A stretch of DNA of 64,000 bases from Syntrophorhabdaceae bacterium (GTDB taxonomy: Bacteria > Desulfobacterota > Syntrophorhabdia > Syntrophorhabdales > Syntrophorhabdaceae): positions 736,001 to 800,000 of the forward strand of contig OY762209.1 of the NCBI GenBank assembly GCA_963665295.1, given 5' to 3'. This document shows positions 1 to 64,000 of this stretch, in pieces. The notes below the pieces were generated by a model, which had not been told where the DNA came from, did no database searches, and saw nothing but the letters and a program-made list of their open reading frames with translations. The stretch's first letter is position 1. Each line of letters begins with the position of its first letter. Position numbers and translations under genes: made by a program.

Positions 1-13
1 TCGGGGGAAGTGG

Positions 14-46
14 AAAAAAAGAAAGGGGCCCGAAGGCCCCTTTTTG
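14..46. terminator. Bidirectional intrinsic terminator after the SSS gene
   Basis: AAAGGGGCC-CGAA-GGCCCCTTT hairpin (22-43; UUCG loop on the minus strand), flanked by an A run and a T run. Confidence 0.85.
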
Positions 47-54
47 ATTCATGT

Positions 55-1614
55 TTACTTCTTTGCCGGGAACAGCTTGTCGAGGAGTTCCTTTGATGGC
101 GGCTGTGTCATAAGGCTCACGCCGAAATAAAGGACCACGCATCCACCGACCAGAATCCACTCCATGGTGCCCATGCCGAGGAGTGCGGGTTTCCGTGCAA
201 GCACTGCCCAGCCTCCCCACAGCGTGGCGATGGTGCCGTAAATTACTGTGCAGATGGCGCCCCACTTCGTCGCCCGTTTCCAGTAGTAGGAGACTGCGGT
301 GATGAAGAAGAATATGGCTCCAAGCCCCATTGCTGCCAGACCCATGAAGACTGCCAGAAGCTCCGGCGGTTTCTTCAGCGTCCAGTAGAAGGGGAGGAAG
401 AGAAAGAGGGCAATAAGGAAGTATCCGAGGTTAACCATTGACTTGTCCGATGTCTTGGGCGACCACAGTTTTATAATGTCTCTCGTCACGTTCGCGCTCA
501 TGATGAAAACCAGGGCCGAAAGTGTGCCGAGAGCAGCCCCGATGAGACCGGTGAGGTACGCGGCAAGAAGACCGGAACCACCGATAGCCCAGGAGAGCAT
601 GGGTGCGGCAAGGTCAGCGCCCCACTGCTTGTTCGCAAGCAGGTTCTGACCGAAAATTATCCTGGCCACAAGGCCGTTGCTTGAGCAGTCGAGCATGACG
701 GGAACGCCCGCCGTCAGCCAGACGATGAAGCACAAGAGGATGAATTCCCTCTTGGACAACGATTTCATGCCGAGAAACCGGCTTACGTTGTGAGGGAAAC
801 CGACTGCCATGGTGAAGAAAATAACAGGCGTCGCGGCGATACCCACCCAGCTTGAGAAGAGCTGGGTTATCCCAATTTTGGGAAGAGACGGGTTAATGAG
901 CCCGATAAGGTTCGGGTCCTGTACGAACAGGTCCTGGGTTATCTTAGTAAAACCTCCGGCATAGACGATTGCCCATATGCCGAGAAGGGCTCCCACAAAT
1001 CCAAGGAACGCACCCTTCACCGCGATGAACCACTGGGTCCCCATGTACCCGCCAAGGACAAGGAACAGCCAGGCTATACAAACGCAGATCAGAAGGCACC
1101 AGACTGCAGGGAGACCGGTAACCGCGTACCACACGGCGCCTGCCGCCTTAAGCTGGCCTACTGAGTAAATAAAGAGAAAAAAGAGCATACTCGCAGCGAC
1201 CAGTGTCTGAAGCCCTCTTGATTCAAACCTTCTACCGATGGACTCGGATATTGTGGCAGCTCCCAGTTTAACCGCGAACTCCCTTGTCTTCGTGGCAGCA
1301 AGCCACACACAGGGGATAATGCCCAATAGAGTCCAGATGCCCGCAAACCACATTCCCGAAAACCCTACCTTATAGACAACTGCCGTGGAGCCACAGAAGG
1401 CCCACCCGGAGATGTAGGAACCCGTCAGCGCTAGCCCTGTGACCCACGGTCCTATATCCCTTTTACCTACAAGGTATTCGTCGAAAGACGCCCACTGTTT
1501 CTTTGCCATGATGCCGAGAAAAATTGCTACCGCCAATAAGCAGCCGACTCCTATTACGGACCAGAAGATCATGCTTGGCGTAGGTGATGGGATGTTCAGA
1601 TATTGCGGATTCAT
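55..1614 (-). CDS. Sodium:solute symporter (SSS/PutP family)
   Basis: 519 aa polytopic membrane protein; N-terminal 'EYLVGKRDIGPWVTGLALTGSYISGWAF' and 'YWKRATKWGA' motifs typical of the SSS family. Confidence 0.88.
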   Translation of the reverse strand: MNPQYLNIPSPTPSMIFWSVIGVGCLLAVAIFLGIMAKKQWASFDEYLVGKRDIGPWVTGLALTGSYISGWAFCGSTAVVYKVGFSGMWFAGIWTLLGIIPCVWLAATKTREFAVKLGAATISESIGRRFESRGLQTLVAASMLFFLFIYSVGQLKAAGAVWYAVTGLPAVWCLLICVCIAWLFLVLGGYMGTQWFIAVKGAFLGFVGALLGIWAIVYAGGFTKITQDLFVQDPNLIGLINPSLPKIGITQLFSSWVGIAATPVIFFTMAVGFPHNVSRFLGMKSLSKREFILLCFIVWLTAGVPVMLDCSSNGLVARIIFGQNLLANKQWGADLAAPMLSWAIGGSGLLAAYLTGLIGAALGTLSALVFIMSANVTRDIIKLWSPKTSDKSMVNLGYFLIALFLFLPFYWTLKKPPELLAVFMGLAAMGLGAIFFFITAVSYYWKRATKWGAICTVIYGTIATLWGGWAVLARKPALLGMGTMEWILVGGCVVLYFGVSLMTQPPSKELLDKLFPAKK

Positions 1615-1718
1615 TTATCCCACCCCCGCGCGATCAACCATGTGCCTATTACCGTCATGAAGAACGTGCCGACCATTATTCCACCCCAAACATACCAGGC
1701 TGTCATATCAGGCTGCAT
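1611..1718 (-). CDS. 35-aa single-TM peptide, probable symporter small accessory subunit
   Basis: Not in the ORF track. Translates to MQPDMTAWYVWGGIMVGTFFMTVIGTWLIARGWDK*, has a GGAGG RBS, and overlaps the SSS start (ATGA). Confidence 0.7.
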   Translation of the reverse strand: MQPDMTAWYVWGGIMVGTFFMTVIGTWLIARGWDK

Positions 1719-2200
1719 AAATAACCTCCCCTTTTTGTTTTTTTCGCAAAAAACGAACCTGTGATCTCACCCCCTTTCTGCTTTTTATTTGATTAAACGA
1801 ACACTTCTGAAACCCAACATAGTAAAAGAGTAGTCTTTGTCGAAAATCCTTTACTATCAAAACCCCCAATCCCCCAGTGTATCTTATAGTTATGTATAGT
1901 TTTATCTCAGAAAATGTCAACAACAAAATTGAGTTCAAGGGCCTGATTTACTTCGTTATTCAAAACAAGTTGTTGATTGTATTGGAAAAATAGTACTTCT
2001 CAAATTTGTATACAGTATCAACTAATTCCTGCATCCAGCCCCGTCAAACAAGCCTAAACCCCCGTCTGAAGCCGTCAAAAGCCCACACTGTATCCAGAAA
2101 AAGAGGCGCCGGGAAGGAGCCCCAAAGGCCCGAGCCGGACGGTCTGTTACTCCCCGTCCGGTGGTGTGCTGTGCCGTGGAATGATGCGACGATGCAAGCC

Positions 2201-2326
2201 GAATCCGGTCGAAGTCTTTCGCAAATCTAGGCAACAAGCGAGAGATCCCGCAAGCGTACTATTTCGTACGCTGAGGACAGGTCTCGCGCAGGCAACGACG
2301 AGTTGCGGAAGAATCCGACCGGATTC
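2201..2326. repeat. Long imperfect palindrome (REP/MITE-like) directly after the smc stop
   Basis: GAATCCGGTCG (2201-2211) / CGACCGGATTC (2316-2326), inner TCTTTCGCAA/TTGCGGAAGA arms, central AGCGTAC...GTACGCT. Confidence 0.6.
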
Positions 2327-5300
2327 AAAGGCGAACGGAGATGATTTTGGATATACCTTCCTCTTCCATAGTCACCCCATAAATCGTATCGGAGGCTTCC
2401 ATGGTGATCCTGTTGTGGGTGATAAAGACTATCTGGGTCTTCGCACTCATTCCCCTTACGATCTCCATGAGGGACATGAGGTTCGCGTCGTCGAGGGGCG
2501 CGTCGATTTCATCCATGAGCACGAAAGGGCTCGGTCTCGTATCGATGAGAGACAGAAGAAACGAGAGGGAGATGAGGGCCTTCTCGCCGCCTGAAAGCTG
2601 CTCCATCCTCGCCACTTTCTTTCCCGGGGGCTGGACGTACATGTCGATCCCGTCGGTCTCATGATTGTAGTGGAGATAGCCCTTGCCCCCTTTGAACAGG
2701 GTCTCCGTGAACCGTTTGAAGGCGGTGTTCACCGTTTCAAAGGTCTCGAAGAAGATCTCCTTCGTCACGTTCTCGATTTTTGCGATGGTCTTCTTCAGGG
2801 AATCGGCGGCGTTCTTCAGGTCTTCCTTCTGCTGTTCCAGGAAGGATATTCTTTCCTTCAGTTCGAGGTACTCTTTCTCGGCCCGGAAATTGACCTCTCC
2901 GATGGCCTCGATTTCCTTCGTGATCTTTTCCCGCTCCGTCTCGAAATCGGTGCCCCCGGGCGTGTTGAGGTCCGCCGGGTCCTCTATGCCGTGGCCGTCT
3001 TTCAATCTCTCGTCCACGATGTTTCTCTTTTCCATGAGCACGAGTATCTCTTTTTCCACGCCATCGGTCCTCGCCCTTATCCGTCCCATTTCTTTGGACA
3101 GGGCCTCGCTCTTCTCCTCGAGGGCGCTCCTTTCCATGTGGATGTTCCCCGAGGTCGCCTTCAGTTCCTCGTACCGGTGGACCTGCTTTTCCAGGGCCTC
3201 CTTCAGGTCGAGGTATCCCTGCTCCAGGGCCGCCTTCTTTTCCGTCCTCTCTCCTGCCCGGGCCCCTGCTTCCTCCACCCTTTTCAGGATGTGGGTTTTC
3301 TCGTTGGCCAGGTTTCCCGCAAGGGATTTCTTCCTTTCCCCTTCCTGGACGAGGGACCTGATGAGGTTCTTCTTTCTCTCGATGCCGAGGCTCGCCTGAT
3401 GCCACCCCGAGAGGGTATCGTCATGCACCTTTTTTACGGAATCGACCTTTTCCTTCAGGGATGCCATGGCCTTCTCGATTTTTTCCTTTTCGGCCCCGTG
3501 CACCGCCTGGTCGGCGAGAAGCTCCTCCCTGGAAGGTCCGGCCGTTGCCTCATCATGGAAATCGACCTTCGTTTCAAGCTCGTAAAGTCGCTCCCTCACG
3601 GTCCTCAGCTCCGTTTCTATGGCTACCGCCTCCCGTTCGAGGCCGTGAATCCTTTTCTCCTTCCCTTCCCTTCTTGCCGTCGCGTCCCTCAGGCGCGTCT
3701 CCGACCGGGCCCGGCCCGCCTCGACGTCTTTCAGTGTGGCCGACTCTGCGTCCAGGGTCCCGGTAATCTCCTTCAATTCCTTTTCGGCCTTGACCCTCTC
3801 CCTGTAGCTCTTGAGATCGACCTTTTTCGCCTCTTTCTCTCTGAGGATAAAGCCCCTCGAATCGACGCACGCGCCATTATTGATGAATATGCCGTGCTCG
3901 CCCCCGTGTATCCGGTGGAGGGCCTCTTCCACGGTCTCCACCCATTTTACTTCCATGCGGATATCGTGTTCATTGCGCCTGAATATGCCCTGGGGCGGGA
4001 AAAAGATGTAGTTGCCCTCATGTTTCCCCACTGCCCCGGCGATGGCTCCCACGTCGTTTTCCGTGAGCACGTAATATTCCATTTCCTTGAAGAAGAAACG
4101 TTCGAGGGCCTTCTCCGCGTTCTCCGCGACCCTTACCACATCGATGAGCTTGCTCCTGTTGAGGGGGTTTTCTTCCCGCACACCCTGAAGGCTTCGCATC
4201 TGGCGTATGAATTCCTCTTTCCCTCTTCTGGCGCCTTTCAGTTGCTCGATCCTGTTCCTCTTCTGCTGGAACGCGGCAAGGGCCTCCTCCTTTTCCTTGA
4301 GGGCGGACTGCTCCTCCAACGCGATGGCCTGTCTTTCACTTCTCTCCTTTTCGAGGGTTTCTTTCAGCGCCCCGTGTTTGTCCTCCAGGGCCTCCAGCTT
4401 CTCCCCGAGCCTCGCGAGCTCGGCTTGCCTTCTTTCTTCTCTCTTCTTTCTTTCAGTCTCTATGCGCTCTATTTCGGCAAGACCGTTCTTTATCTCCGTG
4501 AGCCTGCTCATGGAGACGAAAAGGGTGACCCGCTCTTCTTCTATCTTCTTCTGCAGTCCCTCAAGCTCTTCCTTCAACGCCGAGACTGCGCCTTTTATGC
4601 GACCTTCCTCATCTTCTTCCTTTTTTAAGAGCCCTTCTTCCTCCGCTTTCTTCACTTCCAGGGCGCTCGCCTCGCGGCCGAGGCCCGCAATCCGGCCTTC
4701 GAGGTCCGCCTTCTGCTTCATCAGTTGGGCCTTCTCGGCCATGAGCCTCGTTTCCTCTTCTTTCAGGTACTCTATTTCGAGGAGCCTCGCCTCCATGTCC
4801 TTTTCCTGGCCCTTTATATCGACCTCAAGCTTTCTCACCGCCTGATCGACGAGAGAAAATTCCTCTTCCTTCAACTCCTGCTCGGCCTTGAGGTTCCTCG
4901 CTTCTTCCTCCTTCTTGTCCATCTCCTTCTTAAGGTCGATCCCACGCTCCTCAACCTTGCCGATCCTCTTCGTGAGCTTCTGGAACCCGTCCACGAGTAT
5001 CCACTTTTCGACCTCGCTCAACCGTTCCGCAAGGACCCGGTATTCCTTCCACCTTTCCCATTCCTGCTCGGCCTTTTCGAAGCCCTTCCCTACCTCGCGG
5101 TATACGTCCTCCACCCTCTCCAGGTTGAGGGCCACCTCTTCAAGGCGCGTGCCCGCGTCTCTCTTCTTTTCCTCGAACCGTGTGACCCCGCTCGTCTCCT
5201 CGACGACGATCTTTCTCTCCTGGGGCTTCATCTGGATGAAATATTCGATCTTTCCCTGTTCTATTATGGCGTAGGAGTTCGTGCCGATGCCCGTGCCTAG

Positions 5301-5663
5301 GAAGAAATCCAGCACGTCCTTGAGCCTCACCACCCGGCCGTTGAGATAGTATTCGTTGATGCCGTCCCTGTAGATGCGCCGCTTGACTGCGGTCTCCACG
5401 CCGTCGTCAACGAACTCGATGGCCACTTCTCCCACGTTCACGGGTCTTTTCCCGTTGCTGCCGTGGAAGATCACGTCGCCCATGTCCTTGATTCTCAGGG
5501 ATTTGGTGCCCCTCTCTCCCAAGGCCCACACCACGGCGTCGACTACGTTGCTCTTGCCGCAGCCGTTGGGACCCACGATAGACGTAACACCTTCTGCGAA
5601 ATTGAATACGGTTCTGTTGAGAAAGGATTTGAAGCCGAAAAGCTCCAGCCTTGAAAGTCTCAT
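2325..5663 (-). CDS. smc: Chromosome segregation protein SMC
   Basis: FGFKSF, Walker A GPNGCGKSN, long coiled coils, LSGGE signature, MDEIDAPLD, ITH. Confidence 0.95.
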   Translation of the reverse strand: MRLSRLELFGFKSFLNRTVFNFAEGVTSIVGPNGCGKSNVVDAVVWALGERGTKSLRIKDMGDVIFHGSNGKRPVNVGEVAIEFVDDGVETAVKRRIYRDGINEYYLNGRVVRLKDVLDFFLGTGIGTNSYAIIEQGKIEYFIQMKPQERKIVVEETSGVTRFEEKKRDAGTRLEEVALNLERVEDVYREVGKGFEKAEQEWERWKEYRVLAERLSEVEKWILVDGFQKLTKRIGKVEERGIDLKKEMDKKEEEARNLKAEQELKEEEFSLVDQAVRKLEVDIKGQEKDMEARLLEIEYLKEEETRLMAEKAQLMKQKADLEGRIAGLGREASALEVKKAEEEGLLKKEEDEEGRIKGAVSALKEELEGLQKKIEEERVTLFVSMSRLTEIKNGLAEIERIETERKKREERRQAELARLGEKLEALEDKHGALKETLEKERSERQAIALEEQSALKEKEEALAAFQQKRNRIEQLKGARRGKEEFIRQMRSLQGVREENPLNRSKLIDVVRVAENAEKALERFFFKEMEYYVLTENDVGAIAGAVGKHEGNYIFFPPQGIFRRNEHDIRMEVKWVETVEEALHRIHGGEHGIFINNGACVDSRGFILREKEAKKVDLKSYRERVKAEKELKEITGTLDAESATLKDVEAGRARSETRLRDATARREGKEKRIHGLEREAVAIETELRTVRERLYELETKVDFHDEATAGPSREELLADQAVHGAEKEKIEKAMASLKEKVDSVKKVHDDTLSGWHQASLGIERKKNLIRSLVQEGERKKSLAGNLANEKTHILKRVEEAGARAGERTEKKAALEQGYLDLKEALEKQVHRYEELKATSGNIHMERSALEEKSEALSKEMGRIRARTDGVEKEILVLMEKRNIVDERLKDGHGIEDPADLNTPGGTDFETEREKITKEIEAIGEVNFRAEKEYLELKERISFLEQQKEDLKNAADSLKKTIAKIENVTKEIFFETFETVNTAFKRFTETLFKGGKGYLHYNHETDGIDMYVQPPGKKVARMEQLSGGEKALISLSFLLSLIDTRPSPFVLMDEIDAPLDDANLMSLMEIVRGMSAKTQIVFITHNRITMEASDTIYGVTMEEEGISKIISVRL

Positions 5664-7057
5664 TTAATCGAGTCTATTGCCTCGCGTATGCGCTTTTCCA
5701 CGGCCTCTTTTCCCAGAATGGCGATAACCTCGAATATGCCGGGGCTCACGGTCCTGCCTGTCAGGGCGACCCTGATGGGCTGGGCCACGCCCACGAGTTT
5801 CTTGTTCTCTTCTTTGGCGATCCGTTCCACGAGGATCCGCTGCTCTTCCACGTCGAGGGACGGGAGGGCCTCGAACCCGGCAAGGAAGCTCACAAGAACG
5901 GGCTTCGTTTCCGCGGTGAGGAACTTGGCCTTTGCCGCCTCGTCGTACTCCACCTTATCGGTAAAATAGATCGAGGCCATCCCCGCCATCTCCTTCAGGG
6001 TCTTTGCCCTTTCCTTGAGGTTGGCCACCACGGATATAAGCTTGGCCCGATCGGCCTGTACATCGATCCCCATTTCCCTGAGGAAGGGCGTGAGTCTCTC
6101 CGCCACGGTAGCTTCGGGCAGGGTCTTCATATAGTGGCCGTTGAGCCAGGTAAGTTTGTCCATGTCAAAGATCGACGGCGACTTGCCCACGTTCCCGAGA
6201 TCGAAAAACTCCATCATCTCTTCCCGGGAGAATATCTCCTGGTCCCCGTAAGCCCAGCCGAGTCTCGCCAGATAGTTCATGAAGGCCTCCGGATGAAACC
6301 CGTCGTCCTTGTAGTCGATAAGGTTCGTCGCCCCGTGCCTCTTCGAGAGCCTGGCTTTGTCCTTACCGTGGATAAGGGGCATGTGGCCGAAACGAGGTAT
6401 GGGGTATCCCAGGGCCTCGTAGATCACGATCTGCCTCGGGGTGTTGTTGATGTGGTCATCGCCCCTCAGAATATGGGTAATCCCCATAAGGGCGTCGTCC
6501 ACCACCACGGTAAAGTTGTAGGTGGGCGTGTTGTCGGTCCGGAAGATCACGAGGTCGTCAAGCTCCTCCGCCTGAAAGCTGATCGGTCCCCGGATAAGGT
6601 CATCAAAGGTGATCGTGCCCGTTATGGGCGTTTTAAAGCGTATCACAAAGGGCCTGCCGTCATCCGGCGACGGGGCCGCATCCCTGCACGTCCTGTCATA
6701 GGCGGGTTTCTTCCCCTGTCCCATGGCGATCTTCCGTTTTTCCTCAAGCTCCTCCGACGTGCAGTAACACTTGTAGGCGCGGCCTTCGTCAAGAAGCTTG
6801 TACGCAAGCTCCCTGTAGAGGTCCATTCTGTCTTTCTGATAATATGGTCCCTCGTCCCAGTCGATGCCGAGCCATTCCATGCCGTCCAGAATGGCCTTCA
6901 CATACTCATCTTTCGACCTCTCCACATCCGTATCTTCTATCCGGAGCACGAAGACCCCCTTGTTGTGCCGGGCAAAAAGCCAGTTGAAAAGGGCCGTTCT
7001 CGCCCCCCCTATGTGGAGATTTCCTGTGGGACTCGGTGCAAACCTTGTTTTAACCAT
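5660..7057 (-). CDS. gltX: Glutamate--tRNA ligase
   Basis: RFAPSPTG..HIGG, RIEDTD, LSKR (KMSKS-like) motifs. Confidence 0.96.
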   Translation of the reverse strand: MVKTRFAPSPTGNLHIGGARTALFNWLFARHNKGVFVLRIEDTDVERSKDEYVKAILDGMEWLGIDWDEGPYYQKDRMDLYRELAYKLLDEGRAYKCYCTSEELEEKRKIAMGQGKKPAYDRTCRDAAPSPDDGRPFVIRFKTPITGTITFDDLIRGPISFQAEELDDLVIFRTDNTPTYNFTVVVDDALMGITHILRGDDHINNTPRQIVIYEALGYPIPRFGHMPLIHGKDKARLSKRHGATNLIDYKDDGFHPEAFMNYLARLGWAYGDQEIFSREEMMEFFDLGNVGKSPSIFDMDKLTWLNGHYMKTLPEATVAERLTPFLREMGIDVQADRAKLISVVANLKERAKTLKEMAGMASIYFTDKVEYDEAAKAKFLTAETKPVLVSFLAGFEALPSLDVEEQRILVERIAKEENKKLVGVAQPIRVALTGRTVSPGIFEVIAILGKEAVEKRIREAIDSIK

Positions 7058-7411
7058 AATTATTCCCTCCGATCAGACTCCTGTGATTATAATCCGAAAA
7101 CAGCGGATAATTCAATGATTAAGGTCCCGGCCCCCTTTGCAGGGAACCGGCGCGGCAGGTCCCGGCCCGCCCCCCAATTATACTACCGCCCCGATCCTTT
7201 CAAACCGATCCCCCGGTAGCGCCGCGCCCGGAAAGCGGGCATGGGTGGCTATGGACCTGTCAACCAGAATCGCGGACCTTTCCTCCCGGCCGCTTTCCGG
7301 TATTATCATTGAATAAACGGTTCTTGTGTGATAGAAATAAGTGAGATAGATAGAGGTTATAATGAAATGCCGCGACACACTCACAGGAATAAATCAAGGC
7401 GGGTATAAGAG

Positions 7412-8803
7412 ATGAACCAACTTCTCCGGAAGATACCGAAAGTCGACGAAGTGCTCAAGGCCCCGGGATGGGCCGAACTGGTGGATACCTATCCGGAAAT
7501 CCCGGCCAAGGAAGCTCTCAGGACCTTTCTCGACCAGCTCCGGTCCGGCATACGGGAGGGCACGGTCGCCTCGATCCCCCCGATAGACGCCATCGTCGGA
7601 GAGGTCCGCCGGATGGTCGTTCGCGAGACGTCACCCTCTTTGAAAAGGGTCATCAACGGCACGGGCGTCATCATCCATACGAACCTCGGAAGGTCCCTCC
7701 TTGCCCGGGAAGCGGTGGAAGCCATTACCAACGCGGCCACAAATTACGTGAACCTCGAATATGACCTCGGCGAAGGGACAAGGGGCAACAGGTACGAGCA
7801 TTGCACCTCCGTGCTGAAGAAACTCACGGGCTGCGAGAGCGCCCTCGTGGTGAACAACAACGCAGGAGCCGTTTTCCTCGTGCTCAACACCCTGGCCGAA
7901 GGCAAAAAGGTCATCATTTCGAGAGGTGAACTCGTTGAAATCGGGGGCTCTTTCAGGATCCCCGACGTGATGAAGAAGAGCGGCGCCATACTCACCGAAG
8001 TGGGCACCACCAACAGGACCTACAAGCAGGACTATGAGCGCGCCATGGGCGAAGGGGCCGGTCTTCTTATGAAGGCCCATACCAGCAACTACAGGATCAA
8101 GGGCTTCGTCCGGGAGATCCTTGTGGAAGAACTGGTCGCCCTCGGGAGGGATTACAGCGTCCCCACCTATTTCGACGCGGGAAGCGGGCTTCTCTTCTCC
8201 ATGAGCGGGTTGAGTTCTCACGATGAGCCCGTTATCGTGGAAGACCTCGCGAAAGGCATCGATATTATTTCCTTCAGCGGCGACAAGCTGCCGGGCGCAC
8301 CACAGGCAGGCATCATAGTGGGCAAGACGGAATACATCGACGCCATGAAGAGGAACCCCCTTGCGCGGGCCTTAAGGGCCGACAAACTCACCCTCGCCGG
8401 GCTCGAAGCCACCCTGCTCCTCTACCTCGACGAAAAGAAAGCGAAAACCGCCATACCTACCCTCAAAATGCTCTTTGAAGACAAGGAAGCGCTGAAGAAG
8501 AAAGCCGTCCGCATGGTGCGGATATTGAAAGGCCACTCCCCCGACTGCGCGGTGTCCGTCGCAGAGATGGCTTCCGAGGTGGGAGGCGGGACCATGCCCG
8601 ATGTGTCCATACCCTCCTTCGGCATTACCCTGAAACCTGCCCGGCTGAGCGCCCGGCAGTTCGAGGAGCGGCTGAGACGGCTCGAAATCCCCGTTATCGG
8701 CCGGATCGAAAAAGACGCTTTTCTTATCGATATGAGAACTATCCGGAAAAGCGACGAAGAGGCACTTATCTCCGGGATCGAAACCGCCCTCGCGAATGAA
8801 TAA
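7412..8803 (+). CDS. selA: L-seryl-tRNA(Sec) selenium transferase
   Basis: VINGTGVIIHTNLGRS, VNNNAGA, ISRGELVEIGGSFRIP, FSGDKL (PLP lysine). Confidence 0.95.
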   Translation: MNQLLRKIPKVDEVLKAPGWAELVDTYPEIPAKEALRTFLDQLRSGIREGTVASIPPIDAIVGEVRRMVVRETSPSLKRVINGTGVIIHTNLGRSLLAREAVEAITNAATNYVNLEYDLGEGTRGNRYEHCTSVLKKLTGCESALVVNNNAGAVFLVLNTLAEGKKVIISRGELVEIGGSFRIPDVMKKSGAILTEVGTTNRTYKQDYERAMGEGAGLLMKAHTSNYRIKGFVREILVEELVALGRDYSVPTYFDAGSGLLFSMSGLSSHDEPVIVEDLAKGIDIISFSGDKLPGAPQAGIIVGKTEYIDAMKRNPLARALRADKLTLAGLEATLLLYLDEKKAKTAIPTLKMLFEDKEALKKKAVRMVRILKGHSPDCAVSVAEMASEVGGGTMPDVSIPSFGITLKPARLSARQFEERLRRLEIPVIGRIEKDAFLIDMRTIRKSDEEALISGIETALANE

Positions 8804-9758
8804 GAAGTTCAGTATCATCGTTGACGAGACCGGCAAACGGCTCGACCTCTTTCTCTCCGAAAGGCTCTCCCTCACGAGGACAAAGGTGAAGGCCATGATA
8901 GAAGGGGGGCATGTGCTCCTCGACGGCAAAGCGCCCAAACCTTCCGCCAAACTCAGAAGCGGCGCCGGCCTCACGGGTGAGATACCCGCGGAGGAACCCC
9001 TCTCCCTCACTCCCGAGGCCATACCCCTCGACGTGCTCTATGAAGACGAGCATATCCTCGCGGTCAACAAACCCGGGGACATGGTGGTGCACCCCTCCTT
9101 CGGCCACAAAGGGGGCACCCTGGTGAACGCCATTCTCGCGTATCTCGGTGAAGCCCGCTCCGCAATCACCGGCCCGGCGACGGCAAGGGAAGATCTTCCA
9201 CCGGACTCCTCCGCGTCCACGGCGCCGGAGTGGCCGAGACCGGGCATCGTGCACCGCCTCGACAAGGGCACCACGGGGGTTATCCTTATTGCGAAGAATA
9301 CGAAGACCCAGGAGACGCTCTCCTCCCTCTTCAAAGACCGCGCCGTGAGAAAGACTTACAGGGCCGTGGTCGAGGGCACAGTGAAGAACAACGAGGGGAC
9401 CATAGAGGGCCGGATAGGCCGGCACCCGGTGGAGAGGAAAAAGATGGCGGTAGTGAAGGAACGGGGCAGAGAGGCGACGACGGGCTACAAGGTCTTAAAG
9501 AGGCTCAAGGATTTCACTTACGTGGAGGCATACCCCAAAACGGGAAGGACCCACCAGATCAGGGTGCACCTCGCCCACATAGGCCACCCCATCGTGGGAG
9601 ACGACGCGTACGGGAAGAAGGCCCGTAACCTCGCGTCACGACCCCTTCTCCACGCATACGCCATCACCTTCAACCACCCCGTGAACGGGAAAGGGGTCGC
9701 CATCACCGCCCCCGTGCCGGAGGACATATTGGAGTTCATTGCCGCCCATGAAATTTGA
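8796..9758 (+). CDS. rluD: RluD-family pseudouridine synthase
   Basis: N-terminal S4 domain (RLDLFL), NKPGDMVVHP, GIVHRLDKGTTG, TGRTHQIRVH. Confidence 0.92.
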   Translation: MNKKFSIIVDETGKRLDLFLSERLSLTRTKVKAMIEGGHVLLDGKAPKPSAKLRSGAGLTGEIPAEEPLSLTPEAIPLDVLYEDEHILAVNKPGDMVVHPSFGHKGGTLVNAILAYLGEARSAITGPATAREDLPPDSSASTAPEWPRPGIVHRLDKGTTGVILIAKNTKTQETLSSLFKDRAVRKTYRAVVEGTVKNNEGTIEGRIGRHPVERKKMAVVKERGREATTGYKVLKRLKDFTYVEAYPKTGRTHQIRVHLAHIGHPIVGDDAYGKKARNLASRPLLHAYAITFNHPVNGKGVAITAPVPEDILEFIAAHEI

Positions 9759-10455
9759 GCTGAGAAAAAAAGGCGACTGGTCCTACTATTATATGCCCTG
9801 GCTCGAGCAAAGGGGCATTGCCCACGGCTTCTTTACCGGCCTTACCCCTTCCCACAGGATGGAGGGGCAACAGAGGCAGGACTTCCTCGATGCCTTCTCC
9901 CTTCGGGATCTGGTGATCATGGCCCAGGAGCACGGCGACCGGGTCCACGTGGTGGAAAAGGGCGAACGCCCGACCTCCGGCGACGGCATCATCCTCCGGG
10001 AAAAAGGGGTGGCCGGCATCATCAAGACGGCGGATTGCCTTCCCGTCATATTGGCCGAACCCGACCATCCCATGGTGGCCGTGGTCCACGCGGGGTGGCG
10101 CGGCACGGCGCTCAGGATCGTGGGAAAGGCCGTGGCGCGCATGGCGGAACTCGGGGTGGAGAGGAAGAAGATCGTAGCCCTTTTGGGCCCCGCCATAGGA
10201 CCGTGCTGCTATGAGATACAAAAGGACGTGAGAGACATCTTTATCAGAGAAGGATTCTCCTCAAGGGTTGTTCGTGAGGAAAAGGGTCGCCTCACCCTCG
10301 ACATAAAGGAGGCAAATAGGGAGGCCCTGGGGGCGGAAGGAGTGGAGACCATATTCGACGCGGGCCTCTGCACGCTTTGCACGGGCGGCCTCTTTCATTC
10401 CTTTCGAGGGGGCGAGCCGGACAAGCGGCAGATAAACTTTGTCTCTCTTCCGTGA
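9748..10455 (+). CDS. pgeF: PgeF/YfiH (laccase-domain) protein
   Basis: QEHGD, TADCLPV, HAGWRG, GPAIGPCCYE, CTLC...HSFR; usual position after rluD; ATG at 9748 preferred as start. Confidence 0.9.
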   Translation: MKFELRKKGDWSYYYMPWLEQRGIAHGFFTGLTPSHRMEGQQRQDFLDAFSLRDLVIMAQEHGDRVHVVEKGERPTSGDGIILREKGVAGIIKTADCLPVILAEPDHPMVAVVHAGWRGTALRIVGKAVARMAELGVERKKIVALLGPAIGPCCYEIQKDVRDIFIREGFSSRVVREEKGRLTLDIKEANREALGAEGVETIFDAGLCTLCTGGLFHSFRGGEPDKRQINFVSLP

Positions 10456-10478
10456 TAGAGGTATAATTATAGGGAATT

Positions 10479-12611
10479 ATGAAGAAATATAAGAAAGACC
10501 TCGTCGTCCTCGCCATTACAGCGGCGGTCTTTGCCTTTCTCATCTACCTCGAAACCCAGCTCCCTTTCTTCAAGAGGTTTATCCCTGTAGGGGAAAACAA
10601 ACTCATCATCATCATTTTCAACATCAACATGCTCCTCATCCTCCTCTTCCTTTTCCTCTTTTCCAGGGCCCTCATCAAGACCTACATAGAAAAGAAACGG
10701 GGTATATGGGGCTCGGGCCTCAAGGTGAAGCTCATCGCCACCCTTCTGTGCGTCTCCCTCATCCCCTCCTTCACCCTTTTCATCCTCGCCACGGGCTTTT
10801 TCAACATAAGCATGGACAAATGGTTCAGCCAGAGAATAGAGGATACCGTGGGCAATGCCCTGGAACTTTCCCGGTTCTATTACAACGACCTGTTTCAGCG
10901 GTACGACAAGACAAGCGACCTCATAGCCCGCGACATCAACCGGAGAAGACTCCTCAACAATGACCGGGAGTTGACCGCGTATATCAACAGGAGCCTCGTG
11001 ACCCACCTCCTCGGGTATGTGGCGATCTACGACCTTTCAGGGGACATGATCATTGCGAGCGACGACATCAATAAGGAGATACAGCCCAAGCTTTCGGAAA
11101 AAGCGAAGCTTTTCGCCAGGGGTGGTCCTATGCGGTCTATCGTGCCCATGAAGGAAGGGGAACTCTTCGTTGCGGGCAGGCAGATCATCGATGAAAGCGG
11201 GGACCCCCAGGCCGTCCTGCTCGTGGGGGATATCATCAAGGTGCACGGGACGGAGCGCATCCAGGAAATCGCCTCCGCCCACAAGGAGTTCAACGAGTCG
11301 AGGCCCCTCAAGAAGATCCTGAAGTACGGGTTTATCGTCCCCCTGTCCCTCATTACCATTATGACCATATTCTTCTCCGTCTGGGTCGGCACGAAGATGG
11401 CGACGGAGATCACCACCCCCATCCAACGGGTAAAGGAAGGGGCGTCCATTATCGCCAGGGGCAAGTTCGACATCAACCTCGACGACAAGGGCAAGGACGA
11501 GATCAGCACCCTGGTTACGGCCTTCAACACCATGGCGAGGGAACTGCAGATCACGAAGAACGAGATAGAGGAGAAGAGGCGGTACATAGAGGTAATACTC
11601 GATAACGTGGCCACGGGCATCATATCCACCGATAAGAAAGGCGTAATACTCCTCCTCAACACCGCGGCCCGGAACATCCTGGGCATAGACAGCGAGATGG
11701 GGGAAGGGACCCCCCTCAAGGATATCTTCGGCGCGGACTTCAAACCCGTCCTGAAATCGTTCCTTAAGGAGATAAAGGACGCCCACGGCCGGAGTGTGAC
11801 CCAGGAGATGAAACTCAGGGTGAAAAGAGAGGTTACCTACCTCAGGGCATCCCTCACGGTCCTCAAGGACCCGGAGGACAAGACCGAAGGGTTCATCATC
11901 ACCTTCGACGACATCACCCACATCGTGAGGGCCGAGAAACTCGCGACCTGGAGGGAAGTGGCGAGAAAGCTGACCCATGAGATCAAAAATCCCCTCACTC
12001 CCATCATGCTCTCCGCGGAAAGGATCAGGCGGAAGCTGCTGCCCCGCGCGGGGGATGACGACAAAGGGGTCCTCGACGAGACGACCTCCGTGATCATCCG
12101 GTCCGTCCAGGATATCAAGGGGATCGTGAACGAGCTTACGAAACTGACCCACAGCTCTCAGACCAAGACCCTCGAAGACATCAACTCCATAGTGGACGAA
12201 ACCATCGCCCTTTACAGGCACCTTTACCAGAACATTACCTTCGAAGTGGAAAAGGGGCGGACACCCCCCTTCAAACTCGACCGGGACGGGATAAAACGGG
12301 CCCTCATCAACCTCATCACCAACTCCGTGAAGGCCCTTGACGCTGCGGGCGGCGTCATTGTCGTCACCACCCACTACGACAGGCCGAGCAGGTCCGGCAT
12401 AATAGAAGTGGCGGACACAGGCAAAGGCATCCCCGACGAGGACAAGGTCCGGGTCTTCGACCCGTATTTCACAAAGGACAAGGACGGCACCGGCCTGGGC
12501 CTCGCCATCGTCCATTCCATCATACTGGAGCACCACGGAAGGATCTTCGTGGAGGATAATATCCCGAAAGGGACCAGATTCATCATAGAACTCCCCATCA
12601 TCGAAACCTGA
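10479..12611 (+). CDS. NtrY-like HAMP-PAS sensor histidine kinase
   Basis: N-terminal TM segments, HAMP, PAS, 'WREVARKLTHEIKNPLTPI', 'DTGKGI..FDPYFT..GTGLGL'. Confidence 0.88.
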   Translation: MKKYKKDLVVLAITAAVFAFLIYLETQLPFFKRFIPVGENKLIIIIFNINMLLILLFLFLFSRALIKTYIEKKRGIWGSGLKVKLIATLLCVSLIPSFTLFILATGFFNISMDKWFSQRIEDTVGNALELSRFYYNDLFQRYDKTSDLIARDINRRRLLNNDRELTAYINRSLVTHLLGYVAIYDLSGDMIIASDDINKEIQPKLSEKAKLFARGGPMRSIVPMKEGELFVAGRQIIDESGDPQAVLLVGDIIKVHGTERIQEIASAHKEFNESRPLKKILKYGFIVPLSLITIMTIFFSVWVGTKMATEITTPIQRVKEGASIIARGKFDINLDDKGKDEISTLVTAFNTMARELQITKNEIEEKRRYIEVILDNVATGIISTDKKGVILLLNTAARNILGIDSEMGEGTPLKDIFGADFKPVLKSFLKEIKDAHGRSVTQEMKLRVKREVTYLRASLTVLKDPEDKTEGFIITFDDITHIVRAEKLATWREVARKLTHEIKNPLTPIMLSAERIRRKLLPRAGDDDKGVLDETTSVIIRSVQDIKGIVNELTKLTHSSQTKTLEDINSIVDETIALYRHLYQNITFEVEKGRTPPFKLDRDGIKRALINLITNSVKALDAAGGVIVVTTHYDRPSRSGIIEVADTGKGIPDEDKVRVFDPYFTKDKDGTGLGLAIVHSIILEHHGRIFVEDNIPKGTRFIIELPIIET

Positions 12612-12730
12612 TGTCGGGGCGTATTCTGCCCCGGTCTACGGGGCGGGATTCCGCCCGGGACGCTCTCCTGCCTGGCTATCCCCGTCCAGGGCTCCTATTC
12701 ATTGCCCTTGAAATATGGTATACTTACTTC

Positions 12731-13177
12731 ATGAAGACCGTTTCCACAAACAGGAAGGCGTATCACGAGTACCATATCGAGGAGAAATTCGAGGCGGGGA
12801 TCGCCCTTACCGGAACAGAGGTGAAGTCCTTGAGAGAGGGCAAGGCCAACCTGAAAGAGAGTTACGCGAAGATCACGAATGGTGAGCTTTTTCTGGTAAA
12901 CGCCCACATAAGTCCTTACACCTGCGGCAATATGTTCAACCACGAGCCGAAGAGGACGCGGAAGCTCCTCATGCATAAGAGGGAGATCCACAGGCTTATG
13001 GGCAAGGTCAAGGAGCGGGGTTACACGCTGGTGCCGCTTTCCATTTACTTTAACGAAAAAAACAAGGCAAAACTGGAATTTGGCCTTGGAAAAGGTAAGA
13101 CCCTTTACGATAAGCGCGAGGCGATCAAGCGCAAAGATGATAGAAGGGCTACCGACAGAGAATTGAGATCAAGATAA
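12731..13177 (+). CDS. smpB: SsrA-binding protein
   Basis: NRKAYHEY, EAGIALTGTEVKSLR, RKLLMHKREI, KGKTLYDKR; true start is the ATG at 12731. Confidence 0.96.
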   Translation: MKTVSTNRKAYHEYHIEEKFEAGIALTGTEVKSLREGKANLKESYAKITNGELFLVNAHISPYTCGNMFNHEPKRTRKLLMHKREIHRLMGKVKERGYTLVPLSIYFNEKNKAKLEFGLGKGKTLYDKREAIKRKDDRRATDRELRSR

Positions 13178-13178
13178 A

Positions 13179-13532
13179 GGGGGCGATTGGTTTCGACAGA
13201 GTTGTAAGAGTCAAGGAGGCATGCCGGGTTTTCTGCCGACCCGTAAAAAAGGCGGAACTAAACACAACTGCAGACTCTCACGAGTACGCACTAGCTGCCT
13301 AGAGCAGCTACGTCATCCGGACTTTCTTCCTGCTTTAAGTCCGAGTATGGCGTCATCTAAGTAGGATAGTCTTTCCAGACACCTATAAGGAAAGGCGAAA
13401 TTTAATAGGCATGGGTGGGGTCGAACCTGTCAGTGGGTGCTTTCCCATCCGAGATTAAATCGCTGACTAAGCATGTAGGCTTTTTGGTTGCTTCTTCTTT
13501 GGACGCGGGTTCGATTCCCGCCGCCTCCACCA
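13179..13532 (+). ncRNA. ssrA: tmRNA; tag peptide (A)ADSHEYALAA* read from 13270-13302
   Basis: 5' GGGGGCGATTGGTTTCGAC, 3' GCGGGTTCGATTCCCGCCGCCTCCACCA, ALAA* tag; follows smpB. Confidence 0.96.
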
Positions 13533-13534
13533 TT

Positions 13535-14752
13535 TTACCTTTTATTTTCGGTATCTTCCGCACGATGATCTCGTGCGATTTCGTGCGAAGCCAATTTGAC
13601 GACCTTCCCTTCGAGAAGGTTCTTCCTGGTTGCCACTTCCATCTTTGCGTACTTGTCCACGCTGTCCATCCTGGCCCAGTCACCCGCTTCTTTGAGATCG
13701 GACTTGGAAAGACCGTACACGTTCAATAGCTGGCTCGCGCGGCTATGCTTCGTGCCGCTGTAAAGGTCTATATTTTCCCCCGCTACTTTGCAGGCTGCAT
13801 CCCAGAGCCTTTGTAAGGTCCGGGCGGTGTATCGCTTGCCCCTCTTTCTTCCACGGACCGAGACGAACATGTACGGGCTGATAATTCCATGTTCTCTTTG
13901 CTTCTCGGCTTCCACTCTTGTCCATGGTTCGAAAGCCGATACCATCGGGATCAGGTGTACCTGCTTGTCCTTGGTCCTGGTAATTTCCTGATAGTTGGAT
14001 ATGCCGCGCCAAATCTTAAAGACCCCATCTTCGAAGTCTTCCTTATAGAGCGCCATGGCCTCACCCGGCCTTCTCAGATGATACTTGAGAAACCAGAATA
14101 TCGGCTGATCCTCAACGGGAATAGCCTTAATGATCCGGTCCTGTCTGTCCTCGGGAAGCCACCGAATCACGGGGTCCACGATCTGGAAATCCTTTCGCTC
14201 GGGAAATGGGGGGATAGCCGGTATCCTTCGGGCCTTCCATGCGTACTTTAGGCAGGCATGAAGGCAGTAGATAACGTTCAGTTTTCCTTTGCCTACCCGG
14301 TTGATGGAGGACATGAGTTCCATAAGGGTGTCAAACTGGATTTCGTGAAGTTGAATCAGCTTCTTTTCAAAAAATGGCTTCAGGTGCTTGTTGATACTTC
14401 CCTTGTAGTCTTTGTAGGTAGCAGGGCTCAGCGTGGATTTGACGGCTTCAAGCCACGACTCCAGGTACGGGATGACATCCGTCTCATTGTGGGTGTACTT
14501 CTCCAGGCGAAAGCACCTATTTTCCTGGTCCCCCTGCATGGCGGACAGAAGCTTCTCGGCCAGGGCAAACCCCATGTCTCGTCCGCGATCATCGATGGCT
14601 TTGCGCATGGGCTGGCCCCGGTAAAACCAGATTTTATACGTGCGACGGTGAGGAGAATGGTACCATGACACGTAATACCGCCCTGACTTCTTGTCGAAGC
14701 CTATCAACCCTTTCATACAGATAGCGTATATTGAGGTCTCGTGCGATGTCAA
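13535..14752 (-). CDS. Tyrosine recombinase / integrase
   Basis: 'HLRRPGEA', 'TKD', 'LYSGTKHS', 'GDW..MDSVDKY'; core-binding domain 'LSPATYKDY'. Start is either TTG 14752 (AGGAGG RBS) or ATG 14716. Confidence 0.9.
   Translation of the reverse strand: MTSHETSIYAICMKGLIGFDKKSGRYYVSWYHSPHRRTYKIWFYRGQPMRKAIDDRGRDMGFALAEKLLSAMQGDQENRCFRLEKYTHNETDVIPYLESWLEAVKSTLSPATYKDYKGSINKHLKPFFEKKLIQLHEIQFDTLMELMSSINRVGKGKLNVIYCLHACLKYAWKARRIPAIPPFPERKDFQIVDPVIRWLPEDRQDRIIKAIPVEDQPIFWFLKYHLRRPGEAMALYKEDFEDGVFKIWRGISNYQEITRTKDKQVHLIPMVSAFEPWTRVEAEKQREHGIISPYMFVSVRGRKRGKRYTARTLQRLWDAACKVAGENIDLYSGTKHSRASQLLNVYGLSKSDLKEAGDWARMDSVDKYAKMEVATRKNLLEGKVVKLASHEIARDHRAEDTENKR
14723..14752 (-). promoter_or_regulatory. 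Putative sigma70 promoter of the integrase with an arm-type-like repeat in its spacer
   Basis: TTGACA (14752-14747), N18, TACGCT (14728-14723); the ATG at 14716 lies at the expected +1. Confidence 0.5.
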
Positions 14753-14877
14753 GCTGCCCTCCTTTCCCCTTGCTCGAAGACGCAGCTTTGGAGAGCAATA
14801 ACAAAAAGGAAGGTTTCCGCTTCCCGCTTCATAAACGAACCGCCGCCCTCCTGATCATAGATGCGCTTTTCGTTCAT
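14749..14877 (-). CDS. 42-aa small ORF coupled to the integrase start
   Basis: MNEKRIYDQEGGGSFMKREAETFLFVIALQSCVFEQGERRAA*; AGGGGG RBS; its TGA overlaps the integrase TTG. Confidence 0.3.
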   Translation of the reverse strand: MNEKRIYDQEGGGSFMKREAETFLFVIALQSCVFEQGERRAA

Positions 14878-14897
14878 ACCGTCCCCCTTCTGAACGG

Positions 14898-15100
14898 AGA
14901 TTTAGGGGTATTTCCCCTTAAAAAACTTTCTTTCCTTCACAAAGCCTGGGGAAAGAAAGGGGAAGGGCATCCGGAATTAAGCGGCTGACTCCATGCATCC
15001 GGACATGACGGATACCTCCGGCGTGCCGGGTGCCAAGAGGCAAACCTTAATGGAGCGATTCAGTGCAAAGACTGAGACGGGCGCATGTGCTGACGGCGGC
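14898..15100 (-). repeat. Structured non-coding leader, copy A
   Basis: Homologous, in inverted orientation, to 43309-43354 plus 43546-43704; contains several hairpins and a terminator-like stem with a T run. Confidence 0.8.
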
Positions 15101-15468
15101 GGAGATTTACTCGAACCCGCAAGTTGGTCCGATATGAACTGTGGGACGGGCAGACTCAGAATCGGATCTGCCGAATGGTTGAGCGTGAGAAAGGTATCCG
15201 ATTCCTATCGATTCGCGTGTTTGTGGACCGCATAGAAAGCACCATCAGGGCGAGGATGGACTCACCTATAAGTCTACCCCACGGCCTTTTGCCTTTTATC
15301 CACCATTACCACAAGAAAGCGAGACAGGTACGATATCTGGAGTGCGTAAGAGACTTTCGCAAAAACGCCAGAAATGAGTATAATCTTATTGGCGGGTTAG
15401 GCAACGAAAAAACATGCGGAAAATGCTAATGGTTATTGCGCGGAAAAGCCAACAAGAAAATTGCATTT

Positions 15469-16275
15469 TTACAGTCTTATAAATCTTGGCTCGCCGACTT
15501 GATCTGCGGGAAAATGAGTACAAGGCCTCTGTAATACGCTCAATCGCTTATGCGGCGTTAGCTGCCCCAGATTGCCTTCATATGATAAATAGACGACATC
15601 AAAGATTGATTTAGTCCAACCGGTCACAAGATCAACAGCAAGACCGACTGCCGTGGATGCCACAACGCCATTAGCCCAAACCACCTGCGGGTTGTTTCCC
15701 GCATCACCATAACGCTTAGCCTCGATGGCAAGCTTTTTCTCAGACAGATATCCCATACACCACATGCAGGGACCACCCGGGATCGAAGCAATAATCTGGC
15801 CGCTGGCGATAGGCGGTTGGGGATCTGCCCGGTTAACATCAATTCCAACGTCTATGTATGGCGTGAGGTGCCGGCGGCTGAACGCTTCGAGTTCTTGCCG
15901 TCCTTTGAATCCGTCCACGCAGCCGAAGATAATATCGCAACCCCTAAGAGCTGCAGGATCATTTTGCCACCAGTCTCGAATCATGAGCACGTGAGCCTTT
16001 GGCTGCAGTCCGCGTATGAGTTTCCTTGCGCTCGCGACCTTTGGTGTCTTCTTTGCGACGTCCCTTACGGTTGCACCGACGAGCCGATTCAGGTTTGTTT
16101 CCTCGACCCGGTCTGGATCACAGAGAACATACTTGTTGAACCCCACGTGGGCCAGCTGCTGCACAATATGCGAACCGCCACCGCCAAGGCCCACTACTCC
16201 AACAACGCAGTTGGCGATTTTTGTCTGCGCACCTTCACCCAAGAACGACTGACGGTCATAACGATCTTCATGCAT
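15469..16275 (-). CDS. ThiF/E1-like adenylyltransferase (BubD/BilD-like)
   Basis: GLGGGGS, D.DRVEETNLNR, GCVD, CMWC...CTH Zn motif; ATG at 16275 preferred as start. Confidence 0.88.
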   Translation of the reverse strand: MHEDRYDRQSFLGEGAQTKIANCVVGVVGLGGGGSHIVQQLAHVGFNKYVLCDPDRVEETNLNRLVGATVRDVAKKTPKVASARKLIRGLQPKAHVLMIRDWWQNDPAALRGCDIIFGCVDGFKGRQELEAFSRRHLTPYIDVGIDVNRADPQPPIASGQIIASIPGGPCMWCMGYLSEKKLAIEAKRYGDAGNNPQVVWANGVVASTAVGLAVDLVTGWTKSIFDVVYLSYEGNLGQLTPHKRLSVLQRPCTHFPADQVGEPRFIRL

Positions 16276-16789
16276 AAATGCCGCCCCCAAATGTTTGATT
16301 ATCAAGCGGATAACCGACTATGGTTACTTTCGTGACCCGCCGTGGAGAGACCTGTTTTGTCGGCCATATCAGCCCGGCGACACTGTTGAAACTGAAGACC
16401 ATCGCCCCGTGCACCGCATTCCCGCCAAGGTTATGGAATGAGGGTATTAACTTGCCAAGTTCACGACGATCAATCCTGCTGAAACTCGGCGGCCCCGAGT
16501 GTTCGTGTCGATGGACGTGAAGAATGCCCTCTTTTGTGGACAGGCTGTGTTCCATGGCATTTCGGATCGCAGCCGAGTTTATTCTTGCTCCGACGTAAGG
16601 GTCATTTATGTACTGTGTATCGGGTACGGAGAGATAATCGGTTACAAGAAGGAGGATACCTCCTTTGTCAAGAACGCTCCGCCGTGTAAACATAAACCCA
16701 ACACGTTCATGGGCAAAGGGATGCGGGCGGTCGAGATCTGCTCGCATCCCATCATAGACCAATCTTGTCATTTTTGCGTGGATCAGCAT
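16268..16789 (-). CDS. JAB/MPN-type isopeptidase (BubC/BilC-like)
   Basis: E(RVGF) ... HVHRH.H....FS.ID JAMM-like motif; operon context. Confidence 0.75.
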   Translation of the reverse strand: MLIHAKMTRLVYDGMRADLDRPHPFAHERVGFMFTRRSVLDKGGILLLVTDYLSVPDTQYINDPYVGARINSAAIRNAMEHSLSTKEGILHVHRHEHSGPPSFSRIDRRELGKLIPSFHNLGGNAVHGAMVFSFNSVAGLIWPTKQVSPRRVTKVTIVGYPLDNQTFGGGIYA

Positions 16790-17133
16790 GTCAAACCTCT
16801 CAGGTGTGCGGCCACCATCTGTGAAAGCCTTCGATCAGTCGGCTGCAACTGCCAAGAAAAAGCATGCCATGCCCGATCCAGAATCCATGCTCCACGAACA
16901 TTCCAGTTCAGGGGTTTTCCAGACTGAACCAGTTCGGAAAAATATAGGCGTGAGTTGTAGCCTTCCCTTTGGTTGGGGCACAGCAAGACATCGACTGTTG
17001 CCGGCAGACAGTTGGGCGGCAGTTTAAGCCCTGCAATCAAGAAATAGTCATAGGTTCCCTCTTGAGCATACTTGACCCCAGGAAACATGCTCTTGAGTTC
17101 GCTAATCTCATCTTCTGGAAAAGTCGTACCCAT
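16783..17133 (-). CDS. Prokaryotic E2-like protein (family E; BubB-like)
   Basis: 'LKLP...VDVLL.P..GY' and 'WHAFSW' motifs; sits between Ubl and JAB. Confidence 0.7.
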   Translation of the reverse strand: MGTTFPEDEISELKSMFPGVKYAQEGTYDYFLIAGLKLPPNCLPATVDVLLCPNQREGYNSRLYFSELVQSGKPLNWNVRGAWILDRAWHAFSWQLQPTDRRLSQMVAAHLRGLTC

Positions 17134-17142
17134 TTTGCCCTC

Positions 17143-17391
17143 TCACGATGATGAACCATCTTTCGGGTGGCTGATGAAGGTCTCCCCGCCCTTTATTGTG
17201 ATTCGTCCATCATCGGGCAATGGCTCGAACTTACCCTCAATCACCTGATCGAGATCATAGGCAAGCGGGATGCCAGCCAAGGTCTTGATGGCCGTGACGG
17301 TCTGATGGCCCCGGTGAATCGTGTACTGTTTGCTGTCTACTATGATTGTTACCTGGCTCTGCCCAGGCTGCCCATTTTCGTTTTGCATCAT
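17143..17391 (-). CDS. Ubiquitin-like (multiubiquitin-domain) protein (BubA/BilA-like)
   Basis: 'VTIIVD.K.Y.I.RG..TV..IK.LAGIP..YDL....I.IKGGE.F.S' beta-grasp pattern; C-terminus DGSSS; AGGAG RBS. Confidence 0.8.
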   Translation of the reverse strand: MMQNENGQPGQSQVTIIVDSKQYTIHRGHQTVTAIKTLAGIPLAYDLDQVIEGKFEPLPDDGRITIKGGETFISHPKDGSSS

Positions 17392-17545
17392 GATTCTCCT
17401 TTAGACTTAAGATAAGGGTCTTTACGACAACCTCTTTCCCTTCTATCCTCTATAGCCCAAAACTTTTTGTTTTTTTCCATGGCAAAAAGCGGGAAGTTGC
17501 GAGCACTATATATAAAGGAGGATGATCATGAGATGAGGAAGAAGA

Positions 17546-18265
17546 ATGAATAACGAGCTAGTCGAAAAACTGAAAGAGGTAGACTGGGACAGATTTATCC
17601 TCGAATTGGCACGTTTCGCATCGAAAAGGATCGAAAGGCTTTCCTGGAAACATGCCCGTATTCCAAAAGGTCTAACGGCCGATGGAATAGCCTTGCAAGC
17701 GATCGAAAAAGTGTTTGACGAAGAAAGGCGCTGGGACCCACAAAAAGATCCTGATCTCATGAAGTATTTGAAGTCAACCGTGAATAGCTTGATAAGTAAG
17801 CTTTACAAATCGAAAGAGTATCAAATTACGGAGCGATTTGAAGAAGGAGAGGACGGTGAGGACTTAATCCCATTACCAGCTGATTCGGACAGTCCCCATT
17901 CTGTAGCAATTCTTGGGCAGCCAATTGCCAACCCCGAACAGATATTACTAAAAAAAGAGGAAGAACAGCAGGCCAAGGAAATGACAGACAAGTTCCTTGA
18001 ATCTCTCGAAGACGATGAGGAGCTCGGAGAGATTGTGTTGTGCCTGCTTGAGGACATCACAAAACCCGCAGACATCGCTCAAGAACTGGGAGTCGAGGTG
18101 GAGGAGATCTATACGCGAAGGAAAAGGTTAATAAGACGCTATGGAGAATTCAAAAATATTATAAAGAAAGAAGGTATTCAATGGAGGCCAAAAACGGAAA
18201 AGGAGGGAGGTACTCAAAGTGCGTCGAGAATTTTTTTGACTTTCTCGGGGACGCCGAAGGATTGA
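17546..18265 (+). CDS. Divergent ECF/sigma-70-like protein
   Basis: Region-2-like 'TADGIALQAIEKVF...RRWDP....LMKYLKSTVNSLI' and region-4 HTH 'KPADIAQELGVEVEEIYTRRKRL'. Confidence 0.6.
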   Translation: MNNELVEKLKEVDWDRFILELARFASKRIERLSWKHARIPKGLTADGIALQAIEKVFDEERRWDPQKDPDLMKYLKSTVNSLISKLYKSKEYQITERFEEGEDGEDLIPLPADSDSPHSVAILGQPIANPEQILLKKEEEQQAKEMTDKFLESLEDDEELGEIVLCLLEDITKPADIAQELGVEVEEIYTRRKRLIRRYGEFKNIIKKEGIQWRPKTEKEGGTQSASRIFLTFSGTPKD

Positions 18266-18651
18266 GCGATGAGGACCTGACAAAGGACCTCCTTGCGGAG
18301 GGAATCGATCCCGAAGCGTTGCTTGCACGGGGCAGACTTATTGTGGAGACAAAACTGAAGGAGGCGAAATTATCTTGGAAAAGGAGGGCGCGCGAAAGAA
18401 TAGAATCGTTTGAACGGACAATATCTTCCGCAAAAATCGACATTCCTAATAGTCCTTCAGATGCTATGCTCAAGATTAGGGGGTTGCTCGGGAGCATCCC
18501 TGAAGGAAGCAGAATGCGTTATGCTCAATTTTATAGCAAAATGGACAAGCTTACAGAAGGGGAAGCTATATCAGTGTATCAAGACTTGCAAAAGCTAAAA
18601 CTCCTTGATGACGGAAACGAGGGGATAAGCGATGATCACTCGGGAAGCTAA
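18181..18651 (+). CDS. Hypothetical soluble helical protein (candidate anti-sigma / IrrE substrate)
   Basis: 156 aa; overlaps both neighbours; AGAAGG RBS. Confidence 0.6.
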   Translation: MEAKNGKGGRYSKCVENFFDFLGDAEGLSDEDLTKDLLAEGIDPEALLARGRLIVETKLKEAKLSWKRRARERIESFERTISSAKIDIPNSPSDAMLKIRGLLGSIPEGSRMRYAQFYSKMDKLTEGEAISVYQDLQKLKLLDDGNEGISDDHSGS

Positions 18652-19411
18652 TTGCCGCTCTGCCGTTTCAAAGGCGCGAGAGATTATTGGAGCACTGTTT
18701 ATCGAAGAACCTAAGGACATCGATATCGTTGCTATCGCCGCCGAAAGAGGCGCCTTCGTAAGGGAGGACCTCTTAGGCGGCGCTGATGGTCGATTAACCG
18801 TTTTTGGAACAAACGGTATCATCACCGTAAAAGCAGACATCCCCGAACAAGGGAAGAAACGGTTTGTGGTGGCTCACGAACTGGGGCATTTTGAGTTGCA
18901 CCGTGAAAACTTTGCGACCGTAAACTGCACAGAGATAGACTTTTATCAGTGGAGCAAGAACAAACCCATTGAGGTAGAAGCTAATCATTTCGCAAGCGAA
19001 GTCTTGATGCCTGAGCCGATCTTCAAAAGTAAGATAAGAAAAAAGAAGCTCTCGAAAGACCTCCTGCTTTCTTTGGCAAACGAATTTCAAACCTCTCTGA
19101 CTGCCACAGCTATCCGTTACCTTGCTTTTGGAACAGAGTACGCACTCGTAGTGTCAAAAGACTCACGAATCACTTGGTTCATAAAAGGTCGTGACTTTCC
19201 TTTCTTTATAAACACCATCGGCAACGTTCACCCCGAATCTCTTGCGTATGAGTTCTTTAAAGGAAGAGATCTTCCAGATGATTTCTTTTCAGTTTCTGCA
19301 ATAGGCTGGGTCGATAATCCTCGGATGAAGAACAGGGAGATACTGGAGCTCGCCATACCGTTACCAAGCTATAATGAAGTTTTGAGCTTCCTTTACGGAA
19401 CGTGTCAATGA
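18632..19411 (+). CDS. ImmA/IrrE (CapP-like) metallopeptidase; last 7 residues replaced by IS sequence
   Basis: 'RFVVAHELGHF', 'EVEANHFASEVLMP', 'FQTSLTATAIR'. Removing the IS restores ...FLYVDPDDSD* (stop at 20930-20932). Confidence 0.88.
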   Translation: MITREANCRSAVSKAREIIGALFIEEPKDIDIVAIAAERGAFVREDLLGGADGRLTVFGTNGIITVKADIPEQGKKRFVVAHELGHFELHRENFATVNCTEIDFYQWSKNKPIEVEANHFASEVLMPEPIFKSKIRKKKLSKDLLLSLANEFQTSLTATAIRYLAFGTEYALVVSKDSRITWFIKGRDFPFFINTIGNVHPESLAYEFFKGRDLPDDFFSVSAIGWVDNPRMKNREILELAIPLPSYNEVLSFLYGTCQ

Positions 19412-19435
19412 AAATGAGACACTTCCATCAGATAT

Positions 19436-20434
19436 TTAGTGTACCCCGCCATCGCTCGTTGATAATGGCTTATTGATCCAGACGGCGTCAGGCAGTGACG
19501 CCGGTTTCGGCATCCTCCCCTTGAACCGTTCCGGATGTTTTTCATACGCAGCCCGCAGTACGTCCGTACGACCTTCAATGATCCTCAACGCTCTTCCATA
19601 ATGGACGTCCTCGGGGGTGAGAAGACCTATCCCCGAATGGTAATGCTCGGTATTGTACCAGGGGAAGAATGTCTGGCAAAAGGCCCGGGCATCCTCAATG
19701 GAGCCGAACCTTTGAGGGAACTCGGGCCGGTACTTCATGGTCTTGAACTGAGATTCGGAATAGGGGTTGTCATTACTGACCGAAGGCCTCGAATGGCTCT
19801 TGGTGACCCCGAGATCGGCCATGAGCAGGGCGACGGGTTTCGACGTCATACTCGACCCCCTGTCCGCATGGATCAGGAGCTTACCGGGCTCTATCATTTG
19901 CTTCTCGCAGGTCTCCGCGATCAGTTTGCGAGCAAGGGCGGCAAGTTCCCTGTGGGCCACCATCCACCCCACCACATAGCGGCTGTAGATGTCGAGGATC
20001 ACATAGAGGTAGTAGTAGGTCCATTTTACGGAACCCTTGAGCTTCGTGATATCCCAGCTCCACGCCTCGTTGGGCGCCTTCGCGAGGATCTCCGGTTTTG
20101 CGTACCGGGGACGGGAGACCTGCCTCCTCCTTTCTTTCAGCTCACCTTCTTCTTCAAGGATCCGGTACATGGTGCGCACTGAACAGAGATAGCTCTTCTC
20201 GTCCAGGAGGGCCGCGTAGATTTCCCGGGGTGCTTTATCGATGAAGCGGTCCGAATGAAGGATATCAAGTACATCGTTCCGTTCCCCGAAGGAGAGGGCC
20301 AAGGGAGAGAGACGGTTCAAAGGTTCCTTCTCTTTCGGATGCTGCCACCGGTAAAAGCCCGCACGGGATACGTCGAGGGCGTTGCAGGCAGGGCGGATAC
20401 CCACTTCATGGGCAAGCGATTGCGTGATGTTCAT
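19436..20434 (-). CDS. IS3-family transposase OrfB (rve/DDE)
   Basis: WSWDIT, ILDIYSRYVVGW, HADRGS, DNPYSESQFKT. Confidence 0.93.
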   Translation of the reverse strand: MNITQSLAHEVGIRPACNALDVSRAGFYRWQHPKEKEPLNRLSPLALSFGERNDVLDILHSDRFIDKAPREIYAALLDEKSYLCSVRTMYRILEEEGELKERRRQVSRPRYAKPEILAKAPNEAWSWDITKLKGSVKWTYYYLYVILDIYSRYVVGWMVAHRELAALARKLIAETCEKQMIEPGKLLIHADRGSSMTSKPVALLMADLGVTKSHSRPSVSNDNPYSESQFKTMKYRPEFPQRFGSIEDARAFCQTFFPWYNTEHYHSGIGLLTPEDVHYGRALRIIEGRTDVLRAAYEKHPERFKGRMPKPASLPDAVWINKPLSTSDGGVH

Positions 20435-20829
20435 GACTTCTCCTCGCTCGACCCCTTGAGCAGCTCGGCCACTTTTTTTTGGACCTCGATAATGAGCTCC
20501 GCCTGTTTCAGTTTATGGGTGAGCCTCGTGTTCTCCTTTTCCAGTTCGATGGTGCGACGGATAAGGGGATCAGGCTTTTGTGTGACGGGTCCTCTCTTTT
20601 TCGGGATGAGGCCCTGGTGAACCTGACGCCGCCATGAGGTGAGGCTCGATGAATAAAGTCCCTCTCTGCGCAGAAGCGCCCCTATCTCACCCTTCCCGGT
20701 ACAGTTCTCCACCTCCTTGAGGATACGGAGCTTGTACGCCGCGGTGAATTTCCGGCGAACTGCCTTTTCCGGTACTTCCGGATCGGGGACTACCCTTGGT
20801 GATGCCATGACTGATTTCTTTTCTTCCAC
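20431..20829 (-). CDS. IS3-family OrfA (HTH)
   Basis: 'RRKFTAAYKLRIL', 'LRREGLYSSSLTSWRR'; A8 slippery run near the 3' end. Confidence 0.88.
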   Translation of the reverse strand: MEEKKSVMASPRVVPDPEVPEKAVRRKFTAAYKLRILKEVENCTGKGEIGALLRREGLYSSSLTSWRRQVHQGLIPKKRGPVTQKPDPLIRRTIELEKENTRLTHKLKQAELIIEVQKKVAELLKGSSEEKS

Positions 20830-20944
20830 GATCGTTCTTTCCTTCCCGCCCCCAAGAGTCTAAACTATTGGGTGGGAAGTGTCTCACTTATATTGGCACG
20901 GAGGGTATGTGGACCCCGATGATTCCGACTGATTTAGTTTTTCC

Positions 20945-21148
20945 CAGTAGGGTAGTAGGATCATTCCCCGACGGGAACTCGGCGCTTATGCTCGTGGCGG
21001 CCCGCTTACGACACATCGCAGGGACCAAATGGGGAATGAGCCAGTACCTGAAGATGGACCGCCTTAAAGGCGATACCGCTGAAGGGATACAGATATAACC
21101 GGATGGATGGGATTGCCATGAAAAGTGCGAAAAAGTATTGACAGTATC
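20945..21148 (+). pseudogene. IS256-family 3' remnant with its terminal IR
   Basis: 'RVVGSFPDGNSALMLVAARLRHIAGTKWG' resembles an IS256 transposase C-terminus; followed by the IR-like AAAGTGCGAAAAAGTATTGACAGTATC. Confidence 0.75.
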
Positions 21149-21482
21149 ACCTTCATTAATAGACCTGCGGTGCAGCTTGTAGCTGGCCGACATCGCAGAC
21201 TACATTCCCCTCGTCGGAGGGCTTCCCGTTATTCCAACCTTGCCCCACTCGTTCATTGTCCTCCCTTTCTATTCTATATTCAAGCCCATGAATGCGAGAC
21301 GACATCACGAAATGCGGTTTGGAAGCAATCATCCTCGCGAAGGCACCAGATAGCATTTCAAGAAATTGGAGGCAGGTCTCTTTCCATGAGGTATCTGCCA
21401 TTTACGGTCTCCATCGCCGTTTACGTGTTTCAGCGCAACGAAGCCAACAACATCCGGGTCTCTCGTTGGCACCACCCTACCT

Positions 21483-22271
21483 TCAAATAGTGGGCACCGG
21501 AATACGACTGAGGGGAATATTCATGGCTCCGTTTGTACAATATCCTTTTTCGGAGATTTCCTTGAGTCTCAGCGTCGACTCTTTGTCGCAAAGTCGAATA
21601 AGATAATTGAGGAGGTTATCTTGTGAACTATCGCCCTTGCCATACACAATAATGCAGTTTGATGGAAGATATGTGTCTCTGAAAATGGGCAGTGTCCTGC
21701 TATTATAATGGCCATGGTTATCAAGATCGTGGTCTGACACGAGGCAGACTGTTCGTGCAACGTTTCGCCTGTCCCGGTTAAGGCTTTCTATAATACACAG
21801 CCATCCATATTTTTCTGGAGGAATCTCCTGAGGGCAATTTCGAAAAAGAGAGGCCCCGCTCTGTGGGAATTCGACGTTATAGATGGATGGGTCCGATGTA
21901 GGTCGGACTTGACACTGGACTATTCCGCTCGCTGACACCAAATCACCACGGACTTCCTTTGTATTCGTATCTACGCCTATGATCAAGTCGAACGAGGACA
22001 AATATAGCATGAGATCGGCCTCGTTAGGGATAACCTGATCGTGTATGCGGGTGAGAACCTTTTCCTTTCCTGATTGGCCGATATAGTGCGTTTGAGAGAA
22101 AAGCACGGCAGGCTTGACCGTGCTATCGTCATAGGCAATGCCACCCTCAATCGTCATCTTCTCGCGGTCGTAATGGAAGGCTTTTATGGGCACAGGATAT
22201 CCGACTATGGCAGTGTGTAGCCTTGGTTTCTTGGCGGGATTGCGGTTCTTGTGTTTCTTGCTTCGCCCCAT
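21483..22271 (-). CDS. Hypothetical protein (262 aa)
   Basis: Long low-GC ORF with an AGGGG RBS; no family recognised. Confidence 0.6.
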   Translation of the reverse strand: MGRSKKHKNRNPAKKPRLHTAIVGYPVPIKAFHYDREKMTIEGGIAYDDSTVKPAVLFSQTHYIGQSGKEKVLTRIHDQVIPNEADLMLYLSSFDLIIGVDTNTKEVRGDLVSASGIVQCQVRPTSDPSIYNVEFPQSGASLFRNCPQEIPPEKYGWLCIIESLNRDRRNVARTVCLVSDHDLDNHGHYNSRTLPIFRDTYLPSNCIIVYGKGDSSQDNLLNYLIRLCDKESTLRLKEISEKGYCTNGAMNIPLSRIPVPTI

Positions 22272-22303
22272 GCAAGCACCCCTTGTTTGTCTTGGTCATA
22301 AAC

Positions 22304-24185
22304 TCAGCGAGCGGTTCCACTGGCTTGTTGTGCCATCAACTTGCATAAATACGGGATCATCTGACCTAGTGTCACGTCACTCATCTAATGTCGGATAAAG
22401 TCGCCTAAGTTTCACCCGCGCATCCTTAGTAGTAAATTGCCAGTTCACCTTTGCGTTGAGATTGTCGCGATGGGCCTGCCAGGCAGACACGGCGGAGTGG
22501 ACCTCGGCGAGAGTGTCGATCCGGCGACTCAGGCATTGATGAATGAGCACGTTAAGCTCAATCTCCGCCATATTGAGCCAGCTTCCATGTTTGGGAGTAT
22601 AGACGAATTCAAAGCGGTCCCAGATGCGTTTGGCCTCTTCGGGAGAAAAGGCTTCATAAAGAGAGCCGGGTTTATGGGTGTTCAGGTTATCCATGACAAG
22701 GGTGATCCTTTTGGCCTTTCCATACCGTCCTGAAAGTTCCCGGATGAACTCCGCCCAGTCGCGCTTCGTTCTCCTTTCCGATACCTTGGTCAGGCGCGTG
22801 CCCGCCAATGGTTCGTTGGCCATAAATACGGTACAGACGCCACATCGCTCGTATTCGTAGTCGTGACGCTCGAGCCGTCCCGGAGCGCGGGGAATCGGGG
22901 TACGCGTTTCTTTGATCAGTTGTCTTGGGGTTTCATCCATACAGACCACCGGGAATCTTTTATCATACGGGCGTTTATATACATCGAGTACGTTCTCCAT
23001 GGCGGCGACGAAATCAGCATTGCCCTCCGGTGGAATGACCCATCCTTGCTGCTTCCAGGGTTTTGTTTCGTTTTTTTAAAACCCGACGCACGGTTTCATA
23101 GGAGATATTCTCGATATAATTGAGCGCTACGGCCCGGTTCGCGAGCATACGCAAGGTCCACCTCGCAAAACCTTCTGGTGGTTCGCTACAGCTCAAGGCA
23201 ATGAGGTGGGCCTCGAAATCGCCATCCGCCTTCTTCTCGTAGACTCGCTCTGCTTTGTGTCCGGTAAGGGCAGTCTCAAGTCCTTCTTCCACGAATCGCT
23301 TTTTTACTCTATCTATCTTACGCATGCTGATTCGCAACACTGCCGATATATCCTCGTTCTTCATCGGGTGGTCCTGGAACCGGCCCTGATCGCAATTGAG
23401 AAGAACCAGCGCATTGAGCACCTTTTGGGCTTTATGATTTCCTTTTTGCACCACGCCTTCAAGTTCCTTTCGCTCTTCTTTTTCGAGCACCACCCTATAT
23501 TTTATCATTCGGACCTCCCCATGGTGAAATTTAACCCTTGAGGAGATTCTATATCATACTATACGACATTACAAGTGTGATGTGACACTAGAAACACATT
23601 CAAGTTCTTATCAATATACTCCGTTCTCGATTTGTATTCCTTGGCCAATCGCATGCCCTGTCTACTTGCGGCTTTGAAAGCTCTTTGCATAGCTGCAGCG
23701 TTTTCTTCAAGGTCCCACCATATGTCTTCGATATCTACCCACTGGTATCCGTCGTTGAATGCTAACCTGATGAAGGTTTTGTGTGTATTTATATGTCGAA
23801 GTTCAGTATCGTCATTCAGTACTCTTAGGACGCGCTTCAACGGAGTAATGGAAACGTTTACCGTTTTGCGCAAAGAAGCCAATGCTTTCTGCTGTTGGCT
23901 GGGATCCCTCAACATTCTCTTTGTCGTTTTGCTAACCTCTCCGGATAATGACGCGAGAAACGAGAATAATCTCTCTGCAAGCTCGTAAGACGACGTATGG
24001 TAATTTTGGAGCTGGTAGTGCAGACGTAGAATGGAATGCAAGTCCTTCAAATTGCTCATACCTCTTTCGAACTCACTTACGGAGAATTTGAGCCGTATGA
24101 GGGCATGGCCCAACTCCCCCCAATGAGCCATTACCCCTTCCTCAGGCTGTATTTCACGGTAATGGACTTTCAGAATATGAGGCAT
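22304..24185 (-). pseudogene. HEPN-like protein interrupted near its C-terminus by IS630
   Basis: RHINTH (R-x4-H) motif. Removing the IS at CTAG restores ...NVFLGQMIPYLCKLMAQQASGTAR* ending at 22304. Confidence 0.5.
22369..23588 (-). mobile_element. IS630-family element, copy A (1220 bp)
   Basis: IRs GTGTCACGTCAC / GTGATGTGACAC; TA duplicated in a CTAG target; orfA 23014-23508 and orfB 22377-23000 joined by a TTTAAAAAAAC frameshift site; 'VMDNLNTH', 'TPKHGSWLNMAE'. Confidence 0.95.
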
Positions 24186-24258
24186 GTCAACGTTCTCGAT
24201 CAAGATTAATATTCATTGTGCCATTGAATGCGGTATATCAAATATTCCACCCAACGTT

Positions 24259-25113
24259 TCAGGTATGACGTGGTTCAATTCCTATGCCCTTTTTAGTGAG
24301 TAGCGTTTTGCTCTTGTTGAAGTAATATACTGCTTTATCAAAGGCTTCACCGGGGAATAAATAGTCTCTGCTGAGAAAGGCGCCATTGGACCATAATTTA
24401 AGGAGATCCCTCTGTACAACGATTGTTGCCAACCTCAGGTGCTCAAAAGACCTGCCATTGGACAACGGGTCTGCAAGGCGCATAGAGAATCCTTGTTGTA
24501 AGTGCGGTCTAAGCCAGTCAGCTGGCTTTAGTCTTAGATCTTTGACTATGGCGATGCCAGCAACGCTACGAGGATAGGCTATTAAATAGAGGAATCCCGT
24601 ACTGTCTTCAATGCTGGAACCATCGAATGCATTATTGCTATCATGATACGCAAACCACAATGCTGTTTGAATGTGGTCGACCACGTCTATCCAACGGGTT
24701 TTTAGGCCGTAATGCTGGGCAAGGGCCTCTCGCTCTTCATCCGTGCCAATAGGATCAAAGGTGGGCGCAATAGCGTTGATTACATCGTTGATCCATGTTT
24801 GGTTGGCGTTAATCTGTAAATGTGTTTTGCACCCACGATATAATGAAGGAATAAGTGGATGATTTTTTGTCTGGCCTCTTAGCAGAAAATCCGTGTCCAT
24901 CGTATGCAAGTGGTACTTGAGGCTTCCTATAGCCAACATCAGACCCCTATAATCATAGATGTTTAGGACCGCCCTCTCGGTAGACCGATTGGAGTAATTA
25001 CCCCAATTTCGCTTCACCAGTTCGGTTACTATGGTTTTGTCGATTATGCCTTTGATTCTCCGTTTCTGTGACGCTGAAAGCCAAGGCAGCTCAGCAGTGG
25101 GCATTACGGACAC
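24259..25113 (-). CDS. FRG-domain protein
   Basis: 'LLRGQ....LIPSLYR', 'LAQHYGLKTRWID', 'ALWFA', 'RPHLQQG'. Confidence 0.85.
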   Translation of the reverse strand: MSVMPTAELPWLSASQKRRIKGIIDKTIVTELVKRNWGNYSNRSTERAVLNIYDYRGLMLAIGSLKYHLHTMDTDFLLRGQTKNHPLIPSLYRGCKTHLQINANQTWINDVINAIAPTFDPIGTDEEREALAQHYGLKTRWIDVVDHIQTALWFAYHDSNNAFDGSSIEDSTGFLYLIAYPRSVAGIAIVKDLRLKPADWLRPHLQQGFSMRLADPLSNGRSFEHLRLATIVVQRDLLKLWSNGAFLSRDYLFPGEAFDKAVYYFNKSKTLLTKKGIGIEPRHT

Positions 25114-25457
25114 TCATCAAATTATCCATTCTTCGCCTTCACGATGGGATGAAGTATCTACTGCATTTAAAACATATTCTGTCCCGAGTGCTTTGAAAAT
25201 GCAAGAGGAATTCTTTGGATCGTGCCAACAAATACCGTCTGAAAGCGAGCTTCACCTATTGAGGGCTAAAAACCCAACTTCAGGGAGTAAGTCACCGAAA
25301 TATGCCTGGCCAGAGTTCTGTACCACAAAACATGATACCCCTTGCGTCCCAAAATTCAGTTCAAGTTATTAATTCTATTTTCTTTTCCTCCTCACAAATG
25401 ATACATTTAAACTTGATCTTGAAGGGGGAGATTCATAATGCGTATCCAGGGGGTAAT

Positions 25458-25658
25458 ATGGCACAGCCGAGAGTTTCCACGCACAGCAAGCACGTCACGG
25501 TACGGCTCACCGAAAAGGAATTAGCTCTCATGGAGAAATACTGCGCCGAAAATGATCTGACCGGAAGCGAATACCTGAGAACCCTCTTGCGCATTCATCT
25601 TGGAATTGCCGAAGACATGCGCATCGTTGCCAAGCTGAAACCTCGTCCAAAAGAATAA
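25458..25658 (+). CDS. Ribbon-helix-helix (CopG/MobC-like) regulator
   Basis: 'HVTVRLTEKELALM...CA....SEYLR'; AGGGGG RBS before the ATG at 25458. Confidence 0.75.
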   Translation: MAQPRVSTHSKHVTVRLTEKELALMEKYCAENDLTGSEYLRTLLRIHLGIAEDMRIVAKLKPRPKE

Positions 25659-25748
25659 TTAAATTAAGACTATAAATCCTTAGTCATGGGTTTGTCTTCC
25701 ATAGAAGATTTCTTTTTATTCTCATGCTTATAAGCGTATTATCTATGT

Positions 25749-25832
25749 ATACAATAATTGTACTACATTAAGTAGTACCAACATACCATGCGTAATTTTT
25801 TTCTTGACATCTTTTTCTTATTCAAGTACAGT
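25749..25832 (+). promoter_or_regulatory. Transfer-operon promoter with upstream palindromic operators
   Basis: TTGACA (25804-25809), N17, TACAGT (25827-25832); GTACTAC-N5-GTAGTAC (25760-25778) and TACAAT-A-ATTGTA upstream. Confidence 0.65.
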
Positions 25833-25897
25833 TTGCTCAGCTAGACGATCCGCACCAAGAGACGCAAGTGCTTTTCCGTCACCTGAAGGGGGATGAT

Positions 25898-26422
25898 GTG
25901 ATAAGCCTGGTATCGAAACGACAACGTAACATTCTGCTCACCATGACCGCAGGGGTGGCATTGACGCTCCTGTCGGCACCGGTAAGCAAGCTCCCCAAAT
26001 CCTATTACCTGAATATAAGTCCGAGTGTGCCCCTTGGCATCTATAGGTTGACCTCACCCGTCAATCTTACTGCAGGAGACCTGGTCATCTTTGACCCGCC
26101 TCAAGAGGCACACCCTTATCTCTACGGTCGCCGTTGGCTCCCCGAGGGCTGGCCCCTCATCAAGTATATTGGAGCACTCCAGGGGGACACATACTCCCTG
26201 AAAAATGACTCTTTCTTTGTTAACAGCAAGTATATCGGCCCGGTCTACGACCAGGACGACGAAGGCAGAATACTCCCCAAAATCATAGGTGCCCACACAG
26301 TTGAGTCGGGGATGTTCCTGCCCGTCTCCCCTTATTCCCGCTCTTTCGACGGAAGATACTTCGGCACGGTTCCAGTTAACTCCATCAAAGGCAAAGCATC
26401 TCCCCTCTGGCTTTATTATTAA
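25898..26422 (+). CDS. traF: TraF-like S26 peptidase (pilin maturation)
   Basis: 'NISPSVPLGIY', 'LIKYIGA..GD', 'SFDGRYFG'; GTG start after AGGGGG. Confidence 0.85.
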   Translation: MISLVSKRQRNILLTMTAGVALTLLSAPVSKLPKSYYLNISPSVPLGIYRLTSPVNLTAGDLVIFDPPQEAHPYLYGRRWLPEGWPLIKYIGALQGDTYSLKNDSFFVNSKYIGPVYDQDDEGRILPKIIGAHTVESGMFLPVSPYSRSFDGRYFGTVPVNSIKGKASPLWLYY

Positions 26423-26431
26423 AGGTAACTC

Positions 26432-27016
26432 ATGCTCCCGGTATTTGTATTGACCGGCGTTATCGGTCTATCTACGCTCTTTGGCACCTGTGGCCCCGAG
26501 GTCCATCCCTCTACTACTCAAGCAATCATTGAAGTAGAGAGCAAGGGCAATCCCCTCGCCATCCACGACAACGACACCGGAGTATCCTATTCCCCTTCCA
26601 CCCGGACTCAGGCCCTGGAGATCGCAACCAGGCTCTTGAGCCGCCGTCATTCCATAGACATCGGCCTCATGCAGGTCAACTCATGGCACTTGAGAAAGAA
26701 AAAGATCGACTGCGAGAGCCTCTTCGACCCCTGCTTCAACATCAGAACCGGGACGGAGATCCTCGCGGCCTTCTACCGTAAACATAGAGAAAAGAGCCCT
26801 TCTGATCCTCCTGATCTTACCCTTCTTAAATCCCTTTCCTCCTATAATACCGGCACTCCATATAAAGGCACCCGCTACATCACGAAGATCCTCAAGAAAG
26901 CCCGCTCCGCAGACCACGTACCCACCGCTCAAAATACCCGTCTCGTCTCAACCCGCACAATTCCATGTCAGCTGCACAATGCAATCACCTATTACCGTAA
27001 GGAGAGTGCCAAATGA
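26432..27016 (+). CDS. VirB1-like lytic transglycosylase
   Basis: 'AIIEVESKGNPLAI', 'DIGLMQVN', 'FDPCFNI', 'SSYNTG'. Confidence 0.88.
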   Translation: MLPVFVLTGVIGLSTLFGTCGPEVHPSTTQAIIEVESKGNPLAIHDNDTGVSYSPSTRTQALEIATRLLSRRHSIDIGLMQVNSWHLRKKKIDCESLFDPCFNIRTGTEILAAFYRKHREKSPSDPPDLTLLKSLSSYNTGTPYKGTRYITKILKKARSADHVPTAQNTRLVSTRTIPCQLHNAITYYRKESAK

Positions 27017-27978
27017 GCCATGACAATGTCCGGGATCTTCACACGGACACCCACATCCGCCGTCTTTTACAGATGCTTGGTACCGCCCTCGGGTCTCACA
27101 TCACTACCCTTCTCCAAGAGCCCTCGGTAGTGGAACTTATGCTCAACCCCGATGGCCATCTCTGGGTGGATCGTCTGGGTACCGGCAGATCGAATACCGG
27201 CTACACGGTAAGTCCCGCCGACGCTCAGCGTGTAATAGAGCTTGTCGCCAGTTCCACGGGATCGGTGTGCAGCGCCGATCAGCCCATGGTTTCGGCGGAA
27301 CTCCCCGGCAGTGGGAACCGTTTCCAGGGGATGCTACCACCCATTACTTCCACTCCTGTTTTCACCATCAGGAAGAAGGCCCTCATAGTCTTCACCCTGG
27401 ATGATTACGCCAAGGACGGCATCATATCTGAGTCCCAGAAAGAGAAGATCATTGAAGCAGTACAGCATAAGCACAACATCTTGATCGTAGGCGGCACAGG
27501 CTCAGGGAAGACCACCCTCGCCAATGCCGTCCTTAATGAAGTCTCGAAGACCCTGGACCGCTGCATCATTATCGAGGATACCTTGGAGCTTCAGTGCACT
27601 GCCCCGGATACCGTGTTCCTGAGATCACGGGACCATGTCTCCATGAACGACCTTTTGAAGGCCACCATGAGGCTGAGACCGGACCGGATCATAGTCGGGG
27701 AAGTGAGAGGCCCCGAGGCCTTAACCCTCCTCAAAGCCTGGAACACGGGCCACCCGGGAGGTGTGGCCACGGTCCATGCCAATAGTGCCAGAGGAGGGCT
27801 TACCCGCCTTGAACAACTCATACAGGAAGCAATACCCACACCGCAGAAGGCGCTTATCGCCGAGGCGGTGAATATCGTCATCTTCATCGAGCGTTACCGT
27901 CACAGTAGACGGGTCAAAGAAATCGTCGAAGTGACGGGCTTCACGGACGGCGAATACGCCATCCGGAATCTACTTTAA
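27013..27978 (+). CDS. trbB: P-type conjugative ATPase TrbB (VirB11)
   Basis: GGTGSGKTT, IIEDTLEL, MRLRPDRIIVGEVRG, KAWNTGHPGG. Confidence 0.93.
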   Translation: MSHDNVRDLHTDTHIRRLLQMLGTALGSHITTLLQEPSVVELMLNPDGHLWVDRLGTGRSNTGYTVSPADAQRVIELVASSTGSVCSADQPMVSAELPGSGNRFQGMLPPITSTPVFTIRKKALIVFTLDDYAKDGIISESQKEKIIEAVQHKHNILIVGGTGSGKTTLANAVLNEVSKTLDRCIIIEDTLELQCTAPDTVFLRSRDHVSMNDLLKATMRLRPDRIIVGEVRGPEALTLLKAWNTGHPGGVATVHANSARGGLTRLEQLIQEAIPTPQKALIAEAVNIVIFIERYRHSRRVKEIVEVTGFTDGEYAIRNLL

Positions 27979-27990
27979 GGAGGTTTTGCT

Positions 27991-28308
27991 ATGAAGCATC
28001 AAACAGTCTTACCGGTTCTGTTGATCCTGGCAGTATTCCTTTTGCTGCCCGCCCTCGCCCACGCGTCAGGTTCCGGTCTCCCGTGGGAGAGCCCGCTTCA
28101 GAAGATTCTTGATTCCATCTCGGGGCCTGTCGCCAAGATCGCCGGTGTCATCGCCATCTGCCTGACCGGCCTTGGCCTTGCCTTCGGGGAAGGAGGAGGG
28201 CTCATGAGAAAGTGCCTGGGTATCGTCTTTGGTTTAAGCATCGCCTTCTCCGCGAGCAGCTTCGGTCTCTCCTTCTTCGGCTTCGCGGGCGGCTGCCTCA
28301 TGAGGTAG
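27991..28308 (+). CDS. trbC: Pilin TrbC (VirB2)
   Basis: Signal peptide 'AHA', 'GLPWESPLQKILDSISGPVAK'. Confidence 0.9.
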   Translation: MKHQTVLPVLLILAVFLLLPALAHASGSGLPWESPLQKILDSISGPVAKIAGVIAICLTGLGLAFGEGGGLMRKCLGIVFGLSIAFSASSFGLSFFGFAGGCLMR

Positions 28309-28311
28309 ACC

Positions 28312-28560
28312 ATGGAAGGACATGAGATTCCACTTCACAGGGCATTGACGGAACAGATCCTCATGGGAGGAGTGCCCCGGCCTATTGCGATTCTCAATGG
28401 AACAATAGGGGCGGCTTTTGGGATAGGACTCCACTCCTTCTATGTGATCCCGTTTTGTCTCTTTGTGCATGTCGCAGCGGTTGTCATGACCAAGCGCGAT
28501 CCCCAGTTCTTCGACTGTTTCAGACGGCATATCAAACAGAAGCCTTACTACGGAACGTAA
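28312..28560 (+). CDS. trbD: TrbD (VirB3)
   Basis: 'PLHRALTE.ILMGGVPR', 'KRDPQF'. Confidence 0.9.
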   Translation: MEGHEIPLHRALTEQILMGGVPRPIAILNGTIGAAFGIGLHSFYVIPFCLFVHVAAVVMTKRDPQFFDCFRRHIKQKPYYGT

Positions 28561-28570
28561 TGGAGGTACT

Positions 28571-31000
28571 ATGCTGAATCTTAGAGAATATCACAAGAAG
28601 CCGGACAAGCTTTCAGATTATCTCGTGTGGGCGGCATTGGTCGACAAGGGGGTGGTCCTCAACAAGGACGGCTCACTCATGAGATCCTACATCTTCAGAG
28701 GCCCGGACCTGGACAGCGCCACGCCCGCCGAACTTGTCTCAATCACAGCCCGTCTGAACAATGCAATCAAGCGCCTCTCCGGAGGGTGGGCCATCTATAC
28801 CGAGGCGCAAAGGATACGAAGCCAGGACTACCCGGAGTCGGAGTTCCCCGACCCGGTGACGCTTATGATCGAGGAAGAAAGGAGAGCCTTCTTCTCTGTG
28901 GGCAATCACTACGAGAGCCTTTACTACTTCACTCTTCTCTTTCTCCCTCCTCCTGAGCAGCACCAGAAGATAGAAAAGGCCTTTATCGAAAGAGGCAGGG
29001 GTTACGAAAAAGAGCAGGAGACATACCAGGCTCATCTAAAGACCTTCCTTACGGAATCCGACAGAATCTATTCTCTCCTCTCGGAGATCCTCCCCGAGGC
29101 GAGACCGCTTACGGATTCGGAGACGCTCACTTACCTGCATAGCTGTGTATCTCCGAAGCGCCATCCGGTGAGGGCCCCCGAGATACCCATGTATCTCGAT
29201 GCCCTCTTGGCGGACACACCTTTAGTTTCTGGCTTTGAGCCCCGACTGGGGGAACATCACCTGAGGGTTGTATCGATTATGGGCTTTCCCGGAATGACTG
29301 TACCGGGGATCATGGATAATCTCAACAAGCTCAACTTCGAGTACCGATGGGTGACCAGGTTCCTGCCCCTAGACAAACGGGAGGCCCTCACCGAAATCGG
29401 CAGATACCGACGCCAGTGGTGGGCCAAGAGAAAGGGGATCATGACCCTCATCAAAGAAACCGTCACTCAGACGGAAAGCGCCATGGTGGATAGTGACGCC
29501 ATGAACAAGGCGTCGGATGCCGACGCCGCGTTACAGGAAGTGGCAGATGACGCGGTGAGCTACGGATACTATACCGCGTCCATTGTCGTGTGGGATAAAG
29601 ATTCTCTCTTAGTACAAAAGAAGGTCCGGGCTCTTGAGAAAACCATCAACAGCCTCGGCTTCACGGTAATCAATGAGACTCTCAATGCCGTGGACGCCTG
29701 GTTCGGGAGCCTCCCGGGACTCTGCCGGGCGAACGTGAGAAGGCCCCTCTTAAGTTCTCTGAATCTATCACACATATTTCCCTTGTCGGCGGTGTGGGCA
29801 GGTCCGGAGATGAATGCCCATCTTAACGCCTCGGTCCTCATGCACACACAGACGACAGGGAACACACCCTTCCGTCTCAACCTTCACGTCGATGATGTGG
29901 GGCATACCATGATAGTAGGACCGACAGGATCGGGGAAATCGGTACTCCTTGCTATCCTCGCAGCACAGTTCCGGAGGTACCCGGAGTCCCAGGTCTACTT
30001 CTTCGACAAGGATGGGTCGATCAAAGCGCTCACGGCGGGAGTAGGAGGGGATTTCTACGACCTCGCCGCCGAGACATCGGGAGCGTTGTCCTTTCAACCC
30101 CTGGCCGTAATAGACAACGAGCTTGAGATGTCCTGGGCGGCGGAGTGGGTTTATGACTTCCTGAGAGCGGAGAACGTGGAAGTCAATCCTGATGTGAAAA
30201 AGGCGGTATGGACGGCCTTGAAGTCTCTCTCCTCGTCTCCTCCTGAAGAGCGAACCATCACCGGGCTTACCCTCCTTCTCCAAGACGCCCGGCTGAGGCA
30301 GGCGTTAGAACCTGCGACCCTGAACGGCTCCTTTGGCCGTCTCTTCGATGCAACCCATGACACCCTCTCCTATGGCCGCTGGCAGGTCTTCGAGATGGCG
30401 AAGCTCATGGAGACGAAGGCGGCGGTTCCTCCTGCCCTTTCTTATCTCTTCCATAGGCTTGAACAAAGGTTTGATGGCTCTCCTTCAATCCTCTTCCTTG
30501 ATGAATGCTGGCTCTTCCTGGACAACCCTATATTTGCGGCAAAAATCAGGGAGTGGCTCAAGGTACTGAGGAAGGCGAATGTGGCGGTAGTCTTTGCCAC
30601 CCAGTCCTTGCAGGACGTGGAGAACAGTTCCATTGCGAGTGTCATAAAGGAGTCCTGTCCCACGAAGATTTATCTCCCCAACTCGAATGCCTTGGATGAG
30701 CGGATGGCGGCTATTTATCGTGGCTATGGGCTCAACGACCGCGAAATAGAGATCATCGCCACGGCCACTCCGAAGAGACAGTACTACTACAAGTCGGGTG
30801 CAGGGTCCAGGCTCTTCGAGCTTGCCCTCGGACCCATGGCCCTCGCCTATTGCGGGTCGAGCACCCCGGAAGACCGTAAGATGGTAAGCGTGATCCAGGC
30901 AGGGAGCGGGGACTTTAACGACGAATGGTTGAGATACAAGAACCTCGAAGGAACTTCACCCTTCTTCGAGAAATCTTCACATGTAAAGGAGGCAGTATGA
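28571..31000 (+). CDS. trbE: TrbE (VirB4) ATPase
   Basis: 'VLNKDGS..R...FRGPDLDSA', GPTGSGKS, LDECW, FATQS. Confidence 0.94.
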   Translation: MLNLREYHKKPDKLSDYLVWAALVDKGVVLNKDGSLMRSYIFRGPDLDSATPAELVSITARLNNAIKRLSGGWAIYTEAQRIRSQDYPESEFPDPVTLMIEEERRAFFSVGNHYESLYYFTLLFLPPPEQHQKIEKAFIERGRGYEKEQETYQAHLKTFLTESDRIYSLLSEILPEARPLTDSETLTYLHSCVSPKRHPVRAPEIPMYLDALLADTPLVSGFEPRLGEHHLRVVSIMGFPGMTVPGIMDNLNKLNFEYRWVTRFLPLDKREALTEIGRYRRQWWAKRKGIMTLIKETVTQTESAMVDSDAMNKASDADAALQEVADDAVSYGYYTASIVVWDKDSLLVQKKVRALEKTINSLGFTVINETLNAVDAWFGSLPGLCRANVRRPLLSSLNLSHIFPLSAVWAGPEMNAHLNASVLMHTQTTGNTPFRLNLHVDDVGHTMIVGPTGSGKSVLLAILAAQFRRYPESQVYFFDKDGSIKALTAGVGGDFYDLAAETSGALSFQPLAVIDNELEMSWAAEWVYDFLRAENVEVNPDVKKAVWTALKSLSSSPPEERTITGLTLLLQDARLRQALEPATLNGSFGRLFDATHDTLSYGRWQVFEMAKLMETKAAVPPALSYLFHRLEQRFDGSPSILFLDECWLFLDNPIFAAKIREWLKVLRKANVAVVFATQSLQDVENSSIASVIKESCPTKIYLPNSNALDERMAAIYRGYGLNDREIEIIATATPKRQYYYKSGAGSRLFELALGPMALAYCGSSTPEDRKMVSVIQAGSGDFNDEWLRYKNLEGTSPFFEKSSHVKEAV

Positions 31001-32995
31001 AGAAGATTCAACGGAAGCACCTTTTCATCGGCATCGGTTTACTCTCGGTAATGCTCTTGTGTTCTTCTCCTTGTCCAGCCTTCCTGGGCTTCGGCGACAT
31101 TGTCTTCGACCCCTCGGTCTGGGCGCAGACGGTCATGAACTATGTCAAGGAAGTCCAGACGGCGATCAACACCACCAAGCAGGTCGAGAATCAACTTCAA
31201 AGCCTCCAGAATGAGGCGCAGAACCTTACCCGCATGGATCAAGGCACCGCAGCGGCCACGATGTCCCGGATTCAGAGCAGCCTTTCCCAGCTTACCCAGA
31301 TGAGAAGCAACATGCGGGGCATTACCATGGACTATTCAAAGCTTCAGACCGCGTGGGACGGCGTCTACAAGAACTTCGGCGCCTATAACGGCATGTCAGG
31401 TAAGGATTACGCCACCCAGGCGCAGAAGATCACGGAGCAGAGTAACAACGCGAGTTATGACGCCATGAAGGCACAGGGTCTTGCAGCACAGTTGGGCGAC
31501 GACACCACCAATCTCAACAACCTTCTCAGGGCCTCGAACAACGCCGGGGGTGCAGTCGCCGCAACCCAGGCGGGCAACCAGATCGCGGGCATGACGGTGC
31601 AGCAACTCATGAGGCTTGAACAGGTCATGGCCACGAGTTACAGGGCGCAGTCGTCATACTTTGCGGCGGAGGCGCAGAAAAAAGCAATGGCGGATGCTGA
31701 TTCGGCTAGTGTCACATCACACTTGTAATGTCGTATAGTATGATATAGAATCTCCTCAAGGGTTAAATTTCACCATGGGGAGGTCCGAATGATAAAATAT
31801 AGGGTGGTGCTCGAAAAAGAAGAGCGAAAGGAACTTGAAGGCGTGGTGCAAAAAGGAAATCATAAAGCCCAAAAGGTGCTCAATGCGCTGGTTCTTCTCA
31901 ATTGCGATCAGGGCCGGTTCCAGGACCACCCGATGAAGAACGAGGATATATCGGCAGTGTTGCGAATCAGCATGCGTAAGATAGATAGAGTAAAAAAGCG
32001 ATTCGTGGAAGAAGGACTTGAGACTGCCCTTACCGGACACAAAGCAGAGCGAGTCTACGAGAAGAAGGCGGATGGCGATTTCGAGGCCCACCTCATTGCC
32101 TTGAGCTGTAGCGAACCACCAGAAGGTTTTGCGAGGTGGACCTTGCGTATGCTCGCGAACCGGGCCGTAGCGCTCAATTATATCGAGAATATCTCCTATG
32201 AAACCGTGCGTCGGGTTTTAAAAAAACGAAACAAAACCCTGGAAGCAGCAAGGATGGGTCATTCCACCGGAGGGCAATGCTGATTTCGTCGCCGCCATGG
32301 AGAACGTACTCGATGTATATAAACGCCCGTATGATAAAAGATTCCCGGTGGTCTGTATGGATGAAACCCCAAGACAACTGATCAAAGAAACGCGTACCCC
32401 GATTCCCCGCGCTCCGGGACGGCTCGAGCGTCACGACTACGAATACGAGCGATGTGGCGTCTGTACCGTATTTATGGCCAACGAACCATTGGCGGGCACG
32501 CGCCTGACCAAGGTATCGGAAAGGAGAACGAAGCGCGACTGGGCGGAGTTCATCCGGGAACTTTCAGGACGGTATGGAAAGGCCAAAAGGATCACCCTTG
32601 TCATGGATAACCTGAACACCCATAAACCCGGCTCTCTTTATGAAGCCTTTTCTCCCGAAGAGGCCAAACGCATCTGGGACCGCTTTGAATTCGTCTATAC
32701 TCCCAAACATGGAAGCTGGCTCAATATGGCGGAGATTGAGCTTAACGTGCTCATTCATCAATGCCTGAGTCGCCGGATCGACACTCTCGCCGAGGTCCAC
32801 TCCGCCGTGTCTGCCTGGCAGGCCCATCGCGACAATCTCAACGCAAAGGTGAACTGGCAATTTACTACTAAGGATGCGCGGGTGAAACTTAGGCGACTTT
32901 ATCCGACATTAGATGAGTGACGTGACACTAGGTTCTTTGGAGATCATATACAAAAACCTGGCGAGCCTCAGGGAAGAGGCACCAAACAATATTAG
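30997..32995 (+). pseudogene. trbJ: TrbJ (VirB5) interrupted about 22 codons before its stop by IS630
   Basis: 'IVFDPS', 'GAVAATQAGNQ'. Removing the IS restores ...ADSARFFGDHIQKPGEPQGRGTKQY* (stop 32993-32995). Confidence 0.85.
31709..32928 (+). mobile_element. IS630-family element, copy B (appears identical to copy A, opposite orientation)
   Basis: Same IRs, same CTAG target with TA duplication, identical translated ORFs (31789-32283, 32297-32920). Confidence 0.95.
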
Positions 32996-33007
32996 GAGGG
33001 ATAGACC

Positions 33008-33259
33008 ATGAAGAAATTCTTGCTTCTTATCGCTGCCGTTTCGTTGCTTTCTGCCTGTGGTTCAAAAACCCCTGAGTATTACAAAGAACACCCCGCCGAA
33101 ATGAAGGCCAAAGCGGAAGCGTGTTCAAGAATGTCTGAAGCTGAGAAAATGGCTGACAGAGAGTGTGCAGCAATCAGTAAGGCCGATTCCGACCGATTCT
33201 TTGGGGACCACATGGAGAAACCGGGCGCACCGAGGGGAAGGGGCACCAAGCAATATTAG
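33008..33259 (+). CDS. trbK: Entry-exclusion lipoprotein (TrbK/EexN-like)
   Basis: Lipobox LSAC, 'TPEYYKEHP...A..C......C'; position between trbJ and trbL. Confidence 0.8.
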   Translation: MKKFLLLIAAVSLLSACGSKTPEYYKEHPAEMKAKAEACSRMSEAEKMADRECAAISKADSDRFFGDHMEKPGAPRGRGTKQY

Positions 33260-33268
33260 GAGGGCCAA

Positions 33269-34519
33269 ATGACACCGGATCCTGGAATACTCACCACTGT
33301 TTTGAATACGTTTAGCGATGCCTTCACGAACGGCCTTGGTTTCATTCATGGTGACGCCAAGTGGCTTCTCGGGACGCTCATCCTCATAGACCTCATTTTA
33401 GCTATAGTCCTCAATCTCAGTGACGGCGACCACATGAAAACATTGGTTTCAAAGATCCTTAAGTATGGGTTCTTCATATGGATCGTCATGGACTACAAGA
33501 CCTTCACCAACGTCATATTGAACACCTTTGAGATGATAGGTCTGAAAGCCGGAGGCGGATCCGTCACTAATGCGATGCTCAGCGATCCCTCAAATATTGC
33601 CAGTTACGGCATATGGGTTACAGAGCCCATCTTTGACTTTATCAACAACCTCGGTGCAGTGGATGTCATCAAAAATCTACACAAAGTAATTATTGCGGGA
33701 TGGACAGGGTTAATCATTATGCTCTGCTACTTCCTGATCGGTATCCAGATCTTCATAACTTACCTCGAATTCTACGTTGTTGCCACATTAGCGCTGATTC
33801 TTCTTCCTTTCGGGGTAAATAGACGTACCGCCTTTCTCGGGGAGAAGGCGATAGGAGCGGTCCTGTCCTTCGGCATAAAACTGATGGTCCTCGCGTTCAT
33901 CGCGGCGGTTGCCATTCCGCTTGTCAAGACGTGGTCACTCCCTGTCGATCCCACAAACAAACAGATGTTCTGTCTTCTTTTGGGCTCCCTCGCAATCACT
34001 TTTCTCGCGTGGCATGCTCCCACCATGGCATCAGGACTCCTCTCCGGGCACCCGACCCTTACGGCAGGAACTGCCGCAGGTACGGTGGTTGCCGGAGGGT
34101 GGGCAGCCGCCACGCTTGGTGGAGCCGCCGTAAAGGCAGGTCATAGCGCGACCATGGCGGCGGTCAGGGGAGGGAGTCAGGCAGCCGGAGCATACAAGGA
34201 AGGAGGAATGGGAGGAGTGGTAAGGCTCGGGGGTTCCTATATGTCAAAAGGAGCCCACAAGATCACGGATCCCTTCGTATCATCCTTTGACTCCGGCAGG
34301 AAGGCCGCTTCTTCGACTCCCGCCGCCTCCGAAGGAGGCTCAGGCAGCACGACAGGCGGCGGCAGTACCCGAGGAGCAGGGAGCGGTGATTCCTTTTCCC
34401 AGATGGATTTTGCGGCCATAAGAAAACGGCTGAGATACGTACCCAACTCCGTTCCCCCTTCGGAGACCAGAAAAGGGGGAAGCGCAAAGCCGGACCTTAA
34501 AGGAGGTGACAAATCATGA
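33269..34519 (+). CDS. trbL: TrbL (VirB6)
   Basis: Polytopic; 'ITYLEFY..A...ILLPFG...TAFLGEKAIG....GIKLMVLA'; Gly/Ser-rich tail. Confidence 0.9.
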   Translation: MTPDPGILTTVLNTFSDAFTNGLGFIHGDAKWLLGTLILIDLILAIVLNLSDGDHMKTLVSKILKYGFFIWIVMDYKTFTNVILNTFEMIGLKAGGGSVTNAMLSDPSNIASYGIWVTEPIFDFINNLGAVDVIKNLHKVIIAGWTGLIIMLCYFLIGIQIFITYLEFYVVATLALILLPFGVNRRTAFLGEKAIGAVLSFGIKLMVLAFIAAVAIPLVKTWSLPVDPTNKQMFCLLLGSLAITFLAWHAPTMASGLLSGHPTLTAGTAAGTVVAGGWAAATLGGAAVKAGHSATMAAVRGGSQAAGAYKEGGMGGVVRLGGSYMSKGAHKITDPFVSSFDSGRKAASSTPAASEGGSGSTTGGGSTRGAGSGDSFSQMDFAAIRKRLRYVPNSVPPSETRKGGSAKPDLKGGDKS

Positions 34520-35205
34520 ATGAGCTGAATCAGCCAACTCAAACCTACAAACCCGAGGGGATACCCTTAACGCCCTATCTCAAGGCAAAAGAGATATGGG
34601 ATAACCGAATAGGCAGCGCAAGAGTCCAGGCGTACAACTGGCGCCTGGCCTTCTTTACTGCCGTAGGACTCTGCTTTGTCCTCGTTATCGGACTTATCTT
34701 CCAATCGGCAAAAAGCAGCGTTGCTCCATTCATAGTGGAAGTCGGCCCGGGAGGAGAACTCTTGGCCGTCAGCAAGGCAACCCAGGCGAACAGAGCCGCC
34801 AATGATCCCGAGATCAGATATTTCCTCGCAAAGTGGATAAAGGACGTGAGGGGTTTGCCCCTTGATGCGGTGGTCAAGAAGCAGTCCTGGATAAGCGCCT
34901 ATGGCTCCATGCGTCAGAAGGCAGCCCTCAAAATGAACGAGATCGTAAGGAAGGATGACCCCATGAGCAAGATCGGGGAAGAGACCATATCCGTCACCCC
35001 TGCTGCTATTGTCAAAATGTCTGACAAGACTTACCAGATCCGATGGACGGAAGACGTATTCTCGAAGGAAGGTTCTCCCAAGCAATCCTATCGGATGACG
35101 GGCCTTGTCACTATCGATTTTACCCAACCCACCAATGAAAAAGAGATCATGGCAAACCCGCTGGGGCTCTACATAAGCGACTTCTCATGGTCCAAGGAAC
35201 TTTAA
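34516..35205 (+). CDS. trbF: TrbF (VirB8)
   Basis: 'TPY.KA...WD.RIGSARVQA.NWR', 'NPLGLYI.DFSWS'. Confidence 0.92.
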   Translation: MNELNQPTQTYKPEGIPLTPYLKAKEIWDNRIGSARVQAYNWRLAFFTAVGLCFVLVIGLIFQSAKSSVAPFIVEVGPGGELLAVSKATQANRAANDPEIRYFLAKWIKDVRGLPLDAVVKKQSWISAYGSMRQKAALKMNEIVRKDDPMSKIGEETISVTPAAIVKMSDKTYQIRWTEDVFSKEGSPKQSYRMTGLVTIDFTQPTNEKEIMANPLGLYISDFSWSKEL

Positions 35206-35218
35206 AGGAGGTTTCGAT

Positions 35219-36211
35219 ATGCAACTTAATGGTTCTCCGTTCAAAGACGTATATAAGGCGTTTCTGGTAGGAATTTTGGGGGGCGGGCTCATCACTGTCT
35301 GCTCATTACCTTCAGCCAGCGTCATTCCCCTCGCCACGGCGGGAGACGGCCCTGCGCATACGAAACAGGCTGTCATGGTCCAGCCGCAGAAGCTCCCTGA
35401 CCTGCCCCAGGACCCCGAGGAGCCTATGACTCCTCGCGAAGAAAGAGATGCCCTCAAGGCATCAAAGTCAATTGACGCGGGAACCCGCGAGGGTTTGCAG
35501 AATGCGTCCGAGGCAGTGCAGGTCCAGGCAAAAGCATTTTTCTCATACAAGCCTACAGGGCTCTATCAAATCTACTGCCATGAAGGACACCTCACGGACA
35601 TTCAGCTGCAGCCCGGAGAGGACATCCTCTATATAGGCGGAGGAGACACCACCCGCTGGATAGTGGACAGGGCGCAGTCAGGAAACGGAGATGCAAAACA
35701 GTGGCATGTGTACGTAAAGCCCATGAAGTCAAACATCGCCACCAACTTCATGATCGCGACGGACAAAAGATCCTACCAGATCAGGGCTCGCTCAGGGAAT
35801 GTCTACAACCCTATCATAGGATGGACCTATCCCCTTGATGAAAAGGCGGCATACCTGAGAAAGCAAACTGAGAAAAAGGAGAAGGAAGAAGAGCAAATCT
35901 CAGGAACCGTCACTCCCGAGAAGATCAATTTCAACTACAAGATTGAAGAAAGATCCGGTTTCTTCGGAGGCTCCTATTCCTGGACTCCAAAGATGGTTTT
36001 CGATGATGGAACAAAGACGTACATCCAGATGGCCGCGACCATGTCTTCAGGAGAGGCTCCCGCGCTCTTCGTAAGCGACGGGAAGGAAGTAACCCTCGTC
36101 AACTACAGGGTCAAGAAAAACTACTACATCGTCGACCGCCTCTTTGCCCAGGCGGAGATGCGGAACGGCCTGAAAGAGATAGTGGTCATCAAGAAAGTCA
36201 ACAAGGACTAA
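35219..36211 (+). CDS. trbG: TrbG (VirB9)
   Basis: 'TDIQLQPGE....GGDTTRW', 'W.P..VFDDG.KTYI', 'LVNYRV...YYIVDRLF..AE'. Confidence 0.92.
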   Translation: MQLNGSPFKDVYKAFLVGILGGGLITVCSLPSASVIPLATAGDGPAHTKQAVMVQPQKLPDLPQDPEEPMTPREERDALKASKSIDAGTREGLQNASEAVQVQAKAFFSYKPTGLYQIYCHEGHLTDIQLQPGEDILYIGGGDTTRWIVDRAQSGNGDAKQWHVYVKPMKSNIATNFMIATDKRSYQIRARSGNVYNPIIGWTYPLDEKAAYLRKQTEKKEKEEEQISGTVTPEKINFNYKIEERSGFFGGSYSWTPKMVFDDGTKTYIQMAATMSSGEAPALFVSDGKEVTLVNYRVKKNYYIVDRLFAQAEMRNGLKEIVVIKKVNKD

Positions 36212-36221
36212 GGAGGAGCGT

Positions 36222-37550
36222 ATGACGTTCTTTTCATCCACAAGATTCTCATCATTCTTCAAAAAAAGAAATCAACCACCGGAGAATGCCGCCGATGATT
36301 CTCTCACGGAGGAACCAAAGGAAGTAACCGGCAGCATCCTCAATCCGCCTGTTCCCACAGGTACGAGGTTTAACCGCAAGATGCTCATGATCCTCGGGTC
36401 GGCGGCTGGCCTTGTCATGATCTTTGCCGTTATGGCCGCCCTCCAACCCCCGAAGGACCTCACTCCCCGCGAGCAAGCGGAAGCGGCAAAGAAGCCCAGC
36501 ACGACCACCAACTACGCGCCCACCCCAGAGGCGATTTCGACCGCTCCCGACACTTACGCGGGCTTAAAGAGCTTTCAGGAGGCACAGCAGATCAGAAGAG
36601 GCGACATCCCGGGGAGGGGAGCCATTCCAGACCAGGACACGGGCACCGTGGGGAGTGTAAGGAACATCTCTTCGTCCTCAATCAACCAATACAACGCCCA
36701 GGCAGGAGGCAACGTCCCTCAACCATCCGAGGCGGAGAAGGAACGTCTTGATGCGAGAAAGAGCGCCATAAGATTTATGAATGCGTCGAGTACGATCCCG
36801 CAGGCCTCATCCCTCCCGCCGATCCCCGCCGTGATGCCTGCCCCGGTCAACGTGCCGGTCATGCCGTGGCAGAAGGACGACGACCAGAATATGCAGGCCG
36901 CGAAGCGGGACTTTGTGGCGGACAACGAGAAGGCGACCAAGGATGTTTACGTAAAGGGCACTGTCATATCCCCTCTTTCAAAATACGAGGTAAAGGCAGG
37001 CTCCATTATCCCCGGGGTCATGATTACCGGCATCAACTCCGATCTTCCGGGCAAGCTCACCGGGCAGGTGAGGGAGAACGTCTATGATACCGTCACCGGC
37101 AAGTATCTCTTAATCCCTCAGGGAACAAGGGTCATAGGAACCTATGATTCCAAGGTGGCCTATTCCCAGGAGAGGGTGTTGATCGTCTGGACCCGTCTCA
37201 TCTTCCCGAACGGCGATTCCATCGACCTCGAAGGTATGGCAGGCGTGGACCTCTCCGGTTACGCGGGTATGAAGGACAAGGTAAACAACCACTACGGCAA
37301 GCTCATCGCTGGAGTGGTTCTCAGTTCCATGCTCTCCGCCGGCGCGAAGGTAGCCGCAGGCAATAACGACGTGGGGACCGCCACATTCTCCCAGCAAGCA
37401 GTCTCAGGAGCAGCCCAGCAGGTCTCCACGGTAGGAGCCAAATTCGCGGACAGGAACCTCAATGTCCAACCCACCATAGAAATCAGACCCGGCATGAAAT
37501 TCAATGTCTTCGTCAACAAGGACCTTATCCTCAAGCGCTATCACGCATAA
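36222..37550 (+). CDS. trbI: TrbI (VirB10)
   Basis: 'AGSIIPG.MITGINSDLPG', 'LIPQGTR.IG.Y', 'NVQPTIEIRPG'. Confidence 0.93.
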   Translation: MTFFSSTRFSSFFKKRNQPPENAADDSLTEEPKEVTGSILNPPVPTGTRFNRKMLMILGSAAGLVMIFAVMAALQPPKDLTPREQAEAAKKPSTTTNYAPTPEAISTAPDTYAGLKSFQEAQQIRRGDIPGRGAIPDQDTGTVGSVRNISSSSINQYNAQAGGNVPQPSEAEKERLDARKSAIRFMNASSTIPQASSLPPIPAVMPAPVNVPVMPWQKDDDQNMQAAKRDFVADNEKATKDVYVKGTVISPLSKYEVKAGSIIPGVMITGINSDLPGKLTGQVRENVYDTVTGKYLLIPQGTRVIGTYDSKVAYSQERVLIVWTRLIFPNGDSIDLEGMAGVDLSGYAGMKDKVNNHYGKLIAGVVLSSMLSAGAKVAAGNNDVGTATFSQQAVSGAAQQVSTVGAKFADRNLNVQPTIEIRPGMKFNVFVNKDLILKRYHA

Positions 37551-37559
37551 GGAGGACCC

Positions 37560-40277
37560 ATGCAGACTATCACACCGCTCACGAATGCGGGCGACGCGGC
37601 AAACTACTTCAAGAAGGACGATTACTACACACGAGACCAATCCGGGGGACGGGCCTGGATGGGGAAAGGTGCCCAGACACTCAACCTCAAAGAAGTGGAC
37701 CTCCCCACCTTCCAGGCGATACTCGAAGGAAAGGATTCCGAGGGTAACGTGCTTGTGGAAGCGGCTTCGAACGGCAAACACCGGGTAGGATGGGACCTGC
37801 ATTTTGCTCCATCGAAGAGCGTATCTCTCATATGGGCCTTCGGTACCGAGGAGCAGAGAGACCACATGATGGACTCTCACCACACAGCCGTTGAATCGGT
37901 CATGAAGTACGTGGAAGACAATCTTGTGGAAGCGCGAGGAAGAGTGGATGGCACGACCCGTCGCATGGGCACGGGCAACATGATCGCCGCCCGGTTCGAT
38001 CACTTCACTTCCCGCGAGATGGACCCACAGCTTCATTCTCACGTAGTAGTCGCCAACATGACCCAACGGAAGGATGGCAAGTGGCGGGCAGTTGCAAACG
38101 AGAAGATGTTCGCACGAGAGCTTCTCACCGCCATGTACGAGAACGAGCTTGCCGCAGAATTGAAGGAGAAGGGCTATACCGTCACCATGGCAAAGTACGA
38201 TACGGGCAACTCACGGTATGCCCGCATCGAGGGGATAGACGAAAGGATTGAAGACCACTTTTCGAAGAGACAAAGTCAGATCGACAGGGTCATAGCAGAC
38301 CTCAAAGAACGTTTACCCCTCGCCACGGCGGGCGAGCTCCGGCAGATGGCGTGCCTCGATACCCGCCAGGCGAAGAAGACCGTAGACCGTGAGGTGCTCC
38401 ACGATTCATGGGACCGCCAGCTTGAGAGCATCGGTTTTTCGAAAGAGCACATAACAGAATCTCTCGCGAAACAGGCGGAGCACCGGAAGCCCGAGGGAAT
38501 GGTCCTCACCGCTCAGGGTACCATCAAGATGGCCTCTTCGGCTCTTAACGAACAGGAGTCCACCTTCACCCGCGAGGATATCATGAAGACGGCAGCGAGG
38601 ATCTCCGGAGGCACTCACCGGAACAAAGCCCTTGAGGAAGCGTTTCTTCGGTTAAAAGGAAAGAGCATCGTCACCCTCGACAAGGACGCGGGGGTATACA
38701 CCACCAAGGAAATGACGGTAATAGAAAACGGCATCGTCACCGCAGTAGACGAGGGCCGGGGCACCATGCCCGCAGTCCTCAATGCTGCCCAGGTCCGGGA
38801 GCGGACCAGGGAACTCTACGACTATCTTACCGCAGATCAGAAGAAGGCCGTCGAACATATCCTCACCGCCCAGGACAGGGTGATCGGCATTCAGGGAGAC
38901 GCGGGCACCGGCAAGACCTCCATGCTCAATGCGGCGAGAGAGGAACTGGAGAAGAAAGGCTACACGGTAAGAGGCATGACCTTCACCGGCAAGGCAGCGA
39001 AGGAATTGCAGACCGGCGCAAGTGTCGAGTCGCAAACTCTCCACAGCTTCTTACCGAAGGTCCAGACGCCTGAGTTTACCTCCTCGCAGAAAGAAGCCTG
39101 GTTCATCGACGAGGTATCCATGGTCGGATCGAAGCAGATGGGAGAACTCATCCAGGCGGCAAGAGAAAAGAACGCGAGGGTCGTTCTGGTAGGAGATACG
39201 AAACAGCTTCAGTCCATAGAAGCCGGAAGGATGTTTCAGAAGCTTCAGGAAACTGGAGCGATGAAAACGGTCCACATGAAAGAGACACTCCGTCAGAAAG
39301 ATGAGGAGTACAAGCAGATCGTCGCTGACATCGCGGAGCGGAGAATAGACCGGGCGTTCACCAAAATGCAGGACCGCAACAAAGTGCATGAGATTGTGGA
39401 TGACCTGGAGAGAAGGGATGCAATAGTCAAGGAATTCGTCTCGCAGAAGGACCACGGGAACACCCTGGTCGTGACTCCTTTGAACAAGGATCGGAACAAC
39501 CTCAATGCCAACATCCGGAAGGCTCTCAAGGAGAAAGGCACACTGAAGGGTGAGGAGTACACGTTCATCGTACTCGAACCGAAGGCGATAGGACCGGCGG
39601 AGCGGCACTTCATAGAGTCCTATTCCCGGGGTGACGTGATCACCGCCGCGAAGGGAATGGAGGGGGTGAGGATCGGGACGAAAGGGAGGATCATGGAGGT
39701 TGATGTGCAGACCCACACCTTCACCCTGAGAACCGATACCGGGAAAACCGTAAGGGTCGACGTGGCCAAGCACGGCGACAGGCTCCGGGCTTTCGAGCCG
39801 AAACCCACCCGATTCACGCAGGGCGACAAGGTAGTCTTCCTGAATAACCAGCGAGCCCTTGGAGTACAAAACGGCCTTACCGGCGAGATCAAGAGTCTCG
39901 ACGAAAGAGGGAACATTACCGTGAAGTTGGACGCCGGGAAAGAGATTACCTGGAACATCCCGAGGGAGTACAACTACCTCGATCACGGATACGCGGTTAC
40001 CGATTACAAGAGCCAGGGGCAGACAAGCCGAAGAGTGATCTTCCACGCGAACACGGAGAAGCCCACATCCTATAATTCATTTTACGTCGCCATGACCAGA
40101 GGAAAAGACGACCTCAGGGTCTACACCAACGGTGCAGAGAGACTCCGGGAACAGGTCAAGAAGGAGATCACCAAAACATCGAGTCTGGATTACTCAACCA
40201 AGACTCTACCCAAGCCGCCGATTGAAAAGGCACCCGTCCGTGCCCCACAAATCCAGATAGGGAGGGAAGGAAGATGA
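37560..40277 (+). CDS. MOBF relaxase-helicase (TrwC/TraI-like)
   Basis: 'NYF..DDYY', 'WDLHFAPSKSVS', 'HFTSR..DPQLHSH' (HUH), helicase 'GDAGTGKT', 'IDEVSM', 'SQGQT', 'YVAMTR'. Confidence 0.93.
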   Translation: MQTITPLTNAGDAANYFKKDDYYTRDQSGGRAWMGKGAQTLNLKEVDLPTFQAILEGKDSEGNVLVEAASNGKHRVGWDLHFAPSKSVSLIWAFGTEEQRDHMMDSHHTAVESVMKYVEDNLVEARGRVDGTTRRMGTGNMIAARFDHFTSREMDPQLHSHVVVANMTQRKDGKWRAVANEKMFARELLTAMYENELAAELKEKGYTVTMAKYDTGNSRYARIEGIDERIEDHFSKRQSQIDRVIADLKERLPLATAGELRQMACLDTRQAKKTVDREVLHDSWDRQLESIGFSKEHITESLAKQAEHRKPEGMVLTAQGTIKMASSALNEQESTFTREDIMKTAARISGGTHRNKALEEAFLRLKGKSIVTLDKDAGVYTTKEMTVIENGIVTAVDEGRGTMPAVLNAAQVRERTRELYDYLTADQKKAVEHILTAQDRVIGIQGDAGTGKTSMLNAAREELEKKGYTVRGMTFTGKAAKELQTGASVESQTLHSFLPKVQTPEFTSSQKEAWFIDEVSMVGSKQMGELIQAAREKNARVVLVGDTKQLQSIEAGRMFQKLQETGAMKTVHMKETLRQKDEEYKQIVADIAERRIDRAFTKMQDRNKVHEIVDDLERRDAIVKEFVSQKDHGNTLVVTPLNKDRNNLNANIRKALKEKGTLKGEEYTFIVLEPKAIGPAERHFIESYSRGDVITAAKGMEGVRIGTKGRIMEVDVQTHTFTLRTDTGKTVRVDVAKHGDRLRAFEPKPTRFTQGDKVVFLNNQRALGVQNGLTGEIKSLDERGNITVKLDAGKEITWNIPREYNYLDHGYAVTDYKSQGQTSRRVIFHANTEKPTSYNSFYVAMTRGKDDLRVYTNGAERLREQVKKEITKTSSLDYSTKTLPKPPIEKAPVRAPQIQIGREGR

Positions 40278-40459
40278 AGACAAACGGCACCCCGGCACAA
40301 CTCAGGGAGAAGGCAAAGGAGCTTCTGGCTCAGGCAGACAAACTCGAAGAGCAGCAGATGATCAAGATAGGAAGACTGATCATGAAGCACTATGAAGAGG
40401 GTTTCAAGGTCTTCGATACAGAGAAGTTCACAAAAGAAATAGAGGAGGTACTGTCATGA
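40274..40459 (+). CDS. Small hypothetical protein
   Basis: 61 aa; overlaps the relaxase stop (ATGA); GGAAGG RBS. Confidence 0.55.
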   Translation: MKTNGTPAQLREKAKELLAQADKLEEQQMIKIGRLIMKHYEEGFKVFDTEKFTKEIEEVLS

Positions 40460-40721
40460 TCTTTACGTCAAAGAAGGAATCAAAACCGAAGAAGAAACGC
40501 CTTTCCAAGGTGACACTCTTCGTGCTCTTCGACCTCTACCGTAAGTCGAAACAACCCCCGTACGGCTTTTTGCCAAGCAAAAAGCGAACGATCTTTCGAT
40601 GAGTTGGGGCTTGCATGAAGGAGCCATTTTCACTCCCAGATCAAAAAAGGCAGTTGGGATGGGAGGGCCTGTCTCTCCCTTTCCCCGCCCGCCTGTATTT
40701 CATGCCCGTCGTGCGGTTGAT

Positions 40722-40910
40722 TGTTACACACCCAACGCAAAATGGAATGTTTGCAAGCCGTAGTACGGTCCCGGCGGAAAGCCTTGGTACCGGCAAGATC
40801 GCGGTACTACCGGCCTTCCCGGGTGAAGTACCGTGGGTCAATGCGACTGCGGAATTACTCGTCTTTCCGCCCATGGCGGTACTTCCGCTTTGTAGTACCG
40901 GTTGTACCGT
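40722..40910 (-). other. Origin of transfer (oriT); predicted nic between 40728 and 40727 on the minus strand
   Basis: Minus strand GCAAACATTCCATTTTGCGTTGGGTGT^GTAAC compared with F-plasmid nic TTTGCGTGGGGTGT^GG, with the GCAAA/TTTGC hairpin; GWWGTAC repeats alongside. Confidence 0.8.
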
Positions 40911-40934
40911 CAAAATTGACGAAAGGAGGGGCGC

Positions 40935-41141
40935 ATGAGAGTAGAAATAACCCGTGCCGACTGCAGGAAACTCGACTGCATCAGGGGGCCGATGAGCAGG
41001 GGGGAGTACGTTCGGTTTCTCATCGAGACCCGGTACGCGGAGGATGAGAAGGAATGGGACGAACGGATGAAACTCCACCGTGCAATTAAACGGGCGAAGT
41101 ACCTACTTGAACTCGCAGCCAAAAAGGAGGCAAAGGAATGA
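40935..41141 (+). CDS. Small RHH-like protein
   Basis: 'KLD.IRGPMSRGEYVRFLIE'; AGGAGG RBS. Confidence 0.6.
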   Translation: MRVEITRADCRKLDCIRGPMSRGEYVRFLIETRYAEDEKEWDERMKLHRAIKRAKYLLELAAKKEAKE

Positions 41142-41485
41142 AACACATTTCAGTCAAACTTACCGAGGAAGCATACGACAAACTGCAAATCCTCCGAGGG
41201 AGTAAAAGCACCTCGGACTATGTCCGTGATCTTCTTTTCTCCGATGAGAAGGCAGTGGGAAGGGAGACGGCGGTTTTCAAAAACCTCATGAACGATATCG
41301 CCGCCATGAAGGATGATATCGGCTCTCTCATGAAAGAGCTTCCGAACCACGAGGGCCTCCTCGCCGTGGCCGCATACCTCACCCACGCCATGTCCATCGG
41401 AAACCCCACCGCCTATGCCCACCGCACGAACGAGATGAAGGATCTTTTCCAGAAGGTCAGGGCGACCGTCAAGAACGGGAGATAG
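41138..41485 (+). CDS. RHH relaxosome accessory protein (TrwA-like position)
   Basis: 'HISVKLTEEAYDKL...RG..STSDYVRDLL'; lies between oriT and the coupling protein. Confidence 0.65.
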   Translation: MKHISVKLTEEAYDKLQILRGSKSTSDYVRDLLFSDEKAVGRETAVFKNLMNDIAAMKDDIGSLMKELPNHEGLLAVAAYLTHAMSIGNPTAYAHRTNEMKDLFQKVRATVKNGR

Positions 41486-41487
41486 CG

Positions 41488-43188
41488 ATGAAAAGCACGA
41501 ACTCGTACAAAGGATTCGAGACATGGTTCAATGGTCTTCGCATGGCGATCAAGATGCATTTTTATATCTTTTGTATATTCCTTGCCCTTCAGATTTTGAT
41601 CAGTATCACCGTGACATACTTTCTTCAGGGAAAGAGGTACTCTGCAGTAGGGAGATATCTACTCGACTCGGCGAAGGCATTTCAATCCCCCGATATGAAC
41701 ATCCTATGGCCTTACGTCACGTACCTCTTCTGGAACTTCGTGTGTGTCTTTGTGGCAAGTTCGGTGGTCTACTTCGGGTATCCTTTCGCGATTGCGCTGT
41801 TCAAGGGGAGGTCAAAGAGACAGCTGGAGACGAAACACCTTGCCGGGGTGGGACTCGCCAATGCCCAGGACTTTGTGAAGCAGATCGGGAAGGGAGACCT
41901 TCCGTTCGGGTCCTTCAGGCTTCCCGTGAAGGAGGAGACCAAGCACTGTCTCACCATCGGAAGACCAGGGACGGGGAAGACGGTCTTTCTTTCTCAGGTG
42001 GTAGAGAGACTCATAGAAAGAAATGCCAAGGGGGTGATCTATGACTTCAAAGGTGACTACGTTTCCCGGTTCTATGAGCCGAAGCGGGACATTCTCTTCA
42101 ACCCCCTCGACTGCAGGTCTGCGGGATGGAACCTTTTTTCCGACATCAAGACGAAGCTCGACATCAACGTCATGGCCTCATCGTTGATACCTCCGGTCTA
42201 CACGGGGGACACCTTTTGGAACGATGCGGCAAGGGGTGTCTTCTCGGGGATACTTCACTACCTATGGCAGCATGATCGGAGGACCAATTCGAACATATGG
42301 ACGGGCGTCACTGCACCGGGTGAGCGGATACACGAGTGGCTAAGACACACCCCCGAGGGTCAGACCGGGTTCCGTTACATCGAGGATGCGAGTTCTAAGC
42401 AGGCTCTCTCTGTCTTCGCCACCATGATGCAGTACACCGCCGCCTTCGAGTATATGTCGCAGGCAGAAAGCAACTTTTCGGTGACCGAGTGGCTCTCGAA
42501 TGCCAGACCGGGGTTCATCTTCGTGACGAATCAGTCGGACCTCAAGGACACGTTGAAACCTATCCTTTCCCTCTTCATCGACTTCCTCGGGAAGAAACTT
42601 CTCTCCCTTCCCGACGATCTTCAGCGGAGGGTCTTCTTCCTCCTCGATGAGTTCGGTACCCTTCAGAGGTTATCAAGCATCAAGGAGCTACTGATCGCTT
42701 CCCGGAGTAAAGGAGGTTCCTGCTGGATAGGGATACAGGACATCGGACAGCTTAACAAACTTTACACCCAGGACGTGGCCGACACGATTGTAAATGCCTG
42801 TGGGTCCTCCGTCATGTTCGCGGTGAGTGATCCCCGCACCGCCAAATACCTGGTCGACAAGATCGGAGACACGGAGATCATGGAGGCGGAGGAAACCTAT
42901 AGCATGGGAGTGGCGAACTACCGGGACGGGGTATCTCTCACCCAGAGAAGGAAGAGGCAGCGCCTCATACTCGACTCCGAACTGATGAACCTTCCAGACC
43001 TCCACGCATATGTGAAGGTGCCGAACAACCCGTCCGTTACTTTGAGTAGATTCGGGATAAGGGAATATCCGGCGAGAACAACCTCATTTGTAATCCGTGA
43101 CAACCTCTTGCTCGAAACAGTTATCGAGAGGCAGGCAGAAGCGACCTTAATGGAGGAACTCGTGCCCGGTGTTGTGGGTCGAGCGTGA
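41488..43188 (+). CDS. Type IV coupling protein (TrwB/TraD-like)
   Basis: Two N-terminal TMs, GRPGTGKT, 'IYDFKG', 'FNPLD.RS..WN', 'FLLDEF..L', 'GIQD..QL..LY'. Confidence 0.9.
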   Translation: MKSTNSYKGFETWFNGLRMAIKMHFYIFCIFLALQILISITVTYFLQGKRYSAVGRYLLDSAKAFQSPDMNILWPYVTYLFWNFVCVFVASSVVYFGYPFAIALFKGRSKRQLETKHLAGVGLANAQDFVKQIGKGDLPFGSFRLPVKEETKHCLTIGRPGTGKTVFLSQVVERLIERNAKGVIYDFKGDYVSRFYEPKRDILFNPLDCRSAGWNLFSDIKTKLDINVMASSLIPPVYTGDTFWNDAARGVFSGILHYLWQHDRRTNSNIWTGVTAPGERIHEWLRHTPEGQTGFRYIEDASSKQALSVFATMMQYTAAFEYMSQAESNFSVTEWLSNARPGFIFVTNQSDLKDTLKPILSLFIDFLGKKLLSLPDDLQRRVFFLLDEFGTLQRLSSIKELLIASRSKGGSCWIGIQDIGQLNKLYTQDVADTIVNACGSSVMFAVSDPRTAKYLVDKIGDTEIMEAEETYSMGVANYRDGVSLTQRRKRQRLILDSELMNLPDLHAYVKVPNNPSVTLSRFGIREYPARTTSFVIRDNLLLETVIERQAEATLMEELVPGVVGRA

Positions 43189-43308
43189 AGAGAGTCTCAC
43201 AAGCGGTCAATCGATTTCTTGGGCCTGCCCGGAATTGAAGGACAGGCCCTTCCTACCTTCATGGAAATCCCCGTCCTTAACAACAACAGCTCCCGTACTT
43301 GGTGGTTT

Positions 43309-43704
43309 GCCACCGTCAAGCAGTGCCCGTCTCCGGACTGCCTTGCAGACCGGAACAGTCACTCTTTGAGCGTGTGGCGTATTCCGCTTATCGGTGAAAG
43401 ATATCCCTGCCAGGCAGGAACACTTTTCTCCGATGCTCATTGCCCACCCACCCCTTGAGAACTGATATAAAGATCCTTTGAGAGTACAAGCCGGTGTGGT
43501 CACGAATTTGTGCAACAGGGCGTTGCACAATTAGCACTCTATTCTTCGCTCCATAAAGGTTTGCCTCTTGGCACCCGGCACGCCGCATACGTCATGTCCG
43601 GGTGCATGGAGGCAGCTATGGAATTCCGGATGATCTCTTCCTTTCTTTCCCCAGAACTTTGTGAGGGAAAGAAAGTTTTTTTAAGGGGGAGATTCCCTCA
43701 AATC
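43309..43704 (+). repeat. Structured non-coding leader, copy B
   Basis: Homologous to 14898-15100; CTTTCTTTCCC...GGGAAAGAAAG-T7 stem at about 43641-43682; also a 9-bp IR TTGTGCAAC-N5-GTTGCACAA at 43508-43530. Confidence 0.8.
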
Positions 43705-43725
43705 CAGGGAAAAGGAGGAGACAAG

Positions 43726-45169
43726 ATGGCCGGTAAGAGTGACAAGCCCATCCGTATCATCGTGGAGGTTTCCGGGGGAACGGTCCGGTCGATCCATTCC
43801 GACTCTGACATGATAACCATCGATGTTCTGGACTATGACAACATGCAATGCGCGGAAGGCGATCCGGAGGCGCGGGAAGAATATGAATACTACCTAGTGT
43901 CACGTCACTCCTCTAATGTCGGATAAAGCCGTCTGAGTTTTATTCGCGCATCCTTCGTGGTGAATTGCCAGTTTACTTTTGCCCGGAGATTATCCCTACG
44001 GGCTTGCCAGGCAGCAACTTCGGAGCGGACCTTGGCAATACTGTCGATCCGGCGGTCGAGGCATTGGTGAATGAGCACATTGAGTTCAATCTCCGCCATA
44101 TTGAGCCAGCTTCCGTGTTTGGGTGTGTAGACGAAGTCAAAGCGGTCCCAGATGCGCTTCGCTTCCTCGGGTGGAAAGGCTTCATAGAGGGAGCCGGGTT
44201 TGTGGGTGTTCAGGTTGTCCATGACGAGAGTGATCTTCTCGGCATCTTGATAACTGGAGACAATATCCCGGACGAATTCCGCCCAGTCGCACTTTGTTCT
44301 TCTCTCCGATACGTTCGTGAGACGGGTTCCCGCTAATGGCTCGTTGGCCATAAATATGGTGCAGACACCGCAGCGCTCATACTCGTAGTCATGACGTTCA
44401 AGGCGTCCGGGAGTTTGAGGAATGGGGGTACGGGTTTCTTTAATCAACTGCCGTGGCGTCTCATCCATGCAGACTACCGGGAACTTTGGATCATACGGAC
44501 GTTTATACACATCGAGCACACATTCCATGGCGGCGACAAAATCAGCATTGGCCTCCGGAGGGATGACCCACCCCTCTTGCTTCCAGGGTTTTGTTTCGTT
44601 TTTTTAAAACCCGACGCACGGTCTCATAGGATATGTTCCCGATATAATTGAGTGTCACCATTCGGTCTGCAAGCAACCGTAAAGTCCATCGGGCATACCC
44701 CTCGGGCGGTTCACTGCAGCTTAAGGCAATGAGATGGGCCTCGAAGTCGCCGTCGGCCTTCTTCTCGTAGACCCGGTCGGCCTTATGTCCGGTGAGGGCG
44801 GTATCAAGTCCTTCTTCCACGAACCGCTTCTTCACCCTGTCGATCTTCCGCATGCTGATCCTCAAGACGGCCGATATATCCTCATTCTTCATCCGATGAT
44901 CCTGAAACCGGCCCTCGTCGCAATTCAAAAGGATCAATGCATTAAGCACCTTCTGGGACTTATGATTGCCTTTCAGCACCACGCGTTCTAACTCCCTTCG
45001 CTCTTCTTGTTCGAGCGTCACCTTGTATTTCCTCATTCGGACCTCCCCATGGCTGAATGTTTGCCTTGGGGAGATTTTATACTATATCATACGACAATAC
45101 AAGTGTGACGTGACACTAGGCTTGGAGGAAGAATTGAAAGCCCTCAAAGTGAAGGAGGTGACGACATGA
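43726..45169 (+). pseudogene. Small acidic hypothetical protein split by IS630 copy C
   Basis: AGGAGG RBS; MAGKSDKPIRIIVEVSGG...EYYL|GLEEELKALKVKEVTT* is restored on IS removal. Confidence 0.7.
43897..45116 (-). mobile_element. IS630-family element, copy C (diverged relative of A and B)
   Basis: Same 1220-bp size, IRs and CTAG target; ORFs 44542-45036 and 43905-44528 are similar but not identical to those of A and B. Confidence 0.93.
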
Positions 45170-45570
45170 GCACCATGCTTATCGAGGATGAAAAGTTTGT
45201 CCGGATTTACAACAGCCTATGCCTTATGGACTCGGGGGGATGCGGCCTTGCCTTCATATGGAATTACCCTGAAGGATGGACGGAGAGCCTTGATGCTCAC
45301 TTCAAATCGTTTGTCCAAAACCTGAGACTGGCAAACGTAAACGCTTATAACGAGCGATACGAGGAGAATGAACCCGCCCGGATTCTTTCTTTCAAAGAAG
45401 GGCGTTCGTATGGCCTCATCGATCTTATCAAGGCGCTCCGTTCAATCAGCTACAACATAGACGATCAGGACATAAACAGATGTGCCGCCCTTCTTGAGAA
45501 GCTCATCAATTATGTCATGTGGCAGTACATTTCGGAATTGCCTGAATATCAGCAGTCAAAGGCGTGGTGA
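45166..45570 (+). CDS. Hypothetical protein (134 aa)
   Basis: AGGAGG RBS; ATGA overlap with the previous gene. Confidence 0.7.
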   Translation: MSTMLIEDEKFVRIYNSLCLMDSGGCGLAFIWNYPEGWTESLDAHFKSFVQNLRLANVNAYNERYEENEPARILSFKEGRSYGLIDLIKALRSISYNIDDQDINRCAALLEKLINYVMWQYISELPEYQQSKAW

Positions 45571-45613
45571 CGAGCAGGGGAGAGAGAGTCTTCTCCCCTC
45601 TGAATTTGAACAG

Positions 45614-45993
45614 ATGGGACTGAGCCCCGAGGATCTGAGCTACCGGGTAGTGAGGAATGCCCATTCAGGAACCAGCTTTTTACCGGAAGACAGAGCAAGA
45701 CAGGAACGGCAGGCATACTGTGAAGACATTCAGAACGTCTTCAAACTCTTTGCCGACATAATTACCCCGGACCAGGAAGCCCTCTTCCTGGAAGAGATGA
45801 CCAGGTACCGGAAAGGAAATCTGTCGAGGCGTGTTGACTATCTCTATGACCGTTCACGAGTGATATCTGCGATGATCACCTCAAGGAGAACGGTTTCAGA
45901 TGGGCACCATCCATCGGAGCATGGCAGAGGAGTCCGGCGGCAGCACAGAGGGCGAAGGAGATTGCAAACCTTGAGGGAAGGCGGGTATCATGA
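45614..45993 (+). pseudogene. Internally deleted phage/plasmid protein (DUF3560-like)
   Basis: N-terminal part 'AHSGTSF.PE.RA...SRVISAMIT' is joined out of frame to a C-terminal 'LKENGFRWAPSIGAWQR' motif at about 45880. Confidence 0.45.
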
Positions 45994-46178
45994 CAGTGAC
46001 CATACTCGAAAGCGCAGATAACGGAAGGCTAACACTCCAGGAGTCAACCTTGACCGATGGAAGCAAGGTCTACAGCGCCTTCATCCGGAGCGCGGAATTG
46101 CCATGTAGAAGCGAGGAAGCAGCAACCAGCCTCTTTCTTAAGCTGGCTGAAATGGTTGGTAATTTCGACATCATCTAG
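45990..46178 (+). CDS. Small hypothetical protein
   Basis: 62 aa; ATGA overlap with the preceding remnant. Confidence 0.5.
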   Translation: MTVTILESADNGRLTLQESTLTDGSKVYSAFIRSAELPCRSEEAATSLFLKLAEMVGNFDII

Positions 46179-46187
46179 AGCAGACAA

Positions 46188-46221
46188 CCGAGCCCGCCCG
46201 CAGGTTTGTGTGCGGGCTCGG
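46188..46221 (+). terminator. Hairpin closing the small-gene cluster
   Basis: CCGAGCCCGC-N14-GCGGGCTCGG; weak U tract. Confidence 0.4.
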
Positions 46222-46392
46222 ACCCTTCCGAGTACACGTTTTACGGCCCTTACAACCGGAAGCCATTCTCTCACCTCCATAACCCCCCCTCCCATGTTGC
46301 ACCCTCAAATGTTCCCTATGCCTGACACCAAGATTATCTGAGGCGGGCGTCCGACATTGCGAACCCTTTTGTAATCTTTCTCGCATTTGTAG

Positions 46393-46421
46393 TTGAAAAT
46401 GACCCTGATTTTAGAGATAAT
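46393..46421 (+). promoter_or_regulatory. Putative sigma70 promoter of the two-gene module
   Basis: TTGAAA, N17, GATAAT. Confidence 0.5.
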
Positions 46422-46551
46422 GAATTTGTGGGTAATGAGTCAACAAAACGGGATTATACGGAAATATTTTTGCCTTTTCAGATATTATACAGGACCAGCT
46501 CTGTATACCTAATTGGTTGGACAAGAAACACTTTTTGACAAAAGAGGGCAC

Positions 46552-49326
46552 ATGGACAAGAAAACAAAGGGGTCGTGGTTGGTTCATCACGCTAACAAAT
46601 TACAGGGCGTTGTAAGTCAGTCAGGCTACGAGAAAACATTCCTTGCCGGAAAGGCGGGGATATTGCTCTCGGCTATTTCTTCAAACAGCGAGATAAGGAT
46701 TTCCAACCAGCGCATCGAAACCTTGGCACAAGCTGCGAACATCAATACTACATTCGAGCGGAACGTGTCAATGAAAATGAGACACTTCCATCAGATATTT
46801 AGTGTACCCCGCCATCGCTCGTTGATAATGGCTTATTGATCCAGACGGCGTCAGGCAGTGACGCCGGTTTCGGCATCCTCCCCTTGAACCGTTCCGGATG
46901 TTTTTCATACGCAGCCCGCAGTACGTCCGTACGACCTTCAATGATCCTCAACGCTCTTCCATAATGGACGTCCTCGGGGGTGAGAAGACCTATCCCCGAA
47001 TGGTAATGCTCGGTATTGTACCAGGGGAAGAATGTCTGGCAAAAGGCCCGGGCATCCTCAATGGAGCCGAACCTTTGAGGGAACTCGGGCCGGTACTTCA
47101 TGGTCTTGAACTGAGATTCGGAATAGGGGTTGTCATTACTGACCGAAGGCCTCGAATGGCTCTTGGTGACCCCGAGATCGGCCATGAGCAGGGCGACGGG
47201 TTTCGACGTCATACTCGACCCCCTGTCCGCATGGATCAGGAGCTTACCGGGCTCTATCATTTGCTTCTCGCAGGTCTCCGCGATCAGTTTGCGAGCAAGG
47301 GCGGCAAGTTCCCTGTGGGCCACCATCCACCCCACCACATAGCGGCTGTAGATGTCGAGGATCACATAGAGGTAGTAGTAGGTCCATTTTACGGAACCCT
47401 TGAGCTTCGTGATATCCCAGCTCCACGCCTCGTTGGGCGCCTTCGCGAGGATCTCCGGTTTTGCGTACCGGGGACGGGAGACCTGCCTCCTCCTTTCTTT
47501 CAGCTCACCTTCTTCTTCAAGGATCCGGTACATGGTGCGCACTGAACAGAGATAGCTCTTCTCGTCCAGGAGGGCCGCGTAGATTTCCCGGGGTGCTTTA
47601 TCGATGAAGCGGTCCGAATGAAGGATATCAAGTACATCGTTCCGTTCCCCGAAGGAGAGGGCCAAGGGAGAGAGACGGTTCAAAGGTTCCTTCTCTTTCG
47701 GATGCTGCCACCGGTAAAAGCCCGCACGGGATACGTCGAGGGCGTTGCAGGCAGGGCGGATACCCACTTCATGGGCAAGCGATTGCGTGATGTTCATGAC
47801 TTCTCCTCGCTCGACCCCTTGAGCAGCTCGGCCACTTTTTTTTGGACCTCGATAATGAGCTCCGCCTGTTTCAGTTTATGGGTGAGCCTCGTGTTCTCCT
47901 TTTCCAGTTCGATGGTGCGACGGATAAGGGGATCAGGCTTTTGTGTGACGGGTCCTCTCTTTTTCGGGATGAGGCCCTGGTGAACCTGACGCCGCCATGA
48001 GGTGAGGCTCGATGAATAAAGTCCCTCTCTGCGCAGAAGCGCCCCTATCTCACCCTTCCCGGTACAGTTCTCCACCTCCTTGAGGATACGGAGCTTGTAC
48101 GCCGCGGTGAATTTCCGGCGAACTGCCTTTTCCGGTACTTCCGGATCGGGGACTACCCTTGGTGATGCCATGACTGATTTCTTTTCTTCCACGATCGTTC
48201 TTTCCTTCCCGCCCCCAAGAGTCTAAACTATTGGGTGGGAAGTGTCTCACTTATATTGGCACGGAGGGAGCTGCCAAAGCTGCTTGAAGTGCTTCGCAAT
48301 AAAGACCTGATCGACATGGGTGCCAATACCGTAGCCGTTCTTGGAGTTACCACGTCATCCGCACTCCAACACACTTCGGATATCTTCGAGTCCTCAGAGC
48401 CCAGCGACCTTGAGAAAGCAGCAGTCGAGTTAGCGGAGCTATCCTCAATAGAACCCATAAACCAGGAGGAGGCCATCGACGAGTTGGCCGACAGCCAGCA
48501 TCTTGATGAACCGGTTATTAACCAGGTTCTATTTGATGCCGAGCAAATCGGATTTGTGGACATCGAAAGACTCAGCGATAAAGAAAAGCTCTACTTTAAC
48601 GGAAATCTATTTAGGAGGGAGACCACTAGGAAAATCAAGGCTGTTCTCGATTCTCTTTCTGCGAGGGACCAAACAAAGTTGAACGAACTCACTGAGTCGC
48701 TCAAGGAGAAAGCTTGCATTCCTGTCGACATAGCCAGAAGCCAGCTTGGCGACCAACTCTTCAGCAAAGTTAGCGCAATAGGATTGTTCGATATTAGCGT
48801 CGTAAGCAATTCAACTGAGGAGGTCGGATTCTTGACATTGCCATCAGCTTTCGCCAAATTCAGCAGCTCAATGGTGGATGACGCGTTTGACCTCGCAAAA
48901 GCATTCATCAGTTCTATAACGTATGGGATGACGAAGAGTTCATACGCACGAGGCCAAATTCAAATGGTAGACGCCTTGCTGAGTGCTCTTGTGCGGGGCG
49001 AGAGTGTTGGTCCCGTCCGGGCAATTGCTGAGGACTACCAGATACTGGAGCTAAAGGGCGTTGTTGAGGTTAAGACGGGTACCAAGAAGGGCAGAACGGG
49101 GCCAATGCTAAGGCTACTCAAGAAAGAAGTCGGTGAGTTGGCATTGCAGGCAATTCGTCAAGGTGATGTAAGCGAGCACTCGCTAACCTCACTCCCAAGC
49201 TCAGCGGTAACGCGTTTCAACGGCCCAGAACAAAACAGGGTGAGGGCTCGAAGGGCACAGACTAAGGCAAGCCCAAAGGCAACTAATGACATGCTTTCAG
49301 TTCTCCGTATGGGAGGTGGATTCTAA
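46552..49326 (+). pseudogene. Hypothetical protein (about 420 aa restored) split by IS3-like copy 2
   Basis: MDKKTKGSWLVHH...INTTFE (46552-46758) joins LPKLLEVL... (48271-49326) in frame once the IS and the AG duplication are removed. Confidence 0.75.
46759..48268 (-). mobile_element. IS3-family-like element, copy 2 (1510 bp)
   Basis: Identical ORFs (46799-47797, 47794-48192) and ends to copy 1; AG duplicated. Confidence 0.92.
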
Positions 49327-50378
49327 TGAGAAAACAATCCGCTTTGAATAAGGGGTCCATGATGGAAGAACAGCTCAGAGACTACTTTCTCAAGGCAGGC
49401 TATTACGTTGTCAGAAACGTTCCTTTTGTGTATGAGGGCTTTGACATAACAGATATCGATCTTTGGTTATATGGTCGTACGTCTTCTGTTTCTCGTGAAA
49501 TAACAATTGTAGATATAAAGAATAGGAAAACTCCGCAGGCAATCGAAAGAATCTTCTGGGTCCAAGGGTTAAGGCAGGCGACAAAGGCCACCAATGCGGT
49601 GGTGGCAACCACCGAGAGGCGTCCCGAAGTGAAGGACTTTGGGGCTGACATAGGGGTGTTAGTACTCGACGGGTCCTTCTTAGCTAAACTTGCCAAGCCT
49701 AAAGAACCTGCAACTCAACGTTTGGCAGAAGAAGAATTCGTCTCCATGATCAACGAATACTATCTTGGAAAACTTGATGGGGATTGGAAAGGCAGAATTC
49801 TTGTGTGTAAAAGCCTTCTATCCAAGGGCCTTTCGTTTGACAATTGTAATGCGTGGCTTTCCCATGCAAAGTTTTTTGCCGAGCAAGTCATCACAAAGCC
49901 AACACAACACGAAATATCCTTAAGATGTCTCTATCTTGTTTGTTCCTTCATCGCGATAGGGGTTGATTTCCTACTAAAGGAAATCTCGTTTCTTGAACAG
50001 ACCGAAAGAAGCCAAATGCTAAAAGATGGCTTTACTTATGGCTCTAAGGGAAGTTCTGGAATGAAGAGAGTTCTTAACGTTGCAATGGGGTTGGTTGAAC
50101 AACACGCCGTCAACGGAAACGTAATCTCTAACCAGGTTCGCTCCAGTGTCGAACGTCAGTTAGCGTCCTTACATACGGTCATCTTGGGTGAATTTTTCTC
50201 TAAGATGGAGATGGCCAAACACCTCTTTACTGTTGCGAGAGAACTGGAACTTCTGTCAATGCAAAGGGTCTTTTCACCGCACACAAACGCGTCGACTGAG
50301 CTTAGAAGTGTTCTTGGCTGTTTGCTCGATTATTGGGGCATTGATAGGGTTGTCTTTGGCGAGAAGGCAAGCGGGTGA
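49326..50378 (+). CDS. Putative PD-(D/E)xK restriction-fold nuclease with a helical C-terminal domain
   Basis: 'KG..MEE.LRDYF...GY.V' then 'TDIDLW' and 'IVDIK'; TAATG coupling to the upstream gene. Confidence 0.6.
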   Translation: MRKQSALNKGSMMEEQLRDYFLKAGYYVVRNVPFVYEGFDITDIDLWLYGRTSSVSREITIVDIKNRKTPQAIERIFWVQGLRQATKATNAVVATTERRPEVKDFGADIGVLVLDGSFLAKLAKPKEPATQRLAEEEFVSMINEYYLGKLDGDWKGRILVCKSLLSKGLSFDNCNAWLSHAKFFAEQVITKPTQHEISLRCLYLVCSFIAIGVDFLLKEISFLEQTERSQMLKDGFTYGSKGSSGMKRVLNVAMGLVEQHAVNGNVISNQVRSSVERQLASLHTVILGEFFSKMEMAKHLFTVARELELLSMQRVFSPHTNASTELRSVLGCLLDYWGIDRVVFGEKASG

Positions 50379-50575
50379 TAAAAAAAAGGGGGAAGACGGG
50401 TAACAAATTCTAGTTTTAGTTTGGTCGTTTATAGGTGTGAAACGGACGCTTGTTTTAAATAAAACTCCTGACGAAACATGTGAAAGTGGAACCTTGCCTA
50501 ACTCGTAGATTCAGCGAATCGGCCATAGAGGCCTCTGACTGGCCCGGTCCAGACGGGTCAAATTGGAGGAAATAG

Positions 50576-51337
50576 TTGCGCATCTGTATTTTTTGCACAG
50601 AAAAAGCATCTACAGTGGAGGATGTCTGGCCCCTGTGGCTGATGAAGCGGTTTCCCTCTTCCAACAAAGCCCGCACATATGCAGAAATTGGCGTACGGGG
50701 CATGGTCAACTGGCCGACGGCGAAGCCAAGTCTGTCTCTCAAGCGGCTTTGCAAAACCTGTAACAACGGCTGGATGAGCAGACTCGAAAACGAAGCGAAG
50801 CCGGTCGTAGAGTCTATTCTTGACGACAAGATTGAGGCCATAGACGCTTCGGCTCAGTTTATTCTTGCACGGTGGGCAGTAAAGACGGCAATGGTGATAG
50901 AGACTGTGGATGCGGATCGGCCCTGGTTTTACTCCGAGACAGAAAGAGCGTTCATGCGTGACACGCAGACAATTCCACAGCGCACCTCAGTTTGGATAGC
51001 CAAGTGTATCCTTCATCCGAACATCTATAGTGCCGCAAAGGACTTACGAACCTCGCTTGACGATAGTGGTGTACGTGCATTTGTTACTACAATGGCCTTT
51101 GGATCCCTCGCGTTTCAAGTGGTGAGTATCAAGACTCCTGCCGAGATACCCGCAACGACAGGAGTGGCATATGATGTCAGTGATGGACCTTGGAACCAGA
51201 CACTCGCACAGGTATGGCCGAAGAGTGAGGAACCACTGGTTTGGCCACCGCCGTACGGCCTTGCGGACGAGCTGGGGTTGGAAGCCCTGACTGAGCGCCT
51301 GAGTCCTGTAAAGAAGCTATGCAGAAATGACAAGTGA
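50576..51337 (+). CDS. Hypothetical protein with an HNH-like Zn-finger N-terminus
   Basis: CIFC...EDVWP.W...LCKTCNNGWMS.LE; GGAGG RBS, TTG start. Confidence 0.65.
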   Translation: MRICIFCTEKASTVEDVWPLWLMKRFPSSNKARTYAEIGVRGMVNWPTAKPSLSLKRLCKTCNNGWMSRLENEAKPVVESILDDKIEAIDASAQFILARWAVKTAMVIETVDADRPWFYSETERAFMRDTQTIPQRTSVWIAKCILHPNIYSAAKDLRTSLDDSGVRAFVTTMAFGSLAFQVVSIKTPAEIPATTGVAYDVSDGPWNQTLAQVWPKSEEPLVWPPPYGLADELGLEALTERLSPVKKLCRNDK

Positions 51338-51339
51338 CC

Positions 51340-51407
51340 ATTTAATGACGGCGTGCACCGGCTCGGCAAAAAGCGGCGCTTCCTTCCCGGTGACGACTGG
51401 TTTTGGC
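51340..51407 (+). repeat. Degenerate attC-like site
   Basis: Starts just after the stop codon; CGT(G)CACCGG / CCGGTGACG pairing with an extrahelical G; eroded cores ATTTAAT and GTTTTGG. Confidence 0.45.
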
Positions 51408-51441
51408 AGCGAACAATAAACCAAAATAAGGAGGCACGACG

Positions 51442-51744
51442 ATGGCTTACAGTTATCCGTTCAAGACAACCGACGAAAGAACAAAACTGGCTGTATGGGC
51501 AAAAGGAAGAATAGTCCCGGATAAGGATGGGAAGCATTGGGATCCGGCCGAGTGGCGATACGACACCTGTGGTAAACCCATAAAATACGTCGAGCATGGA
51601 AACACTAACTCAGACGTTGGATGGGAAATAGACCACATAAAGCCAACTGCTAAGGGCGGTCCGAACACTTTTGATAACCTCCAGCCTCTGCAATGGGAGA
51701 ATAACCGGGCAAAGGGTGATAATTACCCATGGTCTTGCCCCTGA
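51442..51744 (+). CDS. HNH endonuclease
   Basis: 'GWEIDHIKP..KGG.N..DNLQPLQWENNRAKGD'; AAGGAGG RBS. Confidence 0.88.
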   Translation: MAYSYPFKTTDERTKLAVWAKGRIVPDKDGKHWDPAEWRYDTCGKPIKYVEHGNTNSDVGWEIDHIKPTAKGGPNTFDNLQPLQWENNRAKGDNYPWSCP

Positions 51745-51883
51745 GTTTTGCCTGTTGAACGGGGATCATCGATTGAGACGGTGAAATAACTGTATTCGGA
51801 CATGGATCATCGTTTATGTTGTATGTCTCCCCCGGTGGAGGTGTTTCTGGAAATTTATCCATTAACTACCTCCTCAAAGAATG

Positions 51884-51948
51884 TGCTAACCAGTCGCCGC
51901 CCGGACCGAACCCGCGCTATGCGCGTCTCGGTGAGCTTTTCGTTGGGC
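51884..51948 (+). repeat. attC-like site
   Basis: TGCTAAC ... CGCGC-TAT-GCGCG ... GTTGGGC; 65 bp, cores resembling RYYYAAC and GTTRRRY. Confidence 0.55.
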
Positions 51949-51968
51949 ACAAAGGAGAGAACGTCTGA

Positions 51969-53348
51969 GTGATATTCTTGAGTAGCCTGCCAGAAAAATA
52001 TGTCGGAAAACAGATCGAAATGGATTGTGTCGACGTTGAAATCCATCGTTTCGAAGACAATCAACCCCCTATCTTCAAAGGACCTGGGATCATCAGAGGC
52101 GATAAGTCTGGTCGGCTATCGTACAAAGTTTATAATCAGATTCAAGTCAATGCAGAGATTCTTGCCTATTTGAAACAAATTGGAGAAAAGAACGATCCAC
52201 GAAAGCCAAACCTTAGACTGTTTGCACAAGGCTATGACGGAATGAAGTGGAATGGAGCTTGGTCAATACCGGTGCTAAACATCTTTCAAGCACCATATAT
52301 GCTGGTTGAGGGGGAGTTTGATCAACTGGGAGCCCGCGTTGAGAAGATACAGGGGGACCGAATCTCAAATTCTACTGAACTGGTTTTCTCAGATCATTTT
52401 GACCTGCCTCTTGCCGGAACGGTTAAGGTGGAAAGCTTCCATGGGGAAGAGGTCCTATCTACGAGCTTTTGGGGAGATCACCATGACGTCGCTTTTGATG
52501 ACTCTCTAATCAGATTTCAAAAAAGTCCGGATAAATCACGGCTTCATGTAACCGCACCTGACGGCGACCGATTTGCCCCGCCATACGTTGAGAACTGGAT
52601 TACGGAAGCTCTAATCTTCGTCACCGCGAGAATGGTTTACCCCAGAATGATCATACGTCACTTCGAGAAGGACGCGCTTGTATTCATAAGAGCAACGCCA
52701 AGAAGCATAGAAAGCGGAATGCTACCGCCCTTTTCGTCTGGACCAGACACCAGAGATTTTTTTTGGAAAGCGTTTTGTTCCTACCTGGGCAAATGCAAGT
52801 CGCTTCAGCAATTCGAGTCTCTCGAAATGACAAAAGGCTTTTCTGAGTTGTGTCTAGCCGGCAAAGGGACGCTGCAGGGCTTCCTTATTTCGCTGTCAAT
52901 CTACATAGAGTTTTGTGTAAATCTCATTTTCTCTTCCTTGGAAGGTAGCGGCTCGCGGGAAGACGATTACAGAAAGAACGTTGAAGACCTTGTTCAACAT
53001 GTCGGTGCGTGGGACCGTGATGACACGATAAGAGAGAGGGCGAAAGGGCTTCTATCAATGCTTTTCACACCCTCGTTGTCAAAGAGAATGGATATTCTTG
53101 TTGGGCAGGGCGTAATAACCGAAATCCAGAAAAGTACTTGGAAGAAGGCTAGGCCATATCTTGCACACGGAAATGTCATTGATTTCAAAAAGGAAGAGGA
53201 ATTCTGGCATATCCGCAACCACCTTATTTCCATGGTTTACAGGCTGATATTCAGGATAATTGGTTACAGAGGGCTTGTGTTAGAGTATGACGGCAGTGAG
53301 TTTGGGCACATCCCGTATGAATGGAATGATCCGCAGGATAATAGGTGA
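51969..53348 (+). CDS. Hypothetical protein, ApeA/HEPN-like
   Basis: 459 aa; C-terminal 'WKKARPYLAHG' (R-x4-H) and 'IIGYRG'; AGGAG RBS just after the attC-like site. Confidence 0.55.
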   Translation: MIFLSSLPEKYVGKQIEMDCVDVEIHRFEDNQPPIFKGPGIIRGDKSGRLSYKVYNQIQVNAEILAYLKQIGEKNDPRKPNLRLFAQGYDGMKWNGAWSIPVLNIFQAPYMLVEGEFDQLGARVEKIQGDRISNSTELVFSDHFDLPLAGTVKVESFHGEEVLSTSFWGDHHDVAFDDSLIRFQKSPDKSRLHVTAPDGDRFAPPYVENWITEALIFVTARMVYPRMIIRHFEKDALVFIRATPRSIESGMLPPFSSGPDTRDFFWKAFCSYLGKCKSLQQFESLEMTKGFSELCLAGKGTLQGFLISLSIYIEFCVNLIFSSLEGSGSREDDYRKNVEDLVQHVGAWDRDDTIRERAKGLLSMLFTPSLSKRMDILVGQGVITEIQKSTWKKARPYLAHGNVIDFKKEEEFWHIRNHLISMVYRLIFRIIGYRGLVLEYDGSEFGHIPYEWNDPQDNR

Positions 53349-53645
53349 GCAATACATCGCTGGTATGCAGAGTTCAATACTATGAAATGCTGGCTAGGCA
53401 CGGCGCGTCTGGAACAAAAAACATTGCGGCGAAACAGAATATAAGGACGGGCATCAGTAACTCCGCTCAGCCGGGTTCGATGGGGTACACTTGGGTGGTT
53501 TGCGCGCTCACGAAGATGTCCTAAACACTAATTGTACCATCCAGCTTGCGGTGCACAAGCGAAACCATAGCAAATATGTCAAGTGCATCTTCCTCTGTTA
53601 TTGGCCATAATATTTTTGGCGCATGTGCGGTACTCGAAGTGATGG

Positions 53646-54668
53646 TCATGTCTCGTTGCTGAGCAATGCCTCAATCTGCTCGGGGCTAGGCAACTGTCCC
53701 TCAAGAGCCTTCGGCAGTCTCTTCACTATGTGGTATTCGCCGACACCAATGGGCTTGTCCGCATATCGGAGGGCATATTCCACAATGATCCGGTCTTTGG
53801 TTTTGCAAAGAATAATGCCGATGGAGGGGTTCTCATCGGGAAGCCGGACCAGATCGTCGAGGGCCGCCAGATAAAACTGCATCTTCCCCGCGTGCTCAGG
53901 CTGAAACTCAACGGTCTTAAGTTCAATGGCTACCAGAGATTTGAGCCTGCGATGGTAGAGGAGAAGGTCTATGAAATATTCCTTGTCACTCACTTGGAGC
54001 CGATACTGACTGCCAAGAAAAGCAAAGGCACCACCCATCTCCCGGAGAAAATGCTCGATCTTTCCAATCAGGCCCCTTTCAAGCTCCCGCTCACTGTGCT
54101 CTTCAGCCAGTTCGAGAAAGTCAAAGGTATATTCGTCTTTCACAGCCAGCTTTGCCTGAGCGCGGATATGCTCAGGCACGGTCTTGTCAAAATTGGTCTG
54201 CCCAAGCAATGTCTTTTCGTAGGACTGATTCTCGATCTGGTGGATCAGGACGGCCTTGGTCCATCCGAATTTCTTTGTCATACGGATGTAGAACTCCCGC
54301 TCAAGATCATCCTTGCAACTGCCCATGATAACGAGGTTTTTGGTCCAGCTGATTTCTCCAACCAGTGGTTGGAGTTTTGGCTTGCCGGAGTATTCGACGA
54401 AGAGTTGTCTCATATACCAGAGATTCTGAGCGGAGAATCCCTGCACTCCAGGAAAATCCTTCTGCAGGTCAGCGGCAAGCCTCGCTACCACCGACTTCCC
54501 CCAACTCTCCGCCTTCTGGCGCTCCACAATCATACGGCCGATATCCCAGTAAAGAGCGATAAGCTCCTTATTGACGGCCCGAAGCGCCTCGTACTGGGCA
54601 GACCGAATCCGTTCCCGGACTTCCCCTAGGAGTGCATTGTATGTGGATGTGGGTTTCACTGCGGGCAT
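53646..54668 (-). CDS. yhcG: YhcG/DUF1016 PD-(D/E)xK nuclease-domain protein
   Basis: 'AVNKELIALYWDIG', 'GFSAQNLWYMR', 'KDEYTFDFL', 'IDLLLYHRRLKSLVAIELK', 'SIGIILCK'; ATG at 54668. Confidence 0.92.
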   Translation of the reverse strand: MPAVKPTSTYNALLGEVRERIRSAQYEALRAVNKELIALYWDIGRMIVERQKAESWGKSVVARLAADLQKDFPGVQGFSAQNLWYMRQLFVEYSGKPKLQPLVGEISWTKNLVIMGSCKDDLEREFYIRMTKKFGWTKAVLIHQIENQSYEKTLLGQTNFDKTVPEHIRAQAKLAVKDEYTFDFLELAEEHSERELERGLIGKIEHFLREMGGAFAFLGSQYRLQVSDKEYFIDLLLYHRRLKSLVAIELKTVEFQPEHAGKMQFYLAALDDLVRLPDENPSIGIILCKTKDRIIVEYALRYADKPIGVGEYHIVKRLPKALEGQLPSPEQIEALLSNET

Positions 54669-54974
54669 ATCTTGTCTCTCAATTCTCCATACTATAGTGG
54701 AATAGTTCTTGCTTTTCAAGTTTTTGATGTGATAACAATGCTTCTCTGAACAGCCTTTGCTGCGTACTTGACAGTGCATTGCTTGAAGATGAGTGACGGA
54801 TATAGGAAGACAACGTTCCTGGTAATATCGCTACAATCGGGGGTACGGCGCTCAATCTGTTTCGAAAGAAACCTTGCTCAAAAGAGGCGGCGCGGGAAAG
54901 AGACGTGAGGCCCGGTGTGATACTGACTACCTCGAACAGGCATTCATGGGGTAAATGCACTTGCCTGCTTCGCT

Positions 54975-55190
54975 TCACCCCCCTCCGAATAATGCACAGC
55001 CTTGCAGTTTGAATCTTTCGACTAACTCCTTCAGGTCCTTTTCTGTCATCTCGAAATACCCTGCCATACACGTCAGACACATCATCCGTTCAATCTGCCG
55101 ATGGATGAGTTTCTTGTTAAGTGCAATTTCATTGTGGGAAAGTATCTCTTTGTCGCAGTAAGCGCAACCGACTTGTTTCCCCCCACTCAT
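54975..55190 (-). CDS. Small Cys-rich (CxxC...CxxC) protein, last gene of the BREX operon
   Basis: CAYC...CLTC...GCALF; ATGA overlap with brxL. Confidence 0.7.
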   Translation of the reverse strand: MSGGKQVGCAYCDKEILSHNEIALNKKLIHRQIERMMCLTCMAGYFEMTEKDLKELVERFKLQGCALFGGG

Positions 55191-56644
55191 TGGTCTGCCT
55201 CGCGTAACGTGTAAGCAGCTACGTTCTTCCCTCCGTATTCGAGCGGGTCTATCATCTGCAACTGCTGCCGGATCACTGTACGCATCTGCACGGCGGGACG
55301 CAAACAGTATCGTTTAAACTCCCCTCTGTCTATTCTGTCGGGTTCCGTGACGTGAGGAAAAAGCAATTTTAGGTAAGCCGTGCATAATCGCAAAACTGCT
55401 TCCGTATCACGAGTGTCCGCCGCAGCGGGATAGTCCACCAGCTTTTCAACGACATGCCGGTAGATCAGTGTTTCCGAAGGCTGGCGAAGCAGATGTATGA
55501 TTTCAGAAAAATACTCCGTGTTCAGCGCCCAACCGTTGATTTTTAGGTTCTCACTCATGCGCGGGATGTCGCGCCCCTTGATAAAACCGTGGAACCGGTC
55601 CAATAATGCCGACTCGTGAAACACGACCGGCAACCTCTGGAACATGTCTCTGGTTTCATCCATCTCCGTTTGTGGGATGTTTCCGAGCAGAATGACACCG
55701 GCCCCGCCAATGATACGATTCTTGCCGACCGTAATCTCCCCACTTTCCATGTAGGCTTTTAGCCCTCCTTGCATCTCGCTCGGGTCGTGGAAGTTGATCG
55801 ACTGGATTTCATCCAGCGCTACGAAGTCGTTTGAGGCGATCAGGCCAGGACTCTTCCCATTGATATCGCCGAACATCTTCGCCCGCGTGAGCGTCCCTCC
55901 GCTGACCAGCCAGCCGTATTTCCCTATCCGCCCGAACAGATACGACTTGCCCGTTCCTTTGGGTGCCAGTTCCACCAGATTTAGTCGTGGTTCGATGAAT
56001 GGCAGCAAGCGCGTCAACACCGTGTGTTTCTGTACCCAGTCTTCGTATCCCTCAGGGCTGTAATCAATCGCACCTAAGACAACGTCGATCCACTCCTCAG
56101 CATTAAACTGACTGCGAGCCTCTCTGTAAGCGTCGAGATCAATGGTGTACGGACAGAAATTCTTATACTCTAAGAGTGTGAAACATCCCCGCGGAGTTTC
56201 GCCGTCAGGGCTTCGGTACCCCAGTTGTACCAGCCCCCAGCCCCCAGCCGTTCTTACAACATCATCTTTAATCCGGTTCCAGACATAATCCTCAATCAGC
56301 GTTTCAGCATGTCCAAGCCCCAATTCCGGAATCGCAAACGTAAACTCGTCGGTCCGTACGCTGAATTGAATTTCAATTTTGGCCAGGAACTTCTTCGTGC
56401 GTCCCTCGCTTCGCGCTGCGTCCTTCAATCCCAGCAAATTCTCCCGGCGCGGGATGATTTCGTAAATGTATTTTCGCAAAGCTTCGGCATCATGGATTCT
56501 CCCGTCAGACTCCGCCTTGCGTTTCAGAATCCAATCCCGCAAAAACGATGGAATCGATGCCGCTTTGAAGATTGCCACGATGTTCGGATCTTTGAAAACT
56601 GTCGTGTCCGGGAATACCGCCCGCAATTTAATAGTATCGACCAT
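55187..56644 (-). CDS. brxL: BrxL-like AAA+ protein (no C-terminal Lon protease domain)
   Basis: 'RLLPFIEPRLNLVELAPKGTGKS', 'VALDEIQ', 'ESALLDRFHGFI.G', 'RD..AV.R'. Confidence 0.88.
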   Translation of the reverse strand: MVDTIKLRAVFPDTTVFKDPNIVAIFKAASIPSFLRDWILKRKAESDGRIHDAEALRKYIYEIIPRRENLLGLKDAARSEGRTKKFLAKIEIQFSVRTDEFTFAIPELGLGHAETLIEDYVWNRIKDDVVRTAGGWGLVQLGYRSPDGETPRGCFTLLEYKNFCPYTIDLDAYREARSQFNAEEWIDVVLGAIDYSPEGYEDWVQKHTVLTRLLPFIEPRLNLVELAPKGTGKSYLFGRIGKYGWLVSGGTLTRAKMFGDINGKSPGLIASNDFVALDEIQSINFHDPSEMQGGLKAYMESGEITVGKNRIIGGAGVILLGNIPQTEMDETRDMFQRLPVVFHESALLDRFHGFIKGRDIPRMSENLKINGWALNTEYFSEIIHLLRQPSETLIYRHVVEKLVDYPAAADTRDTEAVLRLCTAYLKLLFPHVTEPDRIDRGEFKRYCLRPAVQMRTVIRQQLQMIDPLEYGGKNVAAYTLREADQ

Positions 56645-56665
56645 GGTTAATTGCCCTCGATGAAA

Positions 56666-58795
56666 CTACAGATCAAAATCATCATTCTCAACAATTTGCA
56701 CACGTTTGTCAACTGTCTTCGCCTTTGGTACGAACTGCCCTGTCATCGAGAAAACCACAACAGGCACCAGTCGTTCCTCAAGAGTCGCTCCGCCGTGTAG
56801 CTCAAAGCTCTGCCCTCCACCCTTCTTGGGCAACCGGTTATACCCACGCACGGCCCAATGCCCGCCGTCCAACGTTTCCTCCAGCTCCAGTGGGCATCCG
56901 CTTTGCGTCGTCCGCTCACGGTAGCGCCAATCGGCAACCACCGCACCAGTCTCACACGCAAGTGTCTGCGCCAGCCTCGGTTCTGCCTGCCACGCCAACA
57001 CCGCTAGTCGCGAACTGCCGTGGTCTGCCGTGACAAGTACTCGATCAAACCGCGCCAGCCCCTCAGCCACACGCGGCAACACCTCGCCACCAATCACATC
57101 CAGTTCTGCAGCCAGATTTTCCTCCGGGGACCTCGTCTCGTGCGCCTCCGCACCACGGTGCGCAATATTGTCGAAGCGCTTGATATCCGGCAACCGCCGC
57201 GCAGCATCCGGCCAGAAGATGTTGTTGAACTCTGTCGATGTCGGCAAATGGGCCTGGGCGACCTCAGCCAAATCCACGCCAATACCCCGTTTTTGCGCCA
57301 GCGCCACCAACATCGGCAGCCACTCCGCACCCATCCCGTCCACCACCAGCAACGCGCACCCATTGTCGGAAGCATATCGTTGCACCACCGTGGCCCGCGA
57401 CTGCATGGAACCCGGTGGAACCTCGCGCTGGGACCTCTCGTAAAACTCTGGCGTCACGCGGCCAGCCACCTTCAGTTCACGATATACTTTGAAATACTCT
57501 TCCAGTGTCTTGTCGCCAAAAAAGAGATCCTCGTTCATATACATAGCTGCTTCTGGATACACGACTTTTACAACGTTTGACACAATACCGTCCACGGCGC
57601 AACGCCTAAGTAGTTCCGCCCGCTCCGCGTCTGTTTCGCAATTCAACCATGGCGCAACTCGCGACGTGGATTCGCAAATGCAACGAGCGATGAACTGCCG
57701 GATGTCCGCGTCCGACATTCTAACGTCCGCTTCCAGTATAGCATCTCTGCGTTCGTCAGCATAGACTACTGATTGATCCAGCCATTCCGCTGCACCCATT
57801 ACGTATGCGGAGCGGAAATTACCGGCAAGGACGCCTTCTTGCCTTGCAACACGTTCAAGGTAACTTCCCTTGGGGGCGATATTTTTGACTAGCCACAGTG
57901 TCGCCTCACGTTCTGCGCCTTTGCGCTCATCAACCACACGCAAGACACGCTTAGCGACTCCACCTTCCGGAAAAAACATCGTCTTGAGAGTTTCGGGCAG
58001 TGTTTTCCCCGCTCCTTCTTTGCCCCGCTCGCAAATCCATCGCAAAGCTTCTTCGGACAATCCCGCATCTTCCGCGTCGTAGAACACGCGAACGAAATCC
58101 CGCAGACACACGACCTGCAGCACCTCGGCGTTGAGCCCAGCCAATTCCCGACCTTCTGAGGTTACAACAATCCGCCTTACAGAGCTGTCGTTCGGATGTT
58201 CCTCGGTATATCGCAAATACTTCTGAAACGTATCACACTCTTCCGGGATGAAAGATGCTAAATCGTTGCCGACCAACATAACCTCCGTACGCCCCGGGTT
58301 TCTTTCCGCCTCTTTGGAAGCACCCCTTGACACGATTTGGTCGGTGACAATTTCAATTAGTTGCTTCCCCTGGCGATAGCGCGGATTGGCGAAAACATCC
58401 CTGAGTATCAATCCCGTCGCGTCATCGCTCTGCAACAAGCAGACCGCCTCCCGCCCAGACGCACCGTCCACCCGTTCGCGCAAAGCGACAATCGCAGCCC
58501 GTCTATTCTCGTTCGTTAACAACGCAAGATAACCAGGCATCCCCAGCAATACCAAAGCCTTACCGGTTGTGCGCTGTGCCGACATCTCATTGTACACTCT
58601 CCCGAAGACTTCATCGGGCATTGGAAGCCACGCTCCCTCCCTCACCAGATCACTCAAGCGTAACTCAACGTCGCCGCGTTCTCGGTAAAATCGACGCAAT
58701 GCCGTCCAGCTTTCTCCCGAAGGCACGATCACCACCCGCGCCTTCGGCTCCGCAAGGGGATTCCTGATGTATTCGCAATACTCGCTCAACGTCAT
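56666..58795 (-). CDS. pglZ: BREX-4 PglZ phosphatase-fold protein
   Basis: 'VVDGMGAEW', 'LPTSTEFN', 'VTADHG', 'HGGATLEE.LVP'. Confidence 0.9.
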   Translation of the reverse strand: MTLSEYCEYIRNPLAEPKARVVIVPSGESWTALRRFYRERGDVELRLSDLVREGAWLPMPDEVFGRVYNEMSAQRTTGKALVLLGMPGYLALLTNENRRAAIVALRERVDGASGREAVCLLQSDDATGLILRDVFANPRYRQGKQLIEIVTDQIVSRGASKEAERNPGRTEVMLVGNDLASFIPEECDTFQKYLRYTEEHPNDSSVRRIVVTSEGRELAGLNAEVLQVVCLRDFVRVFYDAEDAGLSEEALRWICERGKEGAGKTLPETLKTMFFPEGGVAKRVLRVVDERKGAEREATLWLVKNIAPKGSYLERVARQEGVLAGNFRSAYVMGAAEWLDQSVVYADERRDAILEADVRMSDADIRQFIARCICESTSRVAPWLNCETDAERAELLRRCAVDGIVSNVVKVVYPEAAMYMNEDLFFGDKTLEEYFKVYRELKVAGRVTPEFYERSQREVPPGSMQSRATVVQRYASDNGCALLVVDGMGAEWLPMLVALAQKRGIGVDLAEVAQAHLPTSTEFNNIFWPDAARRLPDIKRFDNIAHRGAEAHETRSPEENLAAELDVIGGEVLPRVAEGLARFDRVLVTADHGSSRLAVLAWQAEPRLAQTLACETGAVVADWRYRERTTQSGCPLELEETLDGGHWAVRGYNRLPKKGGGQSFELHGGATLEERLVPVVVFSMTGQFVPKAKTVDKRVQIVENDDFDL

Positions 58796-58799
58796 GGTA

Positions 58800-61700
58800 T
58801 CACTCCAGCACCGAAAGCCCTACATCTGGAATTTGATCAATCAGCTTCAGGAGTAGTGCCTTCGCCTCGACATCTGAAAGCATATTCACCTTTTCCGCAG
58901 CCTGTCTCCGCGCATGAGTGTCGTAACTCTGCTTGACGAACGCCTCGACTTCTTCGCGAATTCCTCCGTCCGTCAGCCATCTGCTCGGTGCATCACCCAA
59001 TTTCTTATACAACCAACCGCTCAGATCTCCGACACTGAACCCGATCTTTTGATAGCGCGCGGGTAGCACCCGTATGAGGAATTTTTCACCCGCCGTGGTC
59101 ACATCCACAAATGCACTTTCTTTCCCAAGTTCGTGCAGCACGGACCGCAAACGTTCCGCCGACACCCCTCCCGGATTTGAAACCGCATCAACGATGCCCT
59201 TGGCATCATCTAGCGCCAGAACGCATTCTACAGGCAGCGCATGTCGGCGGCTCCATTCGTCAGGCGATTCCGTGTCTGTCCGTTCGCGCCACAGGGCCGC
59301 CACCTGCTTGGAAATCAGCGTCAGGCTGTATTCCTCTATCTTGCCACGTCCTCGCACTTTAAAACTCTGTTCATCTGCCCTTGCCGAATCCGGCGGGAAG
59401 GCATTATAAAGCTCGCGGCTTTCCGCGACCGCCATCGGCCAGATCTCTCCGAAGATTTCTCGCATCGCCTCCAGTTGCCGCCCTTGCGCCGCGTCGAAGA
59501 ACACCTCGCGGATAACCACATCTTGCTGCTCCAGAATCTCTCCAAAGGCTTTCACATCATCGCCGAACAACGACGGCCTGCTGAGCAATTCAAAGAAGCG
59601 GTGCAACGACGGGTGTTTCTTCGCCCAGAACTCTGTCGGCACCTTGTTCTCACCCAGCACCGCGTTGTGCAAGCGGTTTAGCGCGTCCTCGAAGCTCATG
59701 TATCCCGAGGAGCCAGCCAGCTCGCGGATATGCTCAGCGCACACCGTCTGCCGGTAAACCTCTTCCAGTACGGATTCGGTATCGCCGCGTTTCCACAGCC
59801 AGCCGCTCGTCGTCGCAAAACGTTTCTTGACTATGCTGCAATAGGTGCGTGATGAATCGCCCATACGTTCCGCGGCCGTTTTCAACTCCGGCTTGGCTTT
59901 ATCGACGTATCGCTGAAATGCCTCGTCAAACACTACTGGAGTCATATACTTGGCCATCGCCTCCGCCAACCCCGACGTTGTCAGAAGAATCTCGCCGATC
60001 TCCTTCACCTTATTGCCTCGAGCCTCGGTGTCTCCTTTAGAGCTGATGCTGTTTGCAGCGCACAGCGCATCGATGACCTTCCCCATCGCCTCTGCGCTCG
60101 GCTCGGCTTGTGAGCGGATATACTCCGGCAGGACCCACAGCGGAACGCGATCTGAAACCTGTTCCAGTCGTGTCCCGATTGTGTTCAACGCCGCCTCTAC
60201 CGTTCCGTCCGCAAGCGGAGTACTCCCGAAAATCTTGCTGCTCTGTTCGATGAACTCCTTTTCCTCCTTGGACAGGCGACAGATCATTTTCTCGTTCCTA
60301 ATAGCATTGGCGCCGTCGTCTTTTACCGCTGCCTCTATGATTTCCGCCAGCGCTGCTGCGTCCAGAGCTTTGCTCGTCACACCGTCCGTCCATTGCAGTT
60401 TGCGCTGTCCGGTCAACCATGTTTTTAATACAAAACCCAGCACGAAGGCTGAATGCGGCACCCCCAGCAGTCCAAATGGCGGTCGCTGCAGGTCTATGTA
60501 CAGTCTGCGTATGGAACAATTGTTTCCTGCGCCCACCGTGTTGTCCTGCCATGCCTTGCACTTATCCCGCAACCGCGTCAGCGGATGGTTTGGATTTGCA
60601 TCGAACCATGCGTACTCGCCGGTGACGCCTTTCCTCTGCCATGTCGCCACAACAGTCTTCCACGCACCGGGCTTGGTGAATCCGTCGAAGCCCATGCCCG
60701 CCTGTGCCCAGTTCTGCAAGGCAATCGGCGCCGCGAAGGCGCTGATGTTGAATCCGCATAAGTCGTCCGTGTACGCCGCGAAAGCCTGTTTGGCAAAGCC
60801 GGTAAGCCAGTCTTTTTTCAGTTGGCTCCACGCCACTTCTTCAATGAACGGCTCCCCGGTCGCGTTAGGTTTATAGACCGTGAGTTTTGCTGCGCCCGTC
60901 ACTTTGGATAGCCAGGTAGCCTTGGCATTGTTGATTTGTGTTTCAAAAACCTTCTTGCTCGCGCTGTCGGTTGCCAATGCAAGACGGGCGCTGTTTTCCG
61001 TGAACTCCTCCCACGCCTTTGCGTTGGCTCGGCAGAAGTTGACCTCCGGCAGTGTCACGAAGAGCATGCGGTGGTCTTTGAACTGTCTCGCCAACTCCTT
61101 TGCCTTGTCGGGAATACGCAACTGTTCCTGCTCGTCCCGCGCCAGAATGAACTGCACGAGGACTCGATTCCCGTTGTTGCTAAAAGACTCACGTTTTGTG
61201 ATGCTTGAAGCCGAAAGACCGCTGACGCTCGAGGCGCGCACATCAAAGCGCCCGCCGTAATTCACGCTTTTTAGCTGTTTAACAAGCTCCGTCTCAGTGT
61301 CTTTCAGTACGAGGTCGCCGAACTTGCCATCCAACGCCGCTTTCTTCTCCTCGATCTCTTTTGTGTCCGAGCGGTCATGGAAACGTTCGCAACGCTCGTT
61401 CACAATCGCGAAACAATGCTTCTGCTCCAGATTGTGCAGGATCTCATGCACGCCCTGCAAAGCCCCATCGCCCTCGAAACTGCGTTGGATATTTTCCACC
61501 GTCGCGCTTAGCAGCGGATGACCATCCCCCTGCATCTGTTCGATCAAACCAAACAGCAATACCGCTTTGAATACGCGCCGTTCGTCAGGCTGCAGCTCCC
61601 GTTCGCGACGAGCGTATTCCGCCCGTGCTTCCTGCACGGATTGCTCCGGCCCCAGATCGTCCCGTTCCACAAAATACCGCCACAAATGATCCACAGTCAG

Positions 61701-62954
61701 GAACTGACGACCAAAAACATCCAGCCCGCCTTTCTCAATGAACTCTCTGAACTCCTCGCTGTTCAGAAAGTCGAACATGCTTCGCTGGTTTGACCCGATC
61801 GCTACCGATAGGTGCTTCAGCAGGAACGCTGCCATTGGATGCAGTGGCAGGATACGCTCGAAATCCACAGCATCAATACCCGCTTTGTTGACGACCATAT
61901 AGTTTCCAACTACACGGTTTACACTGTGCCATAGCACGGAGCGTTCTTGCATCCATTCCGTTGCCTTTTCCGGTTTGCCAACGAAGGCGTTTGCCGCCAG
62001 TTTCAATGCGGTTTCGTTCGGCAGGTCAAGACGCTTGAACGTGAACCGGTCGTTTGCCTTCTTCGCGCTCTCGGAGCCCGCCGCTACATACGACGAAATA
62101 TTTGTGTGCGTCACCGGAACGAAATAAAACCGTCCCTGCTGTGCTGCCTCCGCCAACTGCTCCAGCGTTTTTAGTTCTGAGCGGTTGCGATCCATGAACG
62201 CTGAGAACTCGTCCCAGATATAGACCAGTTTCGAAAGCCCATTCGCTTTCAACGATGCATCCACCCACTCCAGGAACTCTTCAGCGCTTAAACCCAGATA
62301 GATGTGCCGCGCTTCCAGTACTCGCATTGCATCGCTGACCAGCCCCGCCTCCCGAGTCGTATCCCGCAGTTTCTTCTCCAGCACATCCGCTGTTTTAATG
62401 CCTGAGTTCAGGTGGGAGAGCTGCGCCTGCATTGCGTCACGCGCTGTGAAGAAGTGTGGTTCATCCTGCTGGATACGCTCAATGACTTCGTCCAACTTGC
62501 CTTTCAACGGAATCGTGTGCCCGCCCGTCTTCAGCGCCTTCGTGATACCACGTTGCAAGCGCATCAGAAATTGGTTTTTCGCGTCCACACCGTCTGCGTT
62601 CACGTCATAAACGACGAGCACACTTGCTTCGCGTTGCGCCAGAAAGGCCTTCCGCACGGGGTCCGGTATCTGCGCATTGCTTAAATCGAGCCATTTCAGG
62701 ACGCGCATCTCATCGTCCATGAACAGTTTTTGCAAAACCAGCGAGGCGTAGCTTTTGCCCGTGCCATACGCGCCCGTGATCCAGAGTGTCTTTTTCCCGC
62801 CATTCAGGCTCCGAAGTAACTCCCGCAAAATCTCCACAAACGAGTTGTGCGGGTAGAATCCCAGCCATGTCTCCAGCGTCTTGTTTATGGCCGCCAGGTC
62901 CATGCACGGTGAGTAATCCGGTCTGATCCCGAAATAGTCTTTATAGTATGCCAT
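58800..62954 (-). CDS. brxC: BrxC/PglY-like P-loop ATPase
   Basis: 'WITGAYGTGKS', 'YIWDEF', 'PLHP', 'SNQRSMF.F'; 1384 aa; operon context. Confidence 0.82.
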   Translation of the reverse strand: MAYYKDYFGIRPDYSPCMDLAAINKTLETWLGFYPHNSFVEILRELLRSLNGGKKTLWITGAYGTGKSYASLVLQKLFMDDEMRVLKWLDLSNAQIPDPVRKAFLAQREASVLVVYDVNADGVDAKNQFLMRLQRGITKALKTGGHTIPLKGKLDEVIERIQQDEPHFFTARDAMQAQLSHLNSGIKTADVLEKKLRDTTREAGLVSDAMRVLEARHIYLGLSAEEFLEWVDASLKANGLSKLVYIWDEFSAFMDRNRSELKTLEQLAEAAQQGRFYFVPVTHTNISSYVAAGSESAKKANDRFTFKRLDLPNETALKLAANAFVGKPEKATEWMQERSVLWHSVNRVVGNYMVVNKAGIDAVDFERILPLHPMAAFLLKHLSVAIGSNQRSMFDFLNSEEFREFIEKGGLDVFGRQFLTVDHLWRYFVERDDLGPEQSVQEARAEYARRERELQPDERRVFKAVLLFGLIEQMQGDGHPLLSATVENIQRSFEGDGALQGVHEILHNLEQKHCFAIVNERCERFHDRSDTKEIEEKKAALDGKFGDLVLKDTETELVKQLKSVNYGGRFDVRASSVSGLSASSITKRESFSNNGNRVLVQFILARDEQEQLRIPDKAKELARQFKDHRMLFVTLPEVNFCRANAKAWEEFTENSARLALATDSASKKVFETQINNAKATWLSKVTGAAKLTVYKPNATGEPFIEEVAWSQLKKDWLTGFAKQAFAAYTDDLCGFNISAFAAPIALQNWAQAGMGFDGFTKPGAWKTVVATWQRKGVTGEYAWFDANPNHPLTRLRDKCKAWQDNTVGAGNNCSIRRLYIDLQRPPFGLLGVPHSAFVLGFVLKTWLTGQRKLQWTDGVTSKALDAAALAEIIEAAVKDDGANAIRNEKMICRLSKEEKEFIEQSSKIFGSTPLADGTVEAALNTIGTRLEQVSDRVPLWVLPEYIRSQAEPSAEAMGKVIDALCAANSISSKGDTEARGNKVKEIGEILLTTSGLAEAMAKYMTPVVFDEAFQRYVDKAKPELKTAAERMGDSSRTYCSIVKKRFATTSGWLWKRGDTESVLEEVYRQTVCAEHIRELAGSSGYMSFEDALNRLHNAVLGENKVPTEFWAKKHPSLHRFFELLSRPSLFGDDVKAFGEILEQQDVVIREVFFDAAQGRQLEAMREIFGEIWPMAVAESRELYNAFPPDSARADEQSFKVRGRGKIEEYSLTLISKQVAALWRERTDTESPDEWSRRHALPVECVLALDDAKGIVDAVSNPGGVSAERLRSVLHELGKESAFVDVTTAGEKFLIRVLPARYQKIGFSVGDLSGWLYKKLGDAPSRWLTDGGIREEVEAFVKQSYDTHARRQAAEKVNMLSDVEAKALLLKLIDQIPDVGLSVLE

Positions 62955-62974
62955 GTCTTCGATCTCCCTGTTGG

Positions 62975-64000
62975 CTACTTCCGCAAAATCAACTCGATTA
63001 CATCGTCCCGGTTCTTCGTTTCAGGGAACAACCGGACCTCGTCCAGCCCCAACGTGAAGCTGCACGCGATGAAGTCCGGATACAGCGCCGCCAGCCCCAT
63101 GGTCTGTTTCTTGAACTCTTCCGGCGGGATGCCAAACGCCGATAGCGGTGATACAACCTCCCCGTCGAACTCGGCCTCCATCATCTGGCGCACCGTGAAG
63201 GCACTGCGCCCGGCCTTCTGTGCCATCACATAAAGCCCGTAAAGAACTACCAGCGGATCCACCGAGCGCGAACGGCGCGTGAATCCGACCGTGAGCTTCC
63301 CTTTCTTTGTCAACTCACACACGCTATTTTCTTCCGTGCCGAACGGAGTCGAGACCAGCATATTCTTTAGCGCTTGCATTCCACCTTTTTTGGTCACACT
63401 CCTGATGTCATTTCCAAGCAAATCAAGCAGATCGGCATCCGTATAGGATACATCCATTTTTAGTGTACAGACCAGCCATTTCACCACGGGCGCATGGTTG
63501 CACAACCCCATCCAAACGAGGTCCCATGCCAATGAATCCTCCACGCCCCTTTTCTCAAATAGGTCAAGCAACTTTGTGGGCTCCGTCGTTTTTGGCTCCA
63601 TGAGCAATCCTTGACGAAACCACGCTTTTGCTGCCGGAACCTGCTTTGCACGGTTAAGCTGCGCCGTCTGGTCGAATGCCTCGCGTTCGGCGAGATAAAC
63701 GGAGACGAATTCCGTCCTAAGCCCGAAATTCTTATAAATGTTGATTCCACTAAGTGTTGAACCGCTGATTTCCGGCACTCTCATCGATCGATACCTCCAA
63801 CATCCTAAGTCCATGCTGTGACACCGCAGGCAATGGATACATTTTGTTTCATCAATTACCACCATGCCATTACTTGTTTGAAGCGCGCCCGTAGGGCATT
63901 CCGCTTCACAAGCCTGGCAGGCAACACACGCCACGGACTTCTGCAAGACCGTCCGCAAGACCGGCAAGACCCGCTTTCGTTCCGCATCGTCCGCAAACAA
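62975..64000 (-). CDS. brxP: BrxP C-terminal part (4Fe-4S plus DUF4007-like region); the PAPS-reductase part is presumably outside the window
   Basis: CVACQACEAECP...CIHCLRC ferredoxin motif, 'YKNFG', 'AKAWF', 'W.LVW..L'; upstream of brxC-pglZ-brxL; 5' truncated by the window edge. Confidence 0.75.
   Translation of the reverse strand: MFADDAERKRVLPVLRTVLQKSVACVACQACEAECPTGALQTSNGMVVIDETKCIHCLRCHSMDLGCWRYRSMRVPEISGSTLSGINIYKNFGLRTEFVSVYLAEREAFDQTAQLNRAKQVPAAKAWFRQGLLMEPKTTEPTKLLDLFEKRGVEDSLAWDLVWMGLCNHAPVVKWLVCTLKMDVSYTDADLLDLLGNDIRSVTKKGGMQALKNMLVSTPFGTEENSVCELTKKGKLTVGFTRRSRSVDPLVVLYGLYVMAQKAGRSAFTVRQMMEAEFDGEVVSPLSAFGIPPEEFKKQTMGLAALYPDFIACSFTLGLDEVRLFPETKNRDDVIELILRK

Follow-up and report, generated by a model that had tools for sequence, protein, structure and literature searches.

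From sequence comparisons, structure models and analogies to known systems, we predict that three neighbouring genes of a Syntrophorhabdaceae bacterium encode a switch for immunity genes, in which a peptidase activated by single-stranded DNA (ssDNA) would cut an anti-sigma factor and the freed sigma factor would transcribe itself and a defence operon. We regard this reading as probable. The genes lie in the window, i.e. the whole stretch of 64,000 nucleotides that was analysed, and they encode an ECF-like sigma factor (ORF1, 17546..18265, 239 aa), a predicted anti-sigma factor of an unnamed family (ORF2, 18181..18651, 156 aa) and a CapP-type M78 zinc peptidase (ORF3, 18632..19411, 259 aa). All three are on the + strand, with overlaps of 85 and 20 bp, and a spacer of 154 bp separates them from the gene of a ubiquitin-like protein (Ubl). 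An earlier note on this DNA had described three overlapping genes that diverge from a Ubl operon, and the coordinates confirm this arrangement. ORF2 is a hybrid protein, consisting of an N-terminal sigma clamp, as predicted from a complex model, and a CapH-type tail, as judged from sequence alignment.

The trio is carried by a 63.5-kb integrated conjugative element. Its left attachment repeat (13507..13536, + strand, 30 bp) is located at the 3' end of the tmRNA (13179-13532), followed by an integrase gene (13535-14752, Pfam match to Phage_integrase), and blastn of the genome found an identical 30-mer at genome positions 812996-813025. None of the eight capH/XRE matches in the genome is located inside the element, in agreement with the earlier statement that an XRE-type helix-turn-helix repressor is absent. 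An insertion sequence (IS; 19396..20905, - strand), which was found by blastn of the genome and contains an ORF of the rve integrase type, interrupts the last codons of the peptidase gene. At least eight other full copies of this IS were found in the genome by blastn. Other copies of the IS are also present elsewhere in the conjugative element. To the right of the IS, the peptidase frame (20906-20932) contains eight codons before the stop, so that about seven C-terminal residues of the peptidase are swapped for four; the earlier note likewise gave the last seven residues as changed. The region 15146-19425 shows no differences in the assembled contigs from two runs, one of which may correspond to the source sample.

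ORF1 was previously called ECF-sigma-like, and this holds up in the profile comparisons: its family profile matches the solved structures of SigH, SigE and AlgU with E-values from 2e-6 to 3e-4. The model of ORF1 (pLDDT 86) and the profiles contain both sigma domains, with sigma2 at about residues 1-95, a disordered linker, sigma4 at about 130-204 and a C-terminal tail in the part that overlaps ORF2. As in the ECF (group 4) sigma factors of about 200 aa, only sigma2 and sigma4 are present, with the match to TIGR02937 (E 6.4e-6) remaining under the curated cut-off. When the model was searched with Foldseek, nearly all rows were sigma chains, none of them at an E-value of 0.001 or better. As such a factor, ORF1 would form a holoenzyme and initiate transcription.

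ORF2 belongs to a family with relatives in 200 clusters (E≤1e-3). The protein itself has no match in Pfam or NCBIfam, and a Pfam search over 119 members of the family found no domain family common to more than 7 of them. As its highest 19-residue hydropathy is 0.83, we consider the 156-aa protein to be soluble, as had been claimed before, and it contains no zinc motif. The model (pLDDT 88) consists of two short helices and one helix of 40 residues; the predicted parts are sigma-binding N-terminal helices (8-66), the long helix (44-83) and the CapH-like tail. Searches with the model of the whole protein, which also bear on the four-helix ASD fold of class I, showed no clear fold match: Foldseek returned nothing clear (no match at E≤0.001) and VIA-align no hit with Z≥8 among 48,161 chains. 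ORF2 profiles against PDB sequences gave unrelated helical matches, and structures of the CapH C-terminus were absent among the matches listed. A search of the Atlas returned unnamed clusters under 0.9, which we note as a lead.

The binding of ORF2 to the sigma factor, a check that had been proposed for the earlier reading, is predicted with a complex score of 0.76 (0.76, 0.80 and 0.76 in three runs), far above the best of three controls (0.00), although the score may mirror the likeness to solved sigma/anti-sigma pairs. Of 157 solved complexes, 116 attain the mark used for this score, compared with 2 of 215 mismatched pairs; at least 89% of the contacts agree between runs and the partner pLDDT is 77. 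In the predicted complex, ORF2 residues 14-22 contact sigma residues 164-168 and 192-196, ORF2 residues 47-55 contact sigma residues 14-22, and the interface takes in the recognition-helix residues 186-199. Anti-sigma factors of classes I-III, as described in PMC7406223, place their first helix on sigma4 and their last helix on sigma2. The predicted mode of ORF2, with helix 1 on sigma4 and the long helix on sigma2, corresponds to this dual mode.

The CapH-like tail, like the two promoter-like sites described below, had been missed in the earlier note. Aligned to 15 CapH proteins, the C-terminal half of ORF2 matches with a probability of 71% (E 3.6e-5), whereas the reversed and ten permuted controls all remained below 0.7%. 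The N-terminal half reached 0.6% against the CapH alignment, and no CapH helix-turn-helix was found in ORF2. The final 29 aligned residues match the tail of CapH at the site that is cut by CapP, with Y118-S119 of ORF2 placed on the Phe-Arg of CapH. In CapH, the cut has been mapped at F82|R83, and the variant R83A is not cut by E. coli CapP. Across the ORF2 family, the capH model gives weak matches in 36 of 119 members (best E 1.5e-5), where some envelopes reach the N-terminal part of the capH model. The residue after the cut site is Arg in 93 of 118 family rows, with F-R-N as the consensus type, and the motif ranks among the best-conserved parts of ORF2. Cleavage at this position is predicted to create a new C-terminus without an Ala-Ala degron.

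The peptidase ORF3, for which an HExxH ImmA/IrrE-type enzyme had been proposed, matches the PADLOC capP profile over positions 6-240 of 242 of this three-domain M78 peptidase (E 2e-59). It also matches Pfam M78 (E 3e-15), with the HELGH motif at 82-86, and the CapP structure 7T5T (E 6e-17), where H82, E83, H86 and E114 are aligned; its profile further matches IrrE (3DTE, E 3e-7). These four residues are kept in all 29 peptidase rows. When mapped on 7T5T, C99 corresponds to the cysteine switch, K75 to the position of R90 and W182 to that of W196, and D103 could also be mapped. The residues C99, D103, K75 and W182 thus match the switch and ssDNA residues described for CapP (PMC13228613), and they are frequent in the family, with C99 in 28, W182 in 27, D103 in 23 and Arg or Lys at position 75 in 28 of the 29 rows. 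The position of K195 in E. coli CapP is occupied by Thr in ORF3, which counts against the proposed switch, and the positions of Y264 and W280 could be mapped only tentatively.

It could be argued that sigma and anti-sigma factor are real, but that the peptidase has another substrate or signal and that the sigma factor is freed in another way. CapP has been modelled to contact the helix-turn-helix of CapH (PMC13228613), and this surface has no partner domain here; in addition, ORF2 is predicted to be cut outside the region that binds the sigma factor. Nevertheless, the peptidase gene is directly preceded by ORF2 in 76 of the 79 testable loci, a fusion of ORF2 and peptidase exists (P0118) and the cut-site motif is conserved as described above, and we consider another substrate or signal improbable.

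The spacer contains two promoter-like sites in opposite orientation. The first faces the sigma gene (17479..17509, + strand, TGGCAAAAA ... CGAGCA) with a leave-one-out score of 11.2, and is likely to be autoregulatory. The second faces the Ubl operon (17450..17480, - strand, TGGAAAAAA ... TGGGCT) and scores 12.0. From these sites, transcription is predicted to start near 17514 (+ strand) and 17446 (- strand). Among the 402 single sites that score at least 9 in this genome, they rank 34 and 9, respectively, and the pair is the best of three divergent pairs. Both orientations of the motif reach at least 9 (leave-one-out) in 34 of 66 spacers, including this one, and the pair is below the threshold in the other 32; no pair was found in 1,320 shuffles and 330 control windows. 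In 25 low-scoring spacers, a second motif of the TGTCCG type reaches 271-300 compared to 254-261 in shuffles, which is suggestive only.

The spacer also bears on a different role of the proteins, in which sigma factor and ORF2 form a two-part CapH: an ORF2 dimer would place two sigma4 domains as repressors on the spacer, and cleavage would derepress a housekeeping promoter. The two -35-like parts overlap here as a near-palindrome, the ORF2 tail is homologous to the dimerisation tail of CapH and a single sigma-ORF2 fusion protein exists (P0144). Against such a role, the distance from one site to the other differs between spacers by over 100 bp (+16 to roughly -124 bp), which would be too much for a rigid dimer to accommodate, and both sites come with a conserved -10-like part of their own. 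Furthermore, the predicted interface with ORF2 covers the recognition helix, and a scan for the sigma-70 consensus found four sites, the same as in shuffles, none of which is in the spacer. There is thus little probability for a repressor of this kind.

The activating switch is also consistent with the distribution of the trio. We gathered related loci through the peptidase, and found the order sigma, ORF2, peptidase in 71 of 79 testable loci and ORF2 and peptidase, with no sigma factor detected, in five; these loci are in part related and not independent, and the profiles were partly built from the loci that were then counted. Of 51 loci with enough flanking sequence, 33 face a Ubl/E1, CBASS, MBL or DUF2188 operon, which is the outcome of a neighbourhood survey that had been suggested earlier. 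The remaining 18 face none of these four classes, and 11 of them are without an annotated divergent defence gene. No complete trio was found in 80 viral loci, where one locus (L159) has a weak match to ORF2 and no detected sigma factor, and two motif-only proteins had no relatives in searches of viral sequences. In 60 related genomes, ORF2 was not found except for three weak matches in long ORFs.

The trio could alternatively serve mainly to control how the mobile element is excised or transferred, similar to ImmA/ImmR, with the Ubl operon as a bystander. The integrase of the element is located 2.8 kb from the trio, and some homologues adjoin integrases without a defence operon. Yet defence operons are the commonest divergent neighbours across loci, and the two best motif sites of the 63.5-kb element are those of the spacer, with three weaker ones (10.8, 9.9 and 9.1) and none at the integrase, which leads us to consider control of the element as very improbable.

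The divergent operon is encoded on the - strand and contains four separate genes. The ubiquitin-like protein (17143..17391) matches Pfam Multi_ubiq under the cut-off (E 7e-4) and has three residues after its last Gly. The E2-like protein (16783..17133) has no Pfam match and aligns with Prok-E2_E proteins; its S93 is invariant in 10 of 10 rows of this alignment, and the His that would follow is absent. The third gene (16268..16789) was assigned to a JAB/JAMM-like peptidase by motif and position, with no Pfam match, from an E...HxH...S...D pattern that we take to be the JAB/JAMM motif. Genes at the same position in three other loci (L016, L118 and L142) have weak Prok-JAB matches. The fourth gene encodes a ThiF/E1-like adenylation enzyme (15469..16305, Pfam ThiF, E 6e-29), whose crossover region contains a Tyr and no Cys, with an ambiguous alignment to the tyrosines of type I Bub.

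This operon was compared with two named types. Bub operons are defined by a DUF6527 (BubE) gene, by BubAB/BubCD or BubBD fusions, by Ser in the E2 and by Tyr without Cys in the crossover loop of the E1; here, the genes are separate, and the stretch from the E1 gene to the integrase contains no ORF of more than 45 aa on the strand of the operon. Bil operons have the order Ubl-E2-DUB-E1 and the operon resembles them in this order, but its E1 has about 270 aa without the catalytic-Cys insertion. No Bil model is among the PADLOC matches listed (for the E1, the best 25 of 27), and the BilD model of the library does match locus L123.

Based on these results, we propose the following mechanism. ORF2 would hold the sigma factor inactive through the two predicted contacts of its helices. 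From the homology to CapP and CapH, ssDNA would displace the cysteine switch of the peptidase, which would then cut ORF2 at Y118|S119. As this putative cut falls some 50 residues past the sigma-binding part, an extra release step is probably needed. It is likely that tail-mediated dimerisation is lost or that a host protease degrades the N-terminal fragment, by analogy to CalpT, Csx30 and RseA. Once free, the sigma factor would drive transcription of both its own cassette and the divergent Ubl operon, resulting in positive feedback. With a sigma clamp in place of the DNA-binding domain of CapH, derepression would turn into activation. The protease-gated sigma switch of the earlier note is therefore in line with the two sigma domains, the predicted binding, the CapH-like tail and the promoter-like site that faces the Ubl operon, with the correction that cleavage at the predicted position would probably have to be followed by a further step.

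The copy in this genome is divergent and may be impaired. Tyr-Ser replaces the aromatic-Arg of the cut site, as in 4 of 118 rows in all (Phe-Ser is found in five more), and the equivalent of the polymerase-binding DAED motif in region 2.2 is T-A-D-G with a single acidic residue, although the family consensus is acidic and the last position is Asp or Glu in 88 of 103 rows. In addition, both -10 parts deviate from the consensus and IS copies are found in the peptidase gene and elsewhere in the element. It is thus conceivable, if unlikely, that the family works as described and that here the partner is left uncut or the sigma factor is not loaded on the polymerase, with a silent or uninduced Ubl operon. 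However, Phe-Tyr-Ser occurs also in the three homologues that are most similar to ORF2 (59-71% identity) and Ala-Asp-Gly in the closest sigma homologue, and these shared residues argue for a sub-lineage rather than decay. Furthermore, the three frames are open, no catalytic residue is lost and the scores of both promoter-like sites exceed the threshold.

Among known systems, CapH and CapP (Lau et al. 2022; Calloji et al. 2026, PMC13228613) share with the trio the peptidase family, the cysteine switch, the ssDNA-groove residues, a substrate tail that is homologous at the cut site and the divergent position next to CBASS, 6a, 6e/Bub, Bil and DUF2188/DUF3892 operons. In contrast, ORF2 has no detectable XRE helix-turn-helix and carries predicted sigma-binding helices, and the trio would act by activation, using a dedicated sigma factor with promoters of its own. 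IrrE/DdrO and ImmA/ImmR likewise combine an M78 peptidase with regulator cleavage linked to DNA damage, but XRE repressors are cut and no sigma factor is involved.

Sigma-based cascades are known from other defence loci. In type III CRISPR (bioRxiv 10.1101/2024.05.08.593097), CalpL-CalpT-CalpS is a three-gene cascade of protease, soluble anti-sigma and ECF-like sigma factor; after the cut, the N-terminal fragment of CalpT stays on the sigma factor and host proteases finish the release. That system uses a cA4-activated SAVED-Lon protease and an Ala-Ala degron in CRISPR loci, in contrast to the M78 zinc peptidase, the putative ssDNA signal, the end without Ala-Ala and the non-CRISPR operons of the trio. 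In Csx29-Csx30-CASP-sigma of type III-E CRISPR (PMC10028731), the anti-sigma factor is also cut outside an N-terminal sigma-binding domain, and sigma sites within the defence locus provide positive autoregulation; its CHAT protease, however, is activated by target RNA on Cas7-11 and belongs to a family unrelated to ORF3. DdvS-DdvA of Myxococcus xanthus (PMC11506125) is an ECF sigma/anti-sigma pair that controls a CBASS-CRISPR island, where DdvA contacts sigma2 and sigma4 with a three-helix N-terminal bundle. DdvA is a transmembrane, zinc-binding protein with a periplasmic TPR-CHAT domain, whereas ORF2 is a soluble protein that lacks a zinc motif and is encoded next to a separate cytoplasmic peptidase.

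The closest description of the trio is one sentence in Lau et al. 2022 (bioRxiv 10.1101/2022.04.27.489752), on 24 CBASS systems in which capH and capP are accompanied by a predicted sigma70-family factor. The earlier claim that no characterised example is known holds for these loci, which are uncharacterised and likened to ours by their description, but does not extend to switches of protease, anti-sigma and sigma factor in general, which are known in CRISPR defence. The Bub data set of PMC13373217 has no entry with 'sigma', and the accessible part of the supplement to the ECF re-classification contains no IrrE, ImmA, DUF955 or PF06114.

The described DNA-damage regulators of immune operons are CapW, CapH with CapP and CapK with CapS, all of which lift a repressor. 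We lean slightly towards the view that immune regulators responding to DNA damage include a fourth, widespread class, represented by the trio, and that this class is the first to act by activation. In it, a CapH tail would be joined to a new soluble anti-sigma factor, and CapP would free a private ECF sigma factor with its own promoter code; short proteins with only the clamp may serve as mimics that resist cleavage and turn switches of this type off. With the motif, cut site and interface residues reported above, the switch model can be tested. If true, sigma-based control would combine low basal expression and positive feedback with a promoter that is unread by the housekeeping sigma factor. 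Phage protection has not been demonstrated for Bub operons, and such a switch may account for some Bub-like operons without phage protection when these are cloned without their regulator. As the genes that face the trio in several loci are of unknown family, the trio could serve as a marker for uncharacterised defence genes.

The trio lies on the plus strand and consists of a sigma-like gene (ORF1, 17546-18265), the gene of a middle protein (ORF2, 18181-18651) and a CapP-type M78 peptidase gene (ORF3, 18632-19411). As the earlier note had described, the three ORFs overlap by 85 and 20 bp and face the divergent minus-strand Ubl operon (15469-17391) across a 154-bp spacer. We consider it likely that, in response to ssDNA, the peptidase cuts ORF2, the clamp on the sigma is lost and the sigma transcribes in both directions.

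The trio is a real and conserved feature. Searches with peptidase alignments gave 68 genome loci, the best 80 of 374 metagenome matches and 80 viral loci. Of the 148 non-viral loci, 69 were dropped because the peptidase scored weakly or the upstream DNA was too short. Sigma and ORF2 occur in this order in 71 of the 79 retained loci, ORF2 only in five and neither in three, where the profiles derive partly from the counted loci and some loci are near-duplicates. The three loci with neither have short or split peptidase ORFs. By record title, the genome loci come from Desulfobacterota, Planctomycetota, Ignavibacteriota, Blastocatellia, Myxococcota-type and gamma/betaproteobacterial genomes. Among 400 genomes of the phylum, four others have a peptidase match; three carry the full trio, the fourth is interrupted by a transposase, and none of the four adjoins a Ubl operon.

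Several variants were observed. Two loci of one genome (L027 and L029) contain ORF2 and the peptidase with no sigma detected. At L026:8886-12725, another sigma-like gene with a peptidase lies on the other strand, oriented convergently to the first trio, and in L127:6219-6530 a sigma start is joined to an ORF2 tail, which looks like an internal deletion. A sigma-like domain is fused to ORF2 in P0144 (339 aa) and ORF2 to the CapP peptidase in P0118 (274 aa, partial); each fusion was seen in one sequence on one contig and may thus be an assembly or calling error. Six loci (L052, L055, L161, L163, L165 and L175), four of them on viral contigs, form a second lineage with a gene that looks sigma-like by eye, a CapP-like peptidase and a non-XRE partner of 110-160 aa that does not match the ORF2 profile.

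The peptidase covers the capP model nearly end to end, is the only capP match in the genome and matches structure 7T5T with an E-value of 6e-17. Every one of 29 trio peptidases has the zinc ligands and the catalytic Glu, and 28 have the switch Cys. At the positions of E. coli R90, D118 and W196, with the numbering inferred through the Thauera structure, 28 of the 29 have R/K, 23 have D and 27 have W, respectively. PMC13228613 reports tests of switch, R90, D118 and W196-type residues in CapP. In the trio, ssDNA would open the cysteine switch and the peptidase would cut a CapH-like tail of ORF2.

The ORF2 family (200 clusters at 50% identity, mostly 140-157 aa) has no Pfam name. ORF2 has an N-terminal part predicted to bind sigma and a CapH-like C-terminal part, where the family has (F/Y)-R-(N/K) and then an amphipathic helix. 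Compared by profile, the C-terminal part and 15 CapH proteins of the XRE type from loci of this study align over 29 columns (probability 71%, E 3.6e-5), compared to 0.6% for the N-terminal half and <0.7% for reversed or permuted controls. CapP cuts CapH at F82|R83, and the F-R of CapH aligned with Y118-S119 of ORF2. We regard it as very improbable that the peptidase instead has another target. After cleavage of ORF2, the clamp could be lost via de-dimerisation or host proteolysis, by analogy with CalpT (bioRxiv 10.1101/2024.05.08.593097) and Csx30 (PMC10028731).

The suggestion that ORF2 binds the sigma-like protein is supported by modelling: the predicted complex scored 0.76 (0.76, 0.80, 0.76) and the best of three controls 0.00. 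Of 157 solved complexes 116 reached the mark, as did two of 215 mismatched pairs; with our own alignments these counts are only approximate. Contact agreement was at least 89% and partner pLDDT 77. In the models, helix 1 of ORF2 contacts sigma4 and its long helix contacts sigma2, including the region 2.2 helix; the tail (92-150) lies outside the interface. Known anti-sigmas are described as binding sigma4 and sigma2 in the same way (PMC7406223), and the complex score may therefore owe something to resemblance to solved complexes. In the public annotation, ORF2 (P0004, 129 aa) begins 27 codons late and lacks helix 1. In addition, 16 short proteins (P0073, P0084, P0087, P0088, P0091, P0102, P0108, P0110, P0119, P0121, P0137, P0147, P0149, P0151, P0153 and P0155) retain only about the first 45 residues of ORF2, the predicted clamp, in unrelated sequence and without the cut-site tail. 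These may be uncleavable mimics; searches with two of them found no relatives among viruses.

ORF1 matches TIGR02937 at E 6.4e-6, under the cut-off, and a 103-homologue profile retrieved nine PDB sequences, eight ECF/SigH-type sigmas and one designed repeat. Its model has two helical domains with a disordered linker, and its Atlas neighbours (0.96-0.98) either lack a name or carry Sigma70_r2/r4. When 66 regions upstream of the sigma genes were sampled de novo, the motif TGGCAAAAA-N12-13-CGGCA emerged (score 820 vs 506-519 for three shuffled sets). Most scoring regions contain two copies at variable spacing, one toward sigma and one outward, from which the freed sigma is predicted to transcribe in both directions. 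By leave-one-out, both orientations reach at least 9 in 34 of 66 regions, including the window (11.2 and 12.0), in 0/1,320 shuffles and in 0/330 windows from 112 other M78 loci. In the window's genome, 402 single sites pass and there are three divergent pairs, the spacer pair being the best. Most loci without the motif fall into a sub-group whose sigma4 recognition helix differs and for which a weak alternative motif is suggestive only. A four-codon ORF (17522-17536) in the sigma-gene frame stops nine bases upstream of the sigma start. The earlier note had reported no XRE repressor near the trio, which holds: all eight capH/XRE matches of the genome lie outside the element that carries the trio. 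That sigma and ORF2 form a composite repressor is, in our estimate, scarcely probable.

It is unlikely that this copy of the trio is impaired. The IS (19396-20905) affects about seven terminal peptidase residues, as proposed, and swaps them for four others. The sigma family keeps a DAED-type acidic motif (final position D/E in 88 of 103 rows), which here is T-A-D-G, a change common to the closest homologue too; some ECFs are described as inactive once this charge is lost (PMC8999054).

The trio is carried in a 63.5-kb element with a tyrosine integrase, conjugation-type genes (as read from the sequence) and ends of identical 30-bp repeats of the tmRNA 3' end. That transfer of the element is the real output has almost no likelihood in our view. 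BREX genes BrxL, PglZ and BrxC (55187-64000) share the element; the motif scan detected no strong trio-type site where these genes start, just one of 9.1 within BrxC. Beyond the peptidase, the minus strand at 21483-25113 encodes an FRG-domain protein; two ORFs without annotation (214 and 262 aa) are also encoded there, and a transposase pair has inserted between them. A short multi-copy stretch (raised depth, broken contigs) lies between the integrase and E1 genes (14900-15146).

To describe the divergent neighbours, we used the 51 trio loci that have 1.5 kb or more of upstream sequence, four near-duplicates having been removed, and listed 234 ORFs (Pfam scan of 141, PADLOC scan of 30). ThiF/Ubl operons are faced in 24 loci (six with DUF6527, one with BilD), CBASS in four, MBL plus E2-E1 in three and DUF2188/DUF3892 in two; together these four classes make up a raw fraction of 33/51. 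Seven further loci face AbiE, AAA ATPase, restriction, NucS or XRE-M78 genes, and in 11 Pfam/PADLOC annotated no divergent defence gene. The operon classes are those listed for CapH/CapP by Lau et al. The window's operon follows the Bil gene order and encodes a short E1 that lacks a Cys insertion and an E2 that has the Prok-E2_E serine; BubE is absent. It fully matches neither the Bub nor the Bil definition; a like four-gene layout adjoins the trio in L016, L095, L118 and L142. Four loci (L017, L031, L021 and L148) have a strong outward site without an annotated divergent gene; a small gene or an RNA may be present there, or an operon may have been lost. In four others (L011:3027-3404, L012:8398-8775, L087:3092-3469 and L084:6402-6782), the first divergent gene encodes a 126-127 aa protein without a Pfam/PADLOC match; these are possibly one new family.

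In the full-text literature consulted, from which subscription journals are largely absent, we found no CapP/IrrE peptidase characterised with a sigma and an anti-sigma; the comparison included PMC13373217, PMC11506125, PMC7826278 and the Bub and Bil preprints. Lau et al. (bioRxiv 10.1101/2022.04.27.489752) mention a predicted sigma70-family factor next to capH and capP in 24 of their CBASS systems. A member of neither system, the trio would work like CapH/CapP on its input side and like CalpL-CalpT-CalpS on its output side.
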